In this document: positions 1 to 64,000 of the stretch, piece by piece | How positions within the stretch are numbered: the stretch's first letter is position 1 | How the letters are laid out: each line of letters opens with the position of its first letter | From: Escherichia phage SUT_E1620 | DNA length: 64,000 nucleotides | Sequence record: OQ939939 | Strand: one strand, 5' to 3' | Made by a program: the position numbers and the translations under genes | The notes under the pieces: model-generated | The model's input: only the letters and a program-made list of their open reading frames with translations | Databases searched by the model: none | Told to the model about the DNA's origin: nothing

Positions 1-98
1 ATTTCACGACTGACTGGTATGGTTTGCTTCTATCGTCAAGATTTACAAGAAAAACGTTGCTTAGTTTACTATCCACCCATTACAAATAGGAAAGATTA

Positions 99-851
99 AT
101 GTCAGTATTAGTCGGTTTACATGGTGAGGCTGGTGCGGGAAAAGATACCGTTGCAGAATTAATGATTGACTGGTGTAATGACACGTTCCCAACGTGTTTA
201 TCCCGTCGTTACAGTTTTGCTAAACCCGTTTACGAACTTGCATCCGTAATCCTCGGGGTAACTCCAGAGTTTCTGGGAGAGCGCAGGGGAAAAGAGATTG
301 ACCAATGGTTTACGGTCACACAATCTCAATTGGAGCGAGCTAGAGACGTATGGTTTAAGTATGGTATCGATAAGTTTGAGGACTTCTCGTACGTTTGGCC
401 GATTTTTGAAGGAAAATACCTTGATCCTCAGCAGTTAATTGGGCAAGCTGATGATGCGCTGTATAGCGTGTTTATCTCCCCAAGAAAAATGCTACAGCTT
501 GTAGGTACTGAGTTAGGAAGGCAGCTGGTGCATGAACGCATTTGGCTCATAATTCTGGAGCAATCCATCGATAAAGACGACCCAGACGTCGCAATCGTTA
601 CCGATGTGCGTTTCCCCAATGAGGGAGAGCTAATCATGGAAACCAATACTCTAGATATGGATTCCATGCTTATTAAGGTTGAATCTGGTATTACTAATAA
701 GTATCGCATCGAGACAGATCATCCGTCTGAAAGCGGTATTCCTGAAAAATACATTTCTCATAAATTTGAGAATACCTTCAACGGACTTGATGCACTTCGT
801 ACCGATGTGTACCACTTCTGTGACTTAGAGCTAGAACCACTAGTTGGATAA
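99..851 (+). CDS. deoxynucleoside monophosphate kinase-like P-loop kinase
   Basis: 250 aa; N-terminal P-loop GLHGEAGAGKDT; SD AGGAAAG upstream; size and motif fit my recollection of the T5 dNMP kinase. Confidence 0.65.
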   Translation: MSVLVGLHGEAGAGKDTVAELMIDWCNDTFPTCLSRRYSFAKPVYELASVILGVTPEFLGERRGKEIDQWFTVTQSQLERARDVWFKYGIDKFEDFSYVWPIFEGKYLDPQQLIGQADDALYSVFISPRKMLQLVGTELGRQLVHERIWLIILEQSIDKDDPDVAIVTDVRFPNEGELIMETNTLDMDSMLIKVESGITNKYRIETDHPSESGIPEKYISHKFENTFNGLDALRTDVYHFCDLELEPLVG

Positions 852-863
852 TTAAGGATCACT

Positions 864-1463
864 ATGACTAATAAGAAAGAAGAAAAGACTAACCTGTTTC
901 ACACTGTTCGCCAATCTAACGAATATACCTTTTTCTTTGATGAAGAATTAGGATCACCGGATGAGTATCGTGACCTATCCATGATACTGATGCAGGCTGG
1001 TGAAGAAGATGAAATTAATCTGATGATTAATGGGCCTGGTGGTTACGTTGATACTGCTGCACAACTATCTAACCTAATCGCTAACTGTCGTGGAACGGTT
1101 ATTGGACACCTGCTCGGTCCTAGTGCTTCTGCTTACTGCACAATCTTCCTGTCTTGCCACGGTTGGGTTGTACATCCACATGCTACGCTTATGGGACATA
1201 CGTTCTCTGGCGGATTCTGTGAGAAAGGTCAAGAAATCAAGAAAGCCTATGAATCTTACAACCAGTTTGTAGAAGATATGATGCTCGATGTTTACTTCCC
1301 GTTCTTCTCTATTGACGAGATCGAGGATATGGTAAAAGAGAATAAGAATATCTACCTCAACAGCAAAGAAATCAATAAGCGTATTGAAATTTTGGCGAAT
1401 TATCGCAAAGAGCAATATAGTAAAGCTCAAGCTCCGCATCCAGAAGAACATGGAGAAGTGTAA
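864..1463 (+). CDS. ClpP/S14-like serine protease family protein (possibly divergent)
   Basis: 199 aa; INGPGG and GPSASA segments resemble ClpP core motifs; SD AAGGA upstream. Confidence 0.4.
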   Translation: MTNKKEEKTNLFHTVRQSNEYTFFFDEELGSPDEYRDLSMILMQAGEEDEINLMINGPGGYVDTAAQLSNLIANCRGTVIGHLLGPSASAYCTIFLSCHGWVVHPHATLMGHTFSGGFCEKGQEIKKAYESYNQFVEDMMLDVYFPFFSIDEIEDMVKENKNIYLNSKEINKRIEILANYRKEQYSKAQAPHPEEHGEV

Positions 1464-1472
1464 GTAGTTTTA

Positions 1473-1505
1473 AGCCAGAGTTTAACGACTCTGGCTTTTC
1501 TTTTG
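1473..1505 (+). terminator. rho-independent terminator
   Basis: stem GCCAGAG/CTCTGGC followed by T-run, directly after the stop at 1463. Confidence 0.5.
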
Positions 1506-1566
1506 CCTAAAATTCTTCTTGACAACTACAAAAAATTGTGCTCCAGAAGTGATCTTTAAAAACACG

Positions 1567-1595
1567 TTGTAATTTTCCTCTAGAATTAGTATAAT
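1567..1595 (+). promoter_or_regulatory. sigma70-type promoter
   Basis: TTGTAA, 17-bp spacer, TATAAT; upstream of the GTG-start gene at 1620. Confidence 0.45.
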
Positions 1596-1619
1596 GGTAA
1601 TGGTTAGAGGAGGTTACAA

Positions 1620-2276
1620 GTGGAAAAGTTTCTACAACTATTAACGGTACTGCTCCAAGAAGCGAAAGATCCAGCTTCGCTACTAAAACGTCTGCTAACT
1701 ATCTTAGTTGCTGTCATTATTTTCTTGTTTGTAAGTAACACTAGCGAGGTGATGTCATTTTTAAAGACTTTCTCCACGTCTGCGGTTTTACAGGATGTTC
1801 AAACCCAAAGGATAGATAACTTTCCTAATGTAGCACGAGAAAAGAGCATGGTTCTTTTCTCTCAGACGGGTGCGGATGCTGTTTTTGTAGTCAAGTATAA
1901 ACCCGATGCTATAAACGATTATTCGAACATTATTGCATGGGAAAGCAATGCGCAATTGGATAGGGCTGACTTGGCCGATAAAGCAGTAAACAAGACGTCT
2001 GAACTTTATAGACGTCACCTGGAAGGCTTTAACTACGCTTCGGATTTAAGTGTAAAAGTAAATAAGTATATGGGGTCAAATATACCCGCGTTTAAGAACG
2101 TTACTTTTAATTACGTCTACACTTGTCCGTATTTCAACCTAAATAATATCTATGCTGGATACATAGGTATTGCCTGGAAGGATAAACCCGTAGATACAGC
2201 TGACTCGGAACAATTTAATGAGTACTTAACAAAGCTTTGCTCACCGCAGCAAAGATCATTAGGTAGATCTATATGA
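1620..2276 (+). CDS. putative holin / lysis membrane protein
   Basis: 218 aa; GTG start with GAGGAGG SD; N-terminal hydrophobic helix; overlaps the start of the endolysin gene. Confidence 0.45.
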   Translation: MEKFLQLLTVLLQEAKDPASLLKRLLTILVAVIIFLFVSNTSEVMSFLKTFSTSAVLQDVQTQRIDNFPNVAREKSMVLFSQTGADAVFVVKYKPDAINDYSNIIAWESNAQLDRADLADKAVNKTSELYRRHLEGFNYASDLSVKVNKYMGSNIPAFKNVTFNYVYTCPYFNLNNIYAGYIGIAWKDKPVDTADSEQFNEYLTKLCSPQQRSLGRSI

Positions 2277-2686
2277 GTTTTAAATTTGGTAAAAATAGCG
2301 AAAAACAATTAGCAACTGTTAAGCCCGAGCTACAAAAGGTAGCTCGTAGGGCTTTAGAACTATCCCCATATGATTTCACAATCATACAGGGTATTCGTAC
2401 AGTAGCACAAAGTGCCCAAAATATTGCTAATGGTACTTCATTCTTGAAAGACCCTAGCAAAAGTAAGCATGTAACTGGAGACGCTATCGATTTTGCACCA
2501 TATATTAATGGTAAGATTGATTGGAAAGATCTGGAAGCATTTTGGGCTGTTAAGAAGGCTTTTGAACAAGCCGGTAAGGAACTTGGTGTCAAACTTCGTT
2601 TTGGTGCCGACTGGAATAGTTCTGGTGATTATCATGATGAGATCGATCGTGGTACTTACGATGGTGGTCACGTAGAATTAGTCTGA
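2273..2686 (+). CDS. endolysin, L-alanyl-D-glutamate peptidase (M15-type zinc peptidase)
   Basis: 137 aa; H-x6-D (HVTGDAID) and C-terminal DGGHVE zinc-ligand motifs; closely matches my memory of the T5 endolysin. Confidence 0.85.
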   Translation: MSFKFGKNSEKQLATVKPELQKVARRALELSPYDFTIIQGIRTVAQSAQNIANGTSFLKDPSKSKHVTGDAIDFAPYINGKIDWKDLEAFWAVKKAFEQAGKELGVKLRFGADWNSSGDYHDEIDRGTYDGGHVELV

Positions 2687-2695
2687 TAATAAATC

Positions 2696-2719
2696 AAGGC
2701 GGGAATTACCCCGCCTTTT
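2696..2719 (+). terminator. rho-independent terminator
   Basis: AAGGCGGGG-loop-CCCCGCCTT hairpin plus T-run after the endolysin stop. Confidence 0.55.
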
Positions 2720-2761
2720 AAAGCAAAGGGGGCTTTAAAAACTTAAGGATAGGAGAAAGCC

Positions 2762-3178
2762 ATGTTTGCAGAACTATTCACCATGATATTACTAGGAGTA
2801 TGGAAAATAAGCCTAGTAGTTTTCATCTTAATGATAATTCTCACTGTTGTCGCACTAGTTACCCAAAATGATACATTAAAGAAAGTCGTTCATGGGCTAG
2901 AGTATATAATTATGGGCACATTCGGCGTTTGCAAATGCAACTGCCAGAGGAATACGAAATATTGTTGGCTTTGGATGGAGTTAGAGAACTGCATCACAGT
3001 AGCCCTGGCTGTCTCATTCGGTATGATTCTTATGGCCCTTACTCTAGCATTGATACCACTAATGTTAGCTGGGGGAGTCACGGCTTATTTCACCCTTTTC
3101 TCCCCTATACTTATGTATTCAATATATCCAATAACTATGTACTTAGTTAGGAAGAGATTCCCACATCAAGCACACTAA
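2762..3178 (+). CDS. hydrophobic membrane protein
   Basis: 138 aa; several predicted TM helices; SD GGAGAAAG. Confidence 0.4.
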   Translation: MFAELFTMILLGVWKISLVVFILMIILTVVALVTQNDTLKKVVHGLEYIIMGTFGVCKCNCQRNTKYCWLWMELENCITVALAVSFGMILMALTLALIPLMLAGGVTAYFTLFSPILMYSIYPITMYLVRKRFPHQAH

Positions 3179-3191
3179 TATAAAAAAGTAG

Positions 3192-3220
3192 TTGACTTTC
3201 CACTGAAATTTTTATATAAT
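3192..3220 (+). promoter_or_regulatory. T5-type strong sigma70 promoter
   Basis: TTGACT-17-TATAAT followed by conserved TATAAATTGA..GAGGAG box. Confidence 0.5.
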
Positions 3221-3253
3221 ATTTGTATAAATTGAATCAGAGGAGTTTCACAA

Positions 3254-3661
3254 ATGTCAGATCGTTACTATACTCAGATGGCTAACCATTACAATATGGC
3301 TCCGTATGAATTGAACATCGCATTACGTGACCTCGATTCACCAGAGCGTGCAAAACTTGAGAAAAAGGCGGGAATTCGTATGTCTAGCAAGGGCAAGAAA
3401 CTTACTCGTATTGACTTAAATACCATGCTAATGGAAGAGCTTGGCGTGAATATTGAAGGTCAGAAGTTGCCTCTCAATGTTCTTGAAACGATGCTGGATA
3501 AAGTCAAAAAGAAAACCTATAAGAAAGTACAAGTACCGGAAGGCAGGCTAAAAGCCCCTTATCAGGCTGCTGTATCTGAGTGCTTAGGTGCTACCTTAGA
3601 TCTTAGCACTGCAACTGTTAAAGTGATGCGTGCGTTTTTAGAGGCAGTTAATAAATTGTGA
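3254..3661 (+). CDS. hypothetical protein
   Basis: 135 aa; SD GAGGAG; no recognised domain. Confidence 0.4.
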   Translation: MSDRYYTQMANHYNMAPYELNIALRDLDSPERAKLEKKAGIRMSSKGKKLTRIDLNTMLMEELGVNIEGQKLPLNVLETMLDKVKKKTYKKVQVPEGRLKAPYQAAVSECLGATLDLSTATVKVMRAFLEAVNKL

Positions 3662-4185
3662 TTACCCAAGAAAGATTGAAGGAACTTCTAGAGTACAATC
3701 CAGATACAGGGATATTTATATGGAAGAGCCGAAAGATAGATAGAAGTGGTTTTAACAAGCAATTCGCAGGAAAAGTTGCTGGCAATCCTCAAAATAACGG
3801 TTATATCAATATTACTGTTGATTCCGAAGTTCATGGGGCACATAGATTAGCTTTTCTTTACATGGAAGGCTATATGCCTGCAAGGGTAGACCACGAAAAC
3901 ATGGTTAGGTCTGATAACAAATGGCTTAACCTACGAGAAGCTACAGTCTCTCAAAATGGTGCTAATGCGTTAAAGTATTCGAACAATAGTTCTGGATATA
4001 AGAACGTATACTGGACAAAGAAAACGTGTAAATGGCAAGTACAGGTTATGAAAGAGGGTAAATCCTACTCGGGAGGATACTTCACAAACCTCAAAGATGC
4101 TGTAGAAACTGCCAATGAGTTAAGATTTGAATTATTTGGGGAATTTGCCCTATATGAACCATTTAAAGGAGATAAACATGAGTAA
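3658..4185 (+). CDS. HNH homing/nicking endonuclease
   Basis: 175 aa; HNH_3-like segment HGAHRLAFLY...VDHEN...DNKWLNLREAT...N; GTG start overlapping the upstream stop. Confidence 0.55.
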   Translation: MITQERLKELLEYNPDTGIFIWKSRKIDRSGFNKQFAGKVAGNPQNNGYINITVDSEVHGAHRLAFLYMEGYMPARVDHENMVRSDNKWLNLREATVSQNGANALKYSNNSSGYKNVYWTKKTCKWQVQVMKEGKSYSGGYFTNLKDAVETANELRFELFGEFALYEPFKGDKHE

Positions 4186-4468
4186 ATTAGTATATCTACT
4201 GAAGGGATCTACCTGCAATCCTTGTAAACTTTTCGAGCCTGTATTCGATAAAGTAGTACAGGACTACAGTCTAGAAGTTCATAAAGAGACTGATAACACA
4301 GAACTTATGCAGAAATTTGGCGTTCGTCAGGTTCCTGTAGTAGTTCTAGCAGATCGTCTCCCTAATGGTCGTGTGGAAGCCAACCACATTCTGATTGGTC
4401 GTCAACTTCGTAAAGAAACTATGCATGACGCAATAAAAAACTTCCTGGAAGATAATCCAGAAGATTAA
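4178..4468 (+). CDS. thioredoxin-like CxxC protein
   Basis: ATG at 4178 with AGGAG SD (the track ORF starts earlier at 4127); CNPC redox-type motif near the N-terminus. Confidence 0.4.
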   Translation: MSKLVYLLKGSTCNPCKLFEPVFDKVVQDYSLEVHKETDNTELMQKFGVRQVPVVVLADRLPNGRVEANHILIGRQLRKETMHDAIKNFLEDNPED

Positions 4469-4475
4469 TAAATCT

Positions 4476-4505
4476 AACCCAGATCTTAGCTGATCTGGGT
4501 TTTTT
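4476..4505 (+). terminator. rho-independent terminator
   Basis: AACCCAGATC-loop-GATCTGGGTT hairpin followed by TTTTTT. Confidence 0.6.
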
Positions 4506-4510
4506 ATTAC

Positions 4511-4539
4511 TTGCTTTCTGCTAAAAATTTTGATATAAT
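4511..4539 (+). promoter_or_regulatory. T5-type strong sigma70 promoter
   Basis: TTGCTT-17-TATAAT plus downstream TATAAATTGATGAGAGGAG box. Confidence 0.55.
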
Positions 4540-4570
4540 ATATGTATAAATTGATGAGAGGAGTATCACA

Positions 4571-4951
4571 TTGAATTACGCATATCTTATAATACATAAC
4601 AATGTGGTCTGTGGTACTCGAGCTGTAGAGATGGGAATCACAGAAGAAAAGTATAACTCTTTGTCTAAATCGGAGCAAGAATACTATGTTGAACAGGCTG
4701 CTTGGGAATATGCTGAGGCTTATCCCGAAGAACGTGAAGGCCGTGTTACTATTGTTGTTACTTTGGGGCTGGTGGGCTGTGATACCGAAGTTGATACAGA
4801 TCTAGAAACACTTGAAGAATGGGAAGAATTGGATATTGCAGAACAAAATGCTATCATCCGTCAATCTTTCTGGGAAGCAGTAGACTGTCACGTTGTCTTT
4901 GAGCCAAATGATACAGAAGCTGAAAAACACACTAATTGGATGACTCGATAA
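4571..4951 (+). CDS. hypothetical acidic protein
   Basis: 126 aa; TTG start after GAGAGGAG; no recognised domain. Confidence 0.4.
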   Translation: MNYAYLIIHNNVVCGTRAVEMGITEEKYNSLSKSEQEYYVEQAAWEYAEAYPEEREGRVTIVVTLGLVGCDTEVDTDLETLEEWEELDIAEQNAIIRQSFWEAVDCHVVFEPNDTEAEKHTNWMTR

Positions 4952-5814
4952 TGAAAAAAGAATTTAACCTGCACGAAATGTTAGTAGTACCAGACGATGT
5001 TAACCTGTTCTTCGTAGGAGATATTCACGGCTGTAATGATATGCTGGAAGATGCTCTTAAACTAGCAGGATATAAAGAAAAGCGTGACTATGTTGTCTGT
5101 GTTGGCGACTTAATTGACCGTGGCCCGCAGAACTTACAGGTTCTAGCCAAATTCTTATATAACCCACGCTTCCGCAGCGTTCGTGGCAACCATGATCAGT
5201 TTATGATTGCTGGTGACTACGCCAACTGGATGTATAATGGTGGAATGTGGGCAATGAATGATCTAGATACCGATACAATTAAAGGTATCGCAGAAGATAT
5301 GGCAGTTAAAATGCCAGTATTCATGACTGTACTCCATCGTGGCAAGAAATATGGTGTTGTTCATGGTGGAATACCATTCCGATATAAAGATGCGGGATTA
5401 GATGTACATACACCTAATTGGGACGATATTATTGATCATATCGCTGCAAGTGAAAATGATCCTAATGATCATCCTAGTTATTACATTGAGCCATATCTAT
5501 GGGATCGTGATGTAATTCAGGAAATTGGTTTTCATCTGTCTAAGCAAGGTGCAGAGCACCCCTATTTCCAGCGTTATGCAGGATTTAAAGATGAACTGAC
5601 TGTGGAAGTGCCAGAAGTTGAAAGTGTAGATTTCGTATTCCATGGTCACACTGGTGTTCCTTACCCAATTCTGTACAAGAACCGTGTTTATCTCGATACT
5701 GGCGGTGTTTTCAACGGGCAGTTGACGGTTGCGCAAGTTAATGATGAAGCCGGTAAGATCATGACATTTACCACAGATAAAAATGATAGCTGTGGTGTAC
5801 AGAGGATTCTATAA
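4951..5814 (+). CDS. Ser/Thr protein phosphatase (calcineurin-like metallophosphatase)
   Basis: GDIHG, GDLIDRG and GNHD motifs; TAATG coupling to the upstream gene (track start 4936). Confidence 0.7.
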   Translation: MKKEFNLHEMLVVPDDVNLFFVGDIHGCNDMLEDALKLAGYKEKRDYVVCVGDLIDRGPQNLQVLAKFLYNPRFRSVRGNHDQFMIAGDYANWMYNGGMWAMNDLDTDTIKGIAEDMAVKMPVFMTVLHRGKKYGVVHGGIPFRYKDAGLDVHTPNWDDIIDHIAASENDPNDHPSYYIEPYLWDRDVIQEIGFHLSKQGAEHPYFQRYAGFKDELTVEVPEVESVDFVFHGHTGVPYPILYKNRVYLDTGGVFNGQLTVAQVNDEAGKIMTFTTDKNDSCGVQRIL

Positions 5815-6182
5815 TGGAACGTGAAGAACGTTATGTAGTTATAAAGCTATCTGATATTGAGAAAGCCATAGAATTAGGACATATCACTCAAAGTAACTTT
5901 ACTGCTTTGGAGCATATCTTGTCCAAAATATGGTATAGTCGAGCACAACGTGGTAAAGAGGATCTTAAAACAGTCGTAGTAGAGCATGATTGGCCAGAGT
6001 ACGAAGAAGTCTGGAAGATGCTAGAGAATCGTGTTGAATTTGAACAAGCACGACAGGAAGAGGTTGACAAAGGCTACCAAGAAGCGAAAGAGCACCATGA
6101 GGTTTATGATGAAATATTCAAACTTCGTGGTATTAGTAGTTATTGTCAGGGCTGGAATAAATATGCGGAGGAAGTTCTGTAA
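5814..6182 (+). CDS. hypothetical protein
   Basis: 122 aa; TAATG-coupled start. Confidence 0.4.
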   Translation: MEREERYVVIKLSDIEKAIELGHITQSNFTALEHILSKIWYSRAQRGKEDLKTVVVEHDWPEYEEVWKMLENRVEFEQARQEEVDKGYQEAKEHHEVYDEIFKLRGISSYCQGWNKYAEEVL

Positions 6183-6388
6183 TGAAGAGATTACTACTAT
6201 TATCAGTACTAATACTAGCTGGATGTGATTCCTACGACGATAATATGAGATTTACTGCAGAAGATACAAAACACTTATGTGATGTAGCTGGAGGTGAGCT
6301 AGATTATTCCAGTATTCAAATTGGACTCACAAAAGGTATATTCTACGATAGTTATACTATTACATCCACATGTGTAAGGAATAAATAA
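6182..6388 (+). CDS. small lipoprotein
   Basis: 68 aa; signal peptide with lipobox LAGC. Confidence 0.45.
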   Translation: MKRLLLLSVLILAGCDSYDDNMRFTAEDTKHLCDVAGGELDYSSIQIGLTKGIFYDSYTITSTCVRNK

Positions 6389-6978
6389 TGAAAGTTAAAT
6401 TCTGGAGTGAACTCCACTTAGACCACCCAGGGATTCTTCGTTTTCGCCCCTGGTTTAAGAACATGAAAGAGCACGATGAGTATATCCTAGATACTTTGTC
6501 CAAGCACATTGGCAAGCGTACAAAACTTGTGCTGCTAGGAGATAGTGCCATGGGGCGAGAAGGGTTGGCCAAGTTGAAGTCGGTTATCCACAACGTGCCT
6601 AACCAACTAATTATGGGAAACCACGATGCTGAGCGTCAGGGTCTGCATATTAAAGATCTTATAGACGTTTATGATGATATTCAGGCTCTAGGTAAGCAAA
6701 CAGGTGGTGGCAAGAAGTTTTGGCTGTCACATTGTCCATTGCACGAAGCAGAACTTCGTGGTAGGCTAAACATTCACGGACATGTGCACACTAATTCTGT
6801 GCGTGACCCACGTTATATCAACGTCTCTTTTGAGATGAGCAAGACTCCTATTCCTCTAGAGGATATTGTGTCGGGCAAATTCACAAGCTATGATAAAGTG
6901 GTTAACTGCACTACTGGTGAAGTACTCCAAATCGATGAAGATGTGGCAGCGGTATTGAGGGGAGATATCAATGTTTGA
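6388..6978 (+). CDS. metallophosphoesterase
   Basis: 196 aa; GD..., GNHD and GHVH motifs. Confidence 0.5.
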   Translation: MKVKFWSELHLDHPGILRFRPWFKNMKEHDEYILDTLSKHIGKRTKLVLLGDSAMGREGLAKLKSVIHNVPNQLIMGNHDAERQGLHIKDLIDVYDDIQALGKQTGGGKKFWLSHCPLHEAELRGRLNIHGHVHTNSVRDPRYINVSFEMSKTPIPLEDIVSGKFTSYDKVVNCTTGEVLQIDEDVAAVLRGDINV

Positions 6979-7044
6979 TTTTGATGGCATGGCTCGTGAG
7001 ATATTTATAGCAATAGGGATAGTAGTTCTTATCTCTTTCTTTAC

Positions 7045-7069
7045 GGGCCTAGGCTTAGGCCTTTTATTT
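7045..7069 (+). terminator. rho-independent terminator
   Basis: GGCCTA-GGCT-TAGGCC hairpin followed by TTTTATTTT. Confidence 0.45.
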
Positions 7070-7080
7070 TAAAACTTCAT

Positions 7081-7109
7081 TTGCTAAAATGCTTAGTTTT
7101 CTGTATAAT
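7081..7109 (+). promoter_or_regulatory. T5-type strong sigma70 promoter
   Basis: TTGCTA-17-TATAAT plus TTTATAAATTGATGAGAAGGAA box. Confidence 0.55.
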
Positions 7110-7139
7110 TACTTTATAAATTGATGAGAAGGAATCAAA

Positions 7140-7571
7140 ATGCAAAAGATTGATAAAGCACTCTTAATCGCAACAGCTGATAAGTTTGAGCAAGTTAAAG
7201 CTACTTTTAAGGCAGTCTTTCAGTCCTATGTTCAAGACAAATCGAACCCTATTTCTGAGCGTTTGATGATGTGGGAATGTTTTGCTTGCAATGCTCTGCT
7301 AATTTCCGATTATAAGGGAGAAGTATCTGAGGAATTGCATGAGATCTTTATTAATGAGGATACTCCACGCTATCAGTTAGTGAACTTCCAAGATCTAGCT
7401 GAGCAAGTTATTCCTGATGATCTTTGGGACAAGTATTACGGTGATCCTGAAGAAGATGGTATGGAACCTGAGAAGTGCATAGAACTGATCTGTAAGGATC
7501 ATCCTGAAATTGCTGAGAAATTTGAGTTAGTATTTGCTTCTGAGTTCTCAGGTTTCGTTAACGATTGGTAA
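7140..7571 (+). CDS. hypothetical acidic protein
   Basis: 143 aa; SD AAGGAA. Confidence 0.4.
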   Translation: MQKIDKALLIATADKFEQVKATFKAVFQSYVQDKSNPISERLMMWECFACNALLISDYKGEVSEELHEIFINEDTPRYQLVNFQDLAEQVIPDDLWDKYYGDPEEDGMEPEKCIELICKDHPEIAEKFELVFASEFSGFVNDW

Positions 7572-7588
7572 GTAAATAAAAAATTCAG

Positions 7589-7617
7589 TTGCTTTTAGCT
7601 TTAAAATTCTGTATAAT
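7589..7617 (+). promoter_or_regulatory. T5-type strong sigma70 promoter
   Basis: TTGCTT-17-TATAAT plus CATAAATTAATGAGAGAGGA box. Confidence 0.55.
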
Positions 7618-7649
7618 AAGTTCATAAATTAATGAGAGAGGAAATTCTA

Positions 7650-7901
7650 ATGGAAAACATGACTAAAACTGAAATGGCTAACGTTCTGGCAATTCTCCTC
7701 GATATGCAGGGTTTTGAAGGTCAGCTCATGAAGATGTCTATTCCGGCAATGAAAAAGATGTACGATTCTCTGAACAAGAATGCTATGGCATTCAACCTCG
7801 CAAAACAGGAAGCACGTTTTGCGAAAGAGCATCAAGCAACTGCCGAACGTCGTGCAGCATCTTTTGAGCGTGAAGTTAAGCAACTAAAAGGTAAGAAATA
7901 A
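7650..7901 (+). CDS. hypothetical protein
   Basis: ATG at 7650 (residue 7 of the track ORF) follows SD GAGAGAGG. Confidence 0.4.
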   Translation: MENMTKTEMANVLAILLDMQGFEGQLMKMSIPAMKKMYDSLNKNAMAFNLAKQEARFAKEHQATAERRAASFEREVKQLKGKK

Positions 7902-8314
7902 TGACTTACAGCCAATTCTTCTATTCACTAGGGCTTGGTGCCTTAGTTTCACTCTGTATTTCGATGGGCACGACGGGCTATATGCTTAGTCAAAGAGATG
8001 CAGATTTACCAAAACCAGTAACTAAAGAAGTATACGTTTATGCTAGTCCTGAAGTACAAGCAATAGCGGAACGTAATAGAGTGCTCGCAGAAGCAAACGT
8101 TGCACTTAAACAAACAGAATTAGATGAAGCGTTATCGAAATATTCTGGGGTTGAAGTAGTAGATGCCTACAAAATGGAAGACTCAATTGAAGTCAAGCTT
8201 CAAATTGAAGAGGGTAAAAGATTCTGTAAAATGAATGATTCCTTCTTAGTAAAAATTAAGTTTTATGAAACTATAAGCCCCTACATTAAATGTAGTAATG
8301 GAGTAACGGATTAA
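7901..8314 (+). CDS. hypothetical membrane-anchored protein
   Basis: 137 aa; N-terminal TM; TAATG coupling. Confidence 0.35.
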   Translation: MTYSQFFYSLGLGALVSLCISMGTTGYMLSQRDADLPKPVTKEVYVYASPEVQAIAERNRVLAEANVALKQTELDEALSKYSGVEVVDAYKMEDSIEVKLQIEEGKRFCKMNDSFLVKIKFYETISPYIKCSNGVTD

Positions 8315-8595
8315 TGATTACAGAAATTTTAATTGGATTGCTGGTTCTCACGACTTTAGCAGCAATTGGTGGAATCATTGGCATTCTTAATGCTAATAAA
8401 AATATGGAGAGGATGCGCCTCACCAATGATGGGCTAGTTAAACGCCTTGTCGAACAGGAAGAAGATATCGAATTAGCCCAAAGACGTTCAGATCTCCTTA
8501 AAGAAAAGCTAATGAATATTGAAACTCTTGTTGGTAACACTAAACTTCCTATTAAAGTCCTGCGCGCTCAGGTAATCACGGAGATTAAGAAATGA
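8314..8595 (+). CDS. hypothetical membrane-anchored coiled-coil protein
   Basis: 93 aa; N-terminal TM; coupled start. Confidence 0.35.
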   Translation: MITEILIGLLVLTTLAAIGGIIGILNANKNMERMRLTNDGLVKRLVEQEEDIELAQRRSDLLKEKLMNIETLVGNTKLPIKVLRAQVITEIKK

Positions 8596-8837
8596 TGTTA
8601 ATTATCTTAGCTTTTTATCTGGTTATTGTTGGTGTTCTGGTTACTAAGTATCATACCTGGACCCCGAAGAACGTTGGTAAAGTAGCACTGTTTGTTCTGC
8701 CAGTTCCTATCATCATCGTTGCAATGCTGTTCACGATGTTGGCCGGTAAAGTGACAAAAACTGACGTTAAACGCATTGTAGACGAACTACAGCAATCTTC
8801 TGACATGATCGAGGATATTCTGAAAGATGAAGCTTAA
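8592..8837 (+). CDS. hypothetical membrane protein
   Basis: 81 aa; two hydrophobic segments; ATGA overlap. Confidence 0.35.
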   Translation: MMLIILAFYLVIVGVLVTKYHTWTPKNVGKVALFVLPVPIIIVAMLFTMLAGKVTKTDVKRIVDELQQSSDMIEDILKDEA

Positions 8838-9159
8838 TTTTAGTGAATTAACCCTGCTGGACGAGTTTCTAGGTTTTGTTACTGAACGTGGGTTTATTAA
8901 TGTAGATCCTCAGACACTAGAAGTCTTGCAATCCATCCAGAATAAAACTAAAACAGATCTGGAAGACTTATGGCGACCACTTTCTGAGCTAACTCCTCTT
9001 AATATGAAAGTGATTGTTAAAAATATTGAAACTGGTGAAGAACGTGAGATGGTTCGTAAAGAACTGGCTAATAGTTATTCTCCAGAGTCCCTAGTGATGC
9101 ATCATGACGATGAACCAGAAACACTTTGGACAGCCCATTATATTTGGCGTCTGCCTTGA
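8827..9159 (+). CDS. hypothetical protein
   Basis: 110 aa; overlaps the upstream gene. Confidence 0.35.
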   Translation: MKLNFSELTLLDEFLGFVTERGFINVDPQTLEVLQSIQNKTKTDLEDLWRPLSELTPLNMKVIVKNIETGEEREMVRKELANSYSPESLVMHHDDEPETLWTAHYIWRLP

Positions 9160-9259
9160 TTGATTTAACAACTGTTACGGCAATCCTAATCTTCGGTTTA
9201 GTGGTTGCCGTTTTCATAATCGTTGAGCAGGCCAAAGTAATACGGAGACTTAAAAATAG

Positions 9260-9460
9260 ATGATTAATTTTTATAACCCTAACTTGCAGAAAGCAACGTG
9301 GGATTACTTTATAATTCTACCAGCTTTTATGTTAAGTTGTGCAATCATTAACATTATGTATCAAGAAGCTGGTTGGACAGTCCAAGATTTCCACATTTCA
9401 CAAGTTCTTCCTTTCATGTATGAAGGCGTTATCGCAGCAATAAATGGAGTTCGTAAATGA
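9260..9460 (+). CDS. hypothetical small membrane protein
   Basis: 66 aa; hydrophobic. Confidence 0.3.
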   Translation: MINFYNPNLQKATWDYFIILPAFMLSCAIINIMYQEAGWTVQDFHISQVLPFMYEGVIAAINGVRK

Positions 9461-9924
9461 CAGCACTGCAAAGATTACAGAATTACTGGTTTGATGGCCA
9501 ATTTAATGATTTATTCATCCAGTTGTTTGTCGAAACGAACGGACGTTTTAATTACCGCTTCTTTAATACTTTCCATGAAACGAAGTTCTCGCATACAGAG
9601 ATTAACGCAGCGATTCAAGATCTCACTGGTTCTAAGGTAATTCCTTATCGTGATGTAGATTTTGCACCTGACTGTTTTGGTTTTGAACTGTTTAAGAAAG
9701 CATATAAGTTCGGTAAGTTCGAAGATGCACGACATTGGGTTCATGACTTCTGGTATAATACCGATATCGTCCCTAGCCGTGTACTGATCCTAAACTGGAT
9801 TGCTAAACAACATCCGCCGAAGGCACAATCGGCATTCCTTCCAACTGATACAGGAAATCTTTACCATGACACAAAAGAAAAATCCAGTGCTAGAGCAGAT
9901 GAAGCAGTTGGAGAAGCAGATTGA
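9457..9924 (+). CDS. hypothetical protein
   Basis: 155 aa; ATGA overlap with the upstream ORF. Confidence 0.35.
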   Translation: MTALQRLQNYWFDGQFNDLFIQLFVETNGRFNYRFFNTFHETKFSHTEINAAIQDLTGSKVIPYRDVDFAPDCFGFELFKKAYKFGKFEDARHWVHDFWYNTDIVPSRVLILNWIAKQHPPKAQSAFLPTDTGNLYHDTKEKSSARADEAVGEAD

Positions 9925-10249
9925 GGAAGGAAGCGTTGATGGACAGTCAATTGTCAATCATGCTTTTGATCTTACAGTAGGATGTGCTAATCCGCTGGTG
10001 GCAGGTGAAACAGCAGATATTCTTGGGCTTTTAATGGCAGTTGGCCAGTTAATCGAGATTACCCAAGAAGAGCTAGACAATGATGAAGAAGTAACTGTTC
10101 ATGATGTTCTTGGTGCTCTAGATCTGATTGTTAATGCCTATGCCTATAAACGCCGCCACTCAATTGATGAATATCTAGTTTCTCGTGAGATTACCGAATC
10201 TCTTCTGGAAACTGCTGATATGGCCTTAAACGGCAAGCAACTTCACTAA
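9866..10249 (+). CDS. hypothetical acidic protein (start uncertain)
   Basis: internal ATG at 9866 with AGGAAA SD; overlaps the 3-prime end of the previous ORF. Confidence 0.25.
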   Translation: MTQKKNPVLEQMKQLEKQIEEGSVDGQSIVNHAFDLTVGCANPLVAGETADILGLLMAVGQLIEITQEELDNDEEVTVHDVLGALDLIVNAYAYKRRHSIDEYLVSREITESLLETADMALNGKQLH

Positions 10250-10269
10250 TCCTAGAGGCCAGGACTTAA

Positions 10270-10812
10270 TTGTTCTGCCCTTTCGTGTATACTATGAGAG
10301 ATAAAATAAACGAATTACTTTATGAGGAAGCATTACAATTCCCCATAAATAGATTCACTAAATCAGATGGATCTATTAATAGAACTAAGCTCAAACAACT
10401 TCATCCAGACTTCCAGCAAGATGCACTTAATCTTATCTTTATCAGGAGAGCTGTAGAAGCACATGGTAAGTTCTTTGGATATGAAAGAGTTAAGTATAGA
10501 ACTATGCAACAGCAGGTTGAGATCTATTGCCCAGATCACGATGGTTATTTCTTGCAAACTGCACGGTCTCACTTAGAAGGACATGGTTGCCGATTATGCG
10601 CTCATAAAGTTGTGACACGCTTAACAGAATATGGAGTGTACACCGTACCAGCACCTTTCCACAAATTTGTAGTTGACGGTGAGCATATAATTTGGTATAA
10701 TAAAGATCAAAAGTTAAAACAGGAGTTAAAGAAAGATGGAGTACGTAGTCTGGTCAAACCCATTAGCTTTACTCTCCCACAAACTGTTCAAGACGACGTG
10801 GGGCAGGAATGA
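10270..10812 (+). CDS. hypothetical Cys/His-rich (zinc-binding?) protein
   Basis: CPDHDG...HLEGHGCRLCAH cluster; TTG start, or alternative ATG at 10294. Confidence 0.35.
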   Translation: MFCPFVYTMRDKINELLYEEALQFPINRFTKSDGSINRTKLKQLHPDFQQDALNLIFIRRAVEAHGKFFGYERVKYRTMQQQVEIYCPDHDGYFLQTARSHLEGHGCRLCAHKVVTRLTEYGVYTVPAPFHKFVVDGEHIIWYNKDQKLKQELKKDGVRSLVKPISFTLPQTVQDDVGQE

Positions 10813-11023
10813 GATAACTGTTAATGAGAATCCACTTAATCATCAACATCCTTTAGTCCCAATTCTCTACAAGATTACTATAAATGGTACAGAATACCTA
10901 TTAGATGATTTCGGTAAAGAGTTTGTACAAAAAGCCATAGACGATAATAACGTTTCTATGGGAGAATTAATTAATAGAGCATCTAATTTTGATAAGAGTT
11001 GGATGTTAATTTGGAGTAACTAA
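10736..11023 (+). CDS. hypothetical protein
   Basis: 95 aa; AGGAG SD; overlaps the upstream ORF in another frame. Confidence 0.25.
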   Translation: MEYVVWSNPLALLSHKLFKTTWGRNEITVNENPLNHQHPLVPILYKITINGTEYLLDDFGKEFVQKAIDDNNVSMGELINRASNFDKSWMLIWSN

Positions 11024-11256
11024 TGGAAATTGTAGCAAGCGTCTTAGTAGTTATGTTATTCATAGTAATACTTGTATCTTTCGTTATTATGCGTAGAGCC
11101 AGAGAATTAGCAGAGGATCTAACAAAGTTACGTGGCGAGGTGGCGACTCTTAAACTACAACGTGAATCTCTCAAGCTATTCGTGGCTCAAGGTAGCCTAG
11201 AGCATGCACCGGAAGACTTCATCGTATATCTTAAACGTTACATGGGAATCAAATAA
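11023..11256 (+). CDS. hypothetical membrane-anchored protein
   Basis: 77 aa; N-terminal TM; TAATG coupling. Confidence 0.3.
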   Translation: MEIVASVLVVMLFIVILVSFVIMRRARELAEDLTKLRGEVATLKLQRESLKLFVAQGSLEHAPEDFIVYLKRYMGIK

Positions 11257-11441
11257 TGGAAACATTACTTCTTATATTACTAGGCGGTTCACTCTTAACC
11301 ATTCTAGGCTTGATAATTGTGTGCAGTCGCCTCAACGTTAAGAATCTAGAATTAAATAGTGAGAATGAGATTCTTAACCGAGAAATTAAACAACATAATA
11401 TCGCAGCTCATAAGCTGTTAGATAAACTGGAGAATAAATAA
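11256..11441 (+). CDS. hypothetical small membrane protein
   Basis: 61 aa; N-terminal TM; coupled. Confidence 0.3.
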   Translation: METLLLILLGGSLLTILGLIIVCSRLNVKNLELNSENEILNREIKQHNIAAHKLLDKLENK

Positions 11442-12052
11442 TGTTTACACAACAAACCATTAAAGTAGTAGCAGATCATGAACTCGACACATGGAATTAC
11501 AGCTTTAAAGATCTGACTGCTACAGTACAGTTTAAATCTATGCAACTGTCGTTTTTGCACACTGATCTTCAAGGTTGCAAGGAATTTCAGGCTAAGCTCA
11601 TGAATGCTCGTGCTATCTTTGGCACGGCTCGCATCCCGGCGGATAATCTGATTAATGCACTGATCGATGCAGGATACAAACTCGTGAAGACTGAAGTGAA
11701 CCGCCCGAGTACTCCAGTGACTATTCGAGATCCGTGGCAGTCGGGACCAATCGCAATGCTGAATAATTCCGATAAAAGATTAATGTCGGATATGCACAAT
11801 GTTCCTTGTGGTGGCGTGGTAAGCAATACGCAATCATATAAATTTGGGGAAGCATCTAGCGTAGACGAGTGGAATAAAGCTGGCGTTGCAATGATGGGCT
11901 TTGCAAAAGATCGCGGAGCACAAGAAGACTCCGGAGTTTCTAGGAACTCATATACTATCCGTTTTAGCAATCCTAGAAAAGAGGGAGAGCTTGAAGAAAT
12001 GTTAACGAAAGTATTCGAAGCTATTGATGCAGATAAAGCTAGAGGTCGTTAA
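11441..12052 (+). CDS. hypothetical protein
   Basis: 203 aa; coupled start. Confidence 0.35.
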   Translation: MFTQQTIKVVADHELDTWNYSFKDLTATVQFKSMQLSFLHTDLQGCKEFQAKLMNARAIFGTARIPADNLINALIDAGYKLVKTEVNRPSTPVTIRDPWQSGPIAMLNNSDKRLMSDMHNVPCGGVVSNTQSYKFGEASSVDEWNKAGVAMMGFAKDRGAQEDSGVSRNSYTIRFSNPRKEGELEEMLTKVFEAIDADKARGR

Positions 12053-12360
12053 TGGATATAATTACTCAGTTTACTGTAGGCCGCTGTAAGGTGGCCACAC
12101 TCAATAAACATACAGTCGGAGTTAGTACATTATCTGAAAACGAATATGAACAAAAAGAAGATATGCAGTATATTCTCTTCATTGGTTCAGATGATATGAA
12201 GTTACTTAAAGACCTAGTATTTAAGTTACCTCCAAATATAAAAATAACACCTAGAAATATATCTCACTTATCTAAGCAGCTAGGGTTTACGTGGATTAAG
12301 TTAGATCCTTCAGTGAAATCAGTAACAAAAACTAAACCAAAACCGGATGATTATATATGA
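12052..12360 (+). CDS. hypothetical protein
   Basis: 102 aa; coupled start. Confidence 0.3.
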   Translation: MDIITQFTVGRCKVATLNKHTVGVSTLSENEYEQKEDMQYILFIGSDDMKLLKDLVFKLPPNIKITPRNISHLSKQLGFTWIKLDPSVKSVTKTKPKPDDYI

Positions 12361-13082
12361 GTATAAAAAAGAATTTAGCAGAGATTATTAAGTTAGCTAG
12401 AGCTTGTAATGGAAAGAATGTTTCCGAACTTAATGAGTTAGAAGCTCATGCAGTAGCATTTTGTGCAGAGTTTTATCCAGCATATATTAATGCTAGTGGG
12501 CAACCTAAATATAATAAAGATGCAGAAGAAGTCACATTAGCTCCTTCATATATTAGTTTACGTCGTCTGATTCAAACTGTTGATCCTACTATTAAAGGAT
12601 TTTCAGCAGATTCATTCCACGTCTTTGCAGATAAAGAACTCCCGCATTTTAAAGAAGGAAATGCAAAGTCATGTTTAGAATGTTATCCTAATATTCTGAT
12701 GATTCCTCAAAAGCAATGTAAATACGATCATCTCCCTAGACTTACAAAGAAAGTAGAACCACCATATTCTTCTCTATCTGAATTAAAGCTAGGAATCGTA
12801 TCTACACTTGCGCAGGTTCATCTAAGTATAGTTGACGAATCAACATCATCTAACCATATTCTAGATGCTGCTCACTTTGAAATCTTACGTGATCCTGAAC
12901 AAGCTAGAAAAGTTGCAAGATCTGTTAAGTTTGATATCGAAACAATTCTTGACACTAAACAAGAAACTAGACCTAGAGGAAGTGTAGATTATTCTGCGCT
13001 AAATTCCGAGTCATCTTACCTAGCAACATTCCTTTTCATGGCATCGAAGGGAGTCATACTCAAAGTCAATCACGATCTATAA
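12357..13082 (+). CDS. hypothetical protein
   Basis: 241 aa; last gene before the repeat-rich region. Confidence 0.35.
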   Translation: MSIKKNLAEIIKLARACNGKNVSELNELEAHAVAFCAEFYPAYINASGQPKYNKDAEEVTLAPSYISLRRLIQTVDPTIKGFSADSFHVFADKELPHFKEGNAKSCLECYPNILMIPQKQCKYDHLPRLTKKVEPPYSSLSELKLGIVSTLAQVHLSIVDESTSSNHILDAAHFEILRDPEQARKVARSVKFDIETILDTKQETRPRGSVDYSALNSESSYLATFLFMASKGVILKVNHDL

Positions 13083-13099
13083 ACGTTAGCAAAATCTTC

Positions 13100-13128
13100 T
13101 TGACATTATTTGAGCTGCATGTTATAAT
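13100..13128 (+). promoter_or_regulatory. consensus sigma70 promoter reading into the repeat region
   Basis: perfect TTGACA, 17-bp spacer, perfect TATAAT. Confidence 0.5.
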
Positions 13129-13162
13129 AATCTCATAGATTAAAAACATCAACTTGTTTTTA

Positions 13163-13292
13163 CCTCTAGGCCGTAGATTTACATCATTCCTCGTAGGAAA
13201 ATACTTGATGACGGTTCTGCTTGCAGGTTCTCGTCAATTGTTCTTCCTCCCCGAGACTCAGGAGGATGTATCAAATCGCACGCGCCTAGAGG
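13163..13292 (+). ncRNA. candidate structured RNA (cloverleaf-like, about 130 nt)
   Basis: 9-bp closing helix CCTCTAGGC/GCCTAGAGG enclosing three local hairpins, just downstream of the consensus promoter; no convincing ORF. Confidence 0.2.
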
Positions 13293-13486
13293 GGCTAACT
13301 CTCATGAAATGGGGGTATATTAACTTTTATTTACCTTATAATATTTAAAGGCAATATTTGTGTTCAAGATGATACACCGGTTGCCGCTCATCTGCTAGGA
13401 CGGCACAACACTTTCTAGTAGACTCCTAAGTTTCTAGGAAAACTCACGCATTCTAGGGCAGTTTCTCTCCAACGTTACATATCCTA

Positions 13487-13526
13487 GGGCGGTTTCCTAT
13501 ACAGGGCGGTTATAGGGAGGGCGGTT
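13487..13526. repeat. three copies of GGGCGGTT spaced 15-17 bp
   Basis: direct reading; embedded in a CTAG-rich stretch. Confidence 0.5.
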
Positions 13527-13571
13527 ATTTCTAGAAGACATTTTTCCAAAACACATTTCTGGAAATTGCTA

Positions 13572-14172
13572 TCGGATTTGCACATTATGTTTCTAGAAAT
13601 TTATGGTCGGATTTGCACAAGTGCCTAAGTTTTTAGGAACACATAATCTCCTGAAAATAGCAGCATTATTTCGGGCCGAAGGCCCATGATTGCCTGAGTT
13701 TTTAGAGCCACAGGAATTTTCACTTGTCAAGCTATTTTGCCTCATTTTGCTAATAAAATTTCGCTTTATCTCCCTTAATCTCAATTCTAGCCAAAACATC
13801 CCGCATTATCCCCAAAAATGCAGCAAACCGGTGCTAAAGCACCATCACCGCTGCTCCTTCCGTAGTTCCTCCCAAAAACCTCGTCAGATTCGCACTTCTC
13901 CCCAAACTCACACAATCACACACCTTCTCATCGAAGTAACAAAAATCTTGTCGGTTTTGCACACCTTAACACTTGTCGGATTTGCACATACTCTAGTAAA
14001 TCCAGCTGGATTGCATCGCAGTTGCGGATTGCTGGAGTTTTTAGGAAAATTCATTGTCGGATTTGCACACTACCAAAAATTTTGGGGTCGGATTTGCACA
14101 CTACCAAAAATTGTCGGATTCGCACATACACGCCCGCACGTAACACCCGTGGAGCAATGTCGGATTTGCACA
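13572..14172. repeat. iteron array: 8 or more copies of 13-bp TCGGATTTGCACA
   Basis: copies at 13572, 13607, 13951 (TCGGTTTTGCACA), 13976, 14057, 14088, 14114 (TCGGATTCGCACA), 14160; two copies share extended context GTCGGATTTGCACACTACCAAAAATT. Confidence 0.8.
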
Positions 14173-14176
14173 AAAG

Positions 14177-14196
14177 CGCAGGGCAATTGCCCTGCG
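14177..14196. repeat. perfect 20-bp palindrome CGCAGGGCAATTGCCCTGCG
   Basis: self-complementary by direct reading; sits between the iteron array and the tandem repeats. Confidence 0.7.
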
Positions 14197-14201
14197 ACTT
14201 T

Positions 14202-14369
14202 GAATGATAATGTTTCTCATTTAAGAAGTGGAATGCGAATGATAATGTTTCTCATTTAAGAAGTGAAATGAGAACTATTCAAAAAGTGAAATGATTCTCA
14301 TTTAAGAAAGGAAATGATTATCAGTTAGACAGTGGAATGCGAATGATAATGATTCTCATTTAAGAATGG
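14202..14369. repeat. four tandem about 35-bp direct repeats (GAATGATAATGTTTCTCATTTAAGAAGTG family)
   Basis: units at about 14202, 14237, 14288 and 14341; related copies near 14700, 18110 and 23770. Confidence 0.7.
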
Positions 14370-14393
14370 AAGTGAGAAACACTGTTATTTAAG

Positions 14394-14502
14394 TTATCCA
14401 CAGACTTATTAACAGCACGATTTGATTTGACAGAATCCTAGCCATTTTGAGGCGTTATTAACAGACTTATCCACAGCTTATCCTACTGTATAAATATACA
14501 GT
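14394..14502. repeat. left arm of about 110-bp imperfect inverted repeat with two DnaA boxes
   Basis: TTATCCACA at 14394 and 14467; palindrome CTGTATAAATATACAG; reverse complement aligns to 17989-18096 at roughly 80 percent identity. Confidence 0.7.
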
Positions 14503-14759
14503 ATTCCTATGTAGTGAATAATTCTAATATAGGCCTAAAACGTCCTGAATCGCATTCTAACGCGTTTAATTTTGATGGAGATACTAAAACAAGGGCAAAA
14601 TTGGAGGAGGCTTAAAAATTAGTTAGCTTGCTAACGATCACACAAGGCGACACGTAACACCTTAATCATTAGCAGGCTAACCATCGCGGGCGCGGTTAAA
14701 TGAGAATCACTCTCATTTGAGAATTGGGGGCACTCCCTGGTAGTTGCGCCCCGTTATTA

Positions 14760-14954
14760 TTAGTCTGGTAGTCGATGCGTGATCTTTTCCTCCTCCCCGT
14801 AGGAATCCACCAAATGCTGATAATAACCATCGGCATCATAAATAACGCTATCATATTCGCCACGCTCGACCGCTTGCCGATTCTCCGGCGTATCGGGCAC
14901 GTAAAAAACATCAACCATTGTACTGATTTTGGTTACAACAATTTTATTGCTCAT
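14760..14954 (-). CDS. hypothetical acidic protein (cassette gene)
   Basis: ATG at 14954 with AGGGG SD (the track ORF extends to a TTG at 14984); last gene of the minus-strand operon. Confidence 0.35.
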   Translation of the reverse strand: MSNKIVVTKISTMVDVFYVPDTPENRQAVERGEYDSVIYDADGYYQHLVDSYGEEEKITHRLPD

Positions 14955-15054
14955 AATAACCCCTAGTAAATATATTTTTGCCAATAGTGGCGAACGTTAT
15001 CGCCACCAGCGGAATCATTTGCAGCCTCAACATTACCCGCGAAAATATATAATC

Positions 15055-15399
15055 TCATTGCGCCACCTTTCGAAACGCTGTTTCAATACTATCCGCAGTG
15101 GATTGAATATACGCGCCTTTCATTATCAGGCGCTCGGTGCATATCTTGCGAAAAATATTAATAAAATCATCTTCATTTTCTGCAATTAATGCTTCACCCA
15201 TAACCTGAACGTCACAAGATGCAAAGGTCAAAAATTGAAACGCTAGTTCACGGGCAACGACCGCATTGATTTTATAATGCGCCTTGCCCTCATAAATATT
15301 AATAACGCCCTTATAAGCTGGTGAAAGCTGATTCAAATAGTTTGCTAGTAATGCCGGACGGCAATTAGCAACAAAACGATTGCCTTCATAAATAACCAT
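15055..15399 (-). CDS. hypothetical protein (cassette gene)
   Basis: ATG at 15399 lies 1 nt after the upstream stop (the track ORF extends to a TTG at 15438). Confidence 0.4.
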   Translation of the reverse strand: MVIYEGNRFVANCRPALLANYLNQLSPAYKGVINIYEGKAHYKINAVVARELAFQFLTFASCDVQVMGEALIAENEDDFINIFRKICTERLIMKGAYIQSTADSIETAFRKVAQ

Positions 15400-15400
15400 T

Positions 15401-15613
15401 TTATAACACCCCACGAAACGCAGCGTAAAAGGTGGCAAAGTGTTTAACCGTTTCAGCGATCACGTTGCCGCGCTTGTCGAATTTTTTCTCAGTAACACGG
15501 AAGGCGTTTTTATTTCGCGCTACATATTCAATTTTACAATCTTCCCGCTCGAACGTGTTAACGTCCACCAGCTTAAAGCCTTTTGAACGTGCAAGGGAAA
15601 CGTTACGAATCAT
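15401..15613 (-). CDS. hypothetical basic protein (cassette gene)
   Basis: 70 aa; SD AAGGAG; tightly packed. Confidence 0.4.
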   Translation of the reverse strand: MIRNVSLARSKGFKLVDVNTFEREDCKIEYVARNKNAFRVTEKKFDKRGNVIAETVKHFATFYAAFRGVL

Positions 15614-15615
15614 TT

Positions 15616-15765
15616 TTATTCTCCTTTACTAGTCATGCAGCCCAGCAGATAAGAAAATACAGCGATACCCGCACCAATAATAACCGCGTGAACGTCGAAA
15701 GCTATTGCAAACAAAGATAAAATAGCGCCCAAGATACCCGCCAGAATAGCTCGAAAAATAACCAT
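15616..15765 (-). CDS. small hydrophobic membrane peptide (about 49 aa)
   Basis: hand-translated MVIFRAILAGILGAILSLFAIAFDVHAVIIGAGIAVFSYLLGCMTSKGE; SD AGGAGG; not in the ORF track because it is under 60 aa. Confidence 0.35.
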   Translation of the reverse strand: MVIFRAILAGILGAILSLFAIAFDVHAVIIGAGIAVFSYLLGCMTSKGE

Positions 15766-15814
15766 TTGTGATAGCCTCCTAGTTATCGGGGGATATAATA
15801 TCCCCCGTTACTAA

Positions 15815-16045
15815 TTACATTAAAACAATTTTTGCAGCTTGTTTTTTGGTGCAATGTTCCGCCTTCAGGGTATCCAGCAAAAAGCCAGCCGTTTGCTGAT
15901 CGATTTTATCGGCGTTATATAGTTCCTGAATGGTATTATAGGTTTTAGCAATACCGAACTCCTGCACCATTTCATAGATGACAGCACGATTAGACACCCA
16001 GCCTTGAGCGGTGAACAGATGACTAGCAGAAGAATAAGCAACCAT
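15815..16045 (-). CDS. hypothetical protein (cassette gene)
   Basis: ATG at 16045 preceded by GGAGG (the track ORF extends to a TTG at 16078). Confidence 0.4.
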   Translation of the reverse strand: MVAYSSASHLFTAQGWVSNRAVIYEMVQEFGIAKTYNTIQELYNADKIDQQTAGFLLDTLKAEHCTKKQAAKIVLM

Positions 16046-16108
16046 TTTAAGCCTCCAAATTTTTGGGAAAATTTTCAACCGTCCTTAAACGGTGTAAAGG
16101 CATTATAA

Positions 16109-16138
16109 CAAAAAAGGCCACCAATTATGGCGACCTTT
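16109..16138 (-). terminator. possible rho-independent terminator (minus strand)
   Basis: imperfect hairpin AAAGGTCGCC...GGTGGCCTTT followed by U-run in the minus-strand transcript, between the 164-aa gene and the downstream genes. Confidence 0.3.
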
Positions 16139-16151
16139 ACAAAACTTTACA

Positions 16152-16646
16152 TTAAACTACTTGTAATGTTTCAATATTGAAACATCGTTTCAATTCGTCA
16201 TGCAAAACAGCGTATTCATCCCATCGGGTACTATCAGGGATATAAACAAGCTGTTTTAGTCGGTTTGCGTATATTACCGCTTTGTTACCAACTATCTCGA
16301 CGCCGCCATATTTAATAATTAATTTCATGACGGAATTAATAGGATCGCCGCCGTTTACATATGTGCCGGATTTACTTAATTGATAATGATAAAGGCTTGC
16401 ATATACATTATCATTCTCATACCATTCGCCAGTATCCTCGTCTTCATAGCCATCGCTACCAAAACGAGAAGCATTATCAATAGCCATTTCATGAGCGAAA
16501 GCGTCCAGATCCGTACCAGCAGGAACAAAGTATTCCTCGGTATTCCCCTCGCCGCAATAGCCAGTATGGCAATCGACTAAAATGATCATATCATGTTTAG
16601 CCGTGCTCACTTCCCCTAGCGAGAAGCCGTATTTTTCCTCAGCCAT
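16152..16646 (-). CDS. highly acidic protein of unknown function
   Basis: 164 aa; about 28 Asp/Glu against 12 Lys/Arg, concentrated in the N-terminal 80 residues; SD AGGAGG. Confidence 0.5.
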   Translation of the reverse strand: MAEEKYGFSLGEVSTAKHDMIILVDCHTGYCGEGNTEEYFVPAGTDLDAFAHEMAIDNASRFGSDGYEDEDTGEWYENDNVYASLYHYQLSKSGTYVNGGDPINSVMKLIIKYGGVEIVGNKAVIYANRLKQLVYIPDSTRWDEYAVLHDELKRCFNIETLQVV

Positions 16647-16711
16647 TAGTTAGCCTCCTATTAATTAACAAGGGAATAGTAAAGCGGGGTAACAATCCCC
16701 GCTTAATATTA

Positions 16712-17722
16712 TTACTCGCTTTCGGTGTTAGTGGTAAAAGTAGAAATATCGATACCTTTTACCATTTCATCAATCATTTCAGCGATGTTAAAACTTTGCA
16801 CCATTTCCAGCATTGCCGCTTCCATAGCCGCCCCTGCTACCGCTTTCGCCTTTTGGTTATTTGGGGCGTACTGGTCAACCGCTACACTCAGCAGGTTAGC
16901 AATCACTACTCGACCAATAGGCGTATCGATATAACCTTTGATCATGAATGGTGCTTTTTTAGCCGCTACTTTCGTAATTTGAGTTAATGCAATTTTACCC
17001 GCTTCCAGTTTTGCAGCATTTACAACAGCGGATTTATTGGCGGCAACGATATTGGCGATCTTGGTCATGGTATTTTTTCCTTTGTTTTCAGTGATTTGAG
17101 TATTAACGCTTTGAGTGTTAGAATTTACAGCATGTTTTTCCGTGCTGTCAATGATCTGATTCTCATCTTTCCAGAAAATAAAACCCGCTTCATGTACTAG
17201 TTCATTATATATATACGGGTATAATTTCGATGGTAATAAAAAATTACCGTCGCCATCAAAAGCCATTACCGCCGTATATTGAGATCCATCACTATCAGGC
17301 CTATGCCATCCAGCAGATAAATACTTCCAGATAACATCTAAAAACCCCTCAAGGCTAGAAAGTCCGTTTATTAAATCAAGCCCAATAAGCTCAAAATTAT
17401 TTATATTAAATGATTGACGGCCTGAATTGCTATGATACGCAACAATATTATTACCCTGCGCAATAATAAAATCGGTATCCGGCCCCGCTCCCTTGCCTGT
17501 AAAGATATGGCAATCACGATTATATAAGATAATCGTTGCCCCCTGCTTATATAAGGGTAGAAAACTATCCATATCATAGGCATCATAATCATCAAAAAAG
17601 TTTTGGTGAATAGTTTCAGCCTTGTTAATAAAATGTTTAATGCTGGTTGTTCTGCTACCATCCAGCAGGTTACGCAGCGCACCTTTTAAGACGGTTGCGT
17701 TATCTGGTTTATATAGCCTCAT
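16712..17722 (-). CDS. two-domain protein of unknown function
   Basis: 336 aa; SD GGGAGG; N-terminal about 190-aa domain, polar linker, Ala/Val-rich amphipathic C-terminal domain. Confidence 0.5.
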   Translation of the reverse strand: MRLYKPDNATVLKGALRNLLDGSRTTSIKHFINKAETIHQNFFDDYDAYDMDSFLPLYKQGATIILYNRDCHIFTGKGAGPDTDFIIAQGNNIVAYHSNSGRQSFNINNFELIGLDLINGLSSLEGFLDVIWKYLSAGWHRPDSDGSQYTAVMAFDGDGNFLLPSKLYPYIYNELVHEAGFIFWKDENQIIDSTEKHAVNSNTQSVNTQITENKGKNTMTKIANIVAANKSAVVNAAKLEAGKIALTQITKVAAKKAPFMIKGYIDTPIGRVVIANLLSVAVDQYAPNNQKAKAVAGAAMEAAMLEMVQSFNIAEMIDEMVKGIDISTFTTNTESE

Positions 17723-17988
17723 TTGTTGGCCTCCCTCGTTAATCGGTGAGTGAATGATAAAGGCAATTTTCTAGCATAGGCAAATATTATTTTACCTTTT
17801 TATTTTCCTTGCCTAGCGCCTAGTTTTATGCTAACCGCGCAGCGGTACAGTAAAGAGCAAAACACGGTGAAGCCACCAGGGCGACGGGTGAAGGCTTTAC
17901 TTTAATATTACCCCACCGCATTTAGCTCGTTAGAAAGCGTTTTAGGCCGCTTAAAATTGATTGCAGTTGTTAACACTACCCATTTACC

Positions 17989-18096
17989 CTGTATATTTAT
18001 ACAGTAGGATAACATGTGGATAAGTCTGTGGATAAGTCCTTATATCGCCGCCTATCGTGTCAAATCATTTTGTGCTGTTAATAACATTGTGGATAA
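17989..18096. repeat. right arm of inverted repeat with three DnaA boxes
   Basis: TGTGGATAA at 18015, 18027 and 18088; palindrome CTGTATATTTATACAG; inverted copy of 14394-14502. Confidence 0.7.
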
Positions 18097-18936
18097 CTTA
18101 AATGATAGTGGTTCTCACTTAGGACGATAGTTTCTTATAGTTATTATTTCTATCGGTTACGATTTCTTATAATTATTATTTCTCATTAATTTATAAGTAT
18201 ATTATATATCATGAAATAGTTAGTTGGCTAATGAGATTTTCCGTGATTAATAGTCTGCTAATAGTTCCGGCTGTTACAATCCACCAGCATGATTATCATC
18301 CTAGCAACTATTAGTCTGCTATCTTTCCGATGCATACTAACAAATAAAAGTCAATTAATTTATTTCATAAAATAAGTAGTTATCCACTGGAAAATAAAAG
18401 TCAAGTGGATAACTAGGAAAATTTCATTTTTGCTTTTGGGGATAAGTTATCAACAAGGCTAGAATGCGCCTAAAACGCCCTAGAACGCGATGAAAGTTTT
18501 AGCCATGCCATTGCATTGCCTACCCTCGTTTATCGCTACCACGAGCTTTTTAGTTTTTGTCAAGTAGGGCAAGGCAAATATAAATGAAAAAATTACTTGC
18601 CAACCTGCTGGGTTTTATGGTATTCGCGCGCCCGTTTCCTTTAATTTTAGTGCGCCGCGCCCAGGTCGCCGCACGGTGTCCGGTGGCATTTTGTCTTTAC
18701 GTTTCTTTACAAAAATAAGGTTGCGCCATTTTTACTATTTGCTATTATTTATCTCGTAGGGAGGCAATGACGAACTACACGGCGGGAAGTTTACCGCCAC
18801 GCTCTTTAAAAATTGGGTATATCTTAAAGCCTATCGGCGGTAAACTTATTCATTATAAGGAATCGACGATATGAAACAGACGCTTTTGATCACTGGCAAG
18901 CCTAGCAAGGCACTAGATAGCAAAACAAAAAACTTG

Positions 18937-18964
18937 TTGACAGTAGCGCAAAGATCGGTAAAAT
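18937..18964 (+). promoter_or_regulatory. consensus sigma70 promoter
   Basis: TTGACA, 16-bp spacer, TAAAAT. Confidence 0.5.
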
Positions 18965-19070
18965 ACCGATTCACGCAGTACAAGAAAGGTCGCCAGCAAG
19001 GTTTAGAAATGATCTGGAGAAATATTATGATTGACCTGAAAGAAAATCATAAAAAACTGCAAAAAATTGT

Positions 19071-19099
19071 TTGACAACCTAGCCGATAGGCTTTAAGAT
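19071..19099 (+). promoter_or_regulatory. consensus sigma70 promoter
   Basis: TTGACA, 17-bp spacer, TAAGAT; about 200-nt leader before the ATG at 19301. Confidence 0.5.
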
Positions 19100-19226
19100 G
19101 TACCCAGTTCGATAAGAGCGATAACTTGATAAAATTTGACGGTCGGTGCTTACCATAATGCGCCCCGCCCCCTAACGGGATATAGCGGCCTACGTGGAGT
19201 TCTTTAAATTGATTAAACTGGCGAGC

Positions 19227-19277
19227 GGATTGTTACTTATTACCTGCTACTTTCTAGCAGGTAATGCGGAACAATCC
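19227..19277 (+). promoter_or_regulatory. long two-tier hairpin in the 5-prime leader
   Basis: GGATTGTT/AACAATCC outer stem enclosing TACCTGCTA-CTTTC-TAGCAGGTA inner stem, just upstream of the SD. Confidence 0.4.
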
Positions 19278-19300
19278 ATCAAATAACTGGAGTTTATATT

Positions 19301-19552
19301 ATGCAAAACGTTATTACCGCGCCTAAAATTGGTCAATCTGTTTTTATTCCTTTCGTTACTAAAACGGACGAATTAACCGGAAAAGCCGAACGTATTAAAG
19401 GCGCGGCGCTTATGCCTTTCGATACAATCGACGCGGTATACGCTGAAAATGAACGTAGTAACAACGGCAAGCCTGTTTTTAACGTTCGCGTTAAATCCGG
19501 CGACGTTGTAAAGATCATTCAGAAGGATGATAAATGGCAAGCCATAGCATAA
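19301..19552 (+). CDS. hypothetical protein
   Basis: 83 aa; SD CTGGAG. Confidence 0.4.
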   Translation: MQNVITAPKIGQSVFIPFVTKTDELTGKAERIKGAALMPFDTIDAVYAENERSNNGKPVFNVRVKSGDVVKIIQKDDKWQAIA

Positions 19553-19652
19553 ATTAGTGTTACTTTTATATTCCCCTGAAATATGGGGAATATATGGATT
19601 AACATTAGTTAATCATAATCCCTTAATTAATAATTGAATGGAGTATTAAATT

Positions 19653-20069
19653 ATGTCTAACGTTAAAACCGAAAAAACCGCAAAATTCTCTTGGAACGAA
19701 GAAAACACCGAAAAGGCTGTTTCTATGTATTCTGAAATGGTCGCTAAAAGCGGGATTGAGTTTGCGAATAGTGACGGCTTAAAAGAAATTGCCGCCGCCG
19801 TTGGCGCTGCTAGTCCGGTGTCTGTACGTTCTAAACTGACAAGCGCAAAAGCGTACCAGAAAAGCGATAAACCGCGTAAAGTTGGCGGCGGGTCTAGTGT
19901 CCGTAAAGCTCACTATGTGCGCGTCATTGCTAAACATGCCATTGATAGCGGCATTGTAAAAGACGCTGACGATCTGGCAAGTCTGGAAAGTGCAAAACTG
20001 GAAACGCTGGACGCCGTAGCTCAATTGTTAGGCGTAGCGGAGGAAGTAAAACAGGCCGCAGGTGAATAA
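19653..20069 (+). CDS. hypothetical protein
   Basis: 138 aa; SD TGGAG. Confidence 0.4.
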   Translation: MSNVKTEKTAKFSWNEENTEKAVSMYSEMVAKSGIEFANSDGLKEIAAAVGAASPVSVRSKLTSAKAYQKSDKPRKVGGGSSVRKAHYVRVIAKHAIDSGIVKDADDLASLESAKLETLDAVAQLLGVAEEVKQAAGE

Positions 20070-20127
20070 ATTTTAATTAGCGGGGAATATTCCCCGCTAT
20101 AATTTCCCTTTGACCGGAGTTATTAAA

Positions 20128-20355
20128 ATGATTTTCTTCCCTAGTGAAGCGTTTATTTTAGGTTTATTTATAGTTGCCGCTATGTTTATATTTAATTACG
20201 GCAAATATATAATCTCTATTATCGGCATTAATTCAGCTTATGCCGCTGATATGTTTAAACGTCAAGCTAATAAACAAAAATATCTGGCGATTATATTTTT
20301 AACGCTGGCTATTAGTTGCGGGTTTAGTTCTAGTCTTATGCCAATTCTAGAATAA
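20128..20355 (+). CDS. small membrane protein
   Basis: ATG at 20128 with GGAG SD (the track ORF starts at a TTG at 20110); two hydrophobic helices. Confidence 0.35.
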   Translation: MIFFPSEAFILGLFIVAAMFIFNYGKYIISIIGINSAYAADMFKRQANKQKYLAIIFLTLAISCGFSSSLMPILE

Positions 20356-20463
20356 TATTGCAAATTATAACGCCTTTTAAATTGTCCTCACTTCAGGCAA
20401 GGCGTTATATTTGGCAATATTGCCAGTATTAATATTTATCCCTTTATAGGAGTTGATTTAGTT

Positions 20464-22134
20464 ATGAATATTTCCGCAGAAAAACAAGCTCAAATTTTGA
20501 AAATGGCCGCTGATTTTAATTTCTATGGTAAGCGTTTACGCGCTACTAAATTGGAAGTTTGCGACGATATTTCAAAAGCTGTTTATGATACGCCGAAACA
20601 TTCGACCGCAATTTGTGACTGGCTGGAAGCAAATAAGCCAGCGAAACCGAAAGCGGCAAAAGCTGAAAAGGCGATTAAAAATGATGATCGCCCCGAAGCG
20701 GCGGGAATTGTTTCTAGTACCGTTGAACAATGGGAAGTTAAATCCGGTCGCCGTTTTATTCTAACGTCGATTCAAAATAATACTTTCCCGCATAAAAACT
20801 TTTTAGCAAGTCTGGAAAAATTCGCTGAATATTGCGGCGCTGAATTGCTGATTAGTAAATTCATTTATAATAAAAATGGATTCCAGAACGGGGAAGGGGC
20901 AAACGGTATTAAATACGATCCCGCATTTGATAAATATGTTTGTGATAAAAACGTATTTTTAAATAACCGCCGCTTTGCTTTCATGGCTGAAATTAATGTT
21001 TTACCAACGGCAGATTATCCGCTTTCAGGATTCGCAGAAACCGCCACGGCTTTAAATATCGAAGGTCTGGCAATTGGTCACGCAAAAATTACCGCTGAAA
21101 GTGTTCCCGCGCTTAAAGGTGAAGTAGTGCGCCGTATGTATTCAACCGGAACGGCAACGCTCAAAAACTACATTCAGCAGAAAGCCGGACAAAAGGCCGA
21201 GGCGCTGCATAATTTCGGTGCGCTTATTGTCGAGTTCGACGAAGACGGTGAGTTTTTTGTTCGCCAGCTTGAAACGATGGATGAAAGCGGGGTATTTTAT
21301 GATCTGAATGTTTGTGCTACTCCCGCCGGATGCTATGAAACAACGGGACACGTTTTAGGTTTACAATATGGTGACATCCACGCTGAAAAATTAGATGAAG
21401 AATGCGCCGCTGCATCTTGGGGGCATGGCGACACCTACGGGCTTGTGGATATTCTTAAACCAAAATATCAATTCGTACACGACGTGCATGATTTTACATC
21501 ACGCAACCATCACAACCGCGCATCCGGTGTATTCCTAGCAAAACAATACGCCGCCGGACGTGATAAAGTTATTGATGATCTTATCGATACGGGGCGCGTG
21601 CTGGAATCAATGGAACGTGATTTCTCGCAAACAATCATTGTTGAATCTAATCACGATTTGGCGCTATCCCGTTGGCTTGATGATCGTAATGCTAACATTA
21701 AAGACGATCCAGCAAACGCGGAACTATATCACCGCCTAAATGCCGCGATTTATGGAGCTATTGCAGAAAAAGACGATACTTTCAACGTGCTAGATTATGC
21801 GCTGCGCAAGGTTGCAGGTTGTGAGTTTAACGCCATTTTTCTAACTACTGACCAATCTTTCAAGATTGCAGGCATTGAATGCGGCGTACACGGTCACAAC
21901 GGCATTAACGGCAGCCGTGGCAATCCTAAACAGTTTAAGAAATTGGGCAAGCTAAACACGGGACACACCCATACCGCTAGCATTTACGGTGGCGTTTATA
22001 CCGCTGGCGTAGCTGGTAGTCTGGATATGGGTTACAACGTTGGCGCGTCAAGCTGGACGCAAACGCATTTAATTACCTATGCAAACGGTCAGCGCACTTT
22101 GATTGACTTTAAAAACGGTAAATTTTTCGCGTAA
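20464..22134 (+). CDS. A1: A1-like pre-early metallophosphatase
   Basis: 556 aa, the size I recall for T5 A1; phosphoesterase motifs YGDIHAE, HGDTYG, RNHHN, GVHGHNG, GHTHT; SD TAGGAG. Confidence 0.65.
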   Translation: MNISAEKQAQILKMAADFNFYGKRLRATKLEVCDDISKAVYDTPKHSTAICDWLEANKPAKPKAAKAEKAIKNDDRPEAAGIVSSTVEQWEVKSGRRFILTSIQNNTFPHKNFLASLEKFAEYCGAELLISKFIYNKNGFQNGEGANGIKYDPAFDKYVCDKNVFLNNRRFAFMAEINVLPTADYPLSGFAETATALNIEGLAIGHAKITAESVPALKGEVVRRMYSTGTATLKNYIQQKAGQKAEALHNFGALIVEFDEDGEFFVRQLETMDESGVFYDLNVCATPAGCYETTGHVLGLQYGDIHAEKLDEECAAASWGHGDTYGLVDILKPKYQFVHDVHDFTSRNHHNRASGVFLAKQYAAGRDKVIDDLIDTGRVLESMERDFSQTIIVESNHDLALSRWLDDRNANIKDDPANAELYHRLNAAIYGAIAEKDDTFNVLDYALRKVAGCEFNAIFLTTDQSFKIAGIECGVHGHNGINGSRGNPKQFKKLGKLNTGHTHTASIYGGVYTAGVAGSLDMGYNVGASSWTQTHLITYANGQRTLIDFKNGKFFA

Positions 22135-22187
22135 TTAAATTATCCCCTAGCGGCTTGAAATATAGCCGCTATTACAGGAGTCAAAAA

Positions 22188-22445
22188 ATGAAAGTTACAT
22201 TACCCAAAACATTGGACGAAAAAGCATTCATCTCACCGGATGAAATGGAATCCGATAAAGTTTACAGCTTTGGGCCTATCCTAGCCGCCAAAACTAATAC
22301 GGATGGCATTATTTCCATCGATTATCGTGATAATGATGTTGTTCCTTTTGATGATGATGGCGCTTTTTATGAGTGGCTAAGCGATAATAATTTACCCGTA
22401 AACGGTGAATTAACGCCGTACCAGATGCAGATTATTATCAAATAA
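22188..22445 (+). CDS. hypothetical acidic protein
   Basis: ATG at 22188 with CAGGAG SD (the track ORF starts at a TTG at 22155). Confidence 0.35.
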   Translation: MKVTLPKTLDEKAFISPDEMESDKVYSFGPILAAKTNTDGIISIDYRDNDVVPFDDDGAFYEWLSDNNLPVNGELTPYQMQIIIK

Positions 22446-22484
22446 ATTAAATCCCTATATTAAACTAATTGGAGTTTTATAAGT

Positions 22485-22877
22485 ATGAAAAAGCAAAATA
22501 TTCCATTCGATCGCGCTCAGTCTTCCATTGTTCTGGTTTATTCTAATGGTGAACGTTACCACGTCGAGGCGGGGCACGTTATTGATGAATTATTAGATTT
22601 CAATGACGCTTTACAGGTTACTACCTTTGCCTATACGCAAGGCAAACTAACCAGCCATATTAAAGCAAAAGGCGTTTATGTTGACACGATGAAACAAGAA
22701 ACAATCATTATTGACGCGGTAAAATCTGGTCTAGCCTTTGCAGTTGTCGCGCCTTGCCCCGCTTGCCTTGATGATCAGCTAGCGAGCGCAAAGGTATACA
22801 CCTGCGCGGGGATTCGTTCTAGCGTATCCGGTGAGGATGTTAGTTTTATCGCTGATGCGTTGGCTTATGGTCTTTAA
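22485..22877 (+). CDS. hypothetical protein (A2-like by position and size only)
   Basis: 130 aa; SD TTGGAG; lies between the A1-like and dmp-like genes. Confidence 0.3.
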   Translation: MKKQNIPFDRAQSSIVLVYSNGERYHVEAGHVIDELLDFNDALQVTTFAYTQGKLTSHIKAKGVYVDTMKQETIIIDAVKSGLAFAVVAPCPACLDDQLASAKVYTCAGIRSSVSGEDVSFIADALAYGL

Positions 22878-22956
22878 TAGTTGATTTATTATTACCCGCT
22901 TATAAATAGCGGGTAATGCTGAATTAATCTAATCCCTTAAATGGAGAACGTAACAA

Positions 22957-23691
22957 ATGAATAAAGCTATTATGAATATTTCCCGCAGCTTCCCGCATAT
23001 TTCCCGCGTCATGATTTGGGATTTAGACGGCACTATCGTTAATTCTTTCCATCGTGTAGCGCCTTGCTTTGATAGTGAGGGCAATTTAGATTTAAATAAG
23101 TATAAAAATGAAGCGTGTAAACATCATTTAATAATGCAAGATACTTTATTGCCATTGGTTGAATATATGCGCCAGTGCATGAATGACGCAAATACTTTAA
23201 ACATTATTTGCACCGCTCGACTGATGAGTAAGTCGGACTATTATTTCTTGCGCAAACAAGGCTTGCGCGGTCGTGGTAATAGTAATATCCGCGTATTTTC
23301 CCGCGACACACTGCATAAATATTTTAAAGCTGATAAGGTTAGCGAAATATACCACAGCAAAGACGCAGTATATAAATCTTATTATTTTGAATTATTTAAA
23401 CAGTTATATCCGAACGCTGATTTTACAATGATTGATGATCATAAAGGCGTACTATCAGCGGCGGCATCATACGGATTTAAAACGCTGGACGCCCAAGCCG
23501 TTAATGATATTCTATCAATCGGCGTGGCATTAATAGGTGAAACCTTTATTGATGAATCTCTCGACGATGATAATGATTATCAATTCCTAGCCGATCGTTT
23601 GAAATTATGTTGGGAAGGTATGACCGAAGAAGAACGCGCAGAATATAGTACCACACCGCAACAATTCATTGATAAATTAAAAGTTGCCTAA
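22957..23691 (+). CDS. dmp: HAD-family 5-prime-deoxyribonucleotidase (dmp-like)
   Basis: 244 aa; HAD motif I WDLDGTIVNS; SD ATGGAG; size matches my recollection of T5 dmp. Confidence 0.6.
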   Translation: MNKAIMNISRSFPHISRVMIWDLDGTIVNSFHRVAPCFDSEGNLDLNKYKNEACKHHLIMQDTLLPLVEYMRQCMNDANTLNIICTARLMSKSDYYFLRKQGLRGRGNSNIRVFSRDTLHKYFKADKVSEIYHSKDAVYKSYYFELFKQLYPNADFTMIDDHKGVLSAAASYGFKTLDAQAVNDILSIGVALIGETFIDESLDDDNDYQFLADRLKLCWEGMTEEERAEYSTTPQQFIDKLKVA

Positions 23692-23854
23692 CAATTAAAA
23701 ATAAAATAGTCACACTGTGTAATGATAACATGGTGTGACTATTAGCTTGCTAAGTAAGGGGGCGGTAATGAGACTCATTCTCATCTAGGGAACCTCTGGG
23801 CACACCTTCATGTGTAATCTTATGAGATTTCGAGAATTGGTAATTAGCGCTAAC

Positions 23855-24100
23855 TTAGGAGGAACACCGGTCTACTGGCTTGTCTCCTGATTCTGACATA
23901 CGAAATCTCCTCCGCGATGCCCGAGATCCATCCGACCACTCTCGCTCAAACTCCTCCCGTTTCTCCGCAAACTTCCGCTCCCTTTCCGAAAGCTCCCGCG
24001 ATACTCCCGCAATATATTCACGATGCTTATTAATCGCCCCGAGTGTTCCGAAGATTCCCACAAGCACCCCGATAATAAAGATAGCTACAAAGCTAAACAT
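23855..24100 (-). CDS. small membrane protein with charged C-terminal tail
   Basis: 81 aa; N-terminal TM; TAATG-coupled to the upstream small ORF. Confidence 0.4.
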   Translation of the reverse strand: MFSFVAIFIIGVLVGIFGTLGAINKHREYIAGVSRELSERERKFAEKREEFEREWSDGSRASRRRFRMSESGDKPVDRCSS

Positions 24101-24204
24101 TACTTGTCTCCCCGCAGCTTACGTTCAATACGAGCTAAGTGGTTATCTAAGATGCACTGCCCGATAATTACCACAACTAGTAAAGCAATAATTACTACTT
24201 CCAT
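24100..24204 (-). CDS. small membrane peptide (about 34 aa)
   Basis: hand-translated MEVVIIALLVVVIIGQCILDNHLARIERKLRGDK; TAATG overlaps at both ends. Confidence 0.3.
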   Translation of the reverse strand: MEVVIIALLVVVIIGQCILDNHLARIERKLRGDK

Positions 24205-24338
24205 TATAACCACCCCGCCATAGCCGCTAACCAAAAGAGTACAAAGATAAAGAATAACACAGTCCCGAATCCGAAACTATTTATCCAACTTTCGTACACT
24301 TCCCCGCGTCTGTTCTTTCTTCTGTTGTCGTCTGACAT
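24204..24338 (-). CDS. small tail-anchored membrane protein
   Basis: ATG at 24338 with CAGGAG SD (the track ORF extends to a GTG at 24389); C-terminal TM helix. Confidence 0.3.
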   Translation of the reverse strand: MSDDNRRKNRRGEVYESWINSFGFGTVLFFIFVLFWLAAMAGWL

Positions 24339-24591
24339 CTCTTTGCTTCTCCTGTAGTCCTGGTATTTGGAATATCCTAGCAATTGCACGAACCATTACG
24401 ACTGTCCCGATAAGATCCATTACTTCATCGAAGCCGGACTCTTCTAGCAAAAAGGATGTTCCCATCACATCTTCCATTGTATCTTCTATGACGTCTTGAA
24501 TGATTTCGTTAATTGCATCATGTATTGCTTTAGTCCTGGGATCTATTTCAAAGTTAACAGGTTCCTGAAAGGACTTTTCTTCATCTTGCAT
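24277..24591 (-). CDS. hypothetical acidic protein
   Basis: 104 aa; weak SD; overlaps the downstream small ORF. Confidence 0.3.
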   Translation of the reverse strand: MQDEEKSFQEPVNFEIDPRTKAIHDAINEIIQDVIEDTMEDVMGTSFLLEESGFDEVMDLIGTVVMVRAIARIFQIPGLQEKQRDVRRQQKKEQTRGSVRKLDK

Positions 24592-24665
24592 TGTGTTTGC
24601 TACCTGTACCTCATCCCAGAAATAAAAATTTTTGTTTACTTCGAGATCTTTTTACTTTATACTAA

Positions 24666-24932
24666 TTACAAGTGACCAGATTGTTCTAGTTTAAATTTGC
24701 AATCGCCATATTTGAGATCAAACTGTGACAAATCCCACCACCCAAACTTAGTGCGTAACTGAGTTTTAGGGAATCGGTAGCCCACAGTACGGGCTTCTCG
24801 AATATCTAAAGCATAGTGTTCTTCACCAACATGACCATAAGACTTCACATATGCCTTACAAAATGGCTCGGGAGCTGGTACACAACCCGTCAACACTACT
24901 GCTGCAACTACGATGGCTAGTAACTTTTTCAT
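24666..24932 (-). CDS. llp: small lipoprotein, candidate receptor-blocking (Llp-like) protein
   Basis: 88 aa; signal peptide with lipobox LTGC; SD AGAGGA; divergent from the adjacent large plus-strand gene, as for T5 llp/oad. Confidence 0.5.
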   Translation of the reverse strand: MKKLLAIVVAAVVLTGCVPAPEPFCKAYVKSYGHVGEEHYALDIREARTVGYRFPKTQLRTKFGWWDLSQFDLKYGDCKFKLEQSGHL

Positions 24933-25015
24933 AATCGTTCCTCTGTTTAATTTATAAATATATTATAGCAAAATAGAGGGATCTAAGCAAATACATTTTT
25001 AAAGAAGGAGATTGT

Positions 25016-26797
25016 ATGAGTTTTTTCGCAGGAAAATTTAGTGATGGTAAAACTGTATTATCGCTAAACGCTGCTAATGGTGGTGATATAAATCAGCACT
25101 ACTCTCCAAATACTAATAGTATCTTCCACTCAGATATGCCCTTCGTCCTAGTTGATGGGACTTATGAAGCGGCTCTAGGTGATGCAGGCAATGGGTATTT
25201 TGTTACTCAGATGCCTTGGGATATTATAAACATTAAATCCAATGATCCTGGTAGAGTTATACTAACTGCTATTGAGATAAACGGTACTCATCGTGGATTT
25301 CTGAATGGTACACAATCTCAGGTTGGCCAGTTCTTATCATTCTTTGAAGATCAACCACGTGCTGGTGCTGAACTGGCTATAACATCTGCTTTTGCAATCG
25401 GTGATAGTTTAGCTCACGGTACTTATATATATAATGGTGGTCTTGGTCATGAGGAATCTATTGCTAGGCAAGGAACTGGTGGTACTTTACTACAATCTTC
25501 CGGTTTCCAGATCTTTAGACCTGGTGGTGTTTCCGCAGGTGAAGCTATTTCCAGAGCCTGGGGATTAATGGGCTTTCCTACTGGTGTTTCTACTGTTCCT
25601 ATAGATGGTGGTAACGCCGATTATTGGGAACCTAACTGGCAAGCGCCTGTTGGTTCTGCTGGTAGAGGCCATGATTGGTTTTATGTTTGTAGTTCTAATA
25701 TTCGTGGCTTCGCAGGTAAAAAAGGCGTACTACCAGATAACGTAAACGTTCTTTACCAATCTCCTGCATATCCAGAAAAAATATATGTTTGTAGAGGTTC
25801 TACTTCTAATATGGCTGCTCAGTCCGCTAGAAAGGTATATGTACAGGACTGGTATAATGTTACGCCAACTAAGGTTATTTGGTATGTGCTAAATCTGCGC
25901 TATTCTAATGGTAGTATGGGAGTTTCTGGTAATCCATTTACCGGTTCAGATATCCTAATATCTCCATCTAACTTTACTATTAAAGGTGTTAGTTTACCAA
26001 ATACAGGATATAAATTCATTAACCAGAATGCCTTTGGAAACTTAGGCTATCGCCCTGATATGGAGTATGTTGGTAATAACGCTGCGTATACCGGAGTTTT
26101 TGGTGATAATACTGCACGATGTGAATTTATCGGCTCTAGTAATGGTGGGTTGTGGTCGCCCGTTAACTATGGGGGTGCAGCTTCCCAAATTAGCCTATAT
26201 AAATTTGGTGTAGGTAAACAATGGTATGTAGATACTAATACCAACTCCATTGGTAATGAACATGGACCTGTGTGGAGTCCTAGTACTGTACCCCTCAGGT
26301 TATTCCCAGGCAACGTTGCAAGTACTTATGTAGGGGACGATATAACTCCATCCTACCCTGGTGCTGGTGACTTCTACACACCTTTGGCCACTGTTTGGTT
26401 AGGATTACCTAATGCTCACTCTACCGTTATATTAACTACTGAAGTTATTATGGGTAATCTTAATACTGCTGGAATGCCTGTGCGTACTTATGGTGGTAGT
26501 GCTTGGCAGGTACAAGGTAGACGTCAACAAAGTTATACAGCTGGTGATGGTGTATTCCATCAGATTCTTACTCTGCCACCTGGCTATCTAGTACCTTATC
26601 ACAGTACAACTTCCTATAGTTATACACAAACTTGGGCTAGTAGGCCAAATGAGTTTGCTTTCCGTAGGAACGGATATATTTATACTATTAAAAACCTTGG
26701 TAATGGCAACGTTGAGTTGGGTGTTATCATTCACGCTGCAGAAGCGGCAGCTGTTTTCTTGCCAAGACTACGTGTAACAGTTCAACGCCTAACCTAA
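25016..26797 (+). CDS. putative receptor-binding tail protein (pb5-like by position)
   Basis: 593 aa; SD AAGGAG; sits between the lipoprotein and the terminase genes; Gly/Thr-rich. Confidence 0.45.
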
Positions 26798-26807
26798 AGG
26801 AGGATAT

Positions 26808-27290
26808 ATGGCAAATGATGTATTAGTTCCCGATCTCATGTCTCCCGAAGGCATGGATGTTATTGAAGCCTATTTACAATGCGGTAGTGATGTTCCTGCC
26901 GCTGCTCGTAGTCTTGGGATGTCCGAGATTGCATTCCGTGATATAATGAATCGTGGGGAAGTTAAAAACTATCTTAACGATATCTTTATGGAAAGCGGCT
27001 TCCGTAATCGTGACCGTTTGTTTGGGGTTCTTGATGAAGTTATCAAGCGTAAGCTAGAAGAACTTGAAGAAACTGGCATGGGTTCTGACCAGGATATCAT
27101 GGATATTCTCTGGAAGGCGCACAAGATGAAAATGGAAGAAATGAAAATGATGGTAGAACTGGAGAAAGTGAAGGCAGCAGCCCGTACTCCGGCTAACCAG
27201 ACTAACATTCAGAATAATATTATTGCTGGAAGTGGTGACGAAAACTATATGAATCTTATTACCGCTCTAGCAGGAGGAGGTAAGAGATAA
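26808..27290 (+). CDS. terminase small subunit
   Basis: 160 aa; N-terminal HTH-like segment; immediately upstream of the large subunit. Confidence 0.5.
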
Positions 27291-28606
27291 TGAAAGTCTC
27301 TAGAGACTATATTAACACCACAGATGTTATTGACTTTGGTATTGACAAACGATTCTTTCGTCTACCAGTCTCTAGCATCCTAGCACAAGAGGGGATTACA
27401 CCTAATGCCCCTCAGATTGCAATCATTAATGCGCTGGAAGACCCAAGACACCGTTTCGTAACTGCATGTGTATCACGTCGTGTAGGTAAGTCGTTCATCG
27501 CATATACTCTTGGGTTTCTGAAGCTTCTGGAGCCTAATGTAAAGGTGCTAGTAGTAGCACCTAACTATTCACTGGCTAACATCGGTTGGTCACAGATTCG
27601 TGGTCTTATTAAGAAGTATGGATTACAGACTGAACGTGAGAACGCCAAAGATAAAGAGATTGAACTAGCGAATGGTTCTCTCTTTAAGCTGGCTTCTGCA
27701 GCGCAGGCTGACTCCGCGGTTGGTCGTTCGTATGACTTCATCATCTTTGACGAAGCAGCGATTTCCGATGTTGGTGGTGCAGCTTTCGATATTCAGTTAC
27801 GTCCTACCCTAGATAAGCCAAACTCTAAAGCTCTGTTTATTTCCACACCTCGTGGTGGTAACTGGTTCAAAGAGTTCTATGAGAAAGGATTTAATGAGAC
27901 GCTGCCTAACTGGGTATCTATTCATGGTACATATCGTGATAACCCACGTGCTGATCTGAACGATATCGAAGAAGCGCGTCGTACAGTTAGTAAAAACTAC
28001 TTTCGTCAGGAATATGAGGCTGACTTCTCTGTATTCGAAGGTCAGATCTTTGATACCTTTAATGCTATAGACCATGTTAAAGACCTTAAAGGTATGCGTC
28101 ACTTCTTTAAAGATGATGAAGCATTCGAAACGTTGCTTGGTATTGACGTTGGTTATCGTGATCCTACAGCAGTTCTTACTATTAAGTACCACTATGATAC
28201 AGATACCTACTATGTATTAGAAGAGTACCAGCAGGCGGAGAAAACCACAGCTCAGCATGCGGCTTACATTCAGCACTGTATAGATCGTTATAAAGTTGAT
28301 CGTGTTTTTGTTGACTCTGCCGCAGCTCAGTTCCGTCAGGACTTAGCTTATGAACATGAAATTGCATCGGCTCCAGCTAAAAAATCTGTCCTAGATGGAT
28401 TAGCATGTTTACAAGCACTATTCCAACAAGGCAAGATTATTGTGGATGCTTCATGTTCCTCATTAATTCACGCATTGCAGAATTACAAGTGGGATTTCCA
28501 AGAAGGTGAAGAAAAATTATCACGTGAAAAACCACGTCATGATGCTAACTCTCACCTCTGTGATGCTCTGCGCTATGGAATTTACTCTATTTCCCGTGGT
28601 AAATAA
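27290..28606 (+). CDS. terL: terminase large subunit
   Basis: 438 aa; Walker A-like RRVGKS; Walker B DFIIFDEAA; C-terminal nuclease-like domain. Confidence 0.85.
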   Translation: MKVSRDYINTTDVIDFGIDKRFFRLPVSSILAQEGITPNAPQIAIINALEDPRHRFVTACVSRRVGKSFIAYTLGFLKLLEPNVKVLVVAPNYSLANIGWSQIRGLIKKYGLQTERENAKDKEIELANGSLFKLASAAQADSAVGRSYDFIIFDEAAISDVGGAAFDIQLRPTLDKPNSKALFISTPRGGNWFKEFYEKGFNETLPNWVSIHGTYRDNPRADLNDIEEARRTVSKNYFRQEYEADFSVFEGQIFDTFNAIDHVKDLKGMRHFFKDDEAFETLLGIDVGYRDPTAVLTIKYHYDTDTYYVLEEYQQAEKTTAQHAAYIQHCIDRYKVDRVFVDSAAAQFRQDLAYEHEIASAPAKKSVLDGLACLQALFQQGKIIVDASCSSLIHALQNYKWDFQEGEEKLSREKPRHDANSHLCDALRYGIYSISRGK

Positions 28607-28720
28607 ATAAGTATAGGAAGGGATACTACTCAGTTGGTATCCCATTCCTGCATTTTAAAATCCCCTTTACAAATTCGATACGATTATGTATACTATATTC
28701 ATACAGTTGAGGAGAACACT

Positions 28721-29158
28721 ATGGCAAGCAATATAAAATATAAACGCGATGCTATATCCCTTATGAGAGACGGAATAAAAAGTCAATATAAAAAAGACTC
28801 TCAATGTGCTATCTGCGGTTGTGCTGAAGAATTAGAGCTTCATCATTACCATACGGTGTCTCTACTAGTTAAAAAATTTGCTAAAGAACTCCAATTGGAT
28901 TTCACTGACGAAGAAATAGTCCTTTCAAATAGGACGGCATTCTATGATCGATATAGGCATGAGCTAGTAGAAGACACTGTTACCCTTTGTGTACACCATC
29001 ACCAATTATTACATAAGGTTTACACAAAAGAACCTCCTTTATTTTCTGCTAATAAGCAAAAAGTGTGGGTTCAAAAGCAGAAAGACAAATTACAGAATCC
29101 TCAAGAAAAGACACAAGTCAAGACTGAAACAAAATCAGGATTCGCAAGGTTCTTATAA
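28721..29158 (+). CDS. HNH endonuclease
   Basis: ATG at 28721 with GAGGAG SD (the track ORF starts at 28634); CAICGC...HHYH...CVHHH zinc/HNH motif. Confidence 0.55.
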   Translation: MASNIKYKRDAISLMRDGIKSQYKKDSQCAICGCAEELELHHYHTVSLLVKKFAKELQLDFTDEEIVLSNRTAFYDRYRHELVEDTVTLCVHHHQLLHKVYTKEPPLFSANKQKVWVQKQKDKLQNPQEKTQVKTETKSGFARFL

Positions 29159-30375
29159 TGGGTTTTAAAAGCTGGATTACTGAAAAGCTAAATCCGGGTC
29201 AACGTATTATAAGAGACATGGAACCAGTTAGTCATCGCACTAACCGTAAGCCTTTTACCACTGGACAAGCCTACAGTAAAATTGAGATTCTCAATAGAAC
29301 TGCTAATATGGTTATAGATAGTGCGGCGGAGTGTTCTTATACTGTCGGAGATAAATATAATATTGTCACGTATGCCAATGGCATCAAGGCAAAGACTCTA
29401 GACACTCTCTTAAATGTACGACCTAATCCATTCATGGATATAAGCACATTCCGTAGACTTGTAGTCACTGACCTACTTTTTGAAGGTTGTGCATACATCT
29501 ATTGGGATGGCACAGCACTTTACCATGTCCCTGCTGCATTAATGCAAGTAGAGGCAGATGCCAATAAGTTTATCAAAAAATTTATATTTAATAACCAGAT
29601 AGACTATCGCGTAGATGAGATTATCTTTATAAAGGATAACAGTTACGTGTGTGGCACAAATTCTCAAATTTCTGGACAATCTCGTGTTGCTACTGTTATT
29701 GATTCTCTTGAGAAGCGTTCTAAGATGCTTAACTTTAAAGAGAAATTCCTCGATAACGGAACCGTGATTGGACTTATTCTTGAGACGGATGAAATCCTGA
29801 ACAAGAAATTGCGTGAGCGTAAACAAGAAGAATTACAACTAGATTATAATCCTAGTACTGGTCAGTCCTCTGTCCTGATTCTAGATGGTGGTATGAAAGC
29901 TAAACCGTACTCCCAAATATCCTCTTTTAAAGATCTAGACTTTAAGGAAGACATTGAAGGATTTAATAAATCTATCTGTCTAGCCTTTGGTGTTCCGCAA
30001 GTGTTACTTGATGGTGGTAATAACGCGAACATTCGACCAAACATCGAATTGTTCTATTACATGACTATCATTCCTATGCTGAACAAGCTGACTAGTTCTC
30101 TTACTTTCTTCTTTGGCTACAAGGTTACTCCTAACACTAAGGAAGTAGCTGCACTGACGCCAGATAAAGAAGCTGAGGCTAAACATTTAACCTCTTTGGT
30201 TAATAACGGTATCATGACTGGTAACGAAGCTCGTGAAGAGCTTAACCTTGAACCTTTAGATGATGAGCAGATGAATAAGATTCGTATTCCTGCTAACGTT
30301 GCTGGTTCTGCAACAGGTGTATCTGGTCAAGAAGGTGGTAGACCGCAAGGCACTGCCGATGGGGATAAAGAATGA
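29158..30375 (+). CDS. portal protein
   Basis: 405 aa; position after terminase; TAATG coupling. Confidence 0.65.
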   Translation: MGFKSWITEKLNPGQRIIRDMEPVSHRTNRKPFTTGQAYSKIEILNRTANMVIDSAAECSYTVGDKYNIVTYANGIKAKTLDTLLNVRPNPFMDISTFRRLVVTDLLFEGCAYIYWDGTALYHVPAALMQVEADANKFIKKFIFNNQIDYRVDEIIFIKDNSYVCGTNSQISGQSRVATVIDSLEKRSKMLNFKEKFLDNGTVIGLILETDEILNKKLRERKQEELQLDYNPSTGQSSVLILDGGMKAKPYSQISSFKDLDFKEDIEGFNKSICLAFGVPQVLLDGGNNANIRPNIELFYYMTIIPMLNKLTSSLTFFFGYKVTPNTKEVAALTPDKEAEAKHLTSLVNNGIMTGNEAREELNLEPLDDEQMNKIRIPANVAGSATGVSGQEGGRPQGTADGDKE

Positions 30376-30854
30376 TTGATTATGATGGTCTAAAGGCCAT
30401 TTTTGGTGAAAAGCTGCCAGAATCTCATATCTTCTTTGCTACGGTTGCAGCACATAAGTTTGTTCCAAACTACGCTACTCTACGTAAAGAGTTTGGAATG
30501 ACCACTGCACATACCAACCGCAAGGTTTGGAATAAGTTCAAAGAAGCATACGAAGTTACTGCTCCGGTTGTTCCGGCTCTAGCTTTCACGAAGAATCTGG
30601 CTAAAACTCTAGCTGTTGATACTGGTGCAGCAATTAATCTGGGCGTAACAGTTACTGGTGGTACTGCACCATATACTTATGCTTGGACTAAAGACGGTTC
30701 TCCACTAAGTGGTGTTACTGGCCCTAATTTCAACAAAGCTACAGCTGCTGCAGAAGATGCTGGTACTTACAAAGTTGTTGTAACGGATAGTAAATCTACT
30801 TCTATTACTTCTAACGAGTGCGTAACAACTATCAATCCTGCGCCGGAGGCTTAA
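30372..30854 (+). CDS. Ig-like domain head decoration protein (pb10-like)
   Basis: 160 aa; C-terminal Ig-like segment GGTAPYTYAWTKDGSPL...GTYKVVVTD. Confidence 0.4.
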   Translation: MIDYDGLKAIFGEKLPESHIFFATVAAHKFVPNYATLRKEFGMTTAHTNRKVWNKFKEAYEVTAPVVPALAFTKNLAKTLAVDTGAAINLGVTVTGGTAPYTYAWTKDGSPLSGVTGPNFNKATAAAEDAGTYKVVVTDSKSTSITSNECVTTINPAPEA

Positions 30855-30857
30855 TAA

Positions 30858-31490
30858 ATGACAAATGCTGCTATTGACTATAACAAGTTAAAATCAGCAC
30901 CGGTTCATTTAGACGCTTACATTAAGTCTATTGATAGCGAGTCCAAAGAGGGTGTTGTAAAAATCCGTGGATTCGCTAATACAATTAGTAAAGATCGCGC
31001 TGGCGACGTAATTCCTGCTTCGGCATGGAAAACGTCTAATGCACTTGCTAACTACATGAAAAACCCGATTATTCTTTTCGGCCACGACCATCGTCGTCCA
31101 ATCGGCAAGTGTATTGATCTTAACCCTACTGAAATGGGTCTCGAAATTGAATGCGAGATTTATGAAAGTTCTGATCCAGCTATCTTCTCACTAATTAAAA
31201 ACGGTGTACTGAAAACATTCAGTATCGGATTCCGCTGCCTAGATGCAGAATGGGATGAAGCTACTGACATATTTATTATTAAAGATTTAGAACTATACGA
31301 AGTTTCGGTAGTTTCTGTACCTTGTAATCAGGACTCAACGTTCAACCTCGCTAAGAGTATGAATGGCCACGATTACACTGAATGGCGCAAATCTTTTACT
31401 GCAACAAGTTCTAAGGCTGTCCCAGCTCAAGAACGTAATCTTTCTGAACTAGAAAAACTTGCGATAGCTTTAGGCTACGTTAAAGAATAA
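30858..31490 (+). CDS. prohead protease
   Basis: 210 aa; immediately upstream of the major capsid gene. Confidence 0.55.
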   Translation: MTNAAIDYNKLKSAPVHLDAYIKSIDSESKEGVVKIRGFANTISKDRAGDVIPASAWKTSNALANYMKNPIILFGHDHRRPIGKCIDLNPTEMGLEIECEIYESSDPAIFSLIKNGVLKTFSIGFRCLDAEWDEATDIFIIKDLELYEVSVVSVPCNQDSTFNLAKSMNGHDYTEWRKSFTATSSKAVPAQERNLSELEKLAIALGYVKE

Positions 31491-31507
31491 CGGAGAATTA
31501 TTTAAAA

Positions 31508-32884
31508 ATGACTATTGATATTAATAAGCTGAAGGAAGAACTTGGTCTGGGTGATCTGGCTAAATCTCTGGAAGGTCTGACTGCTGCTCAGAAAGCTGCG
31601 GAAGCTAAGCGTCTGCGTGAAGAGCAGGAAGAAAAAGAACTGGCTCGTATGAACGATCTAGTATCTAAAGCTGTTGGTGAAGACCGTAAGCGTCTGGAAG
31701 AAGCTCTGGATCTGGTTAAGAACCTGGATGAGAAGTCTAAGAAGAGCGCAGAACTGTTTGCACAGACTGTAGAAAAGCAACAGGAAACCATCGTTGGTCT
31801 TCAGGACGAAATTAAGTCTCTGTTGGCAGCTCGTGAAGGTCGTTCCTTCGTTGGTGATAGCGTAGCTAAAGCTCTTTATGGCACTCAGGATGCTTTCGAA
31901 GATGAAGTTGAGAAACTGGTTCTTCTGTCTTATATGATGGAGAAGGACGTATTCGAAACTGAACATGGTAAGGCTCACGTTAAAGCTGTTAACGGTTCTT
32001 CTTCCGTTTCCATGTCTAGCGAAGCATACGAAACTATCTTCTCTACCCGTATTATCCGTGACCTGCAGAAGGAACTGGTAGTTGGTGCACTGTTCGATGA
32101 ACTGCCAATGTCCAGCAAAATCCTTACTATGCTCGTTGAACCAGAAGCTGGTCGTGCTACTTGGGTAGATGCTTCCAAATTCGGTACTGACGAAACTGTT
32201 GGTGACGAAGTTAAAGGTCAACTGACTGAAATCAGCTTCAAAACTTACAAGCTGGCTGCTAAGTCCTTCATCACTGATGAAACTGAAGAAGATGCAATCT
32301 TCTCCCTGCTGCCTCTGCTGCGTAAGCGTCTGATCGAAGCACACGCTGTTTCTATCGAAGAAGCTTTCATGTCCGGTAATGGTACTGGTCAGCCTAAGGG
32401 TCTGCTGAAACTGGCTGCTGATGATGGTGCTAAGGTTGTTACCGAAGCTAAAGCTGACGGTTCTGTTCTGGTAACTGCTAAAACTATCTCCAAGCTGCGT
32501 CGTAAACTGGGCCGTCACGGTCTGAAACTGAGCAAACTGGTACTGATCGTATCTATGGATGCTTACTACGATCTGCTGGAAGATGAAGAATGGCAGGATG
32601 TTGCCCAGGTTGGTAACGATGCTGTTAAACTGCAGGGTCAGGTTGGTCGTATTTACGGTCTGCCGGTTGTAGTTTCTGAGTACTTCCCAGCTAAAGCTGC
32701 TTCCGCTGAATTCGCAGTTATTGTTTATAAAGATAACTTCGTAATGCCGCGTCAGCGTGCCGTTACTGTTGAACGTGAGCGCCAAGCTGGCAAACAGCGT
32801 GACGCATACTACGTTACTCAGCGTGTTAACCTGCAACGTTACTTCGAAAACGGCGTTGTATCTGGTGCTTACGCTGCATCTTAA
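31508..32884 (+). CDS. major capsid protein
   Basis: 458 aa; codon usage typical of a highly expressed gene; strong terminator downstream. Confidence 0.8.
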   Translation: MTIDINKLKEELGLGDLAKSLEGLTAAQKAAEAKRLREEQEEKELARMNDLVSKAVGEDRKRLEEALDLVKNLDEKSKKSAELFAQTVEKQQETIVGLQDEIKSLLAAREGRSFVGDSVAKALYGTQDAFEDEVEKLVLLSYMMEKDVFETEHGKAHVKAVNGSSSVSMSSEAYETIFSTRIIRDLQKELVVGALFDELPMSSKILTMLVEPEAGRATWVDASKFGTDETVGDEVKGQLTEISFKTYKLAAKSFITDETEEDAIFSLLPLLRKRLIEAHAVSIEEAFMSGNGTGQPKGLLKLAADDGAKVVTEAKADGSVLVTAKTISKLRRKLGRHGLKLSKLVLIVSMDAYYDLLEDEEWQDVAQVGNDAVKLQGQVGRIYGLPVVVSEYFPAKAASAEFAVIVYKDNFVMPRQRAVTVERERQAGKQRDAYYVTQRVNLQRYFENGVVSGAYAAS

Positions 32885-32903
32885 TACAGGCTTTTCAGCC
32901 GAT

Positions 32904-32929
32904 AAGGAGAGCTTCGGCTCTCCTTTTTT
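32904..32929 (+). terminator. rho-independent terminator
   Basis: GGAGAGC-TTCG-GCTCTCC hairpin plus TTTTTT. Confidence 0.6.
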
Positions 32930-32943
32930 ATTGGGAAAAATAA

Positions 32944-33456
32944 ATGCAAATCATCACTGTTGAAGATTATAAACTATATGGGAACTTAAAACGTCCTGAT
33001 ATGGAAACTCAGGTTGAGATGATGATTAAAGCTGCCAATACGCTGATTACAAGCCTTCTAGGTATGGATGATGCAGACGCGGTAGATCAATTAATCACCA
33101 CAAAACCTAGCCGTAGGAAATATTTTCTGAGTTCCCCCTCAGCCACATCTATTACAAAGATGACTATTAACGAGAAAGAAATAGACCCGGAACAGTTTAA
33201 ACTGTATCCTGATGGTGTTATTCTTCTTAAGTTTAATCCTCCTGAAGGGTATATGGATGTAGAGTATACTCAAGGTGGTTTCAATCCAACGCCTGAAGAT
33301 CTTAAACTGGCAGCATGTCTGTTAGTAGACCACTGGCATAAGCAAGATTATCGTCAAGCCAAGACTATTGGTGGTGAGACAGTTACGTTTAACAATACTA
33401 AGTCTGGTATTCCAGAGCATATTCGTACAATCATCGAAGTCTACAGGAGAGTATAA
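32944..33456 (+). CDS. head completion / connector protein (by position)
   Basis: 170 aa. Confidence 0.4.
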   Translation: MQIITVEDYKLYGNLKRPDMETQVEMMIKAANTLITSLLGMDDADAVDQLITTKPSRRKYFLSSPSATSITKMTINEKEIDPEQFKLYPDGVILLKFNPPEGYMDVEYTQGGFNPTPEDLKLAACLLVDHWHKQDYRQAKTIGGETVTFNNTKSGIPEHIRTIIEVYRRV

Positions 33457-34223
33457 TGGCTCTTTCTGATCTAGCTAGACAAATTATTAAAGAGCAGCTA
33501 GATACTGCAGGACGATCTGAGAATAATAAGAATACTGTTGTGTATACAGTTGAGACAGGTTTGAAAGATCCTACAAGAGATGGTACAGTTGCACAGGTAT
33601 CTTTCAAATTCTCAAAACCAGTATCTCAAGACTTATTAAATGTTAGGACAGCATCTATACTGAAGGCTGTTTCTTCTAATTTAGATCTTTCTGGTGATTT
33701 AGGCGCTCTAGAGAATTTAATTCAAGCAACAGCAGGTAAACGTTCTGCTGTTGGTAAAAAACGTTCTACCGGTAGAGTTCAGGTAAACTTTGGAGATCCT
33801 AGAGATACTGAAGATGGCTATTCTGGTGCAGTAACAGGTGCTTCCGGTCGTTTCGTATCGAATAGTAACATGCGTGCTATTCTTGAGATAGTAGCTAAGG
33901 AATACTTAATCAAGGATATGAAAAAAGCAGGGGCACCATTGAAGTTCAGAACTGGTCGCTTTGCTAACTCCTTAAAGATTAAAGACGTTATGCTACGTGA
34001 TGCAGAAACTAGTAAAGGTGCTCCAGAGCTGAATGTGACGTATAACTATATGGTTCGTCCTTACTCTGTGTTCAACCCCGCAGTTTCTACATATCGAAGA
34101 CTTTCTCTACGACCTTACCCTGGCGCTCGAAACCCTCAAAAACTTATTGGGGAAGCAATCGCAAAAGCTGCAAGAGACCTGATTCACTCTAGATATAAAA
34201 TCAAGGTTAATCAAGGAACCTAG
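33456..34223 (+). CDS. structural protein, head-tail joining region
   Basis: 255 aa; TAATG coupling. Confidence 0.4.
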   Translation: MALSDLARQIIKEQLDTAGRSENNKNTVVYTVETGLKDPTRDGTVAQVSFKFSKPVSQDLLNVRTASILKAVSSNLDLSGDLGALENLIQATAGKRSAVGKKRSTGRVQVNFGDPRDTEDGYSGAVTGASGRFVSNSNMRAILEIVAKEYLIKDMKKAGAPLKFRTGRFANSLKIKDVMLRDAETSKGAPELNVTYNYMVRPYSVFNPAVSTYRRLSLRPYPGARNPQKLIGEAIAKAARDLIHSRYKIKVNQGT

Positions 34224-34226
34224 TAA

Positions 34227-34712
34227 ATGGATCACAGAACAAGTATTGCACAAGCAGTGGTTGACCGAATCGCCACACAAATGGATGGTTCACAACCTGA
34301 CGAGTATTTCAATAACCTTTATGGAAACGTTTCTCGTCAAACTTATAAATTCGAGGAAATCCGAGAATTTCCTTATGTGGCAGTCCATATCGGAACTGAA
34401 ACTGGGCAGTATCTTCCCTCAGGCCAACAGTGGATGTTTTTAGAACTTCCAATCTTCGTGTATGACAAAGAGAAAACAGATATTCAAGAGCAACTTGAAA
34501 AACTCGTAGCTGACATAAAAACCGTCATTGACACAGGTGGAAATTTAGAATATACTGTTAGTAAACCTAATGGATCGACCTTCCCATGTGAGGCAACTGA
34601 TATGAGCATCACCTCAGTAGCTACAGATGAGGGTCTACTGGCCCCATATGGTTTAGCGGAAATAAATGTAACAGTGAGGTATCAGCCACCTCGTAGGGCA
34701 CTTCGCAGATAA
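34227..34712 (+). CDS. tail completion protein (by position)
   Basis: 161 aa. Confidence 0.4.
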   Translation: MDHRTSIAQAVVDRIATQMDGSQPDEYFNNLYGNVSRQTYKFEEIREFPYVAVHIGTETGQYLPSGQQWMFLELPIFVYDKEKTDIQEQLEKLVADIKTVIDTGGNLEYTVSKPNGSTFPCEATDMSITSVATDEGLLAPYGLAEINVTVRYQPPRRALRR

Positions 34713-34738
34713 GTTACAGATTAGGAGAATATAAATAA

Positions 34739-36148
34739 ATGTCTTTACAACTATTACGTAATACTCGAATCTTCGTGTCTACGGTTAAGACTGGTCACGA
34801 TAAGACCAACACGCAAGAGATTCTAGTTCAAGATGATATTTCTTGGGGTCAGGACAGTAACTCAACCGATATTACTGTTAACGAAGCTGGTCCGCGTCCA
34901 ACTCGTGGTTCAAAACGTTTCAACGACTCCCTGAACGCAGCTGAGTGGAGTTTCTCTACTTACATCCTGCCTTACTTAGATAAGACTACTAGTAAGCAGA
35001 TCGTTCCGGACTACATGCTGTGGCATGCTCTTTCTAGTGGTAAGCCTATCAACCTAGATGGTGATACAGGTGCTCACACTAACGAAACTAACTTCATGGT
35101 TAACTTTAAGGATAACGCATACCACGAGCTGGCAATGCTACATATTTACATCCTTACTGATAAAGCATGGAGCTACATCGATTCCTGTCAGATCAACCAG
35201 GCTGAAGTAAACGTTGATATCGAAGATATCGGTCGTGTAACTTGGTCAGGTAATGGTAACCAGCTGATCCCTCTGGACGCTGCTCCCTTTGATCCTGATA
35301 CTGTGGGTATTGATGATGAAACTTACATGACTATCCAGGGTTCTTACATCAAGAACAAACTGACTATCCTCAAAATTAAGGATATGGATACTGGTAAGGC
35401 ATATGACATTCCGATCACTGGTGGTAGCTTTACAATTAACAACAACATCACATATCTGACTCCTAACGTCATGTCCCGTGTTAACATCCCAATCGGTTCA
35501 TTTACTGGTGCATTCGAATTAACTGGTTCTCTGACCGCTTATCTTAACGATAAAGCTCTAGGTTCTATGGATCTGTATAAAGATCTGATTAAGACCCTGA
35601 AGGTAGTTAACCGTTTCGAAATCGCTCTAGTACTTGGCGGTGAATATGATGATGAGCGCCCAGCCGCTGTTCTAGTTGCTAAGCAAGCTCACGTTAACAT
35701 CCCAACTATTGAGACTGACGATGTACTTGGTACTTCTGTAGAGTTCAAAGCAATTCCTACTGATCTGGATACTGGTGATGAAGGTTATCTTGGTTTCTCT
35801 AATAAGTACACCAAAGCTACTATTGCAAATCTGATTGCAACTGGTGACGGTGGTAAAGCAGCTCCAGTAAAAGTAACAGGTATTACTGTTAAATCTGCGG
35901 GTGATGCAACTTCCGTCGAGAATAGTGCAACTCTTCAGATGACTGTAGATGTTTTACCTGCTGAAGCTACTAATAAGGAAGTAACTTGGTCTATTTCCTC
36001 TGGTACTGCTGCCACTATTGATGCAACTTCTGGGTTACTAACCGCTGATGCTTCTAAGACTGGTGCAGTTACTGTGAAAGCTGTAGCTAAAGATGGTTCT
36101 GGTGTAGAAGGTACTAAGAGCATTACAGTTACTGCTTCTGGTGGCTAA
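34739..36148 (+). CDS. major tail tube protein with C-terminal Ig-like domain
   Basis: 469 aa; C-terminal BIG_2-like segment; position upstream of the tape measure gene. Confidence 0.65.
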   Translation: MSLQLLRNTRIFVSTVKTGHDKTNTQEILVQDDISWGQDSNSTDITVNEAGPRPTRGSKRFNDSLNAAEWSFSTYILPYLDKTTSKQIVPDYMLWHALSSGKPINLDGDTGAHTNETNFMVNFKDNAYHELAMLHIYILTDKAWSYIDSCQINQAEVNVDIEDIGRVTWSGNGNQLIPLDAAPFDPDTVGIDDETYMTIQGSYIKNKLTILKIKDMDTGKAYDIPITGGSFTINNNITYLTPNVMSRVNIPIGSFTGAFELTGSLTAYLNDKALGSMDLYKDLIKTLKVVNRFEIALVLGGEYDDERPAAVLVAKQAHVNIPTIETDDVLGTSVEFKAIPTDLDTGDEGYLGFSNKYTKATIANLIATGDGGKAAPVKVTGITVKSAGDATSVENSATLQMTVDVLPAEATNKEVTWSISSGTAATIDATSGLLTADASKTGAVTVKAVAKDGSGVEGTKSITVTASGG

Positions 36149-36152
36149 TTAA

Positions 36153-37052
36153 ATGTACTACTCTCTAATGAGGGAGTCAAAAGTTATAGTTGAGTACGAT
36201 GGCAGGGCTTATCATTTTGATGCCCTGTCAAATTACGATATCAATACGTCCTATGAGGAATTTAAAACTCTTCGTAGGACTATACATCGTAGAACCAACT
36301 ATGCTGACTCTATTATTAATGCACAAACTCCATCTTCAATATCACTGGCTATAAATTTTAGTAATACCCTTACTGAAGCTAACTTCTTTGAATGGATGGG
36401 CTTTGACCGAGAGGGTAACACATTCTTACTACCACTTTATAGTACAAATATTGAGCCAACAATGTTTAATATATACATAGTTAATAAAGATAATAACTGT
36501 GTATACTTTGAGAATTGCTATGTATCTACTGTAGACTTTTCTCTAGATAAAAGCGTTCCTATCCTAAACGTAGGAATTGAATCTGGTAAGTTCTCTGAGG
36601 TGTCTACTTTTACTCCTGCTGGTTCTATTGTTCAGGGTGAAGTTATGTCATATAGTCCTCCTAGAGTATCTACCAACAGTAATGTTTTACCAGCTCTTTT
36701 ATCCGCTTCTATGTCATTCCAGCAACAATGTTCTTGGAGAGAAGATAAAAGCGTATTTGACATAAACAAAATATATAATAATAAGAGAGCTTATGTTAAT
36801 GAAATGAATGCTTCGGCAACAATTGCATTTTACTACACCAAGCGATTTGCTGGTGATATATTTTATAATATTGAACCCGAAACTGACATACCATTAACCA
36901 TCAGAAATGAACATATTTCGATTGATTTTCCTTCAGCACGTATAACAAAACGCCTACAATTCTCGGATATATACAGAGTTGAATGGGATGTAATCCCTAC
37001 TGCAGACTCTGATCCGGTAAGAATCGACTTCTTTGGAGAAATAAAGAAATGA
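36153..37052 (+). CDS. tail protein
   Basis: 299 aa. Confidence 0.4.
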   Translation: MYYSLMRESKVIVEYDGRAYHFDALSNYDINTSYEEFKTLRRTIHRRTNYADSIINAQTPSSISLAINFSNTLTEANFFEWMGFDREGNTFLLPLYSTNIEPTMFNIYIVNKDNNCVYFENCYVSTVDFSLDKSVPILNVGIESGKFSEVSTFTPAGSIVQGEVMSYSPPRVSTNSNVLPALLSASMSFQQQCSWREDKSVFDINKIYNNKRAYVNEMNASATIAFYYTKRFAGDIFYNIEPETDIPLTIRNEHISIDFPSARITKRLQFSDIYRVEWDVIPTADSDPVRIDFFGEIKK

Positions 37053-37453
37053 TCAATTTAAAAGATATTACCCTTGAAACTCGTACTATTGAGCTGGCTT
37101 ACCCAGGTATGCCTAACTTCAAGCTACAACTGAACTACATGTCTCGTGCTGCATCTAAGCGTGTTATCTCTTCCGCTAAGCGTGACGAGTGGGTTAACGG
37201 TACTATGATTCAGGTTCAGGATGATGATAAGTTTATTGAAGCTTTCGTTGATACTGCAATTGCTGGCTGGACTGGCTTGACGATTGGAGATGTTGAGAAG
37301 CTGATGCTTATCGAAACTGAGGCTGATCCTACTACTGAAGTTCCATTTAGTCGCGATAACGCTATCATGCTTATGCAGAACTCTGCTGCGTTTGATTCTT
37401 GGATCAACCAGACAGTGTTCCACTTAGACACTTTTCGTAGCTCAAAAGCGTAA
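37049..37453 (+). CDS. putative tail assembly chaperone
   Basis: 134 aa; acidic; upstream of the tape measure gene. Confidence 0.35.
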   Translation: MINLKDITLETRTIELAYPGMPNFKLQLNYMSRAASKRVISSAKRDEWVNGTMIQVQDDDKFIEAFVDTAIAGWTGLTIGDVEKLMLIETEADPTTEVPFSRDNAIMLMQNSAAFDSWINQTVFHLDTFRSSKA

Positions 37454-37514
37454 GCAGTTACTAGATGCTGTTGCCGATTTTGCAGATAAATGCATTAAAT
37501 CCTCAGCATCTAAA

Positions 37515-37883
37515 ATGACAAAACAACAATATTTAATGCTTTGTGAGTCTCTAGGTATTGAACCTGATCCTAAGGCAATGCCTGTTGAACTCGAAGATTT
37601 TCCACCTATTGTATCTACTAGTATGAATATTTATAACAGTCTTATTGACTGTTTCATACCAGGTGACTTTCCTATCTTTATAGGAAAAGACAAAAGTGCA
37701 TTAGGTGTTTTATTTGATATCTATGGGATTACTGATCCTATAGAGAAAGAGTTTGTTCTACACATCATCAATATATTTGATTCGAAAGCTGTAGATGCAG
37801 CTCGTAAGAGAGCCGAGAAGCATAGTAAACCTAATGGTCGTACCCCGAACATTAAGCCACATGCTAGATCTCGAGCTCAGTAA
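37515..37883 (+). CDS. putative tail assembly protein
   Basis: 122 aa; basic C-terminus. Confidence 0.35.
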   Translation: MTKQQYLMLCESLGIEPDPKAMPVELEDFPPIVSTSMNIYNSLIDCFIPGDFPIFIGKDKSALGVLFDIYGITDPIEKEFVLHIINIFDSKAVDAARKRAEKHSKPNGRTPNIKPHARSRAQ

Positions 37884-37919
37884 AAAGTTTCCTCCAATGG
37901 GCGTTCCACGATGAGGCTT

Positions 37920-37950
37920 GGCTCTGGGTGATTTGCCCAGAGCCTTTTTT
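37920..37950 (+). terminator. rho-independent terminator
   Basis: GGCTCTGGG-loop-CCCAGAGCC hairpin plus TTTTTT. Confidence 0.6.
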
Positions 37951-37964
37951 ATTGGGAAAAATAA

Positions 37965-40900
37965 ATGACTGATAAGCTAATACGAGAACTACTTATAGAT
38001 GTAAAGCAGAAAGGGGCAACCCGTACTGCAAAATCTATTGAGAACGTTTCCGATGCGTTAGAAAATGCTGCTGCCGCTTCCGAACTGACTAATGAGCAGT
38101 TAGGAAAAATGCCCAAAACTCTTTACTCCATTGAGAGGGCGGCGGATAGAGCAGCTAAAAGTCTAACTAAAATGCAGGCTAGTAGAGGTATGGCTGGTAT
38201 CACTAAATCCATTGAAGGTATTGGTGATAAGCTAGATGATCTTGCCCTTGCTATGATCGAAGTATCTGAGAAGCTAGAGTCTGGATTTACACATGTGGGT
38301 AAATCTGTTAAGGCTATGGGTAACGATGTAGCTGCTGCAACCGAAAAAGTTCAAGATAGATTATATGATACTAACCGAGCACTAGGCAATACTGCTAGAG
38401 GCTTTAACGATACAACTACCTCCGCAGGACGTGCTAGTCGTGCAATTGGTAATACTTCTGGTTCAGCACGTGGTGCTACTCGTGACTTCGCAGCAATGGC
38501 TAAAGTGGGTGGTAGTTTACCTCTTATGTATGCTGCTATCGCGTCTAACGTGTTCGTTCTACAATCTGCATTCGAACAACTTAAGATGGGTGACCAGTTA
38601 AACCGTCTTGAGAAGTTTGGTACTATTGTTGGTACTCAAACAGGTACTCCTGTACAAACTCTAGCTAGATCTCTACAAGAGGCTGCTGGTTATGCAATCT
38701 CCTTCGAAGAAGCAATGAGACAGGCATCCTCTGCTTCTGCATATGGATTCGATGCTAAACAACTTAATAAATTTGGTCTAGTAGCTCGTCGTGCTGCTGC
38801 TGTTCTTGGTGTTGATATGACTGATGCACTTAACCGTGTAATCAAGGGCGTATCTAAACAAGAAATCGAACTTCTGGACGAACTTGGTGTTACTATTCGT
38901 CTTAACGATGCTTACGCAGACTATGTTAAACAGTTAAATGCTGCTAACACAGGTATTACATATAACGTTAATAGTCTCTCTACTTTCCAGAAGCAACAAG
39001 CATATGCTAACGCAGTTATCGCTGAATCTACTAAACGTTTCGGCTATCTTGATGATGTACTTCGTGCAACCCCCTGGGAACAGTTTGCTGCTAATGCTGA
39101 TGCTGCACTGAGAAAGGTTCAACAGGCTGCTGCTAAGTATTTAGGGCCAGTAATTGATTCTATCAACGCAGTGTTCTATACTTCTCAAGCATCTATCTCG
39201 GCCTCTGCTGCTAGAGCACAGGAAGAAACTAACCGCCAGATTGACCCAGCTAACGTTGGTGCTGTAGCTTTAAGTCTTTCCGCTTCTGAGGAAGGATATA
39301 ATAAAGCTCTTGATATGTACAAAGAATCTCTAGAAAAGCGTAATAAGTTAAAAGCTGATCTAGATAAGCGTATGGAACAGGCTGACTTCTTTACTGCAGG
39401 TGCAATTCGTTCTGTGGCTCAAGGTGTTCCGGTAAGTGCTGCGGCTCTTGGTGCTTCGGAGGAAAACAAGAAGTTCGTAGCTGAAACTGCTGCATTAGCT
39501 CTCCAGGTAGAGCGTCTTGATAAGGAAGTAGAGGATTCAACCGATAACTTAGGTGCATGGAAATCTGCATATCAAGCTGCTGGTGCTGCCGCAGCCAAAT
39601 CTAATACAGCATTCCAGAAGCAAATTAACCTACAGAAAGATGCAAATGACCCGGATGCGGTTTATGACTTTAACTCTGCAACTCTGAAAGGATTGACAGA
39701 ACAGCAGAAAGCGTATGACCAAGCTAAGAAAACTGCCAGTGACTTAGCTAACGATATCCAGAACATCGCTCAGAATACTAATACTGCGGCTAAAACTAGT
39801 GCATCCCTATCAGATACGATTAAGACTATTGAGTCTCTTTCTGCGGGTACTGGTAAAAATGCTGATGAGTATGTTAAGAGCCTGAACTTAGGGTATAATA
39901 CTCTTAGTGAGATGAAGACTGCTTCACAAGCTCTTGCTGGTTACGTAAAATTAACTGGTAATGAGACTAAGAATCAGTTAGAAGTTCAGCAGAAGATTGC
40001 AGAAGTATACAACCAGACTAAGGACAAAGAGAAAGCACAGGAAGCTGGTAGACGTCTGGAAATCCAACAGTTAGAAGAACAGGAAGCAGCTCTTAAGCGT
40101 GTCCTAGAAACTAACAAAGGTAACAAAGCAATCGAAGGTGAAATAGCTAAGATTCAGTTAGAACGTATCAAGATTACTAACCAGGGTATGGAAGCTCAGA
40201 AGAAGGTTAAGGACTATACCGATAAGATTCTTGGTGTTGATCGTGAAATTGCTCTCCTGAATAACCGTACTATGACAGATACTCAATATCGTTTAGCTCA
40301 GTTGAACCTTGAACTGACTGTCGAGAAAGAAAAGTATGAATGGTACTCCAAACAGGTTGATAAGCATAAGGAAGCTGAACAATCAAGACGTGCTCAGGCA
40401 CAAATTGAACGTGAAATCTGGAAATTCCGTCAGGATCAGCAAAGGGAAATGGCTGCTGGCAGGGAGGAGGAGCAACAAAGGAAGTTTACCGCAAATCCTT
40501 TAATGGGAGCTGCGGAACGTATCAAGGAGCAAATCCAGCTATTTGAAGACCTTAAGCAAAAAACTTTAGGGAATGCTGCTGCTCAGCTAGAGTATAACAA
40601 AAAACTGGCCGAAACTAGAGCCCAGCTCGCGGCTTTAAGAGTACAGCGCGATGCAGAAATGCAGTCTTCTGTAGGTGCGGCTGTAGGGGCTACGTATACT
40701 CCTACTACTGGATTAACTGGAGAAGATAAAAACTTCGCAGATATGCAGAATAGAATGGCATCCTACGACCAGGCTATTTCTAAGCTGTCTGAGCTGAACT
40801 CCGAAGCAACTGCTGTAGCACAAAGCATGGGTAACCTAACTAACGCTATGATCCAGTTCTCTCAAGGATCTCTGGATACCACTTCTCTAGTAGCGGCGGG

Positions 40901-41645
40901 TATGCAAACTGTATCTTCAATGATTCAGTATAGTGTTGGTCAACAGGTAAGTGCTATTGATGCAGCTATTGCAGCAGAACAGAAACGTGACGGTAAATCT
41001 GAGCAATCCAAAGCTAAGATCAAGAAGTTAGAGGCTGAAAAGCTCAAGATCCAGCAAGATGCAGCTAAGAAGCAAATCATTATCCAGACGGCAGTAGCGG
41101 TGATGCAAGCAGCAACAGCTGTTCCGTACCCATTCTCTATTCCTCTGATGGTTGCGGCTGGTTTAGCAGGTGCTATGGCTCTTGCTCAAGCATCCTCTGC
41201 ATCTGGTATGTCTTCTATTGGGGACTCTGGTGCTGAGACAGCTGGTTACTTAACTCTTGGAGAGCGCCAGAAGAACGTAGACGTTTCTATGTCGGCTAAC
41301 GCAGGTGAGCTTTCTTATATTCGAGGAGATCAAGGGATTGGTAATGCTAACTCTTTCGTACCCCGTGCAGAAGGTGGTAATATGTATCCTGGAGTTAGTT
41401 ACCAGATGGGTGAACATGGTACCGAAGTAATCACTCCTATGGTTCCGATGAAGGCTACTCCTACTGATGAACTCAAAGGATCTTCAAAGGGTACATCGGG
41501 TAGACCTATTGTGCTGAACATCAGTACGATGGATGCGGCTAGCTTCCGAGACTTTGCTTCGAGCAACAGTGCTGCTTTCAGGGATGCCGTAGAACAGGCT
41601 CTTAATGAGAATGGAACCACCCTGAAATCACTTGGTAATTCTTAA
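37965..41645 (+). CDS. tape measure protein
   Basis: 1226 aa; long alpha-helical Ala/Gln-rich coiled coil; hydrophobic segment near the C-terminus. Confidence 0.85.
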   Translation: MTDKLIRELLIDVKQKGATRTAKSIENVSDALENAAAASELTNEQLGKMPKTLYSIERAADRAAKSLTKMQASRGMAGITKSIEGIGDKLDDLALAMIEVSEKLESGFTHVGKSVKAMGNDVAAATEKVQDRLYDTNRALGNTARGFNDTTTSAGRASRAIGNTSGSARGATRDFAAMAKVGGSLPLMYAAIASNVFVLQSAFEQLKMGDQLNRLEKFGTIVGTQTGTPVQTLARSLQEAAGYAISFEEAMRQASSASAYGFDAKQLNKFGLVARRAAAVLGVDMTDALNRVIKGVSKQEIELLDELGVTIRLNDAYADYVKQLNAANTGITYNVNSLSTFQKQQAYANAVIAESTKRFGYLDDVLRATPWEQFAANADAALRKVQQAAAKYLGPVIDSINAVFYTSQASISASAARAQEETNRQIDPANVGAVALSLSASEEGYNKALDMYKESLEKRNKLKADLDKRMEQADFFTAGAIRSVAQGVPVSAAALGASEENKKFVAETAALALQVERLDKEVEDSTDNLGAWKSAYQAAGAAAAKSNTAFQKQINLQKDANDPDAVYDFNSATLKGLTEQQKAYDQAKKTASDLANDIQNIAQNTNTAAKTSASLSDTIKTIESLSAGTGKNADEYVKSLNLGYNTLSEMKTASQALAGYVKLTGNETKNQLEVQQKIAEVYNQTKDKEKAQEAGRRLEIQQLEEQEAALKRVLETNKGNKAIEGEIAKIQLERIKITNQGMEAQKKVKDYTDKILGVDREIALLNNRTMTDTQYRLAQLNLELTVEKEKYEWYSKQVDKHKEAEQSRRAQAQIEREIWKFRQDQQREMAAGREEEQQRKFTANPLMGAAERIKEQIQLFEDLKQKTLGNAAAQLEYNKKLAETRAQLAALRVQRDAEMQSSVGAAVGATYTPTTGLTGEDKNFADMQNRMASYDQAISKLSELNSEATAVAQSMGNLTNAMIQFSQGSLDTTSLVAAGMQTVSSMIQYSVGQQVSAIDAAIAAEQKRDGKSEQSKAKIKKLEAEKLKIQQDAAKKQIIIQTAVAVMQAATAVPYPFSIPLMVAAGLAGAMALAQASSASGMSSIGDSGAETAGYLTLGERQKNVDVSMSANAGELSYIRGDQGIGNANSFVPRAEGGNMYPGVSYQMGEHGTEVITPMVPMKATPTDELKGSSKGTSGRPIVLNISTMDAASFRDFASSNSAAFRDAVEQALNENGTTLKSLGNS

Positions 41646-41650
41646 TACTG

Positions 41651-41678
41651 GAGGAGGACTTTATGTCCTCCTTTTCTT
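41651..41678 (+). terminator. rho-independent terminator
   Basis: GAGGAGGAC-TTTAT-GTCCTCC hairpin plus T-rich tail. Confidence 0.5.
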
Positions 41679-41698
41679 TATGGAAAAATAAAAATTTC

Positions 41699-41727
41699 TT
41701 GATAAAATTTTCCAATCCTATTATAAT
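41699..41727 (+). promoter_or_regulatory. sigma70-type promoter
   Basis: TTGATA-17-TATAAT upstream of the gene at 41754. Confidence 0.45.
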
Positions 41728-41753
41728 ATTGTTATTAAGAGGAGAAATTAACT

Positions 41754-42368
41754 ATGAGACTACCAGACCCATACACGAACCCAGAGCTATCAGGGTTAGG
41801 TTTTGAAAGCGTTAACTTAGTAGACAATGACCCTATGATTCGTGATGAATTACCTAATGGTAAAGTTAGGGAGGTTAAGGTGTCTGCTCAATATTGGGGT
41901 ATTAATATCTCTTATCCAGAATTATTCCCAGATGAATTTGCTAAATTAGACTCATTCATTCTAGATTATAAAAGAACAGGTAGCTATATTGATGTGTTAT
42001 TACCACAATATGAAGCTTTCCGAGTTCGTGGTGATACTAGTGCTGTAAATATTCCTGCTGGACAAAAAGGTTCAACAGTTATTATGGACACTAAAGGTAC
42101 ACTTCGTGGACTGCCTAAACCAGGCGATTTATTTAAATTGTCCAACCATCCAAAAGTGTACAAAATCACTTCTATCAACACAGCAGGAAATACTTGGAAT
42201 ATAAGTGTTTATCCTGATCTATTCATTACTACTACGGGTAGTGAGAAACCGGTATTTAATGGTATTCTGTTTAGAACTAAATTAATGAACGGAGACAGTT
42301 TTGGCTCTACGTTAAATAGTAATGGTACATATACTGGTATTTCACTTTCCTTGAGGGAAAGTCTATGA
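41754..42368 (+). CDS. distal tail protein (pb9-like)
   Basis: 204 aa; follows the tape measure gene. Confidence 0.45.
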   Translation: MRLPDPYTNPELSGLGFESVNLVDNDPMIRDELPNGKVREVKVSAQYWGINISYPELFPDEFAKLDSFILDYKRTGSYIDVLLPQYEAFRVRGDTSAVNIPAGQKGSTVIMDTKGTLRGLPKPGDLFKLSNHPKVYKITSINTAGNTWNISVYPDLFITTTGSEKPVFNGILFRTKLMNGDSFGSTLNSNGTYTGISLSLRESL

Positions 42369-45214
42369 AGAAAATTCTTGACAGTGCAAGAGAGTATCTA
42401 AGAACCAATAATAAAATAAAAACTGCATGCCTTATTACTCTTGAATTGCCAAGCTCTACTGGATCAAGTTCTGCGTACATTTATCTTACAGACTATTTTA
42501 GGGATGTAATTTATAATGGTATTCTTTACACATCCGGTAAAGTTAAGTCTATAACAACACATAAACAAAATAGAAAACTTTCCATCGGTAGCCTTTCTTT
42601 TACTATAACAGGTACTGCTGAGGATGAAGTATTAAAACTAGTCCAAAATGGTGTATCCTTCCTAGATAGATCCATCTCAATCCATCAAGCGGTTATTGAT
42701 GAAGAAGGTAACATTCTTCCTGTAGATCCAGACACTAATGGTCCTTTACTTTACTTCCGTGGTAAAATCACTGGTGGTGGTATTAAGGACAACATTGGTA
42801 CTTCTGGAGTTAGTACATCTATTATTACATGGAACTGTTCAAACCAATTCTATGACTTTGATAGAGTAAACGGACGTTTCACAGATGATGCTGACCATAG
42901 GGGGCTTGAGATTGTTGCTGGCCAATTAGTTCCCTCTAATGGTGCTAAGCGACCTGAATATCAAGAAGACTACGGGTTCTTCCACGCTAACAAGAGTATC
43001 TCTATTCTTGCTAAGTATCAGGTTCAGGAAGAACGTTATAAGTTACAATCTAAGAAAAAATTATTTGGTCTTTCTAGAAGCTATAGTCTAAAGAAATATT
43101 ATGAGACTGTAACTAAGGAAGTAGATCTTGATTTTAACTTAGCTGCTAAATTCCTGCCAGTAGTATATGGAGTTCAGAAAATTCCTGGAATCCCAGTATT
43201 TGCAGATACTGAACTGCATAATCCTAATATTGTATATGTAGTATACGCTTTCTGTGAGGGTGAGATTGATGGATTTCTAGATTTCTACTTTGGTGATGTA
43301 CCAATGATCTGTATTGATCCTAATGATAGTAAGTCTCGTACTTGCTTTGGTACTAAGAAAGTAGCTGGTGATACCATGCAACGTATTGCTTCTGGTCAAC
43401 CAAGCTCTGAACCTTCTGTTCATGGACAGGAATATAAGTATAATGATGGTAATGGCGATATCCGTATCTGGACTTATCATGGTAAGGCTGATCAATCTGC
43501 CGCTGATGTTCTAGTTAACATTGCAAAAGAGAAAGGTTTCTATCTACAGAACATGAATGAGAATGGACCGGAATACTGGGACTCTCGTTATAAACTGTTA
43601 GATACTGCTTATGCTATTGTTCGCTTTACTATTAATGAAAACAGAACAGAAATTCCAGAAGTTAGCGCTGAAGTTCAAGGTAAGAAGATTAAGATCTATC
43701 ATTCAGATGGTAGAGTAACTGCTGATAAGACTAGCTTAAATGGTATATGGCAAACTCTGGACTACCTAACCTCTGATCGCTACGGTGCTAATATCACTAT
43801 CGATCAGTTCCCACTCCAGCAACTTATTCAAGAAGCAGCTATTTTGGATATCATTGATGAATCCTATCAGGTTTCTTGGCAACCCTATTGGAGATACGTT
43901 GGATGGACTGATGCTGTAGGAGAGAATAGACAAATAGTTCAAATGAACACTATTCTCGATACCTCTGAGTCAGTATTTAAAAACGTGCAGGGATTAATAG
44001 AGTCTTATGGTGGTGCTATCAACAACTTATCTGGTCAATATAGAATAACTGTTGAGAAGTTCTCAAACACCCCATTAGAGATTGACTTCTTAGATACCTA
44101 TGGTGATCTGGAATTGTCAGATACTACTGGTAGAAATAAATTCAACTCAGTACAAGCCTCTATACTAGATCCTGCATTAAGCTGGAAAACTAACTCCATT
44201 ACATTCTTTAACTCTATATTTAAGGAACAAGATAAAGGGTTAGATAAAAAACTTCAACTTTCTTTTGCAAATATCACTAACTACTATACTGCGCGTAGCT
44301 TTGCAGATAGAGAACTGAAAAAGTCTCGTTACTCACGAACTCTTACGTTCTCGTTACCATATCATTTCATAGGTATTGAGCCTAACGATCCGATTGCTTT
44401 TACATATGGTCGTTATGGTTGGGATAAGAAATACTTCCTAGTTGATGAAGTTGAAAACTCTAGAGAAGGTAAGATTAATATTACACTGCAAGAGTATGGT
44501 GAGGATGTATTCATTAACTCCGAGCAGGTTGATAATAGTGGTAACGATATCCCTGATGTTAGTAATAACGTACTGCCTCCTAGAGACTTTATGTACACAC
44601 CAACACCGGGTGGACAAGTAGGATCTATTGGTAAGAATGGTGAGTTATCTTGGCTTCCTAGCTTAACTAATAACGTTGTTTATTACTCCATCGTTCATTC
44701 AGGGCATGCTGATCCTTATATCATACAGCAACTAGAAACTAATCCAAATCTACGAATGATCCAAGAAATTATTGGAGAACCTGCTGGTTTAGCAGTCTTT
44801 GAGATTAGAGCTGTAGATATTAATGGTAGACGAAGTTCTCCTGTAACATTATCGGTAGAACTTAACTCTGCTAAAAACTTAAGCGTCGTTAGTAATTTCA
44901 GGGTTACTAACACAGCTTCAGGAGATGCATCGGAGTTTGTAGGACCAGACGTTAAGTTGGCCTGGGATAGAATTCCAGAAGAAGATATCATTGATGGAAT
45001 CTTCTACACTCTCGAAATCTACGATAACCTAGATCGTTTATTAAGAAGTGTACGAATTGAAGATCAGTATGTCTACGATTATCTACTGATATACAATAAG
45101 GCAGACTATGCTCTTCATAACGAGGATGCTCTAGGTATTAATAGGAAGTTACGCTTCCGTATAAGAGCAGAAGGTGATAATGGCGAGCAATCTGTGGATT
45201 GGGCATCTATTTAA
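42365..45214 (+). CDS. baseplate hub / tail tip protein (pb3-like)
   Basis: 949 aa, the size I recall for T5 pb3; position. Confidence 0.55.
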   Translation: MKKILDSAREYLRTNNKIKTACLITLELPSSTGSSSAYIYLTDYFRDVIYNGILYTSGKVKSITTHKQNRKLSIGSLSFTITGTAEDEVLKLVQNGVSFLDRSISIHQAVIDEEGNILPVDPDTNGPLLYFRGKITGGGIKDNIGTSGVSTSIITWNCSNQFYDFDRVNGRFTDDADHRGLEIVAGQLVPSNGAKRPEYQEDYGFFHANKSISILAKYQVQEERYKLQSKKKLFGLSRSYSLKKYYETVTKEVDLDFNLAAKFLPVVYGVQKIPGIPVFADTELHNPNIVYVVYAFCEGEIDGFLDFYFGDVPMICIDPNDSKSRTCFGTKKVAGDTMQRIASGQPSSEPSVHGQEYKYNDGNGDIRIWTYHGKADQSAADVLVNIAKEKGFYLQNMNENGPEYWDSRYKLLDTAYAIVRFTINENRTEIPEVSAEVQGKKIKIYHSDGRVTADKTSLNGIWQTLDYLTSDRYGANITIDQFPLQQLIQEAAILDIIDESYQVSWQPYWRYVGWTDAVGENRQIVQMNTILDTSESVFKNVQGLIESYGGAINNLSGQYRITVEKFSNTPLEIDFLDTYGDLELSDTTGRNKFNSVQASILDPALSWKTNSITFFNSIFKEQDKGLDKKLQLSFANITNYYTARSFADRELKKSRYSRTLTFSLPYHFIGIEPNDPIAFTYGRYGWDKKYFLVDEVENSREGKINITLQEYGEDVFINSEQVDNSGNDIPDVSNNVLPPRDFMYTPTPGGQVGSIGKNGELSWLPSLTNNVVYYSIVHSGHADPYIIQQLETNPNLRMIQEIIGEPAGLAVFEIRAVDINGRRSSPVTLSVELNSAKNLSVVSNFRVTNTASGDASEFVGPDVKLAWDRIPEEDIIDGIFYTLEIYDNLDRLLRSVRIEDQYVYDYLLIYNKADYALHNEDALGINRKLRFRIRAEGDNGEQSVDWASI

Positions 45215-47272
45215 ATGATTTCGAATAATGCACCAGCCAAGATGGTCTTAAATAGTATTATGACTGGATATACTATGGCGTATATCCAGCATTCTATCTA
45301 TACCGACTACGATGTTATCGGTAGATCATTCTGGCTTAAACTTGGCGAAGAAGTGGATAGAAGAGATTTCACTGGAATCGACACTTTCTTTGTTATGATC
45401 AATAACTTAACTCCCTCAACTACCTACCAGGTTCAGGGAGCTTTTTATGACTCAATTATTGACTCAGAACTTTTAAATGCAAAAATTGGTATTAACCTCT
45501 CTAATGAAACTAACTTTAAAACAAAAGAGAAGCCAATAATTGTTGCAGCAAGATCTGAGTCAGAACCTGTGGATGTTGGGGTGGGCGCACCAATAGTTGT
45601 TGTGGAAACAACTGGTGAAGCAAGCTACTGTACTATTGAGTTAAAAAGTACAGCCACTGAAGACAGTCCATGGACTAAATATTATATTGGGGCTTTAGGT
45701 TCTACTATTAAATTTGGTGGAGTTCCTATCGGAGATTATAAGATCAGAATATCTGGTCAAGTAACTATGCCTGATGGTGTTACAGTTGATTCTTCTGGAT
45801 ACTATGAGTTCCCTAATATTCTAACTGTAGCCTATAACTTTGTTCCTCCTACGGCACCTATCGATATTGTTTTTAAAGCTGCACGAATTGCTGATGGTAA
45901 AGAACGATATGATGTTAGAATTGAGTGGGACTGGGAACGTGGTGCTGGTGCTAACGTTCGTGAGTTCTTGGTTACTTATATAAACTCCGAGGAATACGCT
46001 AAAACCGGATGGGCTAAAGCTCAAAAGATAAACGTGGGTGCTGCTAGAGCTGCTACGATTATATCATTCCCATGGAAAGTTGAGTATACTTTTAAGGTAT
46101 CATCAATTGCCTGGGGACCAAATAAGCAAGATATAACAGAATCAGCTCCTGTAACATTTATATTGAATGAAGATACTCCTCTAGACAACAGCTTTGTCAA
46201 TGAGACGGGTATTGATGTTAACTACGCCTTTATTAAGGGCAGCATGAAAGATGGGGAAATCTGGAGACAGACATTCTTAATTGATGCAGCTACTGGTGCT
46301 ATTAACATTGGTCTGCTCGATGAAGAAGGAAAAACACCTATTTCTTTCGACCCTATAAACCGTGTTGTTAACGTTGATGGTAAAGTAATTACTAGAGATA
46401 TTAATGCTGCGAACTTTATCATGACTAACTTATCAGATAAAGATAACCCAGCAATTTATACTCAAGGTAAATCTTGGGGAGATAATAACTCTGGTATTTG
46501 GATGGGTATGGATAATACCTCTGCCAAAGCTAAACTAGACATTGGTAATGCTACACAATGGATACGTTATGATGGTACTACTCTGCGTATTTCTAGTGGT
46601 GTAGTAATTGGAACACCAAATGGTGACGTAGATATTGGAACTGGTTTACAGGGTAAGCAAACAGTATTTGTTTATAAGTTAGCAACATCTTTACCGGCCA
46701 AACCGCTAGAACAAGATTATCCACCTCCTGGTTGGTCAAAAACTCCACCTAACCGTACAGATATGACACAAAATATCTATGCGACTACAGGTACACTTGA
46801 TCCAGTTACTAACAAACTTCTTGAAGGTACTAGCTGGTCTGATGTAGTTCAGTGGAGTGGTACTGAAGGTACTATAGGACATGATGGACAGCGTGGTCCT
46901 GGGATGTACTCCATGGGTATTCCTGGATTAGGTGGTTGGGATGATGGACAGGCTAACGCATTCTTCCAAAATAACTTTGGAAAACCCCCGGTTAAGTATG
47001 ATGTTCTAACACAATTTAACAGTAATGCTCCACAAACAGCATTTACCCGCCAATGGAACGGGGCTGGATGGATTAACCCTGCAATGGTTCTTCATGGAAA
47101 CATGATTGTCAATGGAACTGTAACTGCTGATAAGATTGTGGCAGGAAATGCCTTCTTATCACAAATCGGGGTTAATATAATCTACGATAGAAATGCTGCG
47201 TTATCAGGGAACCCTGAAGCATACTACAAGATGAAGATAGACCTAAATAGTGGGTATATCCATATAAGGTAA
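45215..47272 (+). CDS. central straight fibre protein (pb4-like)
   Basis: 685 aa; position. Confidence 0.45.
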
Positions 47273-47277
47273 TTATA

Positions 47278-47700
47278 ATGAGTACAGAAAACCGAGTTAT
47301 TGATATTGTTGTTGATGAAAAAGTACCTTATGGTCTTATCATGCAATTTATGGATGTTGATGATAGCGTATATCCACCAACAGAAGTTCCTGTTAACTTA
47401 ACCGGATATTCACTCCGAGGAACTATTAAATCTAGCTTAGACGAGAACGCCGAGGTTCTAGCTAACTTTAAAACTCGTGTTATTGATGCTGCTCAAGGTG
47501 CTGCTGCAATTAGTCTTTCTGTTGCAGACGTTACTAATATTGGTGAAAAAGCATCTAAAGAACGTGATAAGTATAACCCAAGACAACGTTTTGCTGGTTA
47601 TTATGATATCCTAATGACTCGTGATGTAATTGGCTCTGAAGTCAGTTCTTTCCGTATTATGGAAGGTAAAGTATACATCAGCGATGGAGTAACTCAATAA
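47278..47700 (+). CDS. tail collar protein (p132-like)
   Basis: 140 aa; position before the fibre genes. Confidence 0.4.
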
Positions 47701-50700
47701 TGGCACTTAAAACTAAAATTATTGTACAGCAGATTCTGAACATAGATGACACTACAACTACTGCTAGTAAGTATCCTAAGTATACAGTAGTTTTAGGTAA
47801 TTCTATCAGTTCTATTACTGCTGGTGAACTAACAGCGGCTGTTGAAGCCGCTGCAGAGTCTGCTGCTGCTGCTAAAGATTCTGAAATAGCAGCTAAAGAC
47901 TCTGAAAATAAAGCTAAAGATTCGGAAATTCAAGCGGGTATTCATGCTGGTGCTTCTGAGGCTTCAGCAACCCAGTCTGCTGCTTCTGCTGCTGAATCTG
48001 AAAGACAAGCTAACTTATCTCAAGGTAGTGCGGAAAACTCTGCTGCTTCTGCTTTAGAATCTAAGAATTTTAAAGATGCTTCGGAACTTGCTGCTCAAAA
48101 TGCAGAGCAGAGTAAGATTTTAGCAGAGCAAGCTCAAAGAGCGGCAGAAGCTGCCCAGTCTGGTGCTCAAGCTTCTGAAAATAAAGCATCAGCATTTGCT
48201 ACACAAGCTGCTGCATCTTCAGCTTCCGCAGGAGATTTTGCTGCAGCCGCTAAACAATCTGAATTAAATGCTAAAACTTCTGAAACCAATGCCGCAACAT
48301 CAGAAGTGGAAGCGGAAACCCAAGCTGAAACTGCTACTACTGAGGCAAATCGTGCTAAGGCTGAAGCCGATCGCGCAGCTCAGATTGTAGATAGTAAGTT
48401 AGATAAAGAAGATATATCTGGCTTTATCAAAGTCTACAAGACTAAAGAAGAAGCGGACGCCGACGTTAGTAGCCGCGTACTAGGTGAAAAGATCCTAGTG
48501 TGGAACCAAACTGACTCAAAATATGGATGGTATAAAGTAGCTGGAACTGCTGAGGCTCCAGTATTAGAGTTAGTAGAGACAGAGCAAAAGCTAGTTTCTA
48601 TTAATAACGTTCGTGCAGATGACGCAGGTAACGTACAGATTACTCTTCCTGGTGGTAATCCTTCCTTATGGTTGGGTGAAGTTACTTGGTTCCCTTATGA
48701 CAAAGATTCAGGTGTTGGCTATCCTGGTGTTCTCCCTGCTGATGGCCGCGAAGTCCTTCGTGTAGACTATCCAGATACGTGGGAGGCTATCGAAGCCGGT
48801 CTGATTCCTTCTGTTACTGAAGAACAATGGCAAGCTGGTGCAACTCTCTATTTCTCCACTGGTAATGGTACTACTACTTTCCGTCTACCTGATATGATGC
48901 AGGGGCAGGCATTCCGTGCTGCTGCAAAAGGCGAGGAAAACGCTGGCAATATTAAAGAGCAAATTCCGTACATTACTATGATTAACGGTAAAGCTCCTGC
49001 TGACGATGGTACAATTACTTTAGGTAATGCTGCAGATAAAAACGTATGGAATGGTGTTGATGGTGAGGTATTACTAAGAGGTGCTTTTGGTCTTGGTGGT
49101 ACTGGTTTAATCCTTAATGAACCTGATGCCGTTTCCTTCTTTAAAGCAATGCGTGCTTTTGGTTCTGGATACTATAGAAATGACTCTGAAAGTAACCCAG
49201 TGATTCCTAAGTATTCTGCTGGATTCTACTCCAAAACTGCCGACACTCATACTTTTATCTGTTCTGCTTATGGTAATGGTGTTACTTTCGTAGCTACTAT
49301 AAATGATGCATTATTAGATGGAGAAAATCCTACTGTACATACAAATATTCTTTATGGTACAGCAAATAAACCTGATCTGAATACCGATACTCAAGGAGTT
49401 TTAGGAGTAGAGAAGGGCGGTACTGGTGCTACTACACAGAAAGGTGCTAGACTAAATCTGGATACTCCTGTAGGCAGCAGAGCTATTGGAATGCCTAATA
49501 ACTCTGATGTACTAGCTTTCATGAAATCTTCCGCAGAAAGCGGATATTATTCCTCTGGTAATATAGTTACTGGAGTTCCAGAAACTGCAGGATGGTATAT
49601 GTTCGATCTCCATGTACATGGTAAGAATGCTGCGGGAGAAATGGAGTATGGTAATGTATACTGTACAACAAGTGCTGGTGCTATTTGGTACACCTTAATG
49701 GAGGTTGGTGTATGGCAGCCATGGAGACGTTTGACCACAGAACATGGTATTATTCCTATTACTTCAGGGGGTACTGGTACAAATAATGCAAATGACGCAA
49801 GAATAAATCTAGGTCTTGGTCCTATAAATGCACCTACTTTTAGTGGTATGACTCTTCAGGGTACTAATGAAACTACTTCAGGTATAGCGGTTTTTAGTAA
49901 TAGAAATACGGAAGGGACTCAACTTTCCTATTCTAGAATGTACCATGAAATTCAGAGTGGTGTTGGTAAAACTACTATTCAGACTACAAGAGAGGGCGGG
50001 GCGACTAACTATTTCCAAATTGATGAGTATGGTAATATTGGGAATATTAACTCAATTATTGCATATGGATATATGGGATTAGGTGCTGCTAATGCTATGG
50101 GAAATGCCTCTATTGCGATTGGTGACTCTGACTCTGGGCTAAAATGGAATAGTGATGGTAACATAAGTACCATAGCAGATGGTGTAAAAATAGCCACATG
50201 GACACCTCATGGATTTTATACACATAAAATAATAAGCTCAGATGTTGCTAATACCGAAAGAGGGATGTATGTAAACGGGGTTAGGACTACCGGTGCCTCC
50301 GCTCTTGTAGCTGGGGTTGTAGAAGCTGGATCTCATGTTGGTTGGAGAGATAGAGCTTCAGGTATGCTTGTTGAATTGAATACTAGAGGAGCTGCTGCCA
50401 ATATCTGGAAAGCAACTAGATGGGGTGATCAACATGCTGGTGCATCTGACATCGTTATTTATGATGATGGATCTCCTTATTATAGAACTCTTGTAGGCGG
50501 TGGTGAATTTGGGTTCAATGGCCTTGGACAAGCTACCTGTACTTCTTGGATTAGTACATCTGATATTAGGCTTAAGGCACAGCTAAAAGAGATAGTATCT
50601 GCTAAAGATAAGGTAAAATCCCTACAGGGGTACACTTATTTTAAACGTAATAGTTTGGTTGAAGATGAGCATTCTTTTTATTGTGAAGAGGCAGGATTAA

Positions 50701-50915
50701 TCGCACAGGATGTTCAAACTGTACTACCGGAAGCTGTATATAAAATAGCTAACTCAGATCTTCTCGGTGTTAATTACTCTGGTGTTACCGCATTATTGGC
50801 TAACGCAGTAAAAGAGATGTTGGCGGATGCGGAGGCTCAGGAAGCTCGTATCAGTAATCTAGAGGAAGAACTGGCAGAGTTAAAAGCTCTAGTAGCCACT
50901 CTGGTAAATAAGTAA
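47700..50915 (+). CDS. ltfA: L-shaped tail fibre A with C-terminal intramolecular chaperone domain
   Basis: 1071 aa; N-terminal Ala/Ser/Glu-rich repeats; two GGTGA...ARxNLGL motifs; C-terminal S74-like chaperone segment. Confidence 0.75.
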   Translation: MALKTKIIVQQILNIDDTTTTASKYPKYTVVLGNSISSITAGELTAAVEAAAESAAAAKDSEIAAKDSENKAKDSEIQAGIHAGASEASATQSAASAAESERQANLSQGSAENSAASALESKNFKDASELAAQNAEQSKILAEQAQRAAEAAQSGAQASENKASAFATQAAASSASAGDFAAAAKQSELNAKTSETNAATSEVEAETQAETATTEANRAKAEADRAAQIVDSKLDKEDISGFIKVYKTKEEADADVSSRVLGEKILVWNQTDSKYGWYKVAGTAEAPVLELVETEQKLVSINNVRADDAGNVQITLPGGNPSLWLGEVTWFPYDKDSGVGYPGVLPADGREVLRVDYPDTWEAIEAGLIPSVTEEQWQAGATLYFSTGNGTTTFRLPDMMQGQAFRAAAKGEENAGNIKEQIPYITMINGKAPADDGTITLGNAADKNVWNGVDGEVLLRGAFGLGGTGLILNEPDAVSFFKAMRAFGSGYYRNDSESNPVIPKYSAGFYSKTADTHTFICSAYGNGVTFVATINDALLDGENPTVHTNILYGTANKPDLNTDTQGVLGVEKGGTGATTQKGARLNLDTPVGSRAIGMPNNSDVLAFMKSSAESGYYSSGNIVTGVPETAGWYMFDLHVHGKNAAGEMEYGNVYCTTSAGAIWYTLMEVGVWQPWRRLTTEHGIIPITSGGTGTNNANDARINLGLGPINAPTFSGMTLQGTNETTSGIAVFSNRNTEGTQLSYSRMYHEIQSGVGKTTIQTTREGGATNYFQIDEYGNIGNINSIIAYGYMGLGAANAMGNASIAIGDSDSGLKWNSDGNISTIADGVKIATWTPHGFYTHKIISSDVANTERGMYVNGVRTTGASALVAGVVEAGSHVGWRDRASGMLVELNTRGAAANIWKATRWGDQHAGASDIVIYDDGSPYYRTLVGGGEFGFNGLGQATCTSWISTSDIRLKAQLKEIVSAKDKVKSLQGYTYFKRNSLVEDEHSFYCEEAGLIAQDVQTVLPEAVYKIANSDLLGVNYSGVTALLANAVKEMLADAEAQEARISNLEEELAELKALVATLVNK

Positions 50916-50958
50916 GAGTATAGGGGAGTAATTCTCCCCTATTTACTAAGGAAATACT

Positions 50959-53253
50959 ATGTCACGTAATTTAATGCCTAAATCTGGCGCAATGGCGCCA
51001 TACATTGTAGTTAATAGAGACGCTGCTGTTGCTGGTGTTTTCTCTATTGACGGAGAAGCTGGCGCTGTTGTACTTACTTCTAAGTACTTACAAATCTCTA
51101 AATATAATTTAGATCAGCAAGCTCTAGCTACTCGTCTTACTGGAATAGATAGCTCTATTCAAAGTAATACTGAAGCTATTGGAAATATTAATACTGCAAT
51201 TGGTAGTATTAATAGTAGTCTAAGTGCCAAAGCGGCTAAGGGTGCTAATAATGATATTACAGAATTAAATGCACTTACTAAGGCTATTACTGTATCTCAA
51301 GGTGGTACAGGTGCTACTTCTCCAGATGGAGCACGTTTAGCACTAGAATTAAATCATCTCACTAAGTCAACAGATGTCTCATATATGGGATCTCCTGATG
51401 GTTCAAAGTTACTTTATATTAGTAATGAGGGGGCTTGGGGAGTTACTGCTGAGGGTGGTGGCACTAACTATGCACTACCTATTACTCAAGGTGGTACAGG
51501 TGCTTTAAGTGCAGCAGAGGCACTAGTTAAGCTAATGGATGGTAAACCATTACCATTAGCTGCAGATGGGCAAGCTCCTTATGATGCTGTAACTGTAAGG
51601 CAACTATCTAATATTTCTGGTGGCGGAAATGCTAGCATGAGTGGAGTTATGAATAACTTCATAGGTGCTGTTGAGTGGTTTAATGGTAACCGTACTAAGC
51701 TACCTGCCGGCTATATACCAGCAGACGGTCAATTAGAAAGCCGTACCGATCCTAAGACTAGGGATCTATGGGCGGCAGTTTCAGGTGGATTATTCGTAAG
51801 TGTTAGTGATACAGAGTGGATAACTAACTCCTACGGTCAGGATTACCAAAAAACAGGGAATAGAGGTGCATATTCTACAGGAGATGGCTCTACTAACTTC
51901 CGTGTACCTGATTTAAACGGCGTTAGAAGAAATGGGGATACTATGGATGGAATTCCTTTTGCAGGATATGATACCCCTTATGCAGCATTCCTTCGTGGTG
52001 ACGGTGGTGGTAGTATTAATGGAGTATTTGCCTCTGGGGCGCTAAATATGAGTGCTGCCCCTAATATAATAGGTAACTTTTCTGTAAGAGTACCAAATAA
52101 CCATGGAATGTACGCTACTGGTATTTTCTCGGGTATAAATCATACAGGATGGCCTGATGCTCCAGATGCTAGTTATTCTGGAGGAAGTGGAACAGCGGAT
52201 TTTGTAGATACTCAGAAGTATGGATATTCTCTAAATGCTGCAGCAGGTAGCCCAGTATATGGAAGAGATGGTACATCAGAGGTACGCCCTACTGCTGTTA
52301 CTGGTCTTTGGATTATCCGTGCTAACGGTTCTTTTAACGCTGCTGGTTCACAGTATCATGTTATTAATGGAGACTCTACACGCCCTGCTGATGGAACTAC
52401 TACTTATGGTGGCTTTGCGTATAGTGACTACAGAATAGGGGAAACAGTTAATCACTCAGCTTTAATAGTAAGTGCCAAAAGATTTGGTAATCCTTATAGT
52501 GTTGCTGTTCTTCAGTCCTATAATGATGAGACAGGGGATCTTGCCAACCTAGAGGTACAATCTAATGGTGTTGTTAACTTACCTACTTCGATTAATAATA
52601 AATCCTGGATACAAGCTTTTGGTGCCAACGGCCTGCATTTAGATGCTGCTACTACTGCTCAAGATCTACATACTATGCCTGGTGGAGGTTGTGGTGTATC
52701 TCAAGCAGAGAGAAATGCTATCGAGTTGAATAATAACCCAGGTGCTGTAGGTTCTGGTGGTTATGTTAACTGGCTGCAAGGATGGTGGTATGACGATAGG
52801 TTCCAGTTCGGTGCTATTCGTAGTGGTTCTACTGTATTGGATGCTGTAGCCTTATCTACATATTCTAATGCATTGGGGTTAAAACAGTGGTTCTTTAGGG
52901 CTAATGATGGTAGGATTGCTTCCACTGCAGGTACTATTGCTATTGAAGGTTCAGATATCAAACTTAAGGAGAATATAGTTAGAGCACCAGAAGGGGCCTT
53001 AGATAGAATAACTAAAATCACCCCTAGAGAGTTTGACTGGAAAGCTGGAGGTAGGCATGATAGAGGATATATTGCTCAGGAATTACGTGATGTAGATCCT
53101 ACCTATGTATATTCATCAACTGTTGGGGAAGGAGAAGAGGTATTAAACGTTAGTACATCTGCTTTGATTTCTGACTTAATAGCTGCTGTTACAACTCTTA
53201 AACAAGAGTTGGATTCTGCCAAATTAGAAATTAAAAAGCTAAAAGCTAAATAA
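50959..53253 (+). CDS. ltfB: L-shaped tail fibre B with C-terminal intramolecular chaperone domain
   Basis: 764 aa; two QGGTGA motifs; C-terminal chaperone-like segment ending in a coiled coil. Confidence 0.75.
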   Translation: MSRNLMPKSGAMAPYIVVNRDAAVAGVFSIDGEAGAVVLTSKYLQISKYNLDQQALATRLTGIDSSIQSNTEAIGNINTAIGSINSSLSAKAAKGANNDITELNALTKAITVSQGGTGATSPDGARLALELNHLTKSTDVSYMGSPDGSKLLYISNEGAWGVTAEGGGTNYALPITQGGTGALSAAEALVKLMDGKPLPLAADGQAPYDAVTVRQLSNISGGGNASMSGVMNNFIGAVEWFNGNRTKLPAGYIPADGQLESRTDPKTRDLWAAVSGGLFVSVSDTEWITNSYGQDYQKTGNRGAYSTGDGSTNFRVPDLNGVRRNGDTMDGIPFAGYDTPYAAFLRGDGGGSINGVFASGALNMSAAPNIIGNFSVRVPNNHGMYATGIFSGINHTGWPDAPDASYSGGSGTADFVDTQKYGYSLNAAAGSPVYGRDGTSEVRPTAVTGLWIIRANGSFNAAGSQYHVINGDSTRPADGTTTYGGFAYSDYRIGETVNHSALIVSAKRFGNPYSVAVLQSYNDETGDLANLEVQSNGVVNLPTSINNKSWIQAFGANGLHLDAATTAQDLHTMPGGGCGVSQAERNAIELNNNPGAVGSGGYVNWLQGWWYDDRFQFGAIRSGSTVLDAVALSTYSNALGLKQWFFRANDGRIASTAGTIAIEGSDIKLKENIVRAPEGALDRITKITPREFDWKAGGRHDRGYIAQELRDVDPTYVYSSTVGEGEEVLNVSTSALISDLIAAVTTLKQELDSAKLEIKKLKAK

Positions 53254-53260
53254 AATAAAA

Positions 53261-53289
53261 CCCCAGTGGACAATCCACTGGGGTTTTTT
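53261..53289. terminator. bidirectional rho-independent terminator
   Basis: CCCCAGTGGA-CAA-TCCACTGGGG hairpin flanked by an A-run and a T-run, between convergent gene blocks. Confidence 0.65.
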
Positions 53290-53290
53290 A

Positions 53291-53563
53291 TTACTCTTTA
53301 CTGCCTGCGATAATACCTAAGTTATATACGGCAAGCATAGCCCTAAGGGTAGGATCTTGAGACTCAGAACACAGTTTAATAAAACCTTCTTCATCCCATT
53401 GCTCTACATTGCCAAACATATCCACTTTTAATACTACCTTATCAAGGGTAGGGGGTGCTACAATCACATCATAGAAATTCGGGTGTTGATTAACATCAAT
53501 CTCTATTTGATTAGGATCAGCAAAATTATTTACTTCCTGAGCTTCCAAAGCCGCCTTCTCCAC
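53291..53563 (-). CDS. hypothetical protein
   Basis: 90 aa; overlaps the dUTPase start. Confidence 0.35.
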   Translation of the reverse strand: MEKAALEAQEVNNFADPNQIEIDVNQHPNFYDVIVAPPTLDKVVLKVDMFGNVEQWDEEGFIKLCSESQDPTLRAMLAVYNLGIIAGSKE

Positions 53564-53972
53564 GATTAGTCTCCTCTAGTTCGTCAACGATTTCAAAATG
53601 ATGAGTTGAGTAGTGTGGTAGTACCACTAACTGACAAAGTCTCTCGAAATTCTCCAGAGTTTGCATTTCAGAACCATAGTTATAAAGGTTCATCTTAATA
53701 GTACCACGGTAGTCTGAGTCGATCACTCCTGCGGTGTTTGCGATCATTAGTTTACGCTTACCTAAAGAGCTGCGAGGAACTACCAAACCAAACCAACCTC
53801 GCGGAATTTCCACCGCGACACCGGTGTCAATCATAAGGGATTTGCCTGGTGCAATAGCACGTAAATCTGCCGCAAGGTTAGTACCAAAGAATGCACGCAG
53901 ATCCATACCTGCGGCATCATCAGAACCAATCCTCGGCATGCAATCTGGATGAGTTAGTTTAATTTTAATCAT
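53526..53972 (-). CDS. dut: dUTPase
   Basis: 148 aa; AGMDLRA, GVIDSDYRG and C-terminal RGEGGFGSSG motifs. Confidence 0.9.
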   Translation of the reverse strand: MIKIKLTHPDCMPRIGSDDAAGMDLRAFFGTNLAADLRAIAPGKSLMIDTGVAVEIPRGWFGLVVPRSSLGKRKLMIANTAGVIDSDYRGTIKMNLYNYGSEMQTLENFERLCQLVVLPHYSTHHFEIVDELEETNRGEGGFGSSGSK

Positions 53973-54844
53973 TGTCCTGCGATCTCCAAAATATCTTTCG
54001 TAAACTTATCTAATACGTCTTGACCCACAGCAGCAATAGCATCTACACAATAGGTCGGTAAATCAACCAGAATCAGATTTCGGAAAAGCAACTCCTCCGA
54101 TGCGTTCAGATTCTGTATATATTTCTGTTTCCCAGGCAGAGGGAGTTGATCAATAATATCCAGAACATTACCAAATTCACGGATAATATTATAACCACGT
54201 TTTGCACCGATGCCTTCAACACCACGGATGTTATCACCAAGATCTCCCATAATTGCTTTCAGAGAGATAAACTGATCTACATCGTCAACGTTATGATGTT
54301 CATACATATCACGAAGATGGTACTCACGACGTGTGGTGAAGGAGAAGCGAGAAACTCGATCAGTTAATAGAGTATCCCAGTCACCATCAGTAGAGATCAG
54401 CCAAACGTGATCATATAAATGACCAATGAGCTTAACAACATAAGCTGCCATATCGTCTGCTTCTACACCACGAATAGTGAAAGTTGGGAATGTGGTTTCA
54501 CACAACTCGAAAGCATCACGAAGATACTCGAAGAACTGTTCATCTAGTGCTTTCTCTTCTTCTGTACGTTGAGCATACTTTTCATCACGGTTGCCCTTAT
54601 AATCAGGAAGGTGCTCTAAACGGAATACAGACTTTCCTTTATCACCGAGAACGATTGTAGTTCTAGCTGAGTAGGATTTTGCGAGAGATTGAATTGTAGA
54701 AACATAACTTGAAGCGAAGGGTTTCTTACTATTATTATGTTTGAAGCGGAAGCCTAAGTTAGTTCCATCAACAATCATTAGGTTGCGACGAGAAGCCAGC
54801 TCAGCTTCTTCCTCTTCAATAAATTTTCCCCAGGATTTACTCAT
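53969..54844 (-). CDS. flap endonuclease / 5-prime-3-prime exonuclease (D15-like)
   Basis: 291 aa; N-terminal LMIVDGTNLGFR motif typical of FEN/5-prime-nuclease family. Confidence 0.85.
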   Translation of the reverse strand: MSKSWGKFIEEEEAELASRRNLMIVDGTNLGFRFKHNNSKKPFASSYVSTIQSLAKSYSARTTIVLGDKGKSVFRLEHLPDYKGNRDEKYAQRTEEEKALDEQFFEYLRDAFELCETTFPTFTIRGVEADDMAAYVVKLIGHLYDHVWLISTDGDWDTLLTDRVSRFSFTTRREYHLRDMYEHHNVDDVDQFISLKAIMGDLGDNIRGVEGIGAKRGYNIIREFGNVLDIIDQLPLPGKQKYIQNLNASEELLFRNLILVDLPTYCVDAIAAVGQDVLDKFTKDILEIAGQ

Positions 54845-55326
54845 TATTTAATTAAGTCCTCAACAGATGCGTGATGTAACCACGGTTCGAATAACCCGAT
54901 TACGATTTCTATGTCTTTCTTATTTAACACCATATGGGTACGACTCATTAAGTTGTCGACCATAGGGTCTGAGCTATCCAAAGCAATTAACCACTGTCCT
55001 CTGTCTTTCTTGAATATTAAGGCTGGTTTGGAGTTCATCTGTTCACCTTCACGGGAACACTGCTGCCACCACTTCTCTAGAGTGGATTCACCAACGTTAA
55101 ATAAATTACTTGATATGTTATCATCTTTATACCACTTAACTTCGAAGCAGTATTTACTAATGTGTCCGCTTTGTGGTGGAAGGTAGATGTCACCCTTCAG
55201 TCCATGGCTCTGGCCAAAAGCACCAGAACCTGGAACACGTTCCCACTCAAGACCTGTACGTTCACGTAGTATATCTCTTACCTGATATTCCCCACGTTTA
55301 CCTTTCTCTCTACTATCTACGGCCAT
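54844..55326 (-). CDS. PD-(D/E)xK-type nuclease (possible junction resolvase)
   Basis: 160 aa; GSGAFG...GDIY...CFEVKWYKD arrangement resembles the D...E-x-K core. Confidence 0.4.
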   Translation of the reverse strand: MAVDSREKGKRGEYQVRDILRERTGLEWERVPGSGAFGQSHGLKGDIYLPPQSGHISKYCFEVKWYKDDNISSNLFNVGESTLEKWWQQCSREGEQMNSKPALIFKKDRGQWLIALDSSDPMVDNLMSRTHMVLNKKDIEIVIGLFEPWLHHASVEDLIK

Positions 55327-55329
55327 GTT

Positions 55330-57168
55330 TTATTCTAAGTAGGAAAATCCTTCTGCATCTTTTTTAACAGTAATCTTATGGGCTAATGGATGCGTATGCC
55401 CATGAGAAACAATGATAGAATTCAGACTATCTTCCTCATTTAATAATTCAACGAGAGTATCAAGTCCTTTCGTATCAATAAAGCTAATAACTTCGTCAAG
55501 GAACAGAAGATTAATATTAACTTTACTAATAGATGTTAACAGCATTCGAATAGCTAACAGAGTTGCTAGGTTAATTCTACTCTGCTGACCAGTAGAGCAG
55601 TTCTCCATACTGGTACGGTTTCCATCATTGAAGATTACTACTTGTAATTTAGTTTCATCAAGCTCAAATCCAAGTGCGAACTTACCACCAGTCATAATAG
55701 AAAGATATTTATTAATCAATTCCTCAAATACTTTCACACTATGTTCTAGTTTATATCCTACCAGATTTTTCAATGCAGCAATCAGAATATCAAGATCAGC
55801 AACAGCTTCTGATACTCCATCCAGTTTGGACGTTATCTCAGACATTTCTGCCTCAGCTTTTTCAATCTGTTCTAGTTTCGCTTTATACTTTGCATTGGCT
55901 AACTCGACATTTGCATTATGCTCTTTGGCAATTGCAACTTTAGAACGTCCATCAGCGATTTCCTGTTCTAATTGTCGGATTTGCACCTGTAGGATTTGCA
56001 CATTGAGTTCTTCAAAAGAAGCGTCACTCATTGAATTTTTGAACTCGTCTCTAGCTGCTACTGCCTTATCCAAAGCATCCTTAGCTCTAGTATACGCAGT
56101 GTACTCGACTTGTTCTTTCTTCAACTGCTCCAATGTAGCTTCAAGAGATTGTTTCTCTTTGAACAGAGGATCGTATTCTGTTCTAGCCATATCCATTGCT
56201 TTTTGAGCAGCAGTTGTATCAAGATGCGTACCACAAGTAGGACATTCAGTATTTGAAGCCTCTTGCTTAAACTTCTGATAACGTTTCTTGACTTCTCCCG
56301 CACGTGAGGTAACAATCGTTAAGTCACGCGTAACACTTGAGATCTCTTCAGATTGGTCAGTGGGCGCAGGGAAATTTTTGAAAGGCTCGAAAGATTGTTC
56401 GGCAACTTGTACAGCTTTGTCCAAATTACGGAGTTTAGTAATATTAGCCTCTTGTGACTTGGCTAATGCCGCCTTAATTTTCGATTCAGTAAGTTCTTGT
56501 GCTAACGGTTCTTCATCAAATTCTGGAACTTCAACTGGCTCCTGTAAACTTCCGAGATTACCTTTTCCATTGAGGATCTTCGTAATTACGGCCATCTGGC
56601 CTTGCAAGTTACTTAACGTACTTGCCACTTCTTTACGATCAGCCTTAATAGTTTCTGACATCTCTTTATACTGTTCCTGATTGAACAGATTAACAAGAAA
56701 AGCTTTACGTGTTGCATCAGTTGCTTTGAGGAAGTCTAGATTGGAACCAACAGATTGATAGATTAGTTTAGTGAATGTTTGGAAGTCACCACCCATAATC
56801 TCTTCAATCATCTTGTACGTTTGAGTTGCTGTGTGTCCACTGATATCTTCTCCATTCTTAATCAGTGTAACCTTAGCAGTTGATTTAACTACTTTATGCA
56901 ATTCATACTCATCTTCATCTTTCGAGAAGTAAGCATGCATATCATACTCTTTCTTCGGAGAACCCCAAGAGAATAGGGCGTCCTTCTTGATACCACGTGA
57001 GTTCTTGTTATAAAACAATTCCTCAATAACAGTAGCAATAGTGGACTTCCCTAGACCGTTTCCTCCGATTAACTGAGTAACTGGATTCTTATCGAAATGA
57101 ATTACGATATCCTTACCGTAAGACATAACGTTGCTGAATTTTAGTGTCTTAATTATAATCTTTGACAT
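55330..57168 (-). CDS. SbcC/Rad50-like recombination ATPase
   Basis: ATG at 57168 (the track ORF extends to 57243); Walker A GGNGLGKST; central coiled coil; C-terminal LLFLDE. Confidence 0.7.
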   Translation of the reverse strand: MSKIIIKTLKFSNVMSYGKDIVIHFDKNPVTQLIGGNGLGKSTIATVIEELFYNKNSRGIKKDALFSWGSPKKEYDMHAYFSKDEDEYELHKVVKSTAKVTLIKNGEDISGHTATQTYKMIEEIMGGDFQTFTKLIYQSVGSNLDFLKATDATRKAFLVNLFNQEQYKEMSETIKADRKEVASTLSNLQGQMAVITKILNGKGNLGSLQEPVEVPEFDEEPLAQELTESKIKAALAKSQEANITKLRNLDKAVQVAEQSFEPFKNFPAPTDQSEEISSVTRDLTIVTSRAGEVKKRYQKFKQEASNTECPTCGTHLDTTAAQKAMDMARTEYDPLFKEKQSLEATLEQLKKEQVEYTAYTRAKDALDKAVAARDEFKNSMSDASFEELNVQILQVQIRQLEQEIADGRSKVAIAKEHNANVELANAKYKAKLEQIEKAEAEMSEITSKLDGVSEAVADLDILIAALKNLVGYKLEHSVKVFEELINKYLSIMTGGKFALGFELDETKLQVVIFNDGNRTSMENCSTGQQSRINLATLLAIRMLLTSISKVNINLLFLDEVISFIDTKGLDTLVELLNEEDSLNSIIVSHGHTHPLAHKITVKKDAEGFSYLE

Positions 57169-58126
57169 ATTTAGCAGCTCTAGCCAAGATTCTATCAATG
57201 TCGTCTTGAGACAGCTTTTCAACTTCACGGAAGTAAAGCTCAAGCTCGCCTAACATATCAAGATCAACAAGATTTAACTTAGCATCTTTAGTAACTCGAT
57301 GGTTAATCTTTTTATCTAAGAGATCAGAATCTTTAATAGACTTTAACTGAACGACGTCACCAGTGACTTCATAAATTACACGGTCATAGTCACTAGGCTC
57401 CATTTCCTCACCAACTCCGATTGTTTTACGAATCAGTTGTGGTAAGTCACCAAGTTCAATCCATTCTACTTTTAATGTGTCGGTATCAATGATAAAACAA
57501 CCATTTGTACCTTTTGTTCGTTCTCTATGGAACGATGTAGTTAATGGAGATCCTGGATAAAGAAGTCTAGTAGAACCAACAGTTTGACTATTAGTATAAG
57601 AATGTAAATCGCCAGCAATTACAGTGTCATAACAGTTATACCTCGTTAGATCAATCTCTGGTTTTACATGTGGAGGGATTTCACCACGAACATGCGTGAA
57701 ACATAGTTTTGATTCAGATGGTTTCCACTTTGGTTTGTGGATTTCATCATAAGGGATAATATCAAATTCAGGAGAACGATATGGTTTAGTAATGACTTCC
57801 CAATTTCCGTTTGTTACTTTATTAATAACTCCTGCATAATGATACAGACATGAAATAGTTTTAGTTAACATTTCATGGTTCCCAGTGAAGATCTTGCCTG
57901 AATGGTCAAGTCTTGACATGAACTGTTCAAGAAGTTCTATTTCTTCCGACGATGGGTCGGCAACATCAAGAATATCACCACCAGCAATATGCAGATCACA
58001 GTTATGATTATGGAATATGTCATTTAACCGTTCTCCTAGCATCAGGAAGCGACGCTTCTGCCATTCCTTTGGAACTTTATCTTGTCCTAATTTGATATGA
58101 TGATCAGCACTAAATAGTATTCTCAT
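57149..58126 (-). CDS. SbcD/Mre11-like nuclease
   Basis: 325 aa; metallophosphoesterase motifs DHH, GD, GNHE. Confidence 0.75.
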   Translation of the reverse strand: MRILFSADHHIKLGQDKVPKEWQKRRFLMLGERLNDIFHNHNCDLHIAGGDILDVADPSSEEIELLEQFMSRLDHSGKIFTGNHEMLTKTISCLYHYAGVINKVTNGNWEVITKPYRSPEFDIIPYDEIHKPKWKPSESKLCFTHVRGEIPPHVKPEIDLTRYNCYDTVIAGDLHSYTNSQTVGSTRLLYPGSPLTTSFHRERTKGTNGCFIIDTDTLKVEWIELGDLPQLIRKTIGVGEEMEPSDYDRVIYEVTGDVVQLKSIKDSDLLDKKINHRVTKDAKLNLVDLDMLGELELYFREVEKLSQDDIDRILARAAKYVKDYN

Positions 58127-58165
58127 AAGTTAAAAAGAAAGGGAGCCGTAGCTCCCCTTGGTTTA

Positions 58166-58939
58166 TTAGTCGTCCAGATCGCTAGCAGCTTCAGCGTCGA
58201 TGCCTTTCTGAGAACCAGCATCACCACCAGACTTAGCGTCACCGCCGTCTTGCTTCTCACGACCTTCCATGAAGGCGAGAATAGCTTCTTTCTGCTCTTC
58301 ATAGGACGGAACCGGGTAGGTTTCTTCCAGAGAAGGAACTTTTTCGAACTTGATGAACTCACCAGTATCATCACACATAGCTTCACCGAGGATATCAACA
58401 TCAGCGGCGTGCAGTTTAGACTCAGCACTGGTAGGATCTTTCAGTTTCATCTGGAACTGCATTGCTGCGATCTGCTGTACATCGTACTCAGTATCGAAGC
58501 CTTTACCTTTCTTCTCGATAGAAATATCGATATCGAATGGATCTGCCAGTTCAAGCTGCTTCATGATAGACTGGATGCCTTTCAGGATAGTAGCTTTAAC
58601 TTCCATAACTTTCAGTTTGTTATCGGAACGGTCGATAACGAAAGCAATGTAGTTTTTCTTCGGTTTCAGCGGAACACGATTACCATCTTTGTCCAGCTCT
58701 TTCTCGAAGAAGCCCATTTCGTGAATCGGGTCAGCTTTACCGCGAACGAAGCTCTCTTTAGTACGGTTGAAACGCAGACACTCAAACGGAGCTGCATTAC
58801 CATCTTTGTTAGTCAGCCAGTAGACATAACGTGGAAGAACACCAGAAACGATACGAACACGAGTTACACCGTTGTTGAATTTCAGGAAGTCGATTTTATC
58901 GTTAGAACCGCCAGTAGTTTCGCCCCAAGACTTAGCCAT
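58166..58939 (-). CDS. putative DNA-binding protein with acidic C-terminal tail
   Basis: 257 aa; Gly-rich acidic tail ending in DLDD, as seen in SSB-type proteins. Confidence 0.35.
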   Translation of the reverse strand: MAKSWGETTGGSNDKIDFLKFNNGVTRVRIVSGVLPRYVYWLTNKDGNAAPFECLRFNRTKESFVRGKADPIHEMGFFEKELDKDGNRVPLKPKKNYIAFVIDRSDNKLKVMEVKATILKGIQSIMKQLELADPFDIDISIEKKGKGFDTEYDVQQIAAMQFQMKLKDPTSAESKLHAADVDILGEAMCDDTGEFIKFEKVPSLEETYPVPSYEEQKEAILAFMEGREKQDGGDAKSGGDAGSQKGIDAEAASDLDD

Positions 58940-59294
58940 ATTTTATTTCCTCTTTAAAGATTATCTTCGATTTATTGATTGCAATTAGTGGGTTAGTGTC
59001 GATTACAGAACGTGGTATCCATATGGGGACATATTGCATGTCTAAACTCGGATCGTTTGTAAACTTATATTCGGCATAATTTCGTAGACTTAGAATTCCT
59101 AGATATTCTGCCAGTTGTCTATTAGACAATTTGTAAGGGTTATCAACAATAGTTGATTCATTCAAGATGAATGAAGAACCGACCAGTAACTGGTGAGCAT
59201 CAGGCTCTGCAAGCATTCTATTAAATAGCTTGACAATCAGGTCGGAGTTTCCTCTAGCTAAGAGGTAAATTCTCTCGTAATCAAAGAATTTCAT
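58932..59294 (-). CDS. hypothetical protein
   Basis: 120 aa; two T5-type promoters upstream. Confidence 0.35.
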   Translation of the reverse strand: MKFFDYERIYLLARGNSDLIVKLFNRMLAEPDAHQLLVGSSFILNESTIVDNPYKLSNRQLAEYLGILSLRNYAEYKFTNDPSLDMQYVPIWIPRSVIDTNPLIAINKSKIIFKEEIKYG

Positions 59295-59321
59295 TTTTGT
59301 CTCTCATCAATTTATGTATAT

Positions 59322-59352
59322 ATTATACATTAAATAGGGAGGATTTGACAAG
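59322..59352 (-). promoter_or_regulatory. T5-type sigma70 promoter (minus strand)
   Basis: reverse complement reads TTGTCA-18-TATAAT followed by CATAAATTGATGAGAG box. Confidence 0.45.
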
Positions 59353-59422
59353 TACAATTTTTATTTTTCTGCTTCGGACTTTCTTATCAATCCGAAACTT
59401 TCTCTCTCAAATTTATGTGTAT

Positions 59423-59451
59423 ATTATACAATAATTATGAGCAGTTGCCAA
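59423..59451 (-). promoter_or_regulatory. T5-type sigma70 promoter (minus strand)
   Basis: reverse complement reads TTGGCA-17-TATAAT followed by CATAAATTTGAGAGAG box. Confidence 0.45.
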
Positions 59452-60787
59452 ATGCAATTTTAGCTAATTGTACTGCTTTCTCCGGAGTCATAGTAATAGT
59501 TTTCCATGCATTATTGCGATACACGGCCATACGTCCAGAAGCCTGTCTTAAACCAGTACCTCCTTTCATAATTAAATCTACAACAATCGGATCTAGCTTT
59601 CCGTCAACAATACGTTGAACGCGGCCTGCTAACTGTTCTATGAGAGATTCATTATTAATGAGACTTCCCATTATTAAACAAGACAGCTCGTTAAGAGAAA
59701 TACCTTCTGAGAAGATACTCTGAGCTGCTGCAAGCACACAGGGTCCGCCCTCCGCTACATCTTTCTGGATTCTCAATCGGTCATCCAAAGGAGTTGCACC
59801 TATAATCTCATAGGTTGTAACACCACGTTGAGCGAGAGCTTCTAGTATTGTTTGAATTAGTTCTGTTCTATCACTTACAAAGAGAACCTTATGCCCCATA
59901 GACACATATAAATGTGCTAAGTTTATAATAGTTTCCCGATATTCAGGATGATTATACACATCGTTAGCACGTAATGCCCACGGTACGTTCTGGTTTCCTG
60001 ATAATTCTACAGGCACGGAGTACCTATGGATTGTGGGTGGAACAGTATTATTAACCGGAGGACTAAAGATCTTATATCCAAAGAAGTCTTTGAACATAAC
60101 TTGTAGCCCATCTTTACGTTTTAATGTACCTGATAGACCGATCTTGTAGCGAGCACATGAGATCTCTAGGAAATTAGTGAAAGTTGTAGCTACACAGTGG
60201 TGAACTTCATCAACTATAACAGTACCGAATACCTTAGAAAGATTATTCGCATGTTTGTTCACTGTTTGTATATTACTGACCACGATTGGTGGATCAATGT
60301 TATACTTTCCAGAACCTATAATACCCGGCTCGAATCCAAACCATTTACGAACTTCTGCAGCCCACATTTCACGAATGGATGTGTTAGTGCAGATTACCAG
60401 AGTTTTCTGGCCAAACTTATATGCAAGAGCTAGAGCTAGGATAGTTTTACCAAATCCAGGCTTACCATTGATAATACAAGTATCATCGCACTCTTCATAT
60501 ATAGGAAGCTGATCTTCCTCACGTAGCTTGAACTGAGGTTCTGGTATTTCTACCGGAGCTAACGTGCGTTTGTCAACTAATTCGTATTTTACTCCCTTAG
60601 CATCTAGTAAATCTAGACGCGTAATGGGAATCCACTTAATCTCTTTAGCAACAACACCACTATTCTTATACATAATAGGGTATTTACTAGTCATTGTCTC
60701 GATGTGATAAGTGGTTTGTTTACTACAGTAATCCCAGAGTTCATCATCGGGCTTGAAATAGGCTTTATTAGATATAACAACCTTCAT
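59435..60787 (-). CDS. SF2 DNA helicase (D10-like)
   Basis: 450 aa; Walker A GKPGFGKT; DEVH box VIVDEVHH. Confidence 0.75.
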   Translation of the reverse strand: MKVVISNKAYFKPDDELWDYCSKQTTYHIETMTSKYPIMYKNSGVVAKEIKWIPITRLDLLDAKGVKYELVDKRTLAPVEIPEPQFKLREEDQLPIYEECDDTCIINGKPGFGKTILALALAYKFGQKTLVICTNTSIREMWAAEVRKWFGFEPGIIGSGKYNIDPPIVVSNIQTVNKHANNLSKVFGTVIVDEVHHCVATTFTNFLEISCARYKIGLSGTLKRKDGLQVMFKDFFGYKIFSPPVNNTVPPTIHRYSVPVELSGNQNVPWALRANDVYNHPEYRETIINLAHLYVSMGHKVLFVSDRTELIQTILEALAQRGVTTYEIIGATPLDDRLRIQKDVAEGGPCVLAAAQSIFSEGISLNELSCLIMGSLINNESLIEQLAGRVQRIVDGKLDPIVVDLIMKGGTGLRQASGRMAVYRNNAWKTITMTPEKAVQLAKIAFGNCS

Positions 60788-61281
60788 AATTTTATTCTAA
60801 GTCTAGGAATTTCAGGCTCCTCTTGATGGACTTGATAAATAACAGGGCTATTATTTACCAGAATATAGCTTATATAAGCTGGAACATAGGATAGCACGAA
60901 TGGATACGGGACTTTAGCCACATAGCATTGATACTTTCCATTATAAATTCTTGCAGAATGCAGAACTTTAGATGTGCTAACATCATAGAACGTAGTTTTC
61001 TTCCAGTTAATGAGATTTCCATCAGAATCTATGAACTGGCTACGCTTTGACCCAACTAATTGGGACAACATTGATATTCTACCACGAATAGGATAGAGCT
61101 TATAAGGTAATTCTTTCCGCTTCTCAAATAAGGCTAACCTACGTTGAGAGAATGTGCCAGGCAACTCCCTGTTATCTAACACATATTTATTATATCTTGT
61201 TGTAATTATGGAATAATCACCTTCCTGCTCAATTGATACAAACGCCCGTAAAGCATATACGGGCAATTTGAAATCAAGCAC
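60784..61281 (-). CDS. hypothetical protein
   Basis: 165 aa; overlaps the helicase start and the polymerase stop. Confidence 0.35.
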   Translation of the reverse strand: MLDFKLPVYALRAFVSIEQEGDYSIITTRYNKYVLDNRELPGTFSQRRLALFEKRKELPYKLYPIRGRISMLSQLVGSKRSQFIDSDGNLINWKKTTFYDVSTSKVLHSARIYNGKYQCYVAKVPYPFVLSYVPAYISYILVNNSPVIYQVHQEEPEIPRLRIKL

Positions 61282-63841
61282 CTAAAATCCTTTTCACATT
61301 ATCCAGATCTTTACATACAGCAATAAACTTATCATCCTTGTACTTGCTGTGGTCTGGATGCTCTTTATCCATTGCAGCTAACTTCTTATACTCGAAATCT
61401 GCATCGAGTAATACACCCTTAACATAACGAGTATACTCATCATCATCAATACAAGCGATTGATGGGTGCTGTTTCTTCATCTTACCACAAGAGTAGTCAC
61501 GAGAACCACCTTTCTCAGAATCAGAATCAATACCGATTGGGCAGCCAGGGATACTAATACCACGATCCTTCTGGATGTTACGAATCAGAATCTCGTTATA
61601 CTGATCGATCAGATCTTCACGTACAATGGCAACCACGGAGTCGTGAACCAACATGACGATCTTCATCTCTTTTCCTAGACCCAGGGACAGGATTTCTTCA
61701 TCAGCATCAATAGCCCCTAACAGGAGACTATCAGAAGATGCAGACTGAATGATTGCGTTAAATCCAGAACGGATTTCTTCACCCTGAACACCACGATCTT
61801 CGGAATGGATGTTATGCAGACGACGCTTACGACCAAAGTGACTATAGATGAATCCAAAGTTCTTGATCTGATCGTGGCACTTATCAATCCAACGCTTAAG
61901 CTGAGGGAACTGACCGAAGTAAGTTTCGATATAGTCCTTCGCATCTGCAACGGTACATTCAACAAACGGTTCGCCTGTCTTAGCGGCCTGTTCCAGAAGA
62001 GCTTCGTTAACAGAGTGAGCGACTTTAGCTGGGCCAGAACCATACAGAATACCGAAGGTAATTGCCTTAGCAGCCTGACGCAGAGCTGGGAACAACTTCT
62101 TAACATCACGCGGTTCACAGGTCAGTTTAAATACCATGTGTGCGATGTTTGAGTGGAAGTCAGGATATTTATCAGGTTCATTCTTCATGTTGATAAATAC
62201 TTGTTGCATATTTCTGTCACCAGACAGAACAGCAGCATAGTAAACTTCCGCAGTTGTTAAGTCCCATGCAATTACACGATATCCAGGAGGAGCTACTACA
62301 CAACCCTTGATAATAGATTCATCACGTGGTAACTGTTGTAGGTTCAGCTTACCAGAAGAACTCAGACGACCAGAAGTAGTCATATGTTCGTGGAAACCGG
62401 TACGAATACAACCATCTGCATCGATGCTCAGAAGAATCTTCTCAACATATGTAGAGATCAGCTTAGTCAGCTTACGAATCTCTAGCAGAGTTTTAGCAAT
62501 CGGATGCTGAGTAGCCAATTCATTCAGAGCTTCTGCGTTTGTAGAATCTGCACCTGTATCTGTCAGTTTACCAGTTGGAGTCAGACCAACATAATCAAAC
62601 AGAAGAACACGAAGTTGCTTAACAGAGTTCGGGTTAAATGCTTCGTTCTGATCTTTCTCTAGCTGAACGACTTCTGGATAAGTATACAGCTTTTCACGAG
62701 CCTTGTTCAGGTTGTGAGTTAACTGATACTGAGCTTCTTTCAAGCGATCAACAGAAATCGGTACACCTCGATCTTCAACACGTTGAAGGAATACACAACC
62801 AGGCATCAGAACGTCATAGTACAGACTGCAAAGCTTTTCATTCTTCTCAATTTTTGGTAAGAAGAAGTTATGCAGACGCAGAGTAGCATCGGTATCTTTT
62901 GCAGCATATGGCCACATAATATCAAATGGAATCAGATCATAGCTGAAATCCTCTTTTTTGATCTTATGTGCCTTGCAATAATCATCCTTGAACTTATCCA
63001 GTTCAAAGTCGTAATCGCCCATGTCAGTATACTTCATAGCCAGAGATTTCAGGCCGTGGGTACCACGACGTTCATCGAGAACATAGTGTTGTAACATGGT
63101 ATCGTGAAGTCTACGCTCTTTATGTGCTTTCTCGAAGGAAAGTCCTAGATGATAGGAATAAAAGTGCATATCGAACTTCAAGTTATGGAAAACGATCTGA
63201 TGATTCTTGCTATCCAGAATTTTCTGGAGATAATGTACAGCTACTTCGGTGATACTGTCAGAATCAATATAGACACCCTGATACTCTTGGTGAGACATAG
63301 AAACACCAAGTAGATAACCATCACGAGCGTACAGAGCTGAGGTTTCGGAGTCGAATGCGATAGGACCGATAACCATGTTATACACCATCTTGATGTATTC
63401 TTCAGCTTCATCTGGATCAGTAATAGGACGATAATCACCAGCTTTTGCAATCTTCTCACGACCATTAATAATATCGTGAATACTTTCTACAGTTGCATCG
63501 AAAACTGGTTTCATTTCAGGTTTAAAGTGTAACTGAGCTGGACTAATACTTGCAATCCAATTGGCATAGCCGCCATGCTCTACACGTTTACCAGTATAAT
63601 CACCGATACCTTTCTTACCTGCGAAATACAGGAAAGGTTCAGCACCAACTAGTACAACAAAATCGTAATCGTTCGGATCGAACGGGTTATCTGGAGTTCC
63701 GATTGTAATATGCTTTTTCAGCAAACGGCCAGATAACTTCTCGTTACACATATGGAATACATCAACTTCCTCACCATAAAGCTGGAAGTGTTTATCATAA
63801 CGAGTGTTATTTAGAGCTTTATCAACTACTGCAATTTTCAA
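61274..63841 (-). CDS. family A DNA polymerase with 3-prime-5-prime exonuclease domain
   Basis: 855 aa; exo motif FDSETS; Pol A motif B RQAAKAITFGILYG; motif C VHDS; TTG start with AAGGAG SD. Confidence 0.9.
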   Translation of the reverse strand: MKIAVVDKALNNTRYDKHFQLYGEEVDVFHMCNEKLSGRLLKKHITIGTPDNPFDPNDYDFVVLVGAEPFLYFAGKKGIGDYTGKRVEHGGYANWIASISPAQLHFKPEMKPVFDATVESIHDIINGREKIAKAGDYRPITDPDEAEEYIKMVYNMVIGPIAFDSETSALYARDGYLLGVSMSHQEYQGVYIDSDSITEVAVHYLQKILDSKNHQIVFHNLKFDMHFYSYHLGLSFEKAHKERRLHDTMLQHYVLDERRGTHGLKSLAMKYTDMGDYDFELDKFKDDYCKAHKIKKEDFSYDLIPFDIMWPYAAKDTDATLRLHNFFLPKIEKNEKLCSLYYDVLMPGCVFLQRVEDRGVPISVDRLKEAQYQLTHNLNKAREKLYTYPEVVQLEKDQNEAFNPNSVKQLRVLLFDYVGLTPTGKLTDTGADSTNAEALNELATQHPIAKTLLEIRKLTKLISTYVEKILLSIDADGCIRTGFHEHMTTSGRLSSSGKLNLQQLPRDESIIKGCVVAPPGYRVIAWDLTTAEVYYAAVLSGDRNMQQVFINMKNEPDKYPDFHSNIAHMVFKLTCEPRDVKKLFPALRQAAKAITFGILYGSGPAKVAHSVNEALLEQAAKTGEPFVECTVADAKDYIETYFGQFPQLKRWIDKCHDQIKNFGFIYSHFGRKRRLHNIHSEDRGVQGEEIRSGFNAIIQSASSDSLLLGAIDADEEILSLGLGKEMKIVMLVHDSVVAIVREDLIDQYNEILIRNIQKDRGISIPGCPIGIDSDSEKGGSRDYSCGKMKKQHPSIACIDDDEYTRYVKGVLLDADFEYKKLAAMDKEHPDHSKYKDDKFIAVCKDLDNVKRILGA

Positions 63842-63902
63842 ATTTAGTCTCCTTTTGGTAAGTAAGTATAACTTCAGTGTTTCTTCTCTAACTTACCAAT
63901 AT

Positions 63903-63932
63903 ATTATACCAAATCTTTGAGCGATTCGGCAA
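63903..63932 (-). promoter_or_regulatory. sigma70-type promoter for the polymerase gene
   Basis: reverse complement reads TTGCCG-18-TATAAT; 9-bp hairpin in the leader. Confidence 0.4.
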
Positions 63933-64000
63933 CTAAAATTTCAATACGTTGAGCCAACATATCGATCTCTTCTTTATTTAAGTCACCTGGGTCTTTGCCT

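Follow-up and report, generated by a model that had tools for sequence, protein, structure and literature searches.

Why do two late genes of one phage start with exactly the same 23 nt? In the window, by which we mean the whole 64,000-nt stretch analysed here, which comes from a T5-like phage and is 99% identical to Salmonella phage Sepoy, the sequence TTTTTTATTGGGAAAAATAAATG occurs as two exact copies, at 32924-32946 and 37945-37967, both on the plus strand. Each copy starts immediately 3' of a strong intrinsic-terminator hairpin, with the capsid gene upstream of one and the tail chaperone genes upstream of the other, and each ends in the ATG of a real gene, that of the head-tail adaptor (32944) or of the tape measure protein (37965). 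The original prediction had noticed this arrangement, which the window search, the hairpin scan and the open reading frames confirm, and had read it as a conserved late regulatory or translation-initiation signal. The features concerned are the following.

31508..32884, plus strand: high-copy major capsid protein gene (T5 pb8 homologue), ahead of T1; open reading frame, annotated in Sepoy and T5
32889..32900, plus strand: small hairpin GGCU-UUUC-AGCC in the gap from the capsid stop codon to T1; fold
32904..32925, plus strand: terminator T1, hairpin AAGGAGAGC-UUCG-GCUCUCCUU, 9 pairs with a UUCG tetraloop; scan and fold
32924..32946, plus strand: 23-mer copy 1, with U-tract TTTTTTATT (32924-32932), GGGA (32933-36), A-rich spacer (32937-43) and ATG (32944-46)
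32944..33456, plus strand: head-tail adaptor gene; open reading frame, start codon backed by N-terminal conservation across genera
34528..34556, plus strand: sigma-70 promoter TTGACA-17-TATACT (11/12) within the tail-terminator gene, placed like late promoter PJ5 of T5
37888..37919, plus strand: conserved box TTTCCTCCAATGGGCGTTCCACGATGAGGCTT in the non-coding gap from the chaperone stop codon to T2
37920..37944, plus strand: terminator T2, hairpin GGCUCUGGG-UGAUUUG-CCCAGAGCC; scan and fold, annotated in T5
37945..37967, plus strand: 23-mer copy 2, with U-tract, GGGA, A-rich spacer and tape measure ATG
37965..41645, plus strand: tape measure protein gene (T5 pb2 homologue); open reading frame, Sepoy annotation
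41650..41674, plus strand: terminator T3, hairpin 3' of the tape measure gene; scan and fold, annotated in T5
41672..41692, plus strand: degenerate third copy TTTTCTTTATGGAAAAATAAA, 17/21 positions matching, with no ATG behind it
41699..41727, plus strand: late promoter PG25, TTGATA-17-TATAAT (11/12 matches); promoter scan, P-G25 or T5P39 in T5 records

Composition and occurrence of the repeat

The 23-mer is a composite of a terminator U-tract, TTTTTTATT, a weak Shine-Dalgarno sequence, GGGA, an A-rich spacer and an ATG, and these parts do separate, ordinary jobs; apart from the U-tract, the part bearing the ribosome-binding site reads GGGAAAAATAA. The identity between the copies in fact spans 25 nt, as CC stands ahead of each. 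No third match with 3 mismatches or fewer was found in the window, nor any match in 100 shuffles, and the third-best match to the 21-mer that stops short of the ATG, over the whole window and both strands, is site 3, with 4 mismatches against 6 for the next. In the window, the motif search proposed earlier thus yields exactly two full copies and a degenerate third, and the related sequence expected after a terminator at 41651 is present as TTTATGGAAAAATAAAAA, at 41677-41694, behind the hairpin at 41650-41674. The core GGAAAAATAAA occurs exactly three times in the 64 kb, always at the late terminators T1, T2 and T3, and the U-tract TTTTTTATT is also the tail of two other terminators of the window, at 4500 and 53284.

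T1, T2 and T3 are the top three terminator-like sites in a scan of the region and are stable in folds, each with a U-run directly 3' of its stem (TTTTCTTTAT after T3). Terminators and ribosome-binding sites are already annotated in the GenBank records of T5 and Sepoy: independent annotators marked the terminators and a GGA ribosome-binding site, which in the Sepoy record lies at copy 1, and T1 is annotated as a terminator in the Sepoy, T5 and EASG3 records. A terminator of the early region (58140, minus strand) likewise adjoins the next ATG, and the terminator-ATG architecture is therefore a habit of this genome. Both start codons are well founded, since the adaptor residues L15, K16, P18 and E21 are invariant across genera, fitting ATG 32944 as the true start, and the tape measure start is the same in all records compared.

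At both sites GGGA lies 7 nt before the ATG and forms a weak duplex with the anti-Shine-Dalgarno sequence (-4.2 kcal/mol for both genes). Among 18 late starts, only the portal gene and the second chaperone open reading frame pair more weakly, and the latter is, among the late starts checked, without a Shine-Dalgarno region. The 23-mer was not found at 15 other late gene starts, which carry ordinary and differing Shine-Dalgarno regions. A promoter scan (at least 9/12 matches) returned no site between T1 and the adaptor ATG and none between T2 and the tape measure ATG. Strong late promoters lie before the tail tube gene and after T3; the former, at the PJ5 position, restores expression ahead of the tail tube gene. 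Both PG25 and PJ5 direct late expression in vivo (PMC7472727).

Conservation of the two junctions

We compared the distance from motif to ATG in 27 T5-like genomes. The 21-mer is present at both sites in 19 of the 27, and the identity runs through to the ATG at both sites in 3. The tape measure ATG lies 3 nt farther off in most Tequintavirus relatives (10 nt from GGGA, vs 7 nt in the window's clade), and so only the 21-mer is common to their two sites. Fusion to the ATG, which had been taken as part of the element, thus holds at both sites here but describes the Epseptimavirus clade and not T5-like phages in general. Note that a spacing that is 7 nt in one clade and 10 nt in another is loose for a Shine-Dalgarno sequence, which does not favour the reading preferred below. 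No T5-like genome carries more than two copies of the motif, and the pair is kept across hundreds of genomes.

In a Tequintavirus whose module as a whole is 83% identical to that of the window, the T1 and T2 regions show 100% identity, and this difference implies purifying selection. Nothing in the module is better conserved than the first terminator with its tail. Providencia phage PR1 shares 46 nt of it without a change, although the proteins on either side are 56% and 29% identical, and in Proteus phage PM135 the longest stretch that matches the window exactly (32 nt) again falls on T1 with its tail. This conservation suggests selection on more than "any hairpin plus Us"; generic terminator and ribosome-site function needs no nucleotide-perfect conservation, yet T1 and its tail have it.

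In other genera, the same junctions retain the hairpin, the T-tract, a G-rich Shine-Dalgarno sequence, the A/T spacer and the ATG. The Shine-Dalgarno sequence itself varies (GGGT, GGAG, GAGG, AGGTGA, AAGGAG, AGGAGG), and canonical versions stand in the same place in My1, PM135 and the Vibrio phages, the last with AGGAG(G). The T2 region has a 16-pair consensus structure; for 7 of these pairs (6 belong to the T2 stem), some sequence is changed on both sides and still paired. The T1 stem is invariant among phages of enteric hosts and altered but still paired in Vibrio phages. That the T1 stem is devoid of compensatory changes in enteric-host phages, whereas the T2 stem has them, sits awkwardly with a generic terminator role.

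Overall, the part of the original prediction that saw reuse beyond coincidence is borne out: no shuffle of 100 matched, the element is kept in relatives, and it is a terminator tail plus an initiation region. The prediction was to be doubted if the motif were both absent before other late genes and unconserved in relatives; it is absent from the 15 other starts, and it is conserved. A dedicated late signal is not supported by these comparisons, given the absence from those starts, the limit of two copies per T5-like genome, the 3-nt shift of the tape measure ATG between genera, the replacement of the G-rich part by canonical Shine-Dalgarno sequences, and a third copy that adjoins no start codon and lies upstream of the -35 box of PG25. 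The repeat is an ordinary, already annotated kind of signal that is unusually well conserved, and no new class of late signal.

Explanations for the shared sequence

We consider it probable that the repeat is made of two ordinary signals that abut, T1 and T2 being leaky terminators and read-through together with a weak ribosome-binding site lowering the output of low-copy proteins. The U-tract UUUUUUAUU would complete a rho-independent terminator, and the bases behind it (weak Shine-Dalgarno GGGA, A-rich spacer AAAAUAA, AUG) would form the translation-initiation region of the next gene. T1, behind the very abundant major capsid gene, and T2, behind the tail tube and chaperone genes, would act as internal, leaky terminators of the late structural operon; the adaptor and tape measure genes, with no promoter of their own, would be transcribed only by polymerases that read through. 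The weak ribosome site would make translation of the adaptor and tape measure mRNAs poor, and the two effects would jointly keep down the amounts of proteins of which a virion needs few copies. In T5, a virion contains hundreds of copies of the capsid protein, about 12 of the adaptor and about 3 of the tape measure protein. Most likely, the arrangement reflects partial termination, low translation and a stoichiometric purpose. The same sequence would stand at both junctions because the same constraints and a similar ancestral sequence were kept by purifying selection.

The conservation of T1 and its tail, well above that of the flanking genes, together with the confinement of GGAAAAATAAA to the three late terminators, could also mean that a trans-acting factor, be it a phage protein or an RNA-binding host protein such as CsrA (GGA in a loop) or Hfq (U-tail and A-rich ARN repeats), recognises the sequence of the hairpin tail and controls read-through or translation at each of the three. 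The dyad TTTATT-GGGAAA-AATAAA within the 23-mer could form a 6-bp A-U hairpin with GGGA in its loop in the minimum-energy fold, and the same tail recurs ahead of the tape measure gene of an unrelated siphovirus, which would fit a host factor. The A-U hairpin is, however, marginal and missing from the centroid structure, and pairing between a U-rich and an A-rich stretch is trivial. Tails from one genome resemble each other somewhat more than tails from different lineages do (permutation fraction 0.007-0.015), a likeness that phylogeny confounds. Against such a factor, natural variants at one site (GGG to GG, ATTATTAGG, a lost A, T13) have no counterpart at the other, plain Shine-Dalgarno sequences take the place of the G-rich core in other genera, and no factor binding the tail is known. 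An Rfam covariance-model search of 31000-43000 gave no family match, with 2 sub-threshold chance hits. We regard a trans-acting factor as unlikely. Slightly less likely still is a stricter form of this reading, with T1 and its tail as a sequence-specific attenuator that has echoes at T2 and T3 and is read by a conserved host or phage factor. Were the attenuator real, the invariant hairpin and its UUUAUU-GGGAAA-AAUAAA tail would set the flow from head to connector and tail genes and fix virion stoichiometry, and this would account for 46 identical non-coding bases between genera whose neighbouring proteins are only 29-56% identical.

The identity might instead be a historical by-product, one junction having been copied onto the other by short-patch gene conversion or recombination, possibly aided by homing endonucleases that use the intergenic gaps, or by a role of the junctions as linkers for recombination between modules, so that the shared sequence has no role past generic terminator and ribosome-site function. 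Homing endonuclease genes (phrog_681, 35% mutual identity) do lie at site 2 in T5 and beside site 1 in smaug, NR01 and SP3, those at site 1 accompanied by linked T1 substitutions and GGG to GG. Moreover, the motif is found at site 1 in the deep lineages PR1 and PM135 and is identical at site 2 only in T5-like phages, and 27 nt are identical to the tape measure gene start of an unrelated phage. However, variants at the two sites are independent, with no sign of ongoing homogenisation; site 2 is already 2-3 edits off the motif in PR1, Sugarlandvirus and L041, which makes conversion unneeded; distances between PR1 and the window are alike on either side of T1, giving no breakpoint signal; and endonuclease insertion points vary relative to the motif. 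The endonuclease gene is present beside the motif in some genomes (T5.141 at site 2, the smaug_27 type at site 1) and missing in others. T5 has an intact copy 1 although it encodes such an endonuclease itself, and the complete target must therefore comprise more than the 25-mer. A neutral by-product would not have remained unchanged against 83% background identity, and we hold this origin to be improbable.

It is less probable still that the A-rich part is an UP element and that, as at site 3, late promoters lie at sites 1 and 2; at site 3 the same A-rich run comes just before the -35 box of PG25, a genuine late promoter. In record AY587007 a "putative late promoter T5P40" does span T1, the 23-mer and the initial adaptor codons, and ATGCAA-18-TATAAA can be read downstream of copy 1 in the window. 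These hexamers match at only 3/6 and 5/6 positions and are not among the promoter-scan results; the -10-like TATAAA encodes Tyr-Lys and is TATAGA, TACAGA, TGGAGA or nothing similar in relatives bearing the 23-mer. T5P40 transcripts would miss about 15 conserved first adaptor codons, the other T5 record does not annotate it, and no hexamer pair lies downstream of copy 2. Hexamers that score at least 9/12 and are spaced by 16-18 bp past the A-rich run are found only at site 3. Chance likeness of two AT-rich intergenic stretches has next to no probability and is refuted by the shuffles (0/100 with a match at 3 mismatches or fewer) and by conservation of the pair in relatives; an 18-21-mer core does turn up here and there in viral and bacterial sequences that are unrelated, and several of these chance-level matches also lie behind hairpins because the motif opens with a T-run.

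Known systems and neighbouring elements

In T5 (NC_005859, AY587007; PMC7472727), orthologous putative rho-independent terminators follow D20-21 (capsid), T5.142 (chaperone) and D18-19 (pb2). The hairpins, their positions and the downstream PG25 are the same as here and the site 1 sequence is identical, but an HNH endonuclease gene splits the site 2 motif after TTTTTTATT, leaving T5 with one full copy. Among the literature reachable by search we found no paper remarking on the shared tail and, for T5-like phages, no measurement of transcript 3' ends or read-through.

A close parallel is phage T7, whose leaky terminator T-phi lies directly after major capsid gene 10, the downstream tail genes being expressed by read-through. 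As there, a terminator follows the most abundant structural gene close to the ribosome-binding site of a lower-copy gene, with the same logic of a step down in expression; the polymerase is not the same, being T7 RNA polymerase at T-phi and the host sigma-70 RNA polymerase in T5-like phages, and read-through at T1 and T2 is predicted. Sequence distal to an intrinsic terminator reportedly affects its efficiency, a general property and not a family of related elements, which is a possible reason for selection on bases past the U-tract, in that they would tune leakiness.

At site 3, a similar tail follows the terminator and the late promoter PG25 comes next. UP elements of sigma-70 promoters are A/T-rich and lie at -40 to -60. 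The A-rich part of the third copy, at about -40 to -52 of PG25 (the run AAAAATAAAAA at about -40 to -50), is in the usual place of such an element, unlike the A-rich runs of sites 1 and 2, which have no conserved core promoter downstream; the other genera that were compared also retain an A-rich run ahead of PG25. This part of the third copy is a candidate UP element of PG25 and plausibly acts as one. The third copy is not itself a ribosome-binding site, and the recurrence of GGAAAAATAAA there is not covered by the ribosome-site reading.

The main value of these results is that the annotation is tidied: the late operon of T5-like phages can be viewed as a series of expression steps, set by a pair of leaky terminators, a pair of internal late promoters and the weak ribosome sites that follow the terminators. 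In engineered operons or phages, such compact terminator-ribosome-site junctions could be used as natural parts to adjust expression ratios.

The non-coding DNA ahead of the terminators is also conserved. The stem of the small hairpin before T1 is kept in other genera with a different loop (variants GGCTATACTGCC, GGCTAATAGCC and GGCTTAATGCC), and the box TTTCCTCCAATGGGCGTTCCACGATGAGGCTT ahead of T2 is kept from Salmonella and Proteus phages through to Vibrio phage Cody.

A repeated junction in the late operon

Salmonella phage Sepoy (Epseptimavirus, Demerecviridae, T5 family) shares 99.1% identity with the 32000-39000 segment, which matched 549 phage records. On the + strand, terminase, portal, decoration and protease genes come first, then the major capsid protein gene; the adaptor gene is followed, in order, by tail completion, tail terminator, tail tube and minor tail genes.

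Late genes and predicted terminator hairpins around the repeat
31508-32884, + strand, major capsid protein gene
32904-32925, hairpin T1, 3' of the capsid gene, AAGGAGAGC-UUCG-GCUCUCCUU
32944-33456, + strand, head-tail adaptor gene
37049-37453 and 37515-37883, + strand, two chaperone ORFs
37920-37944, hairpin T2, 3' of the chaperone genes, GGCUCUGGG-UGAUUUG-CCCAGAGCC
37965-41645, + strand, tape measure protein gene
41650-41674, hairpin T3, 3' of the tape measure gene, GGAGGAGGAC-UUUAU-GUCCUCCUU
from 41754, + strand, distal tail protein gene

The same 23-mer had been proposed at two late-gene starts, behind two different terminator hairpins, and both points are borne out: exact copies lie at 32924-32946 (site 1, before the adaptor ATG) and 37945-37967 (site 2, before the tape measure ATG), directly 3' of T1 and T2, which together with T3 are the three best terminator-like sites found by our scan within 27-47 kb, in agreement with folding. 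Both copies are preceded by CC, which extends the identity to 25 nt. Further matches with up to 3 mismatches were found neither in the window nor in shuffled sequence. The related sequence announced after the terminator near 41651 is real: TTTTCTTTATGGAAAAATAAA at 41672 (site 3) is the third-best match on both window strands to the 21-mer, i.e. the 23-mer shortened at the start codon, with 4 mismatches versus 6 for the next best, and GGAAAAATAAA occurs exactly three times in the window, solely at these sites. Mini-ORFs inside the motif, read by eye, are not common to sites 1 and 2 and were discarded.

Each copy begins at the foot of a strong hairpin, so that the terminator U-tract is made up of its first nine bases, TTTTTTATT, which also form the tail of two other window terminators, at 4500 and 53284. 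The remainder, GGGAAAAATAA plus ATG, forms the next gene's initiation region. The 23-mer is a conserved junction of terminator tail and ribosome-binding site, the parts of which are already annotated in public records: in the Sepoy record, the T1 hairpin is labelled a terminator and, ahead of both genes, GGA a ribosome-binding site, and T5 records carry putative rho-independent terminators at all three places, with late promoter P-G25 (T5P39) after the third. An Rfam search matched no family to the region or to T1.

The early region, too, has a terminator abutting the next ATG, so the genome uses this architecture habitually. It lies at 58140 (58126-58165, minus strand) and separates the SSB-like gene (D11) from the SbcD-like gene (D12); its hairpin, GGGGAGC-UACG-GCUCCCC, is T1-like in form, and its tail reaches the D12 ATG after 13 nt, without recognisable Shine-Dalgarno (SD) sequence. 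Three of the terminators preceding gene starts have SD-like, purine-rich 5' arms, AAGGAGAG (32904-32912), GGAGGAGGAC (41650-41659) and AAGGGGAG (58153-58160, minus strand), and anti-SD-like 3' arms, CUCUCCUU, GUCCUCCUU and GCUCCCUU, respectively. The minimum-energy fold, but not the centroid, contains an A-U hairpin that displays the SD in its loop; by eye, it is seemingly kept in My1, PM135 and Tequintavirus variants and lost in Vibrio phages. We did not rely on it because U-rich and A-rich runs pair trivially.

Ribosome sites at the late starts

GGGA pairs only weakly with the 16S tail (-4.2 kcal/mol), and among 18 late starts only those of the portal gene and the second chaperone ORF are weaker. 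The motif is absent from the other late starts checked, where SDs are ordinary and varied (AAGGAGG, GGAGGAGG, AGGAGA, GGAGAA). The suggestion of a conserved late regulatory or translation-initiation signal is partly supported: the terminator-tail/ribosome-site junction is kept in relatives, but the element is neither a general late signal nor the first of a new class.

No SD precedes the second chaperone ORF (37515-37883; +1.2 kcal/mol), whose reading frame continues upstream without a stop codon to 37428, into the 3' end of the first ORF (stop codon 37451-37453). The two frames differ by +1 (or -2), whereas tail chaperone G/GT pairs usually differ by -1, and ACU UUU CGU (37430-37438) might serve as a +1 slip site.

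The stretch from the chaperone stop codon to T2 contains a box, TTTCCTCCAATGGGCGTTCCACGATGAGGCTT (37888-37919), kept in Salmonella, Klebsiella, Pectobacterium and Proteus phages and in Vibrio phage Cody, and non-coding, since indels among relatives rule out coding. Its anti-SD-like CCUCC could, by complementarity, pair with the tape measure SD. Long-range pairing of the UUUCCUCC box with this SD, as a means of translational coupling to the chaperone ORF, was rejected: tests for lineage-specific covariation were negative, native box/SD duplexes showing no advantage over those formed across lineages (permutation fraction 0.88), and RNAalifold returned only a weak 4-bp outer helix for it. In Vibrio members of the family, an extra gene of ~245-257 aa lies between the chaperone and tape measure genes (comparison loci L045 10184-10927, L046 10145-10882 and L047 15004-15777); it is phrog_15693 in D254, with no function assigned, and terminators flank it on both sides in D254 and 70E34.

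Conservation of the junctions and likeness of the two copies

We compared the three junctions in 10 annotated relatives, 34 IMG/VR genomes, three Vibrio phages, one more lineage and Providencia phage PR1, leaving out Aeromonas phage Akh-2, whose locus is fragmented by frameshifts. The succession of hairpin, T-tract, G-rich block, A-T-rich spacer and ATG is retained family-wide at the capsid/adaptor and post-chaperone junctions. The G-rich block varies with lineage, being GGGT in Klebsiella and Proteus phages, GGAG or GAGG in My1, AGGTGA at site 2 of PM135 and AAGGAG or AGGAGG in Vibrio phages, so that the GGG of the 23-mer occupies the SD position. Conservation in relatives was upheld: both sites could be read in 27 T5-like genomes, and the 21-mer TTTTTTATTGGGAAAAATAAA is at both in 19 of them, although the full 23-mer is at both in only three, the clade of SUT_E1620. 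The Tequintavirus tape measure start reads ...AAAACATG or ...AAAATATG, with the ATG 3 nt farther. Changes seen at one site, namely GG for GGG, ATTATTAGG, T13 or the loss of one A, have no counterpart at the other, and no T5-like genome has more than two core copies. T5 itself holds one, because an HNH endonuclease gene sits after TTTTTTATT at site 2.

The motif at site 1 reaches into deep lineages (identical in PR1, one base different in PM135), and site 2, identical in T5-like phages only, is 2-3 edits off in PR1 (TTTTTTATTGGAAAAATATAATG), Klebsiella phages and locus L041; the two junctions have therefore long been similar and came to coincide in one subfamily. The two tails are somewhat more alike within genomes than across lineages (permutation fraction 0.007-0.015), which phylogenetic structure alone can give. 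Purifying selection on T1 and T2 is clear: both regions show 100% identity with a Tequintavirus that reaches 83% over the module. A recombination breakpoint at T1 was dismissed, PR1 being about equally distant on either side. Genes for phrog_681 HNH endonucleases, 35% identical to each other, occur in L002 (T5; 23778-24530), L003 (smaug; 4969-5538), L033 and L038. In T5 the gene interrupts the motif at site 2; in smaug, NR01 and SP3 it lies at site 1, after the capsid gene and ahead of T1, and is linked there with T1 changes and with GGG to GG. An extended -10-like TGGTATAGT or TGGTATACT precedes each of these genes.

No exact match of the 64-kb window to the Proteus phage PM135 locus is longer than the 32-mer AAGGAGAGCTTCGGCTCTCCTTTTTTATTGGG (32904-32935), which is T1 with the start of its tail (next, 21 nt), and the best 40-nt alignment window lies there too (98% versus 53% background). 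In PR1, 46 nt are identical there, with capsid and adaptor proteins 56% and 29% identical. Compensatory changes are present in the T2 stem; the T1 stem has none among phages of enteric hosts. Judged from these alignments, T1 and its tail are conserved beyond the needs of a generic terminator. Such an excess leaves room for a sequence-specific reader, i.e. a trans-acting factor of phage or host that would recognise the hairpin tail, a reading that we consider rather unlikely. Host origin of T1 or the motif was set aside: none of 5,426 E. coli genomes has a T1-like sequence, and the 21-mer gives 14 scattered matches, in unrelated taxa, in 596 Gb of bacterial genomes. Two observations are new, though minor: one tail is reused at two junctions, and T1 is conserved to an extreme degree.

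Chance-level bacterial core matches often follow hairpins too, because the motif opens with a T-run. Two further cases come from loci L095 (3100-3150), L056 and L115. In an unrelated 42.6-kb siphovirus contig (IMG/VR 3300032255_000005), GGC-TTTTTTATTGGGAAAAATAAATGAC lies between a different, apparently bidirectional hairpin and the contig's own tape measure gene; the identity with the window spans 27 nt and takes in the whole 23-mer. A relative of that phage, with 49% identity in the tape measure protein, has TTTTTTATTGGGCAAAAAAATG behind a hairpin that differs again. Given how often chance-level matches follow hairpins, we read the siphovirus case as a plausible but unproven convergence on a terminator tail plus A-rich weak ribosome site, not as transfer.

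Promoters and a probable stepwise late operon

In our promoter scan, neither the stretch from T1 to the adaptor ATG nor that from T2 to the tape measure ATG has a site of at least 9/12, and the scan gave no hexamer pair for a promoter reading of sites 1 and 2. A "putative late promoter T5P40", predicted in silico, is annotated over site 1 in one T5 record. What would serve as its -10 hexamer encodes Tyr-Lys/Arg and is not conserved, being lost in smaug, Sealy, PM135 and PR1, all of which keep the motif, and the mRNA would miss conserved N-terminal codons, giving a truncated adaptor; we therefore rejected it. The scan found TTGACA-17-TATACT at 34528, at the position of T5 PJ5, and TTGATA-17-TATAAT at 41699, which is PG25; late transcripts start from both in vivo (PMC7472727). 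The A-rich half of the site 3 motif falls at about -40 to -52 of PG25, the position of an UP element, and an A-rich run is retained there in the other genera examined. The literature searched yielded no transcript-end mapping for T5-like phages.

Most likely, the late operon is split into expression steps. Transcription of the capsid gene would mostly halt at T1, and read-through would carry a weak ribosome site for the adaptor; PJ5 would renew transcription for the tail tube gene; T2 would cut it again before the tape measure gene, likewise provided with a weak ribosome site; T3 would close the tape measure unit, and PG25 would restart transcription for the tail-tip genes. The termination efficiency and translation rates in this scheme are those that we infer. 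In the T5 virion, adaptor and tape measure proteins are low-copy relative to capsid and tube proteins, with which the stepwise model agrees. Downstream from PG25, the leader TTAAGAGGAGAAATTAACTATGAGA (41730-41759) appears to resemble "RBSII" and the Met-Arg start of the pDS/pQE expression vectors.

Follow-up and report, generated by a model that had tools for sequence, protein, structure and literature searches.

The window analysed here, a 64,000-nt stretch of DNA, shows 100% identity to vB_SabS_Sds2 (Epseptimavirus sepoy), a phage already published. The region at 47278–53287 contains three consecutive plus-strand genes, with a hairpin in the second intergenic spacer and a terminator after the third gene:

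47278..47700, plus strand: ltfC, 140-aa collar or fibre-attachment protein (PF23926 LtfC, E 1.9e-15)
47700..50915, plus strand: ltfA, lateral fibre protein of 1071 aa, proximal and anchored to the tail, annotated in MW357609 as “L-shaped tail fiber”
50920..50942, unstranded: 9-bp GC-rich hairpin inside the 43-nt ltfA-ltfB spacer
50959..53253, plus strand: ltfB, 764-aa second (putative branch) fibre protein (phrog_6921 tail fiber, E 6e-136)
53257..53287, unstranded: bidirectional intrinsic terminator closing the late tail operon

The phrog match of ltfC is described as “collar tail protein for L-shaped tail fibre attachment.” This gene is located directly upstream of ltfA, and its stop codon overlaps the ltfA start codon (TAATG). 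The first-pass annotation had reported two consecutive fibre genes, and the open reading frames at 47700–50915 (plus strand, 1071 aa) and 50959–53253 (plus strand, 764 aa) are intact and agree with it exactly. An AAGGA ribosome-binding site lies 7 nt upstream of the ltfB ATG codon. The stem of the spacer hairpin is kept and its loop varies in 12 relatives; its assignment as an intrinsic terminator was rejected because no T-run is present on its 3' side. The terminator downstream of ltfB has a stem of 14 bp and a T-run on each strand, and its counterpart is annotated as a terminator in Sepoy.

The gene order ltfC-ltfA-ltfB is that of phage DT57C, which, like DT571/2, carries branched lateral tail fibres composed of LtfA, LtfB, and LtfC (Golomidova et al., 2016, PMC4728585) and whose tail structure has been described (Ayala et al., 2023, PMC10713586; PDB 8hqz). 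The proposed similarity to branched-fibre relatives is borne out by the matches of LtfA 1–433 and full-length LtfB to the DT57C proteins and by the position of ltfC directly upstream. Unlike that of DT57C, the host of the phage studied here is Salmonella. BF23, chosen for comparison in the first-pass annotation, is a single-fibre phage (PMC4728585). The single long-fibre gene attributed there to T5 was found as such: T5 has one ltf gene, coding for a protein of 1396 aa.

The following modules were delineated in LtfA:

47700..47819, plus strand: LtfA aa 1–40, predicted LtfC-collar-inserting segment common to all T5-like fibres, its role assigned from the DT57C structure (PMC10713586)
47820..48389, plus strand: LtfA aa 41–230, Ala/Ser/Glu-rich trimeric coiled-coil shaft that differs between phages
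48393..49019, plus strand: LtfA aa 232–440, putative branch module for the docking of LtfB, with homology to the proximal long-fibre protein of Kuraviruses
49977..50279, plus strand: LtfA aa 760–860, imported hypervariable patch, candidate receptor-contact region

The first 40 residues are 90–100% identical in 12 relatives and 70% identical in T5. The shaft, composed of 32% Ala, 13% Ser, and 12% Glu, shows 40–100% identity among the relatives; in DT57C the helix of LtfA begins at T40 (PMC10713586). Residues 1–433 match the cryo-EM chain of DT57C LtfA (8hqz_d, residues 1–433) with 80% identity (E 4e-213). Two segments resemble the L-shaped fibre protein pb1 (Ltf) of T5 (PDB 4UW7/4UW8; Garcia-Doval et al., 2015, PMC4690869), namely the anchor and coiled coil (LtfA 1–230 and pb1 1–215, about 46% identity) and LtfA 458–558 (pb1 386–487, 40% identity); the chaperone aside, no similarity of LtfA to pb1 was found beyond them. 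In particular, no part of LtfA or LtfB was found to resemble the bullet-shaped receptor-binding domain of T5 (pb1 970–1263) in sequence, and 4UW7 and 4UW8 were recovered neither by sequence and profile searches nor by the fold search with the LtfB model. The LtfA protein differs from that of DT57C in the lack of 19-aa repeats and in the presence of the pb1-like segment, followed by modules of the Spc35/JNwz02 LtfB type. The patch at aa 760–860 is 48–78% identical to Sepoy and S132, while the remainder of the protein is 98–100% identical. Positive selection on this patch was rejected, since the synonymous divergence there is also very high (dS 1.05 vs. 0.03–0.34 elsewhere), which points to an imported cassette.

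In LtfB two regions were distinguished at this level:

50959..51258, plus strand: LtfB aa 1–100, putative attachment module at the N terminus; its residues 1–45 are common to the Kuravirus distal fibre
51772..52305, plus strand: LtfB aa 272–449, hypervariable cassette, candidate receptor-binding region

Comparison with DT57C LtfB yielded a full-length match with 36% identity overall and 90% in the first 40 aa. Residues 1–98 gave nothing significant against PDB even at E ≤ 10, so the predicted docking interface has no structural template. The cassette at aa 272–449, which overlaps the C-terminal part of a collar-like domain (aa 222–334), is only 20–57% identical to the corresponding regions of PRF-SP13, S132, NBEco001, DaisyDussoix, and ECOP18, with flanks of 90–100% identity and change points at aa 272 and aa 449.

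Both fibre proteins terminate with predicted intramolecular chaperones:

50559..50915, plus strand: LtfA aa 954–1071, predicted cleavage T953|S954, predicted catalytic residues S954 and K959
52951..53253, plus strand: LtfB aa 665–764, predicted cleavage G664|S665, predicted catalytic residues S665 and K670

The chaperone-like nature of these C termini, already noted in the first-pass annotation, is confirmed by matches to PF13884 (Peptidase_S74) at LtfA 954–1014 (42 bits) and LtfB 665–717 (43.8 bits), the curated gathering cut-off of this family being 22 bits. The Ser-Lys dyad looked for in the follow-up is present: S954/K959 of LtfA and S665/K670 of LtfB occupy the alignment columns of S1264/K1269 of T5 pb1, residues confirmed in the T5 sequence itself and in the paper describing the self-cleavage mechanism (PMC4690869). 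Like pb1 with its catalytic motif S-D-x-R-L-K, the proteins studied here carry the T5-like S-D-I-[RK]-L-K, unlike the S-G-x-x-x-K motif of DT57C, in which a Peptidase_S74 chaperone likewise ends both fibre proteins. Autoproteolysis of LtfA and LtfB would follow the scheme worked out for DT57C and T5. The C-terminal region of LtfA, including the chaperone, matches that of S16 gp37 (6f45_A, E 1e-12). In the AF2 model of LtfB the C terminus matches ICA/IMC folds, with an ICA fold and a C-terminal trimerising helix. The PF13884 domain, the Ser-Lys pair, and the C-terminal coiled-coil helix are shared with other ICA/Peptidase S74 systems, such as K1F endosialidase (3gw6), MyRF (7dc3), and T-even gp37 of the S16/T2 type (6f45), and the LtfB model superposes on MyRF at 2.9 Å over 116 residues. 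Unlike the chaperones of K1F endosialidase and MyRF, which sit on a sialidase and a transcription factor, those studied here are attached to fibre tips of unrecognised fold.

The module at LtfA 232–440, which includes a tail-collar-like domain (aa 318–424), is 88–100% identical in all 13 two-gene relatives of the identity profile, and it matches residues 248–460 of 7z47_D (E 9e-40), belonging to the long fibre of Kuravirus SU10. Long-fibre pairs of Kuraviruses include gp14/gp15 of phiEco32 and gp12/gp13 of SU10 (PDB 7z47), along with gp13 of EP335. Their proximal protein resembles LtfA 232–440 (40–44% identity in a tblastn search), and the distal one resembles LtfB, at about 30% identity along the whole protein and about 70% within its first 45 aa; the two genes lie next to each other in the order seen here. 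Unlike T5-like phages, Kuraviruses are podoviruses with a fibre anchored on the adaptor through a different N-terminal anchor, and the proximal protein (786 aa) is shorter than LtfA. Among public phage genomes, LtfA 232–440 was found in 153 T5-like records (at least 60% identity) and 86 Kuravirus records. The LtfB N terminus (aa 1–100) occurs in 148 T5-like records at a coverage of at least 80%, and its aa 1–45 in about 87 Kuravirus records (66–71% identity), assigned by their typical Kuravirus length of roughly 76 kb. LtfC is present at 60% identity or more in about 470 T5-like records; the putative LtfA docking module and the LtfB N-terminal module are found in almost equal numbers, in about 150 of them. 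Two-gene branched fibres are common among T5-like phages. In Kuraviruses the paired modules are located in adjacent genes, e.g., at 10963–11589 and 12638–12778 of OQ555404. DT57C combines the same Kuravirus-like docking module with the partner N terminus.

Taken together, the region is very likely the ltfC-ltfA-ltfB lateral (L-shaped) fibre cassette of a T5-like phage, of the branched type known in DT57C. LtfA trimers would be anchored at the tail tip, with their first approximately 40 residues set into the LtfC collar, and extended by the Ala/Ser/Glu-rich coiled coil of aa 41–230, while the conserved module of aa 232–440 may serve as the dock for the N terminus of an LtfB trimer. With LtfB docked at this module, each of the three fibres would be forked. 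LtfB probably hangs off LtfA, providing the virus with two different host-recognition tips; the physical branch is modelled on the work on DT57C and T5. In DT57C, both the branch and a pair of O-antigen specificities have genetic backing (PMC4728585), and cryo-EM resolved only the N terminus of LtfA, LtfB density being absent from the tail core (PMC10713586). Past the fork, LtfA (aa ~575–953) and LtfB (aa ~190–664) would continue into unrelated distal regions, most likely binding two different surface polysaccharides (O-antigens) and aiding passage of the phage across the O-antigen layer towards its receptor in the outer membrane. In each protein, the intramolecular chaperone at the C terminus is predicted to direct folding and trimerisation and would then cleave itself off by the Ser-Lys mechanism, at T953|S954 with K959 in LtfA and at G664|S665 with K670 in LtfB.

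The Kuravirus relationship could also be read as a serial arrangement, with LtfB joined end-to-end to LtfA and alone touching the host. In descriptions of SU10, a proximal gp12 trimer and a distal gp13 trimer with one elbow make up the long fibre, which is presented as a single elbowed fibre and not explicitly as a fork; the homology of LtfA 232–440 to gp12 248–460 and the full-length similarity of LtfB (about 30% identity) to Kuravirus distal proteins would fit the same geometry. Against it, about 630 aa of LtfA extend past the shared module, with variable cassettes and a predicted self-cleaving chaperone of their own, and the distal LtfA region of DT57C sets O-antigen specificity independently of LtfB (PMC4728585). 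Moreover, the homologue of the LtfA distal half is used as the LtfB distal half in Spc35 and JNwz02, which makes it a bona fide tip module. We therefore consider the end-to-end fibre improbable. An independent LtfB fibre, with the tail tip or the collar and not LtfA as its direct attachment point, appears about as improbable. A weak low-contour density near the tail tip of DT57C, tentatively ascribed by the authors to folded-back LtfB (PMC10713586), would be compatible with it. However, the LtfB N terminus has no homology to T5 proteins and accompanies LtfA 232–440 nearly one-to-one in two unrelated groups (148 vs. 153 and ~87 vs. 86 records), and the identity profile did not show the LtfA module in T5 or Eps7, each of which has a single fibre gene. 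In addition, LtfB-dependent infection requires LtfA in DT57C (PMC4728585).

The reading of ltfB as a decaying duplicate or pseudogene without a function of its own, for which one could cite the label “hypothetical protein” in MW357609 and the single fibre ORF named in the Sds2 paper, is refuted at the sequence level and can be regarded as negligible: the 764-aa frame is intact and preceded by a ribosome-binding site, the protein has its own docking N terminus, a distal region unrelated to that of LtfA and a chaperone with the Ser/Lys pair intact, its Sepoy orthologue is a tail fibre protein in RefSeq, and 86 nucleotide but only 8 amino-acid differences separate the two (dN/dS 0.033), indicating strong purifying selection incompatible with a pseudogene.

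Returning to the forked fibre, the central segments of its two arms had been described as unrelated. This is valid for the distal halves, as LtfA 568–1071 and LtfB 193–764 have the chaperone domain alone in common (22.5% identity, E 0.005), but a tail-collar-like domain of about 100 aa is shared by both proteins (LtfA 318–424 and LtfB 222–334, 30% identity, E 4e-10). PDB profile searches with LtfA 575–953 and LtfB 193–664 revealed no solved homologue; all matches of the distal regions were to an unmodelled DT57C chain, to SU10 gp12 in its motif region, and to aa 21–65 of S16 gp37. These searches, and the fold search with the LtfB model, found no recognisable fold for either region, so the designation “receptor-binding” rests on position and variability. 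Two host-recognition specificities with O-antigen as the ligand are suggested by the DT57C genetics (PMC4728585).

The distal half of LtfA is homologous to that of LtfB in Spc35, JNwz02, and GreteKellenberger (38–43% identity), and the distal half of LtfB is about 30% identical to those of both LtfA and LtfB of DT57C, resembling the two about equally. Distal modules occupy the A position in some phages and the B position in others, and the distal halves may be able to sit on either scaffold. Their relatives were also found in Kuraviruses and in Salmonella and E. coli assemblies, where they lie on phage-like contigs of ~100 kb that are probably phage-plasmids. One may tentatively suppose, at somewhat less than an even chance, that the distal receptor-binding halves are position-independent plug-in units. 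If the GGTGA...ARxNL motif is a conserved structural joint, any distal unit could fold on either scaffold, and fibre specificity across these phage groups might be readable and engineerable from cassette identity alone.

A two-gene side-fibre locus of this kind is real but ordinary, and nothing here is new in kind, since the two-gene branched fibre, its chaperones and its mosaicism were described for DT57C in 2016. The additions are small: the movement of distal modules between the A and B positions and a correction of annotation, as the second fibre gene of Sds2 is labelled “hypothetical” in GenBank and the published description counts one fibre. Sds2 is a candidate therapeutic phage against Salmonella Abortusequi, and with LtfB as a second fibre, host-range reasoning for it should count two adhesins.

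The GGTGA motif is widespread in phage fibres, as is familiar from the older literature on tail-fibre mosaicism. Four well-formed copies were located:

49416..49460, plus strand: LtfA motif 1, aa 573–587, GGTGATTQKGARLNL, main mosaic breakpoint
49767..49817, plus strand: LtfA motif 2, aa 690–706, GGTGTNNANDARINLGL, point at which alignment resumes behind a cassette that varies in length
51301..51351, plus strand: LtfB motif 1, aa 115–131, GGTGATSPDGARLALEL, identity drop at aa 119–121 in 7 relatives
51490..51534, plus strand: LtfB motif 2, aa 178–192, GGTGALSAAEALVKL, identity recovering at aa 178 in ECOP18, HZ_ZJUN2, and Sw2

Two copies of GGTGA...NLGL per protein had been reported. This count is correct for the motif in its extended form, but only one copy ends literally in NLGL (LtfA 703). 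LtfA also contains a degenerate copy, GLGGTGL, at aa 466. In 20,000 shuffles the GGTG string was expected 0.08 times in LtfA (3 observed, P = 0) and 0.10 times in LtfB (2 observed, P = 0.005). The motif is present in T5-like proteins studied here and in SU10 gp12; a literature search on it in tail fibres returned nothing relevant.

Cassette exchange may be the source of new specificities, and the junctions that recur most often lie at these motifs. At LtfA aa 577–580 the identity in 30-aa windows falls by 0.63–0.80 in 10 of 14 relatives; the cassette of aa 588–689 is not alignable, whereas motif 2 is alignable in 13 of the 14. The proposal that GGTGA marks exchange sites stands in part: three of the four well-formed copies coincide with the most frequent breakpoints, but other breakpoints lack the motif, including the borders of the most variable patches (LtfA 760–860 and LtfB 272–449). 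Enrichment of breakpoints at the motifs is not significant (3 of 12 clusters vs. 1.2 expected; binomial p ~0.11, our estimate from the counts of breakpoint clusters), so only the coincidence of the most recurrent breakpoints with motifs is claimed. The breakpoint map provides usable junctions for the engineering of chimeric fibres, at LtfA aa ~577, ~787/857, and 953 and at LtfB aa ~120, 178, 272, and 449.

The fibre locus of Escherichia phage SUT_E1620 contains two consecutive tail fibre genes, as the first-pass annotation had stated, and is organized as follows:

47278-47700: ltfC, a 140-aa ORF directly upstream of ltfA, its stop codon overlapping the ltfA start (TAATG)
47700-50915, plus strand: ltfA, a 1071-aa ORF
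50920-50942: hairpin in the 43-nt ltfA-ltfB spacer, with a 9-bp GC-rich stem (ATAGGGGAG / CTCCCCTAT); the spacer also carries a good AAGGA ribosome-binding site
50959-53253, plus strand: ltfB, a 764-aa ORF
53257-53287: strong bidirectional terminator 3' of ltfB

The 140-aa protein matches PF23926 and is LtfC, the fibre-anchoring collar protein. Residues 1-433 of LtfA are 80% identical to DT57C LtfA in the cryo-EM structure 8hqz (E 4e-213), and LtfB is homologous to DT57C LtfB along its entire length. The ltfC-ltfA-ltfB cluster is the locus type described by Golomidova et al. (2016; PMC4728585) in "about half" of T5-like genomes sequenced by then, with two fibre genes instead of the one of T5, a receptor-recognition region and a self-cleaving chaperone in each product, and LtfB proposed to hang from LtfA. 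The comparison with DT57C bears out the assignment to branched-fibre relatives, and T5 indeed has a single fibre gene, whereas this phage has two. The initial observation is confirmed and its interpretation supported.

The window shares 100% identity with vB_SabS_Sds2 (MW357609) as well as with Salmonella phage vB_SenS_PYC03 (OK288022); identity with Salmonella phage Sepoy is 94.7%, and all three belong to Epseptimavirus sepoy (Demerecviridae). A feature of this kind has been described before, and the genome itself is published; only a corrected annotation and a map of breakpoints are added here. In MW357609, ltfA is labeled "L-shaped tail fiber" and ltfB "hypothetical protein", and the Sds2 paper mentions a single fibre ORF (PMC9424859); the Sepoy orthologues of both genes are tail fibre proteins in RefSeq. 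The annotated starts of the LtfB orthologues in JNwz02 (L011 7684) and HZ_ZJUN2 (L012 6832) are five codons short; the ATG lying further upstream, and its ribosome-binding site, are the same as for ltfB in the window.

The stem of the spacer hairpin is kept in 12 relatives with a variable loop (TAATT, TACTC, TAAC, TTTC, ATTA); in DT57C the hairpin differs, and Sw2 lacks one because its two genes overlap. No T-run was seen 3' of the hairpin, which was therefore rejected as a classical terminator. It may serve mRNA stabilisation or processing, or tune the LtfA:LtfB ratio.

Both fibre proteins end, as had been proposed, in a chaperone domain, matched by Pfam Peptidase_S74 ("chaperone of endosialidase") above the curated threshold. 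Alignment with T5 pb1 places S954 and K959 of LtfA (motif S-D-I-R-L-K) and S665 and K670 of LtfB (S-D-I-K-L-K) in the columns of S1264 and K1269, which Garcia-Doval et al. (PMC4690869) established as the catalytic residues. Self-cleavage is therefore predicted at T953|S954 in LtfA and G664|S665 in LtfB. The C-terminal region of LtfA, including the chaperone, matches by sequence that of phage S16 gp37 (6f45_A, E 1e-12). An AlphaFold2 model of LtfB 193-764, built from a 64-sequence alignment (mean pLDDT 74 for the model), has a confident C-terminal domain.

Comparison of the locus with 16 relatives by sliding-window identity divided LtfA into five regions. Residues 1-40 are universal, their DT57C counterpart threading into the LtfC ring; 41-230 form a variable Ala/Ser/Glu coiled coil; 232-440 are 88-100% conserved across the two-gene phages of the profile, including DT57C, and missing in T5 and Eps7, whose fibres come from a single gene; 458-558 are T5 pb1-like; and the sequence from about 575 onward is highly mosaic. 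The sole fibre gene of Eps7 (L014 4001-6864) is annotated as 807 aa without a chaperone domain. Matches to LtfA in tblastn run past its annotated stop, in separate pieces, to residue 1052, pointing to a frameshift or a sequencing mistake in this old record.

A homologue of the 232-440 module is found in Kuravirus, in the proximal protein of the long fibre (SU10 gp12, PDB 7z47_D 248-460, E 9e-40), and the Kuravirus distal fibre protein begins with a stretch 66-71% identical to the first 45 residues of LtfB. The two Kuravirus genes are adjacent and in the same order as here (e.g., OQ555404).

Records carrying each module in the phage collection (duplicate GenBank and RefSeq records included)
LtfC at ≥60% identity: T5-like, at least about 470; Kuravirus, –
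LtfA 232-440: T5-like, at least 153; Kuravirus, at least 86
LtfB N-terminus: T5-like, at least 148; Kuravirus, at least about 87

This near one-to-one co-occurrence supports a functional pairing. Seen in two kinds of virion that are unrelated, it is the strongest sequence-level evidence available, though not proof, that LtfA 232-440 contacts the LtfB N-terminus. A serial fibre of proximal LtfA followed by distal LtfB, as the SU10 paper words it, is unlikely, since LtfA continues for a full 630 aa past the putative docking module, as a distal part that includes a chaperone of its own. Attachment of LtfB independently of LtfA is likewise unlikely, given the co-occurrence and the DT57C data (PMC4728585, PMC10713586). 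That ltfB is a pseudogene or mere duplicate is excluded by its comparison with Sepoy: 86 nucleotide and only 8 amino-acid differences (dN/dS 0.033), a sign of strong purifying selection on the entire LtfB.

The putative receptor-recognition segments, proposed to give two host specificities, are unrelated to each other, as claimed: LtfA 568-1071 and LtfB 193-764 have the chaperone domain alone in common (22.5% identity, E 0.005). A tail-collar-like domain of about 100 aa is shared by LtfA 318-424 and LtfB 222-334 (E 4e-10), lying in LtfA within the conserved module, outside the variable part. PDB profile searches and a fold search with the LtfB model found no solved structure or recognisable fold for either distal region. 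By analogy with DT57C and T5, O-antigen would be the ligand of these fibres.

Each protein has a hypervariable cassette between near-identical flanks: LtfA 760-860 (48-78% identity with Sepoy and S132) and LtfB 272-449 (20-57% with PRF-SP13, S132, NBEco001, DaisyDussoix and ECOP18). In LtfA 760-860 dS reaches 1.05, against 0.03-0.34 elsewhere, which indicates an imported cassette; adaptive change in place was rejected.

The linker motif GGTGA...NLGL had been described as present twice in each fibre and as a likely exchange site. Its extended form does occur twice per protein (LtfA 573 and 690; LtfB 115 and 178), but the literal NLGL ending only once; GGTG is far commoner than in shuffled sequence. 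In LtfA, identity collapses right behind GGTGA-573 in 10 of 14 relatives, and alignment resumes from the 690 motif; in LtfB, it falls behind GGTGA-115 in seven relatives and is regained at GGTGA-178 in three. The most recurrent junctions are therefore at motifs. Others are motif-free (LtfA 176, 425, 787, 857 and 952, the last being the chaperone boundary; LtfB 44, 272 and 449), and of distinct junctions 3 of 12 fall at motifs versus 1.2 expected (p about 0.11, a binomial estimate, with many relatives also sharing breakpoints through common descent). The exchange-site idea is thus reasonable, but only partly supported.

In its distal half, LtfA is similar to LtfB of Spc35, JNwz02 and GreteKellenberger (38-43% identity to their distal halves), while those of DT57C LtfA and LtfB are about equally similar (~30%) to that of LtfB in the window. 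Distal halves thus appear not to be tied to one scaffold, in keeping with the report of a viable LtfA-LtfB fusion in DT571/2 (PMC4728585). Contigs of ~90-100 kb in Salmonella and E. coli assemblies also encode full-length relatives of the distal half of LtfB (33-49% identity), often two distinct ones on a single contig; fibre modules are therefore shared well beyond T5-like phages. The one contig type examined, encoding protein P0017 (L020 8001-10307, L021 8001-10307), has a GpA-type terminase, with a portal gene also present in L020, the longer copy. The contigs are probably SSU5-like phage-plasmids.

Elsewhere in the window, an ORF-free stretch of ~0.8 kb (~17750-18560) adjoins the pre-early A1/A2 genes and contains several inverted repeats and clustered DnaA-box-like 9-mers (TGTGGATAA / TTATCCACA) at 18015, 18027, 18088, 18380 and 18405; it presumably resembles the part of the T5 terminal repeat that carries the injection stop signal. 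A pb5-type receptor-binding protein and a neighbouring receptor-blocking lipoprotein gene are encoded at 25016-26797 and adjacent to it. The receptor of the pb5-type protein is the terminal one, with the lateral fibres assisting the phage in reaching it; the Sds2 paper inferred BtuB as the target from similarity to EPS7, BSP22A and SPC35 (PMC9424859).
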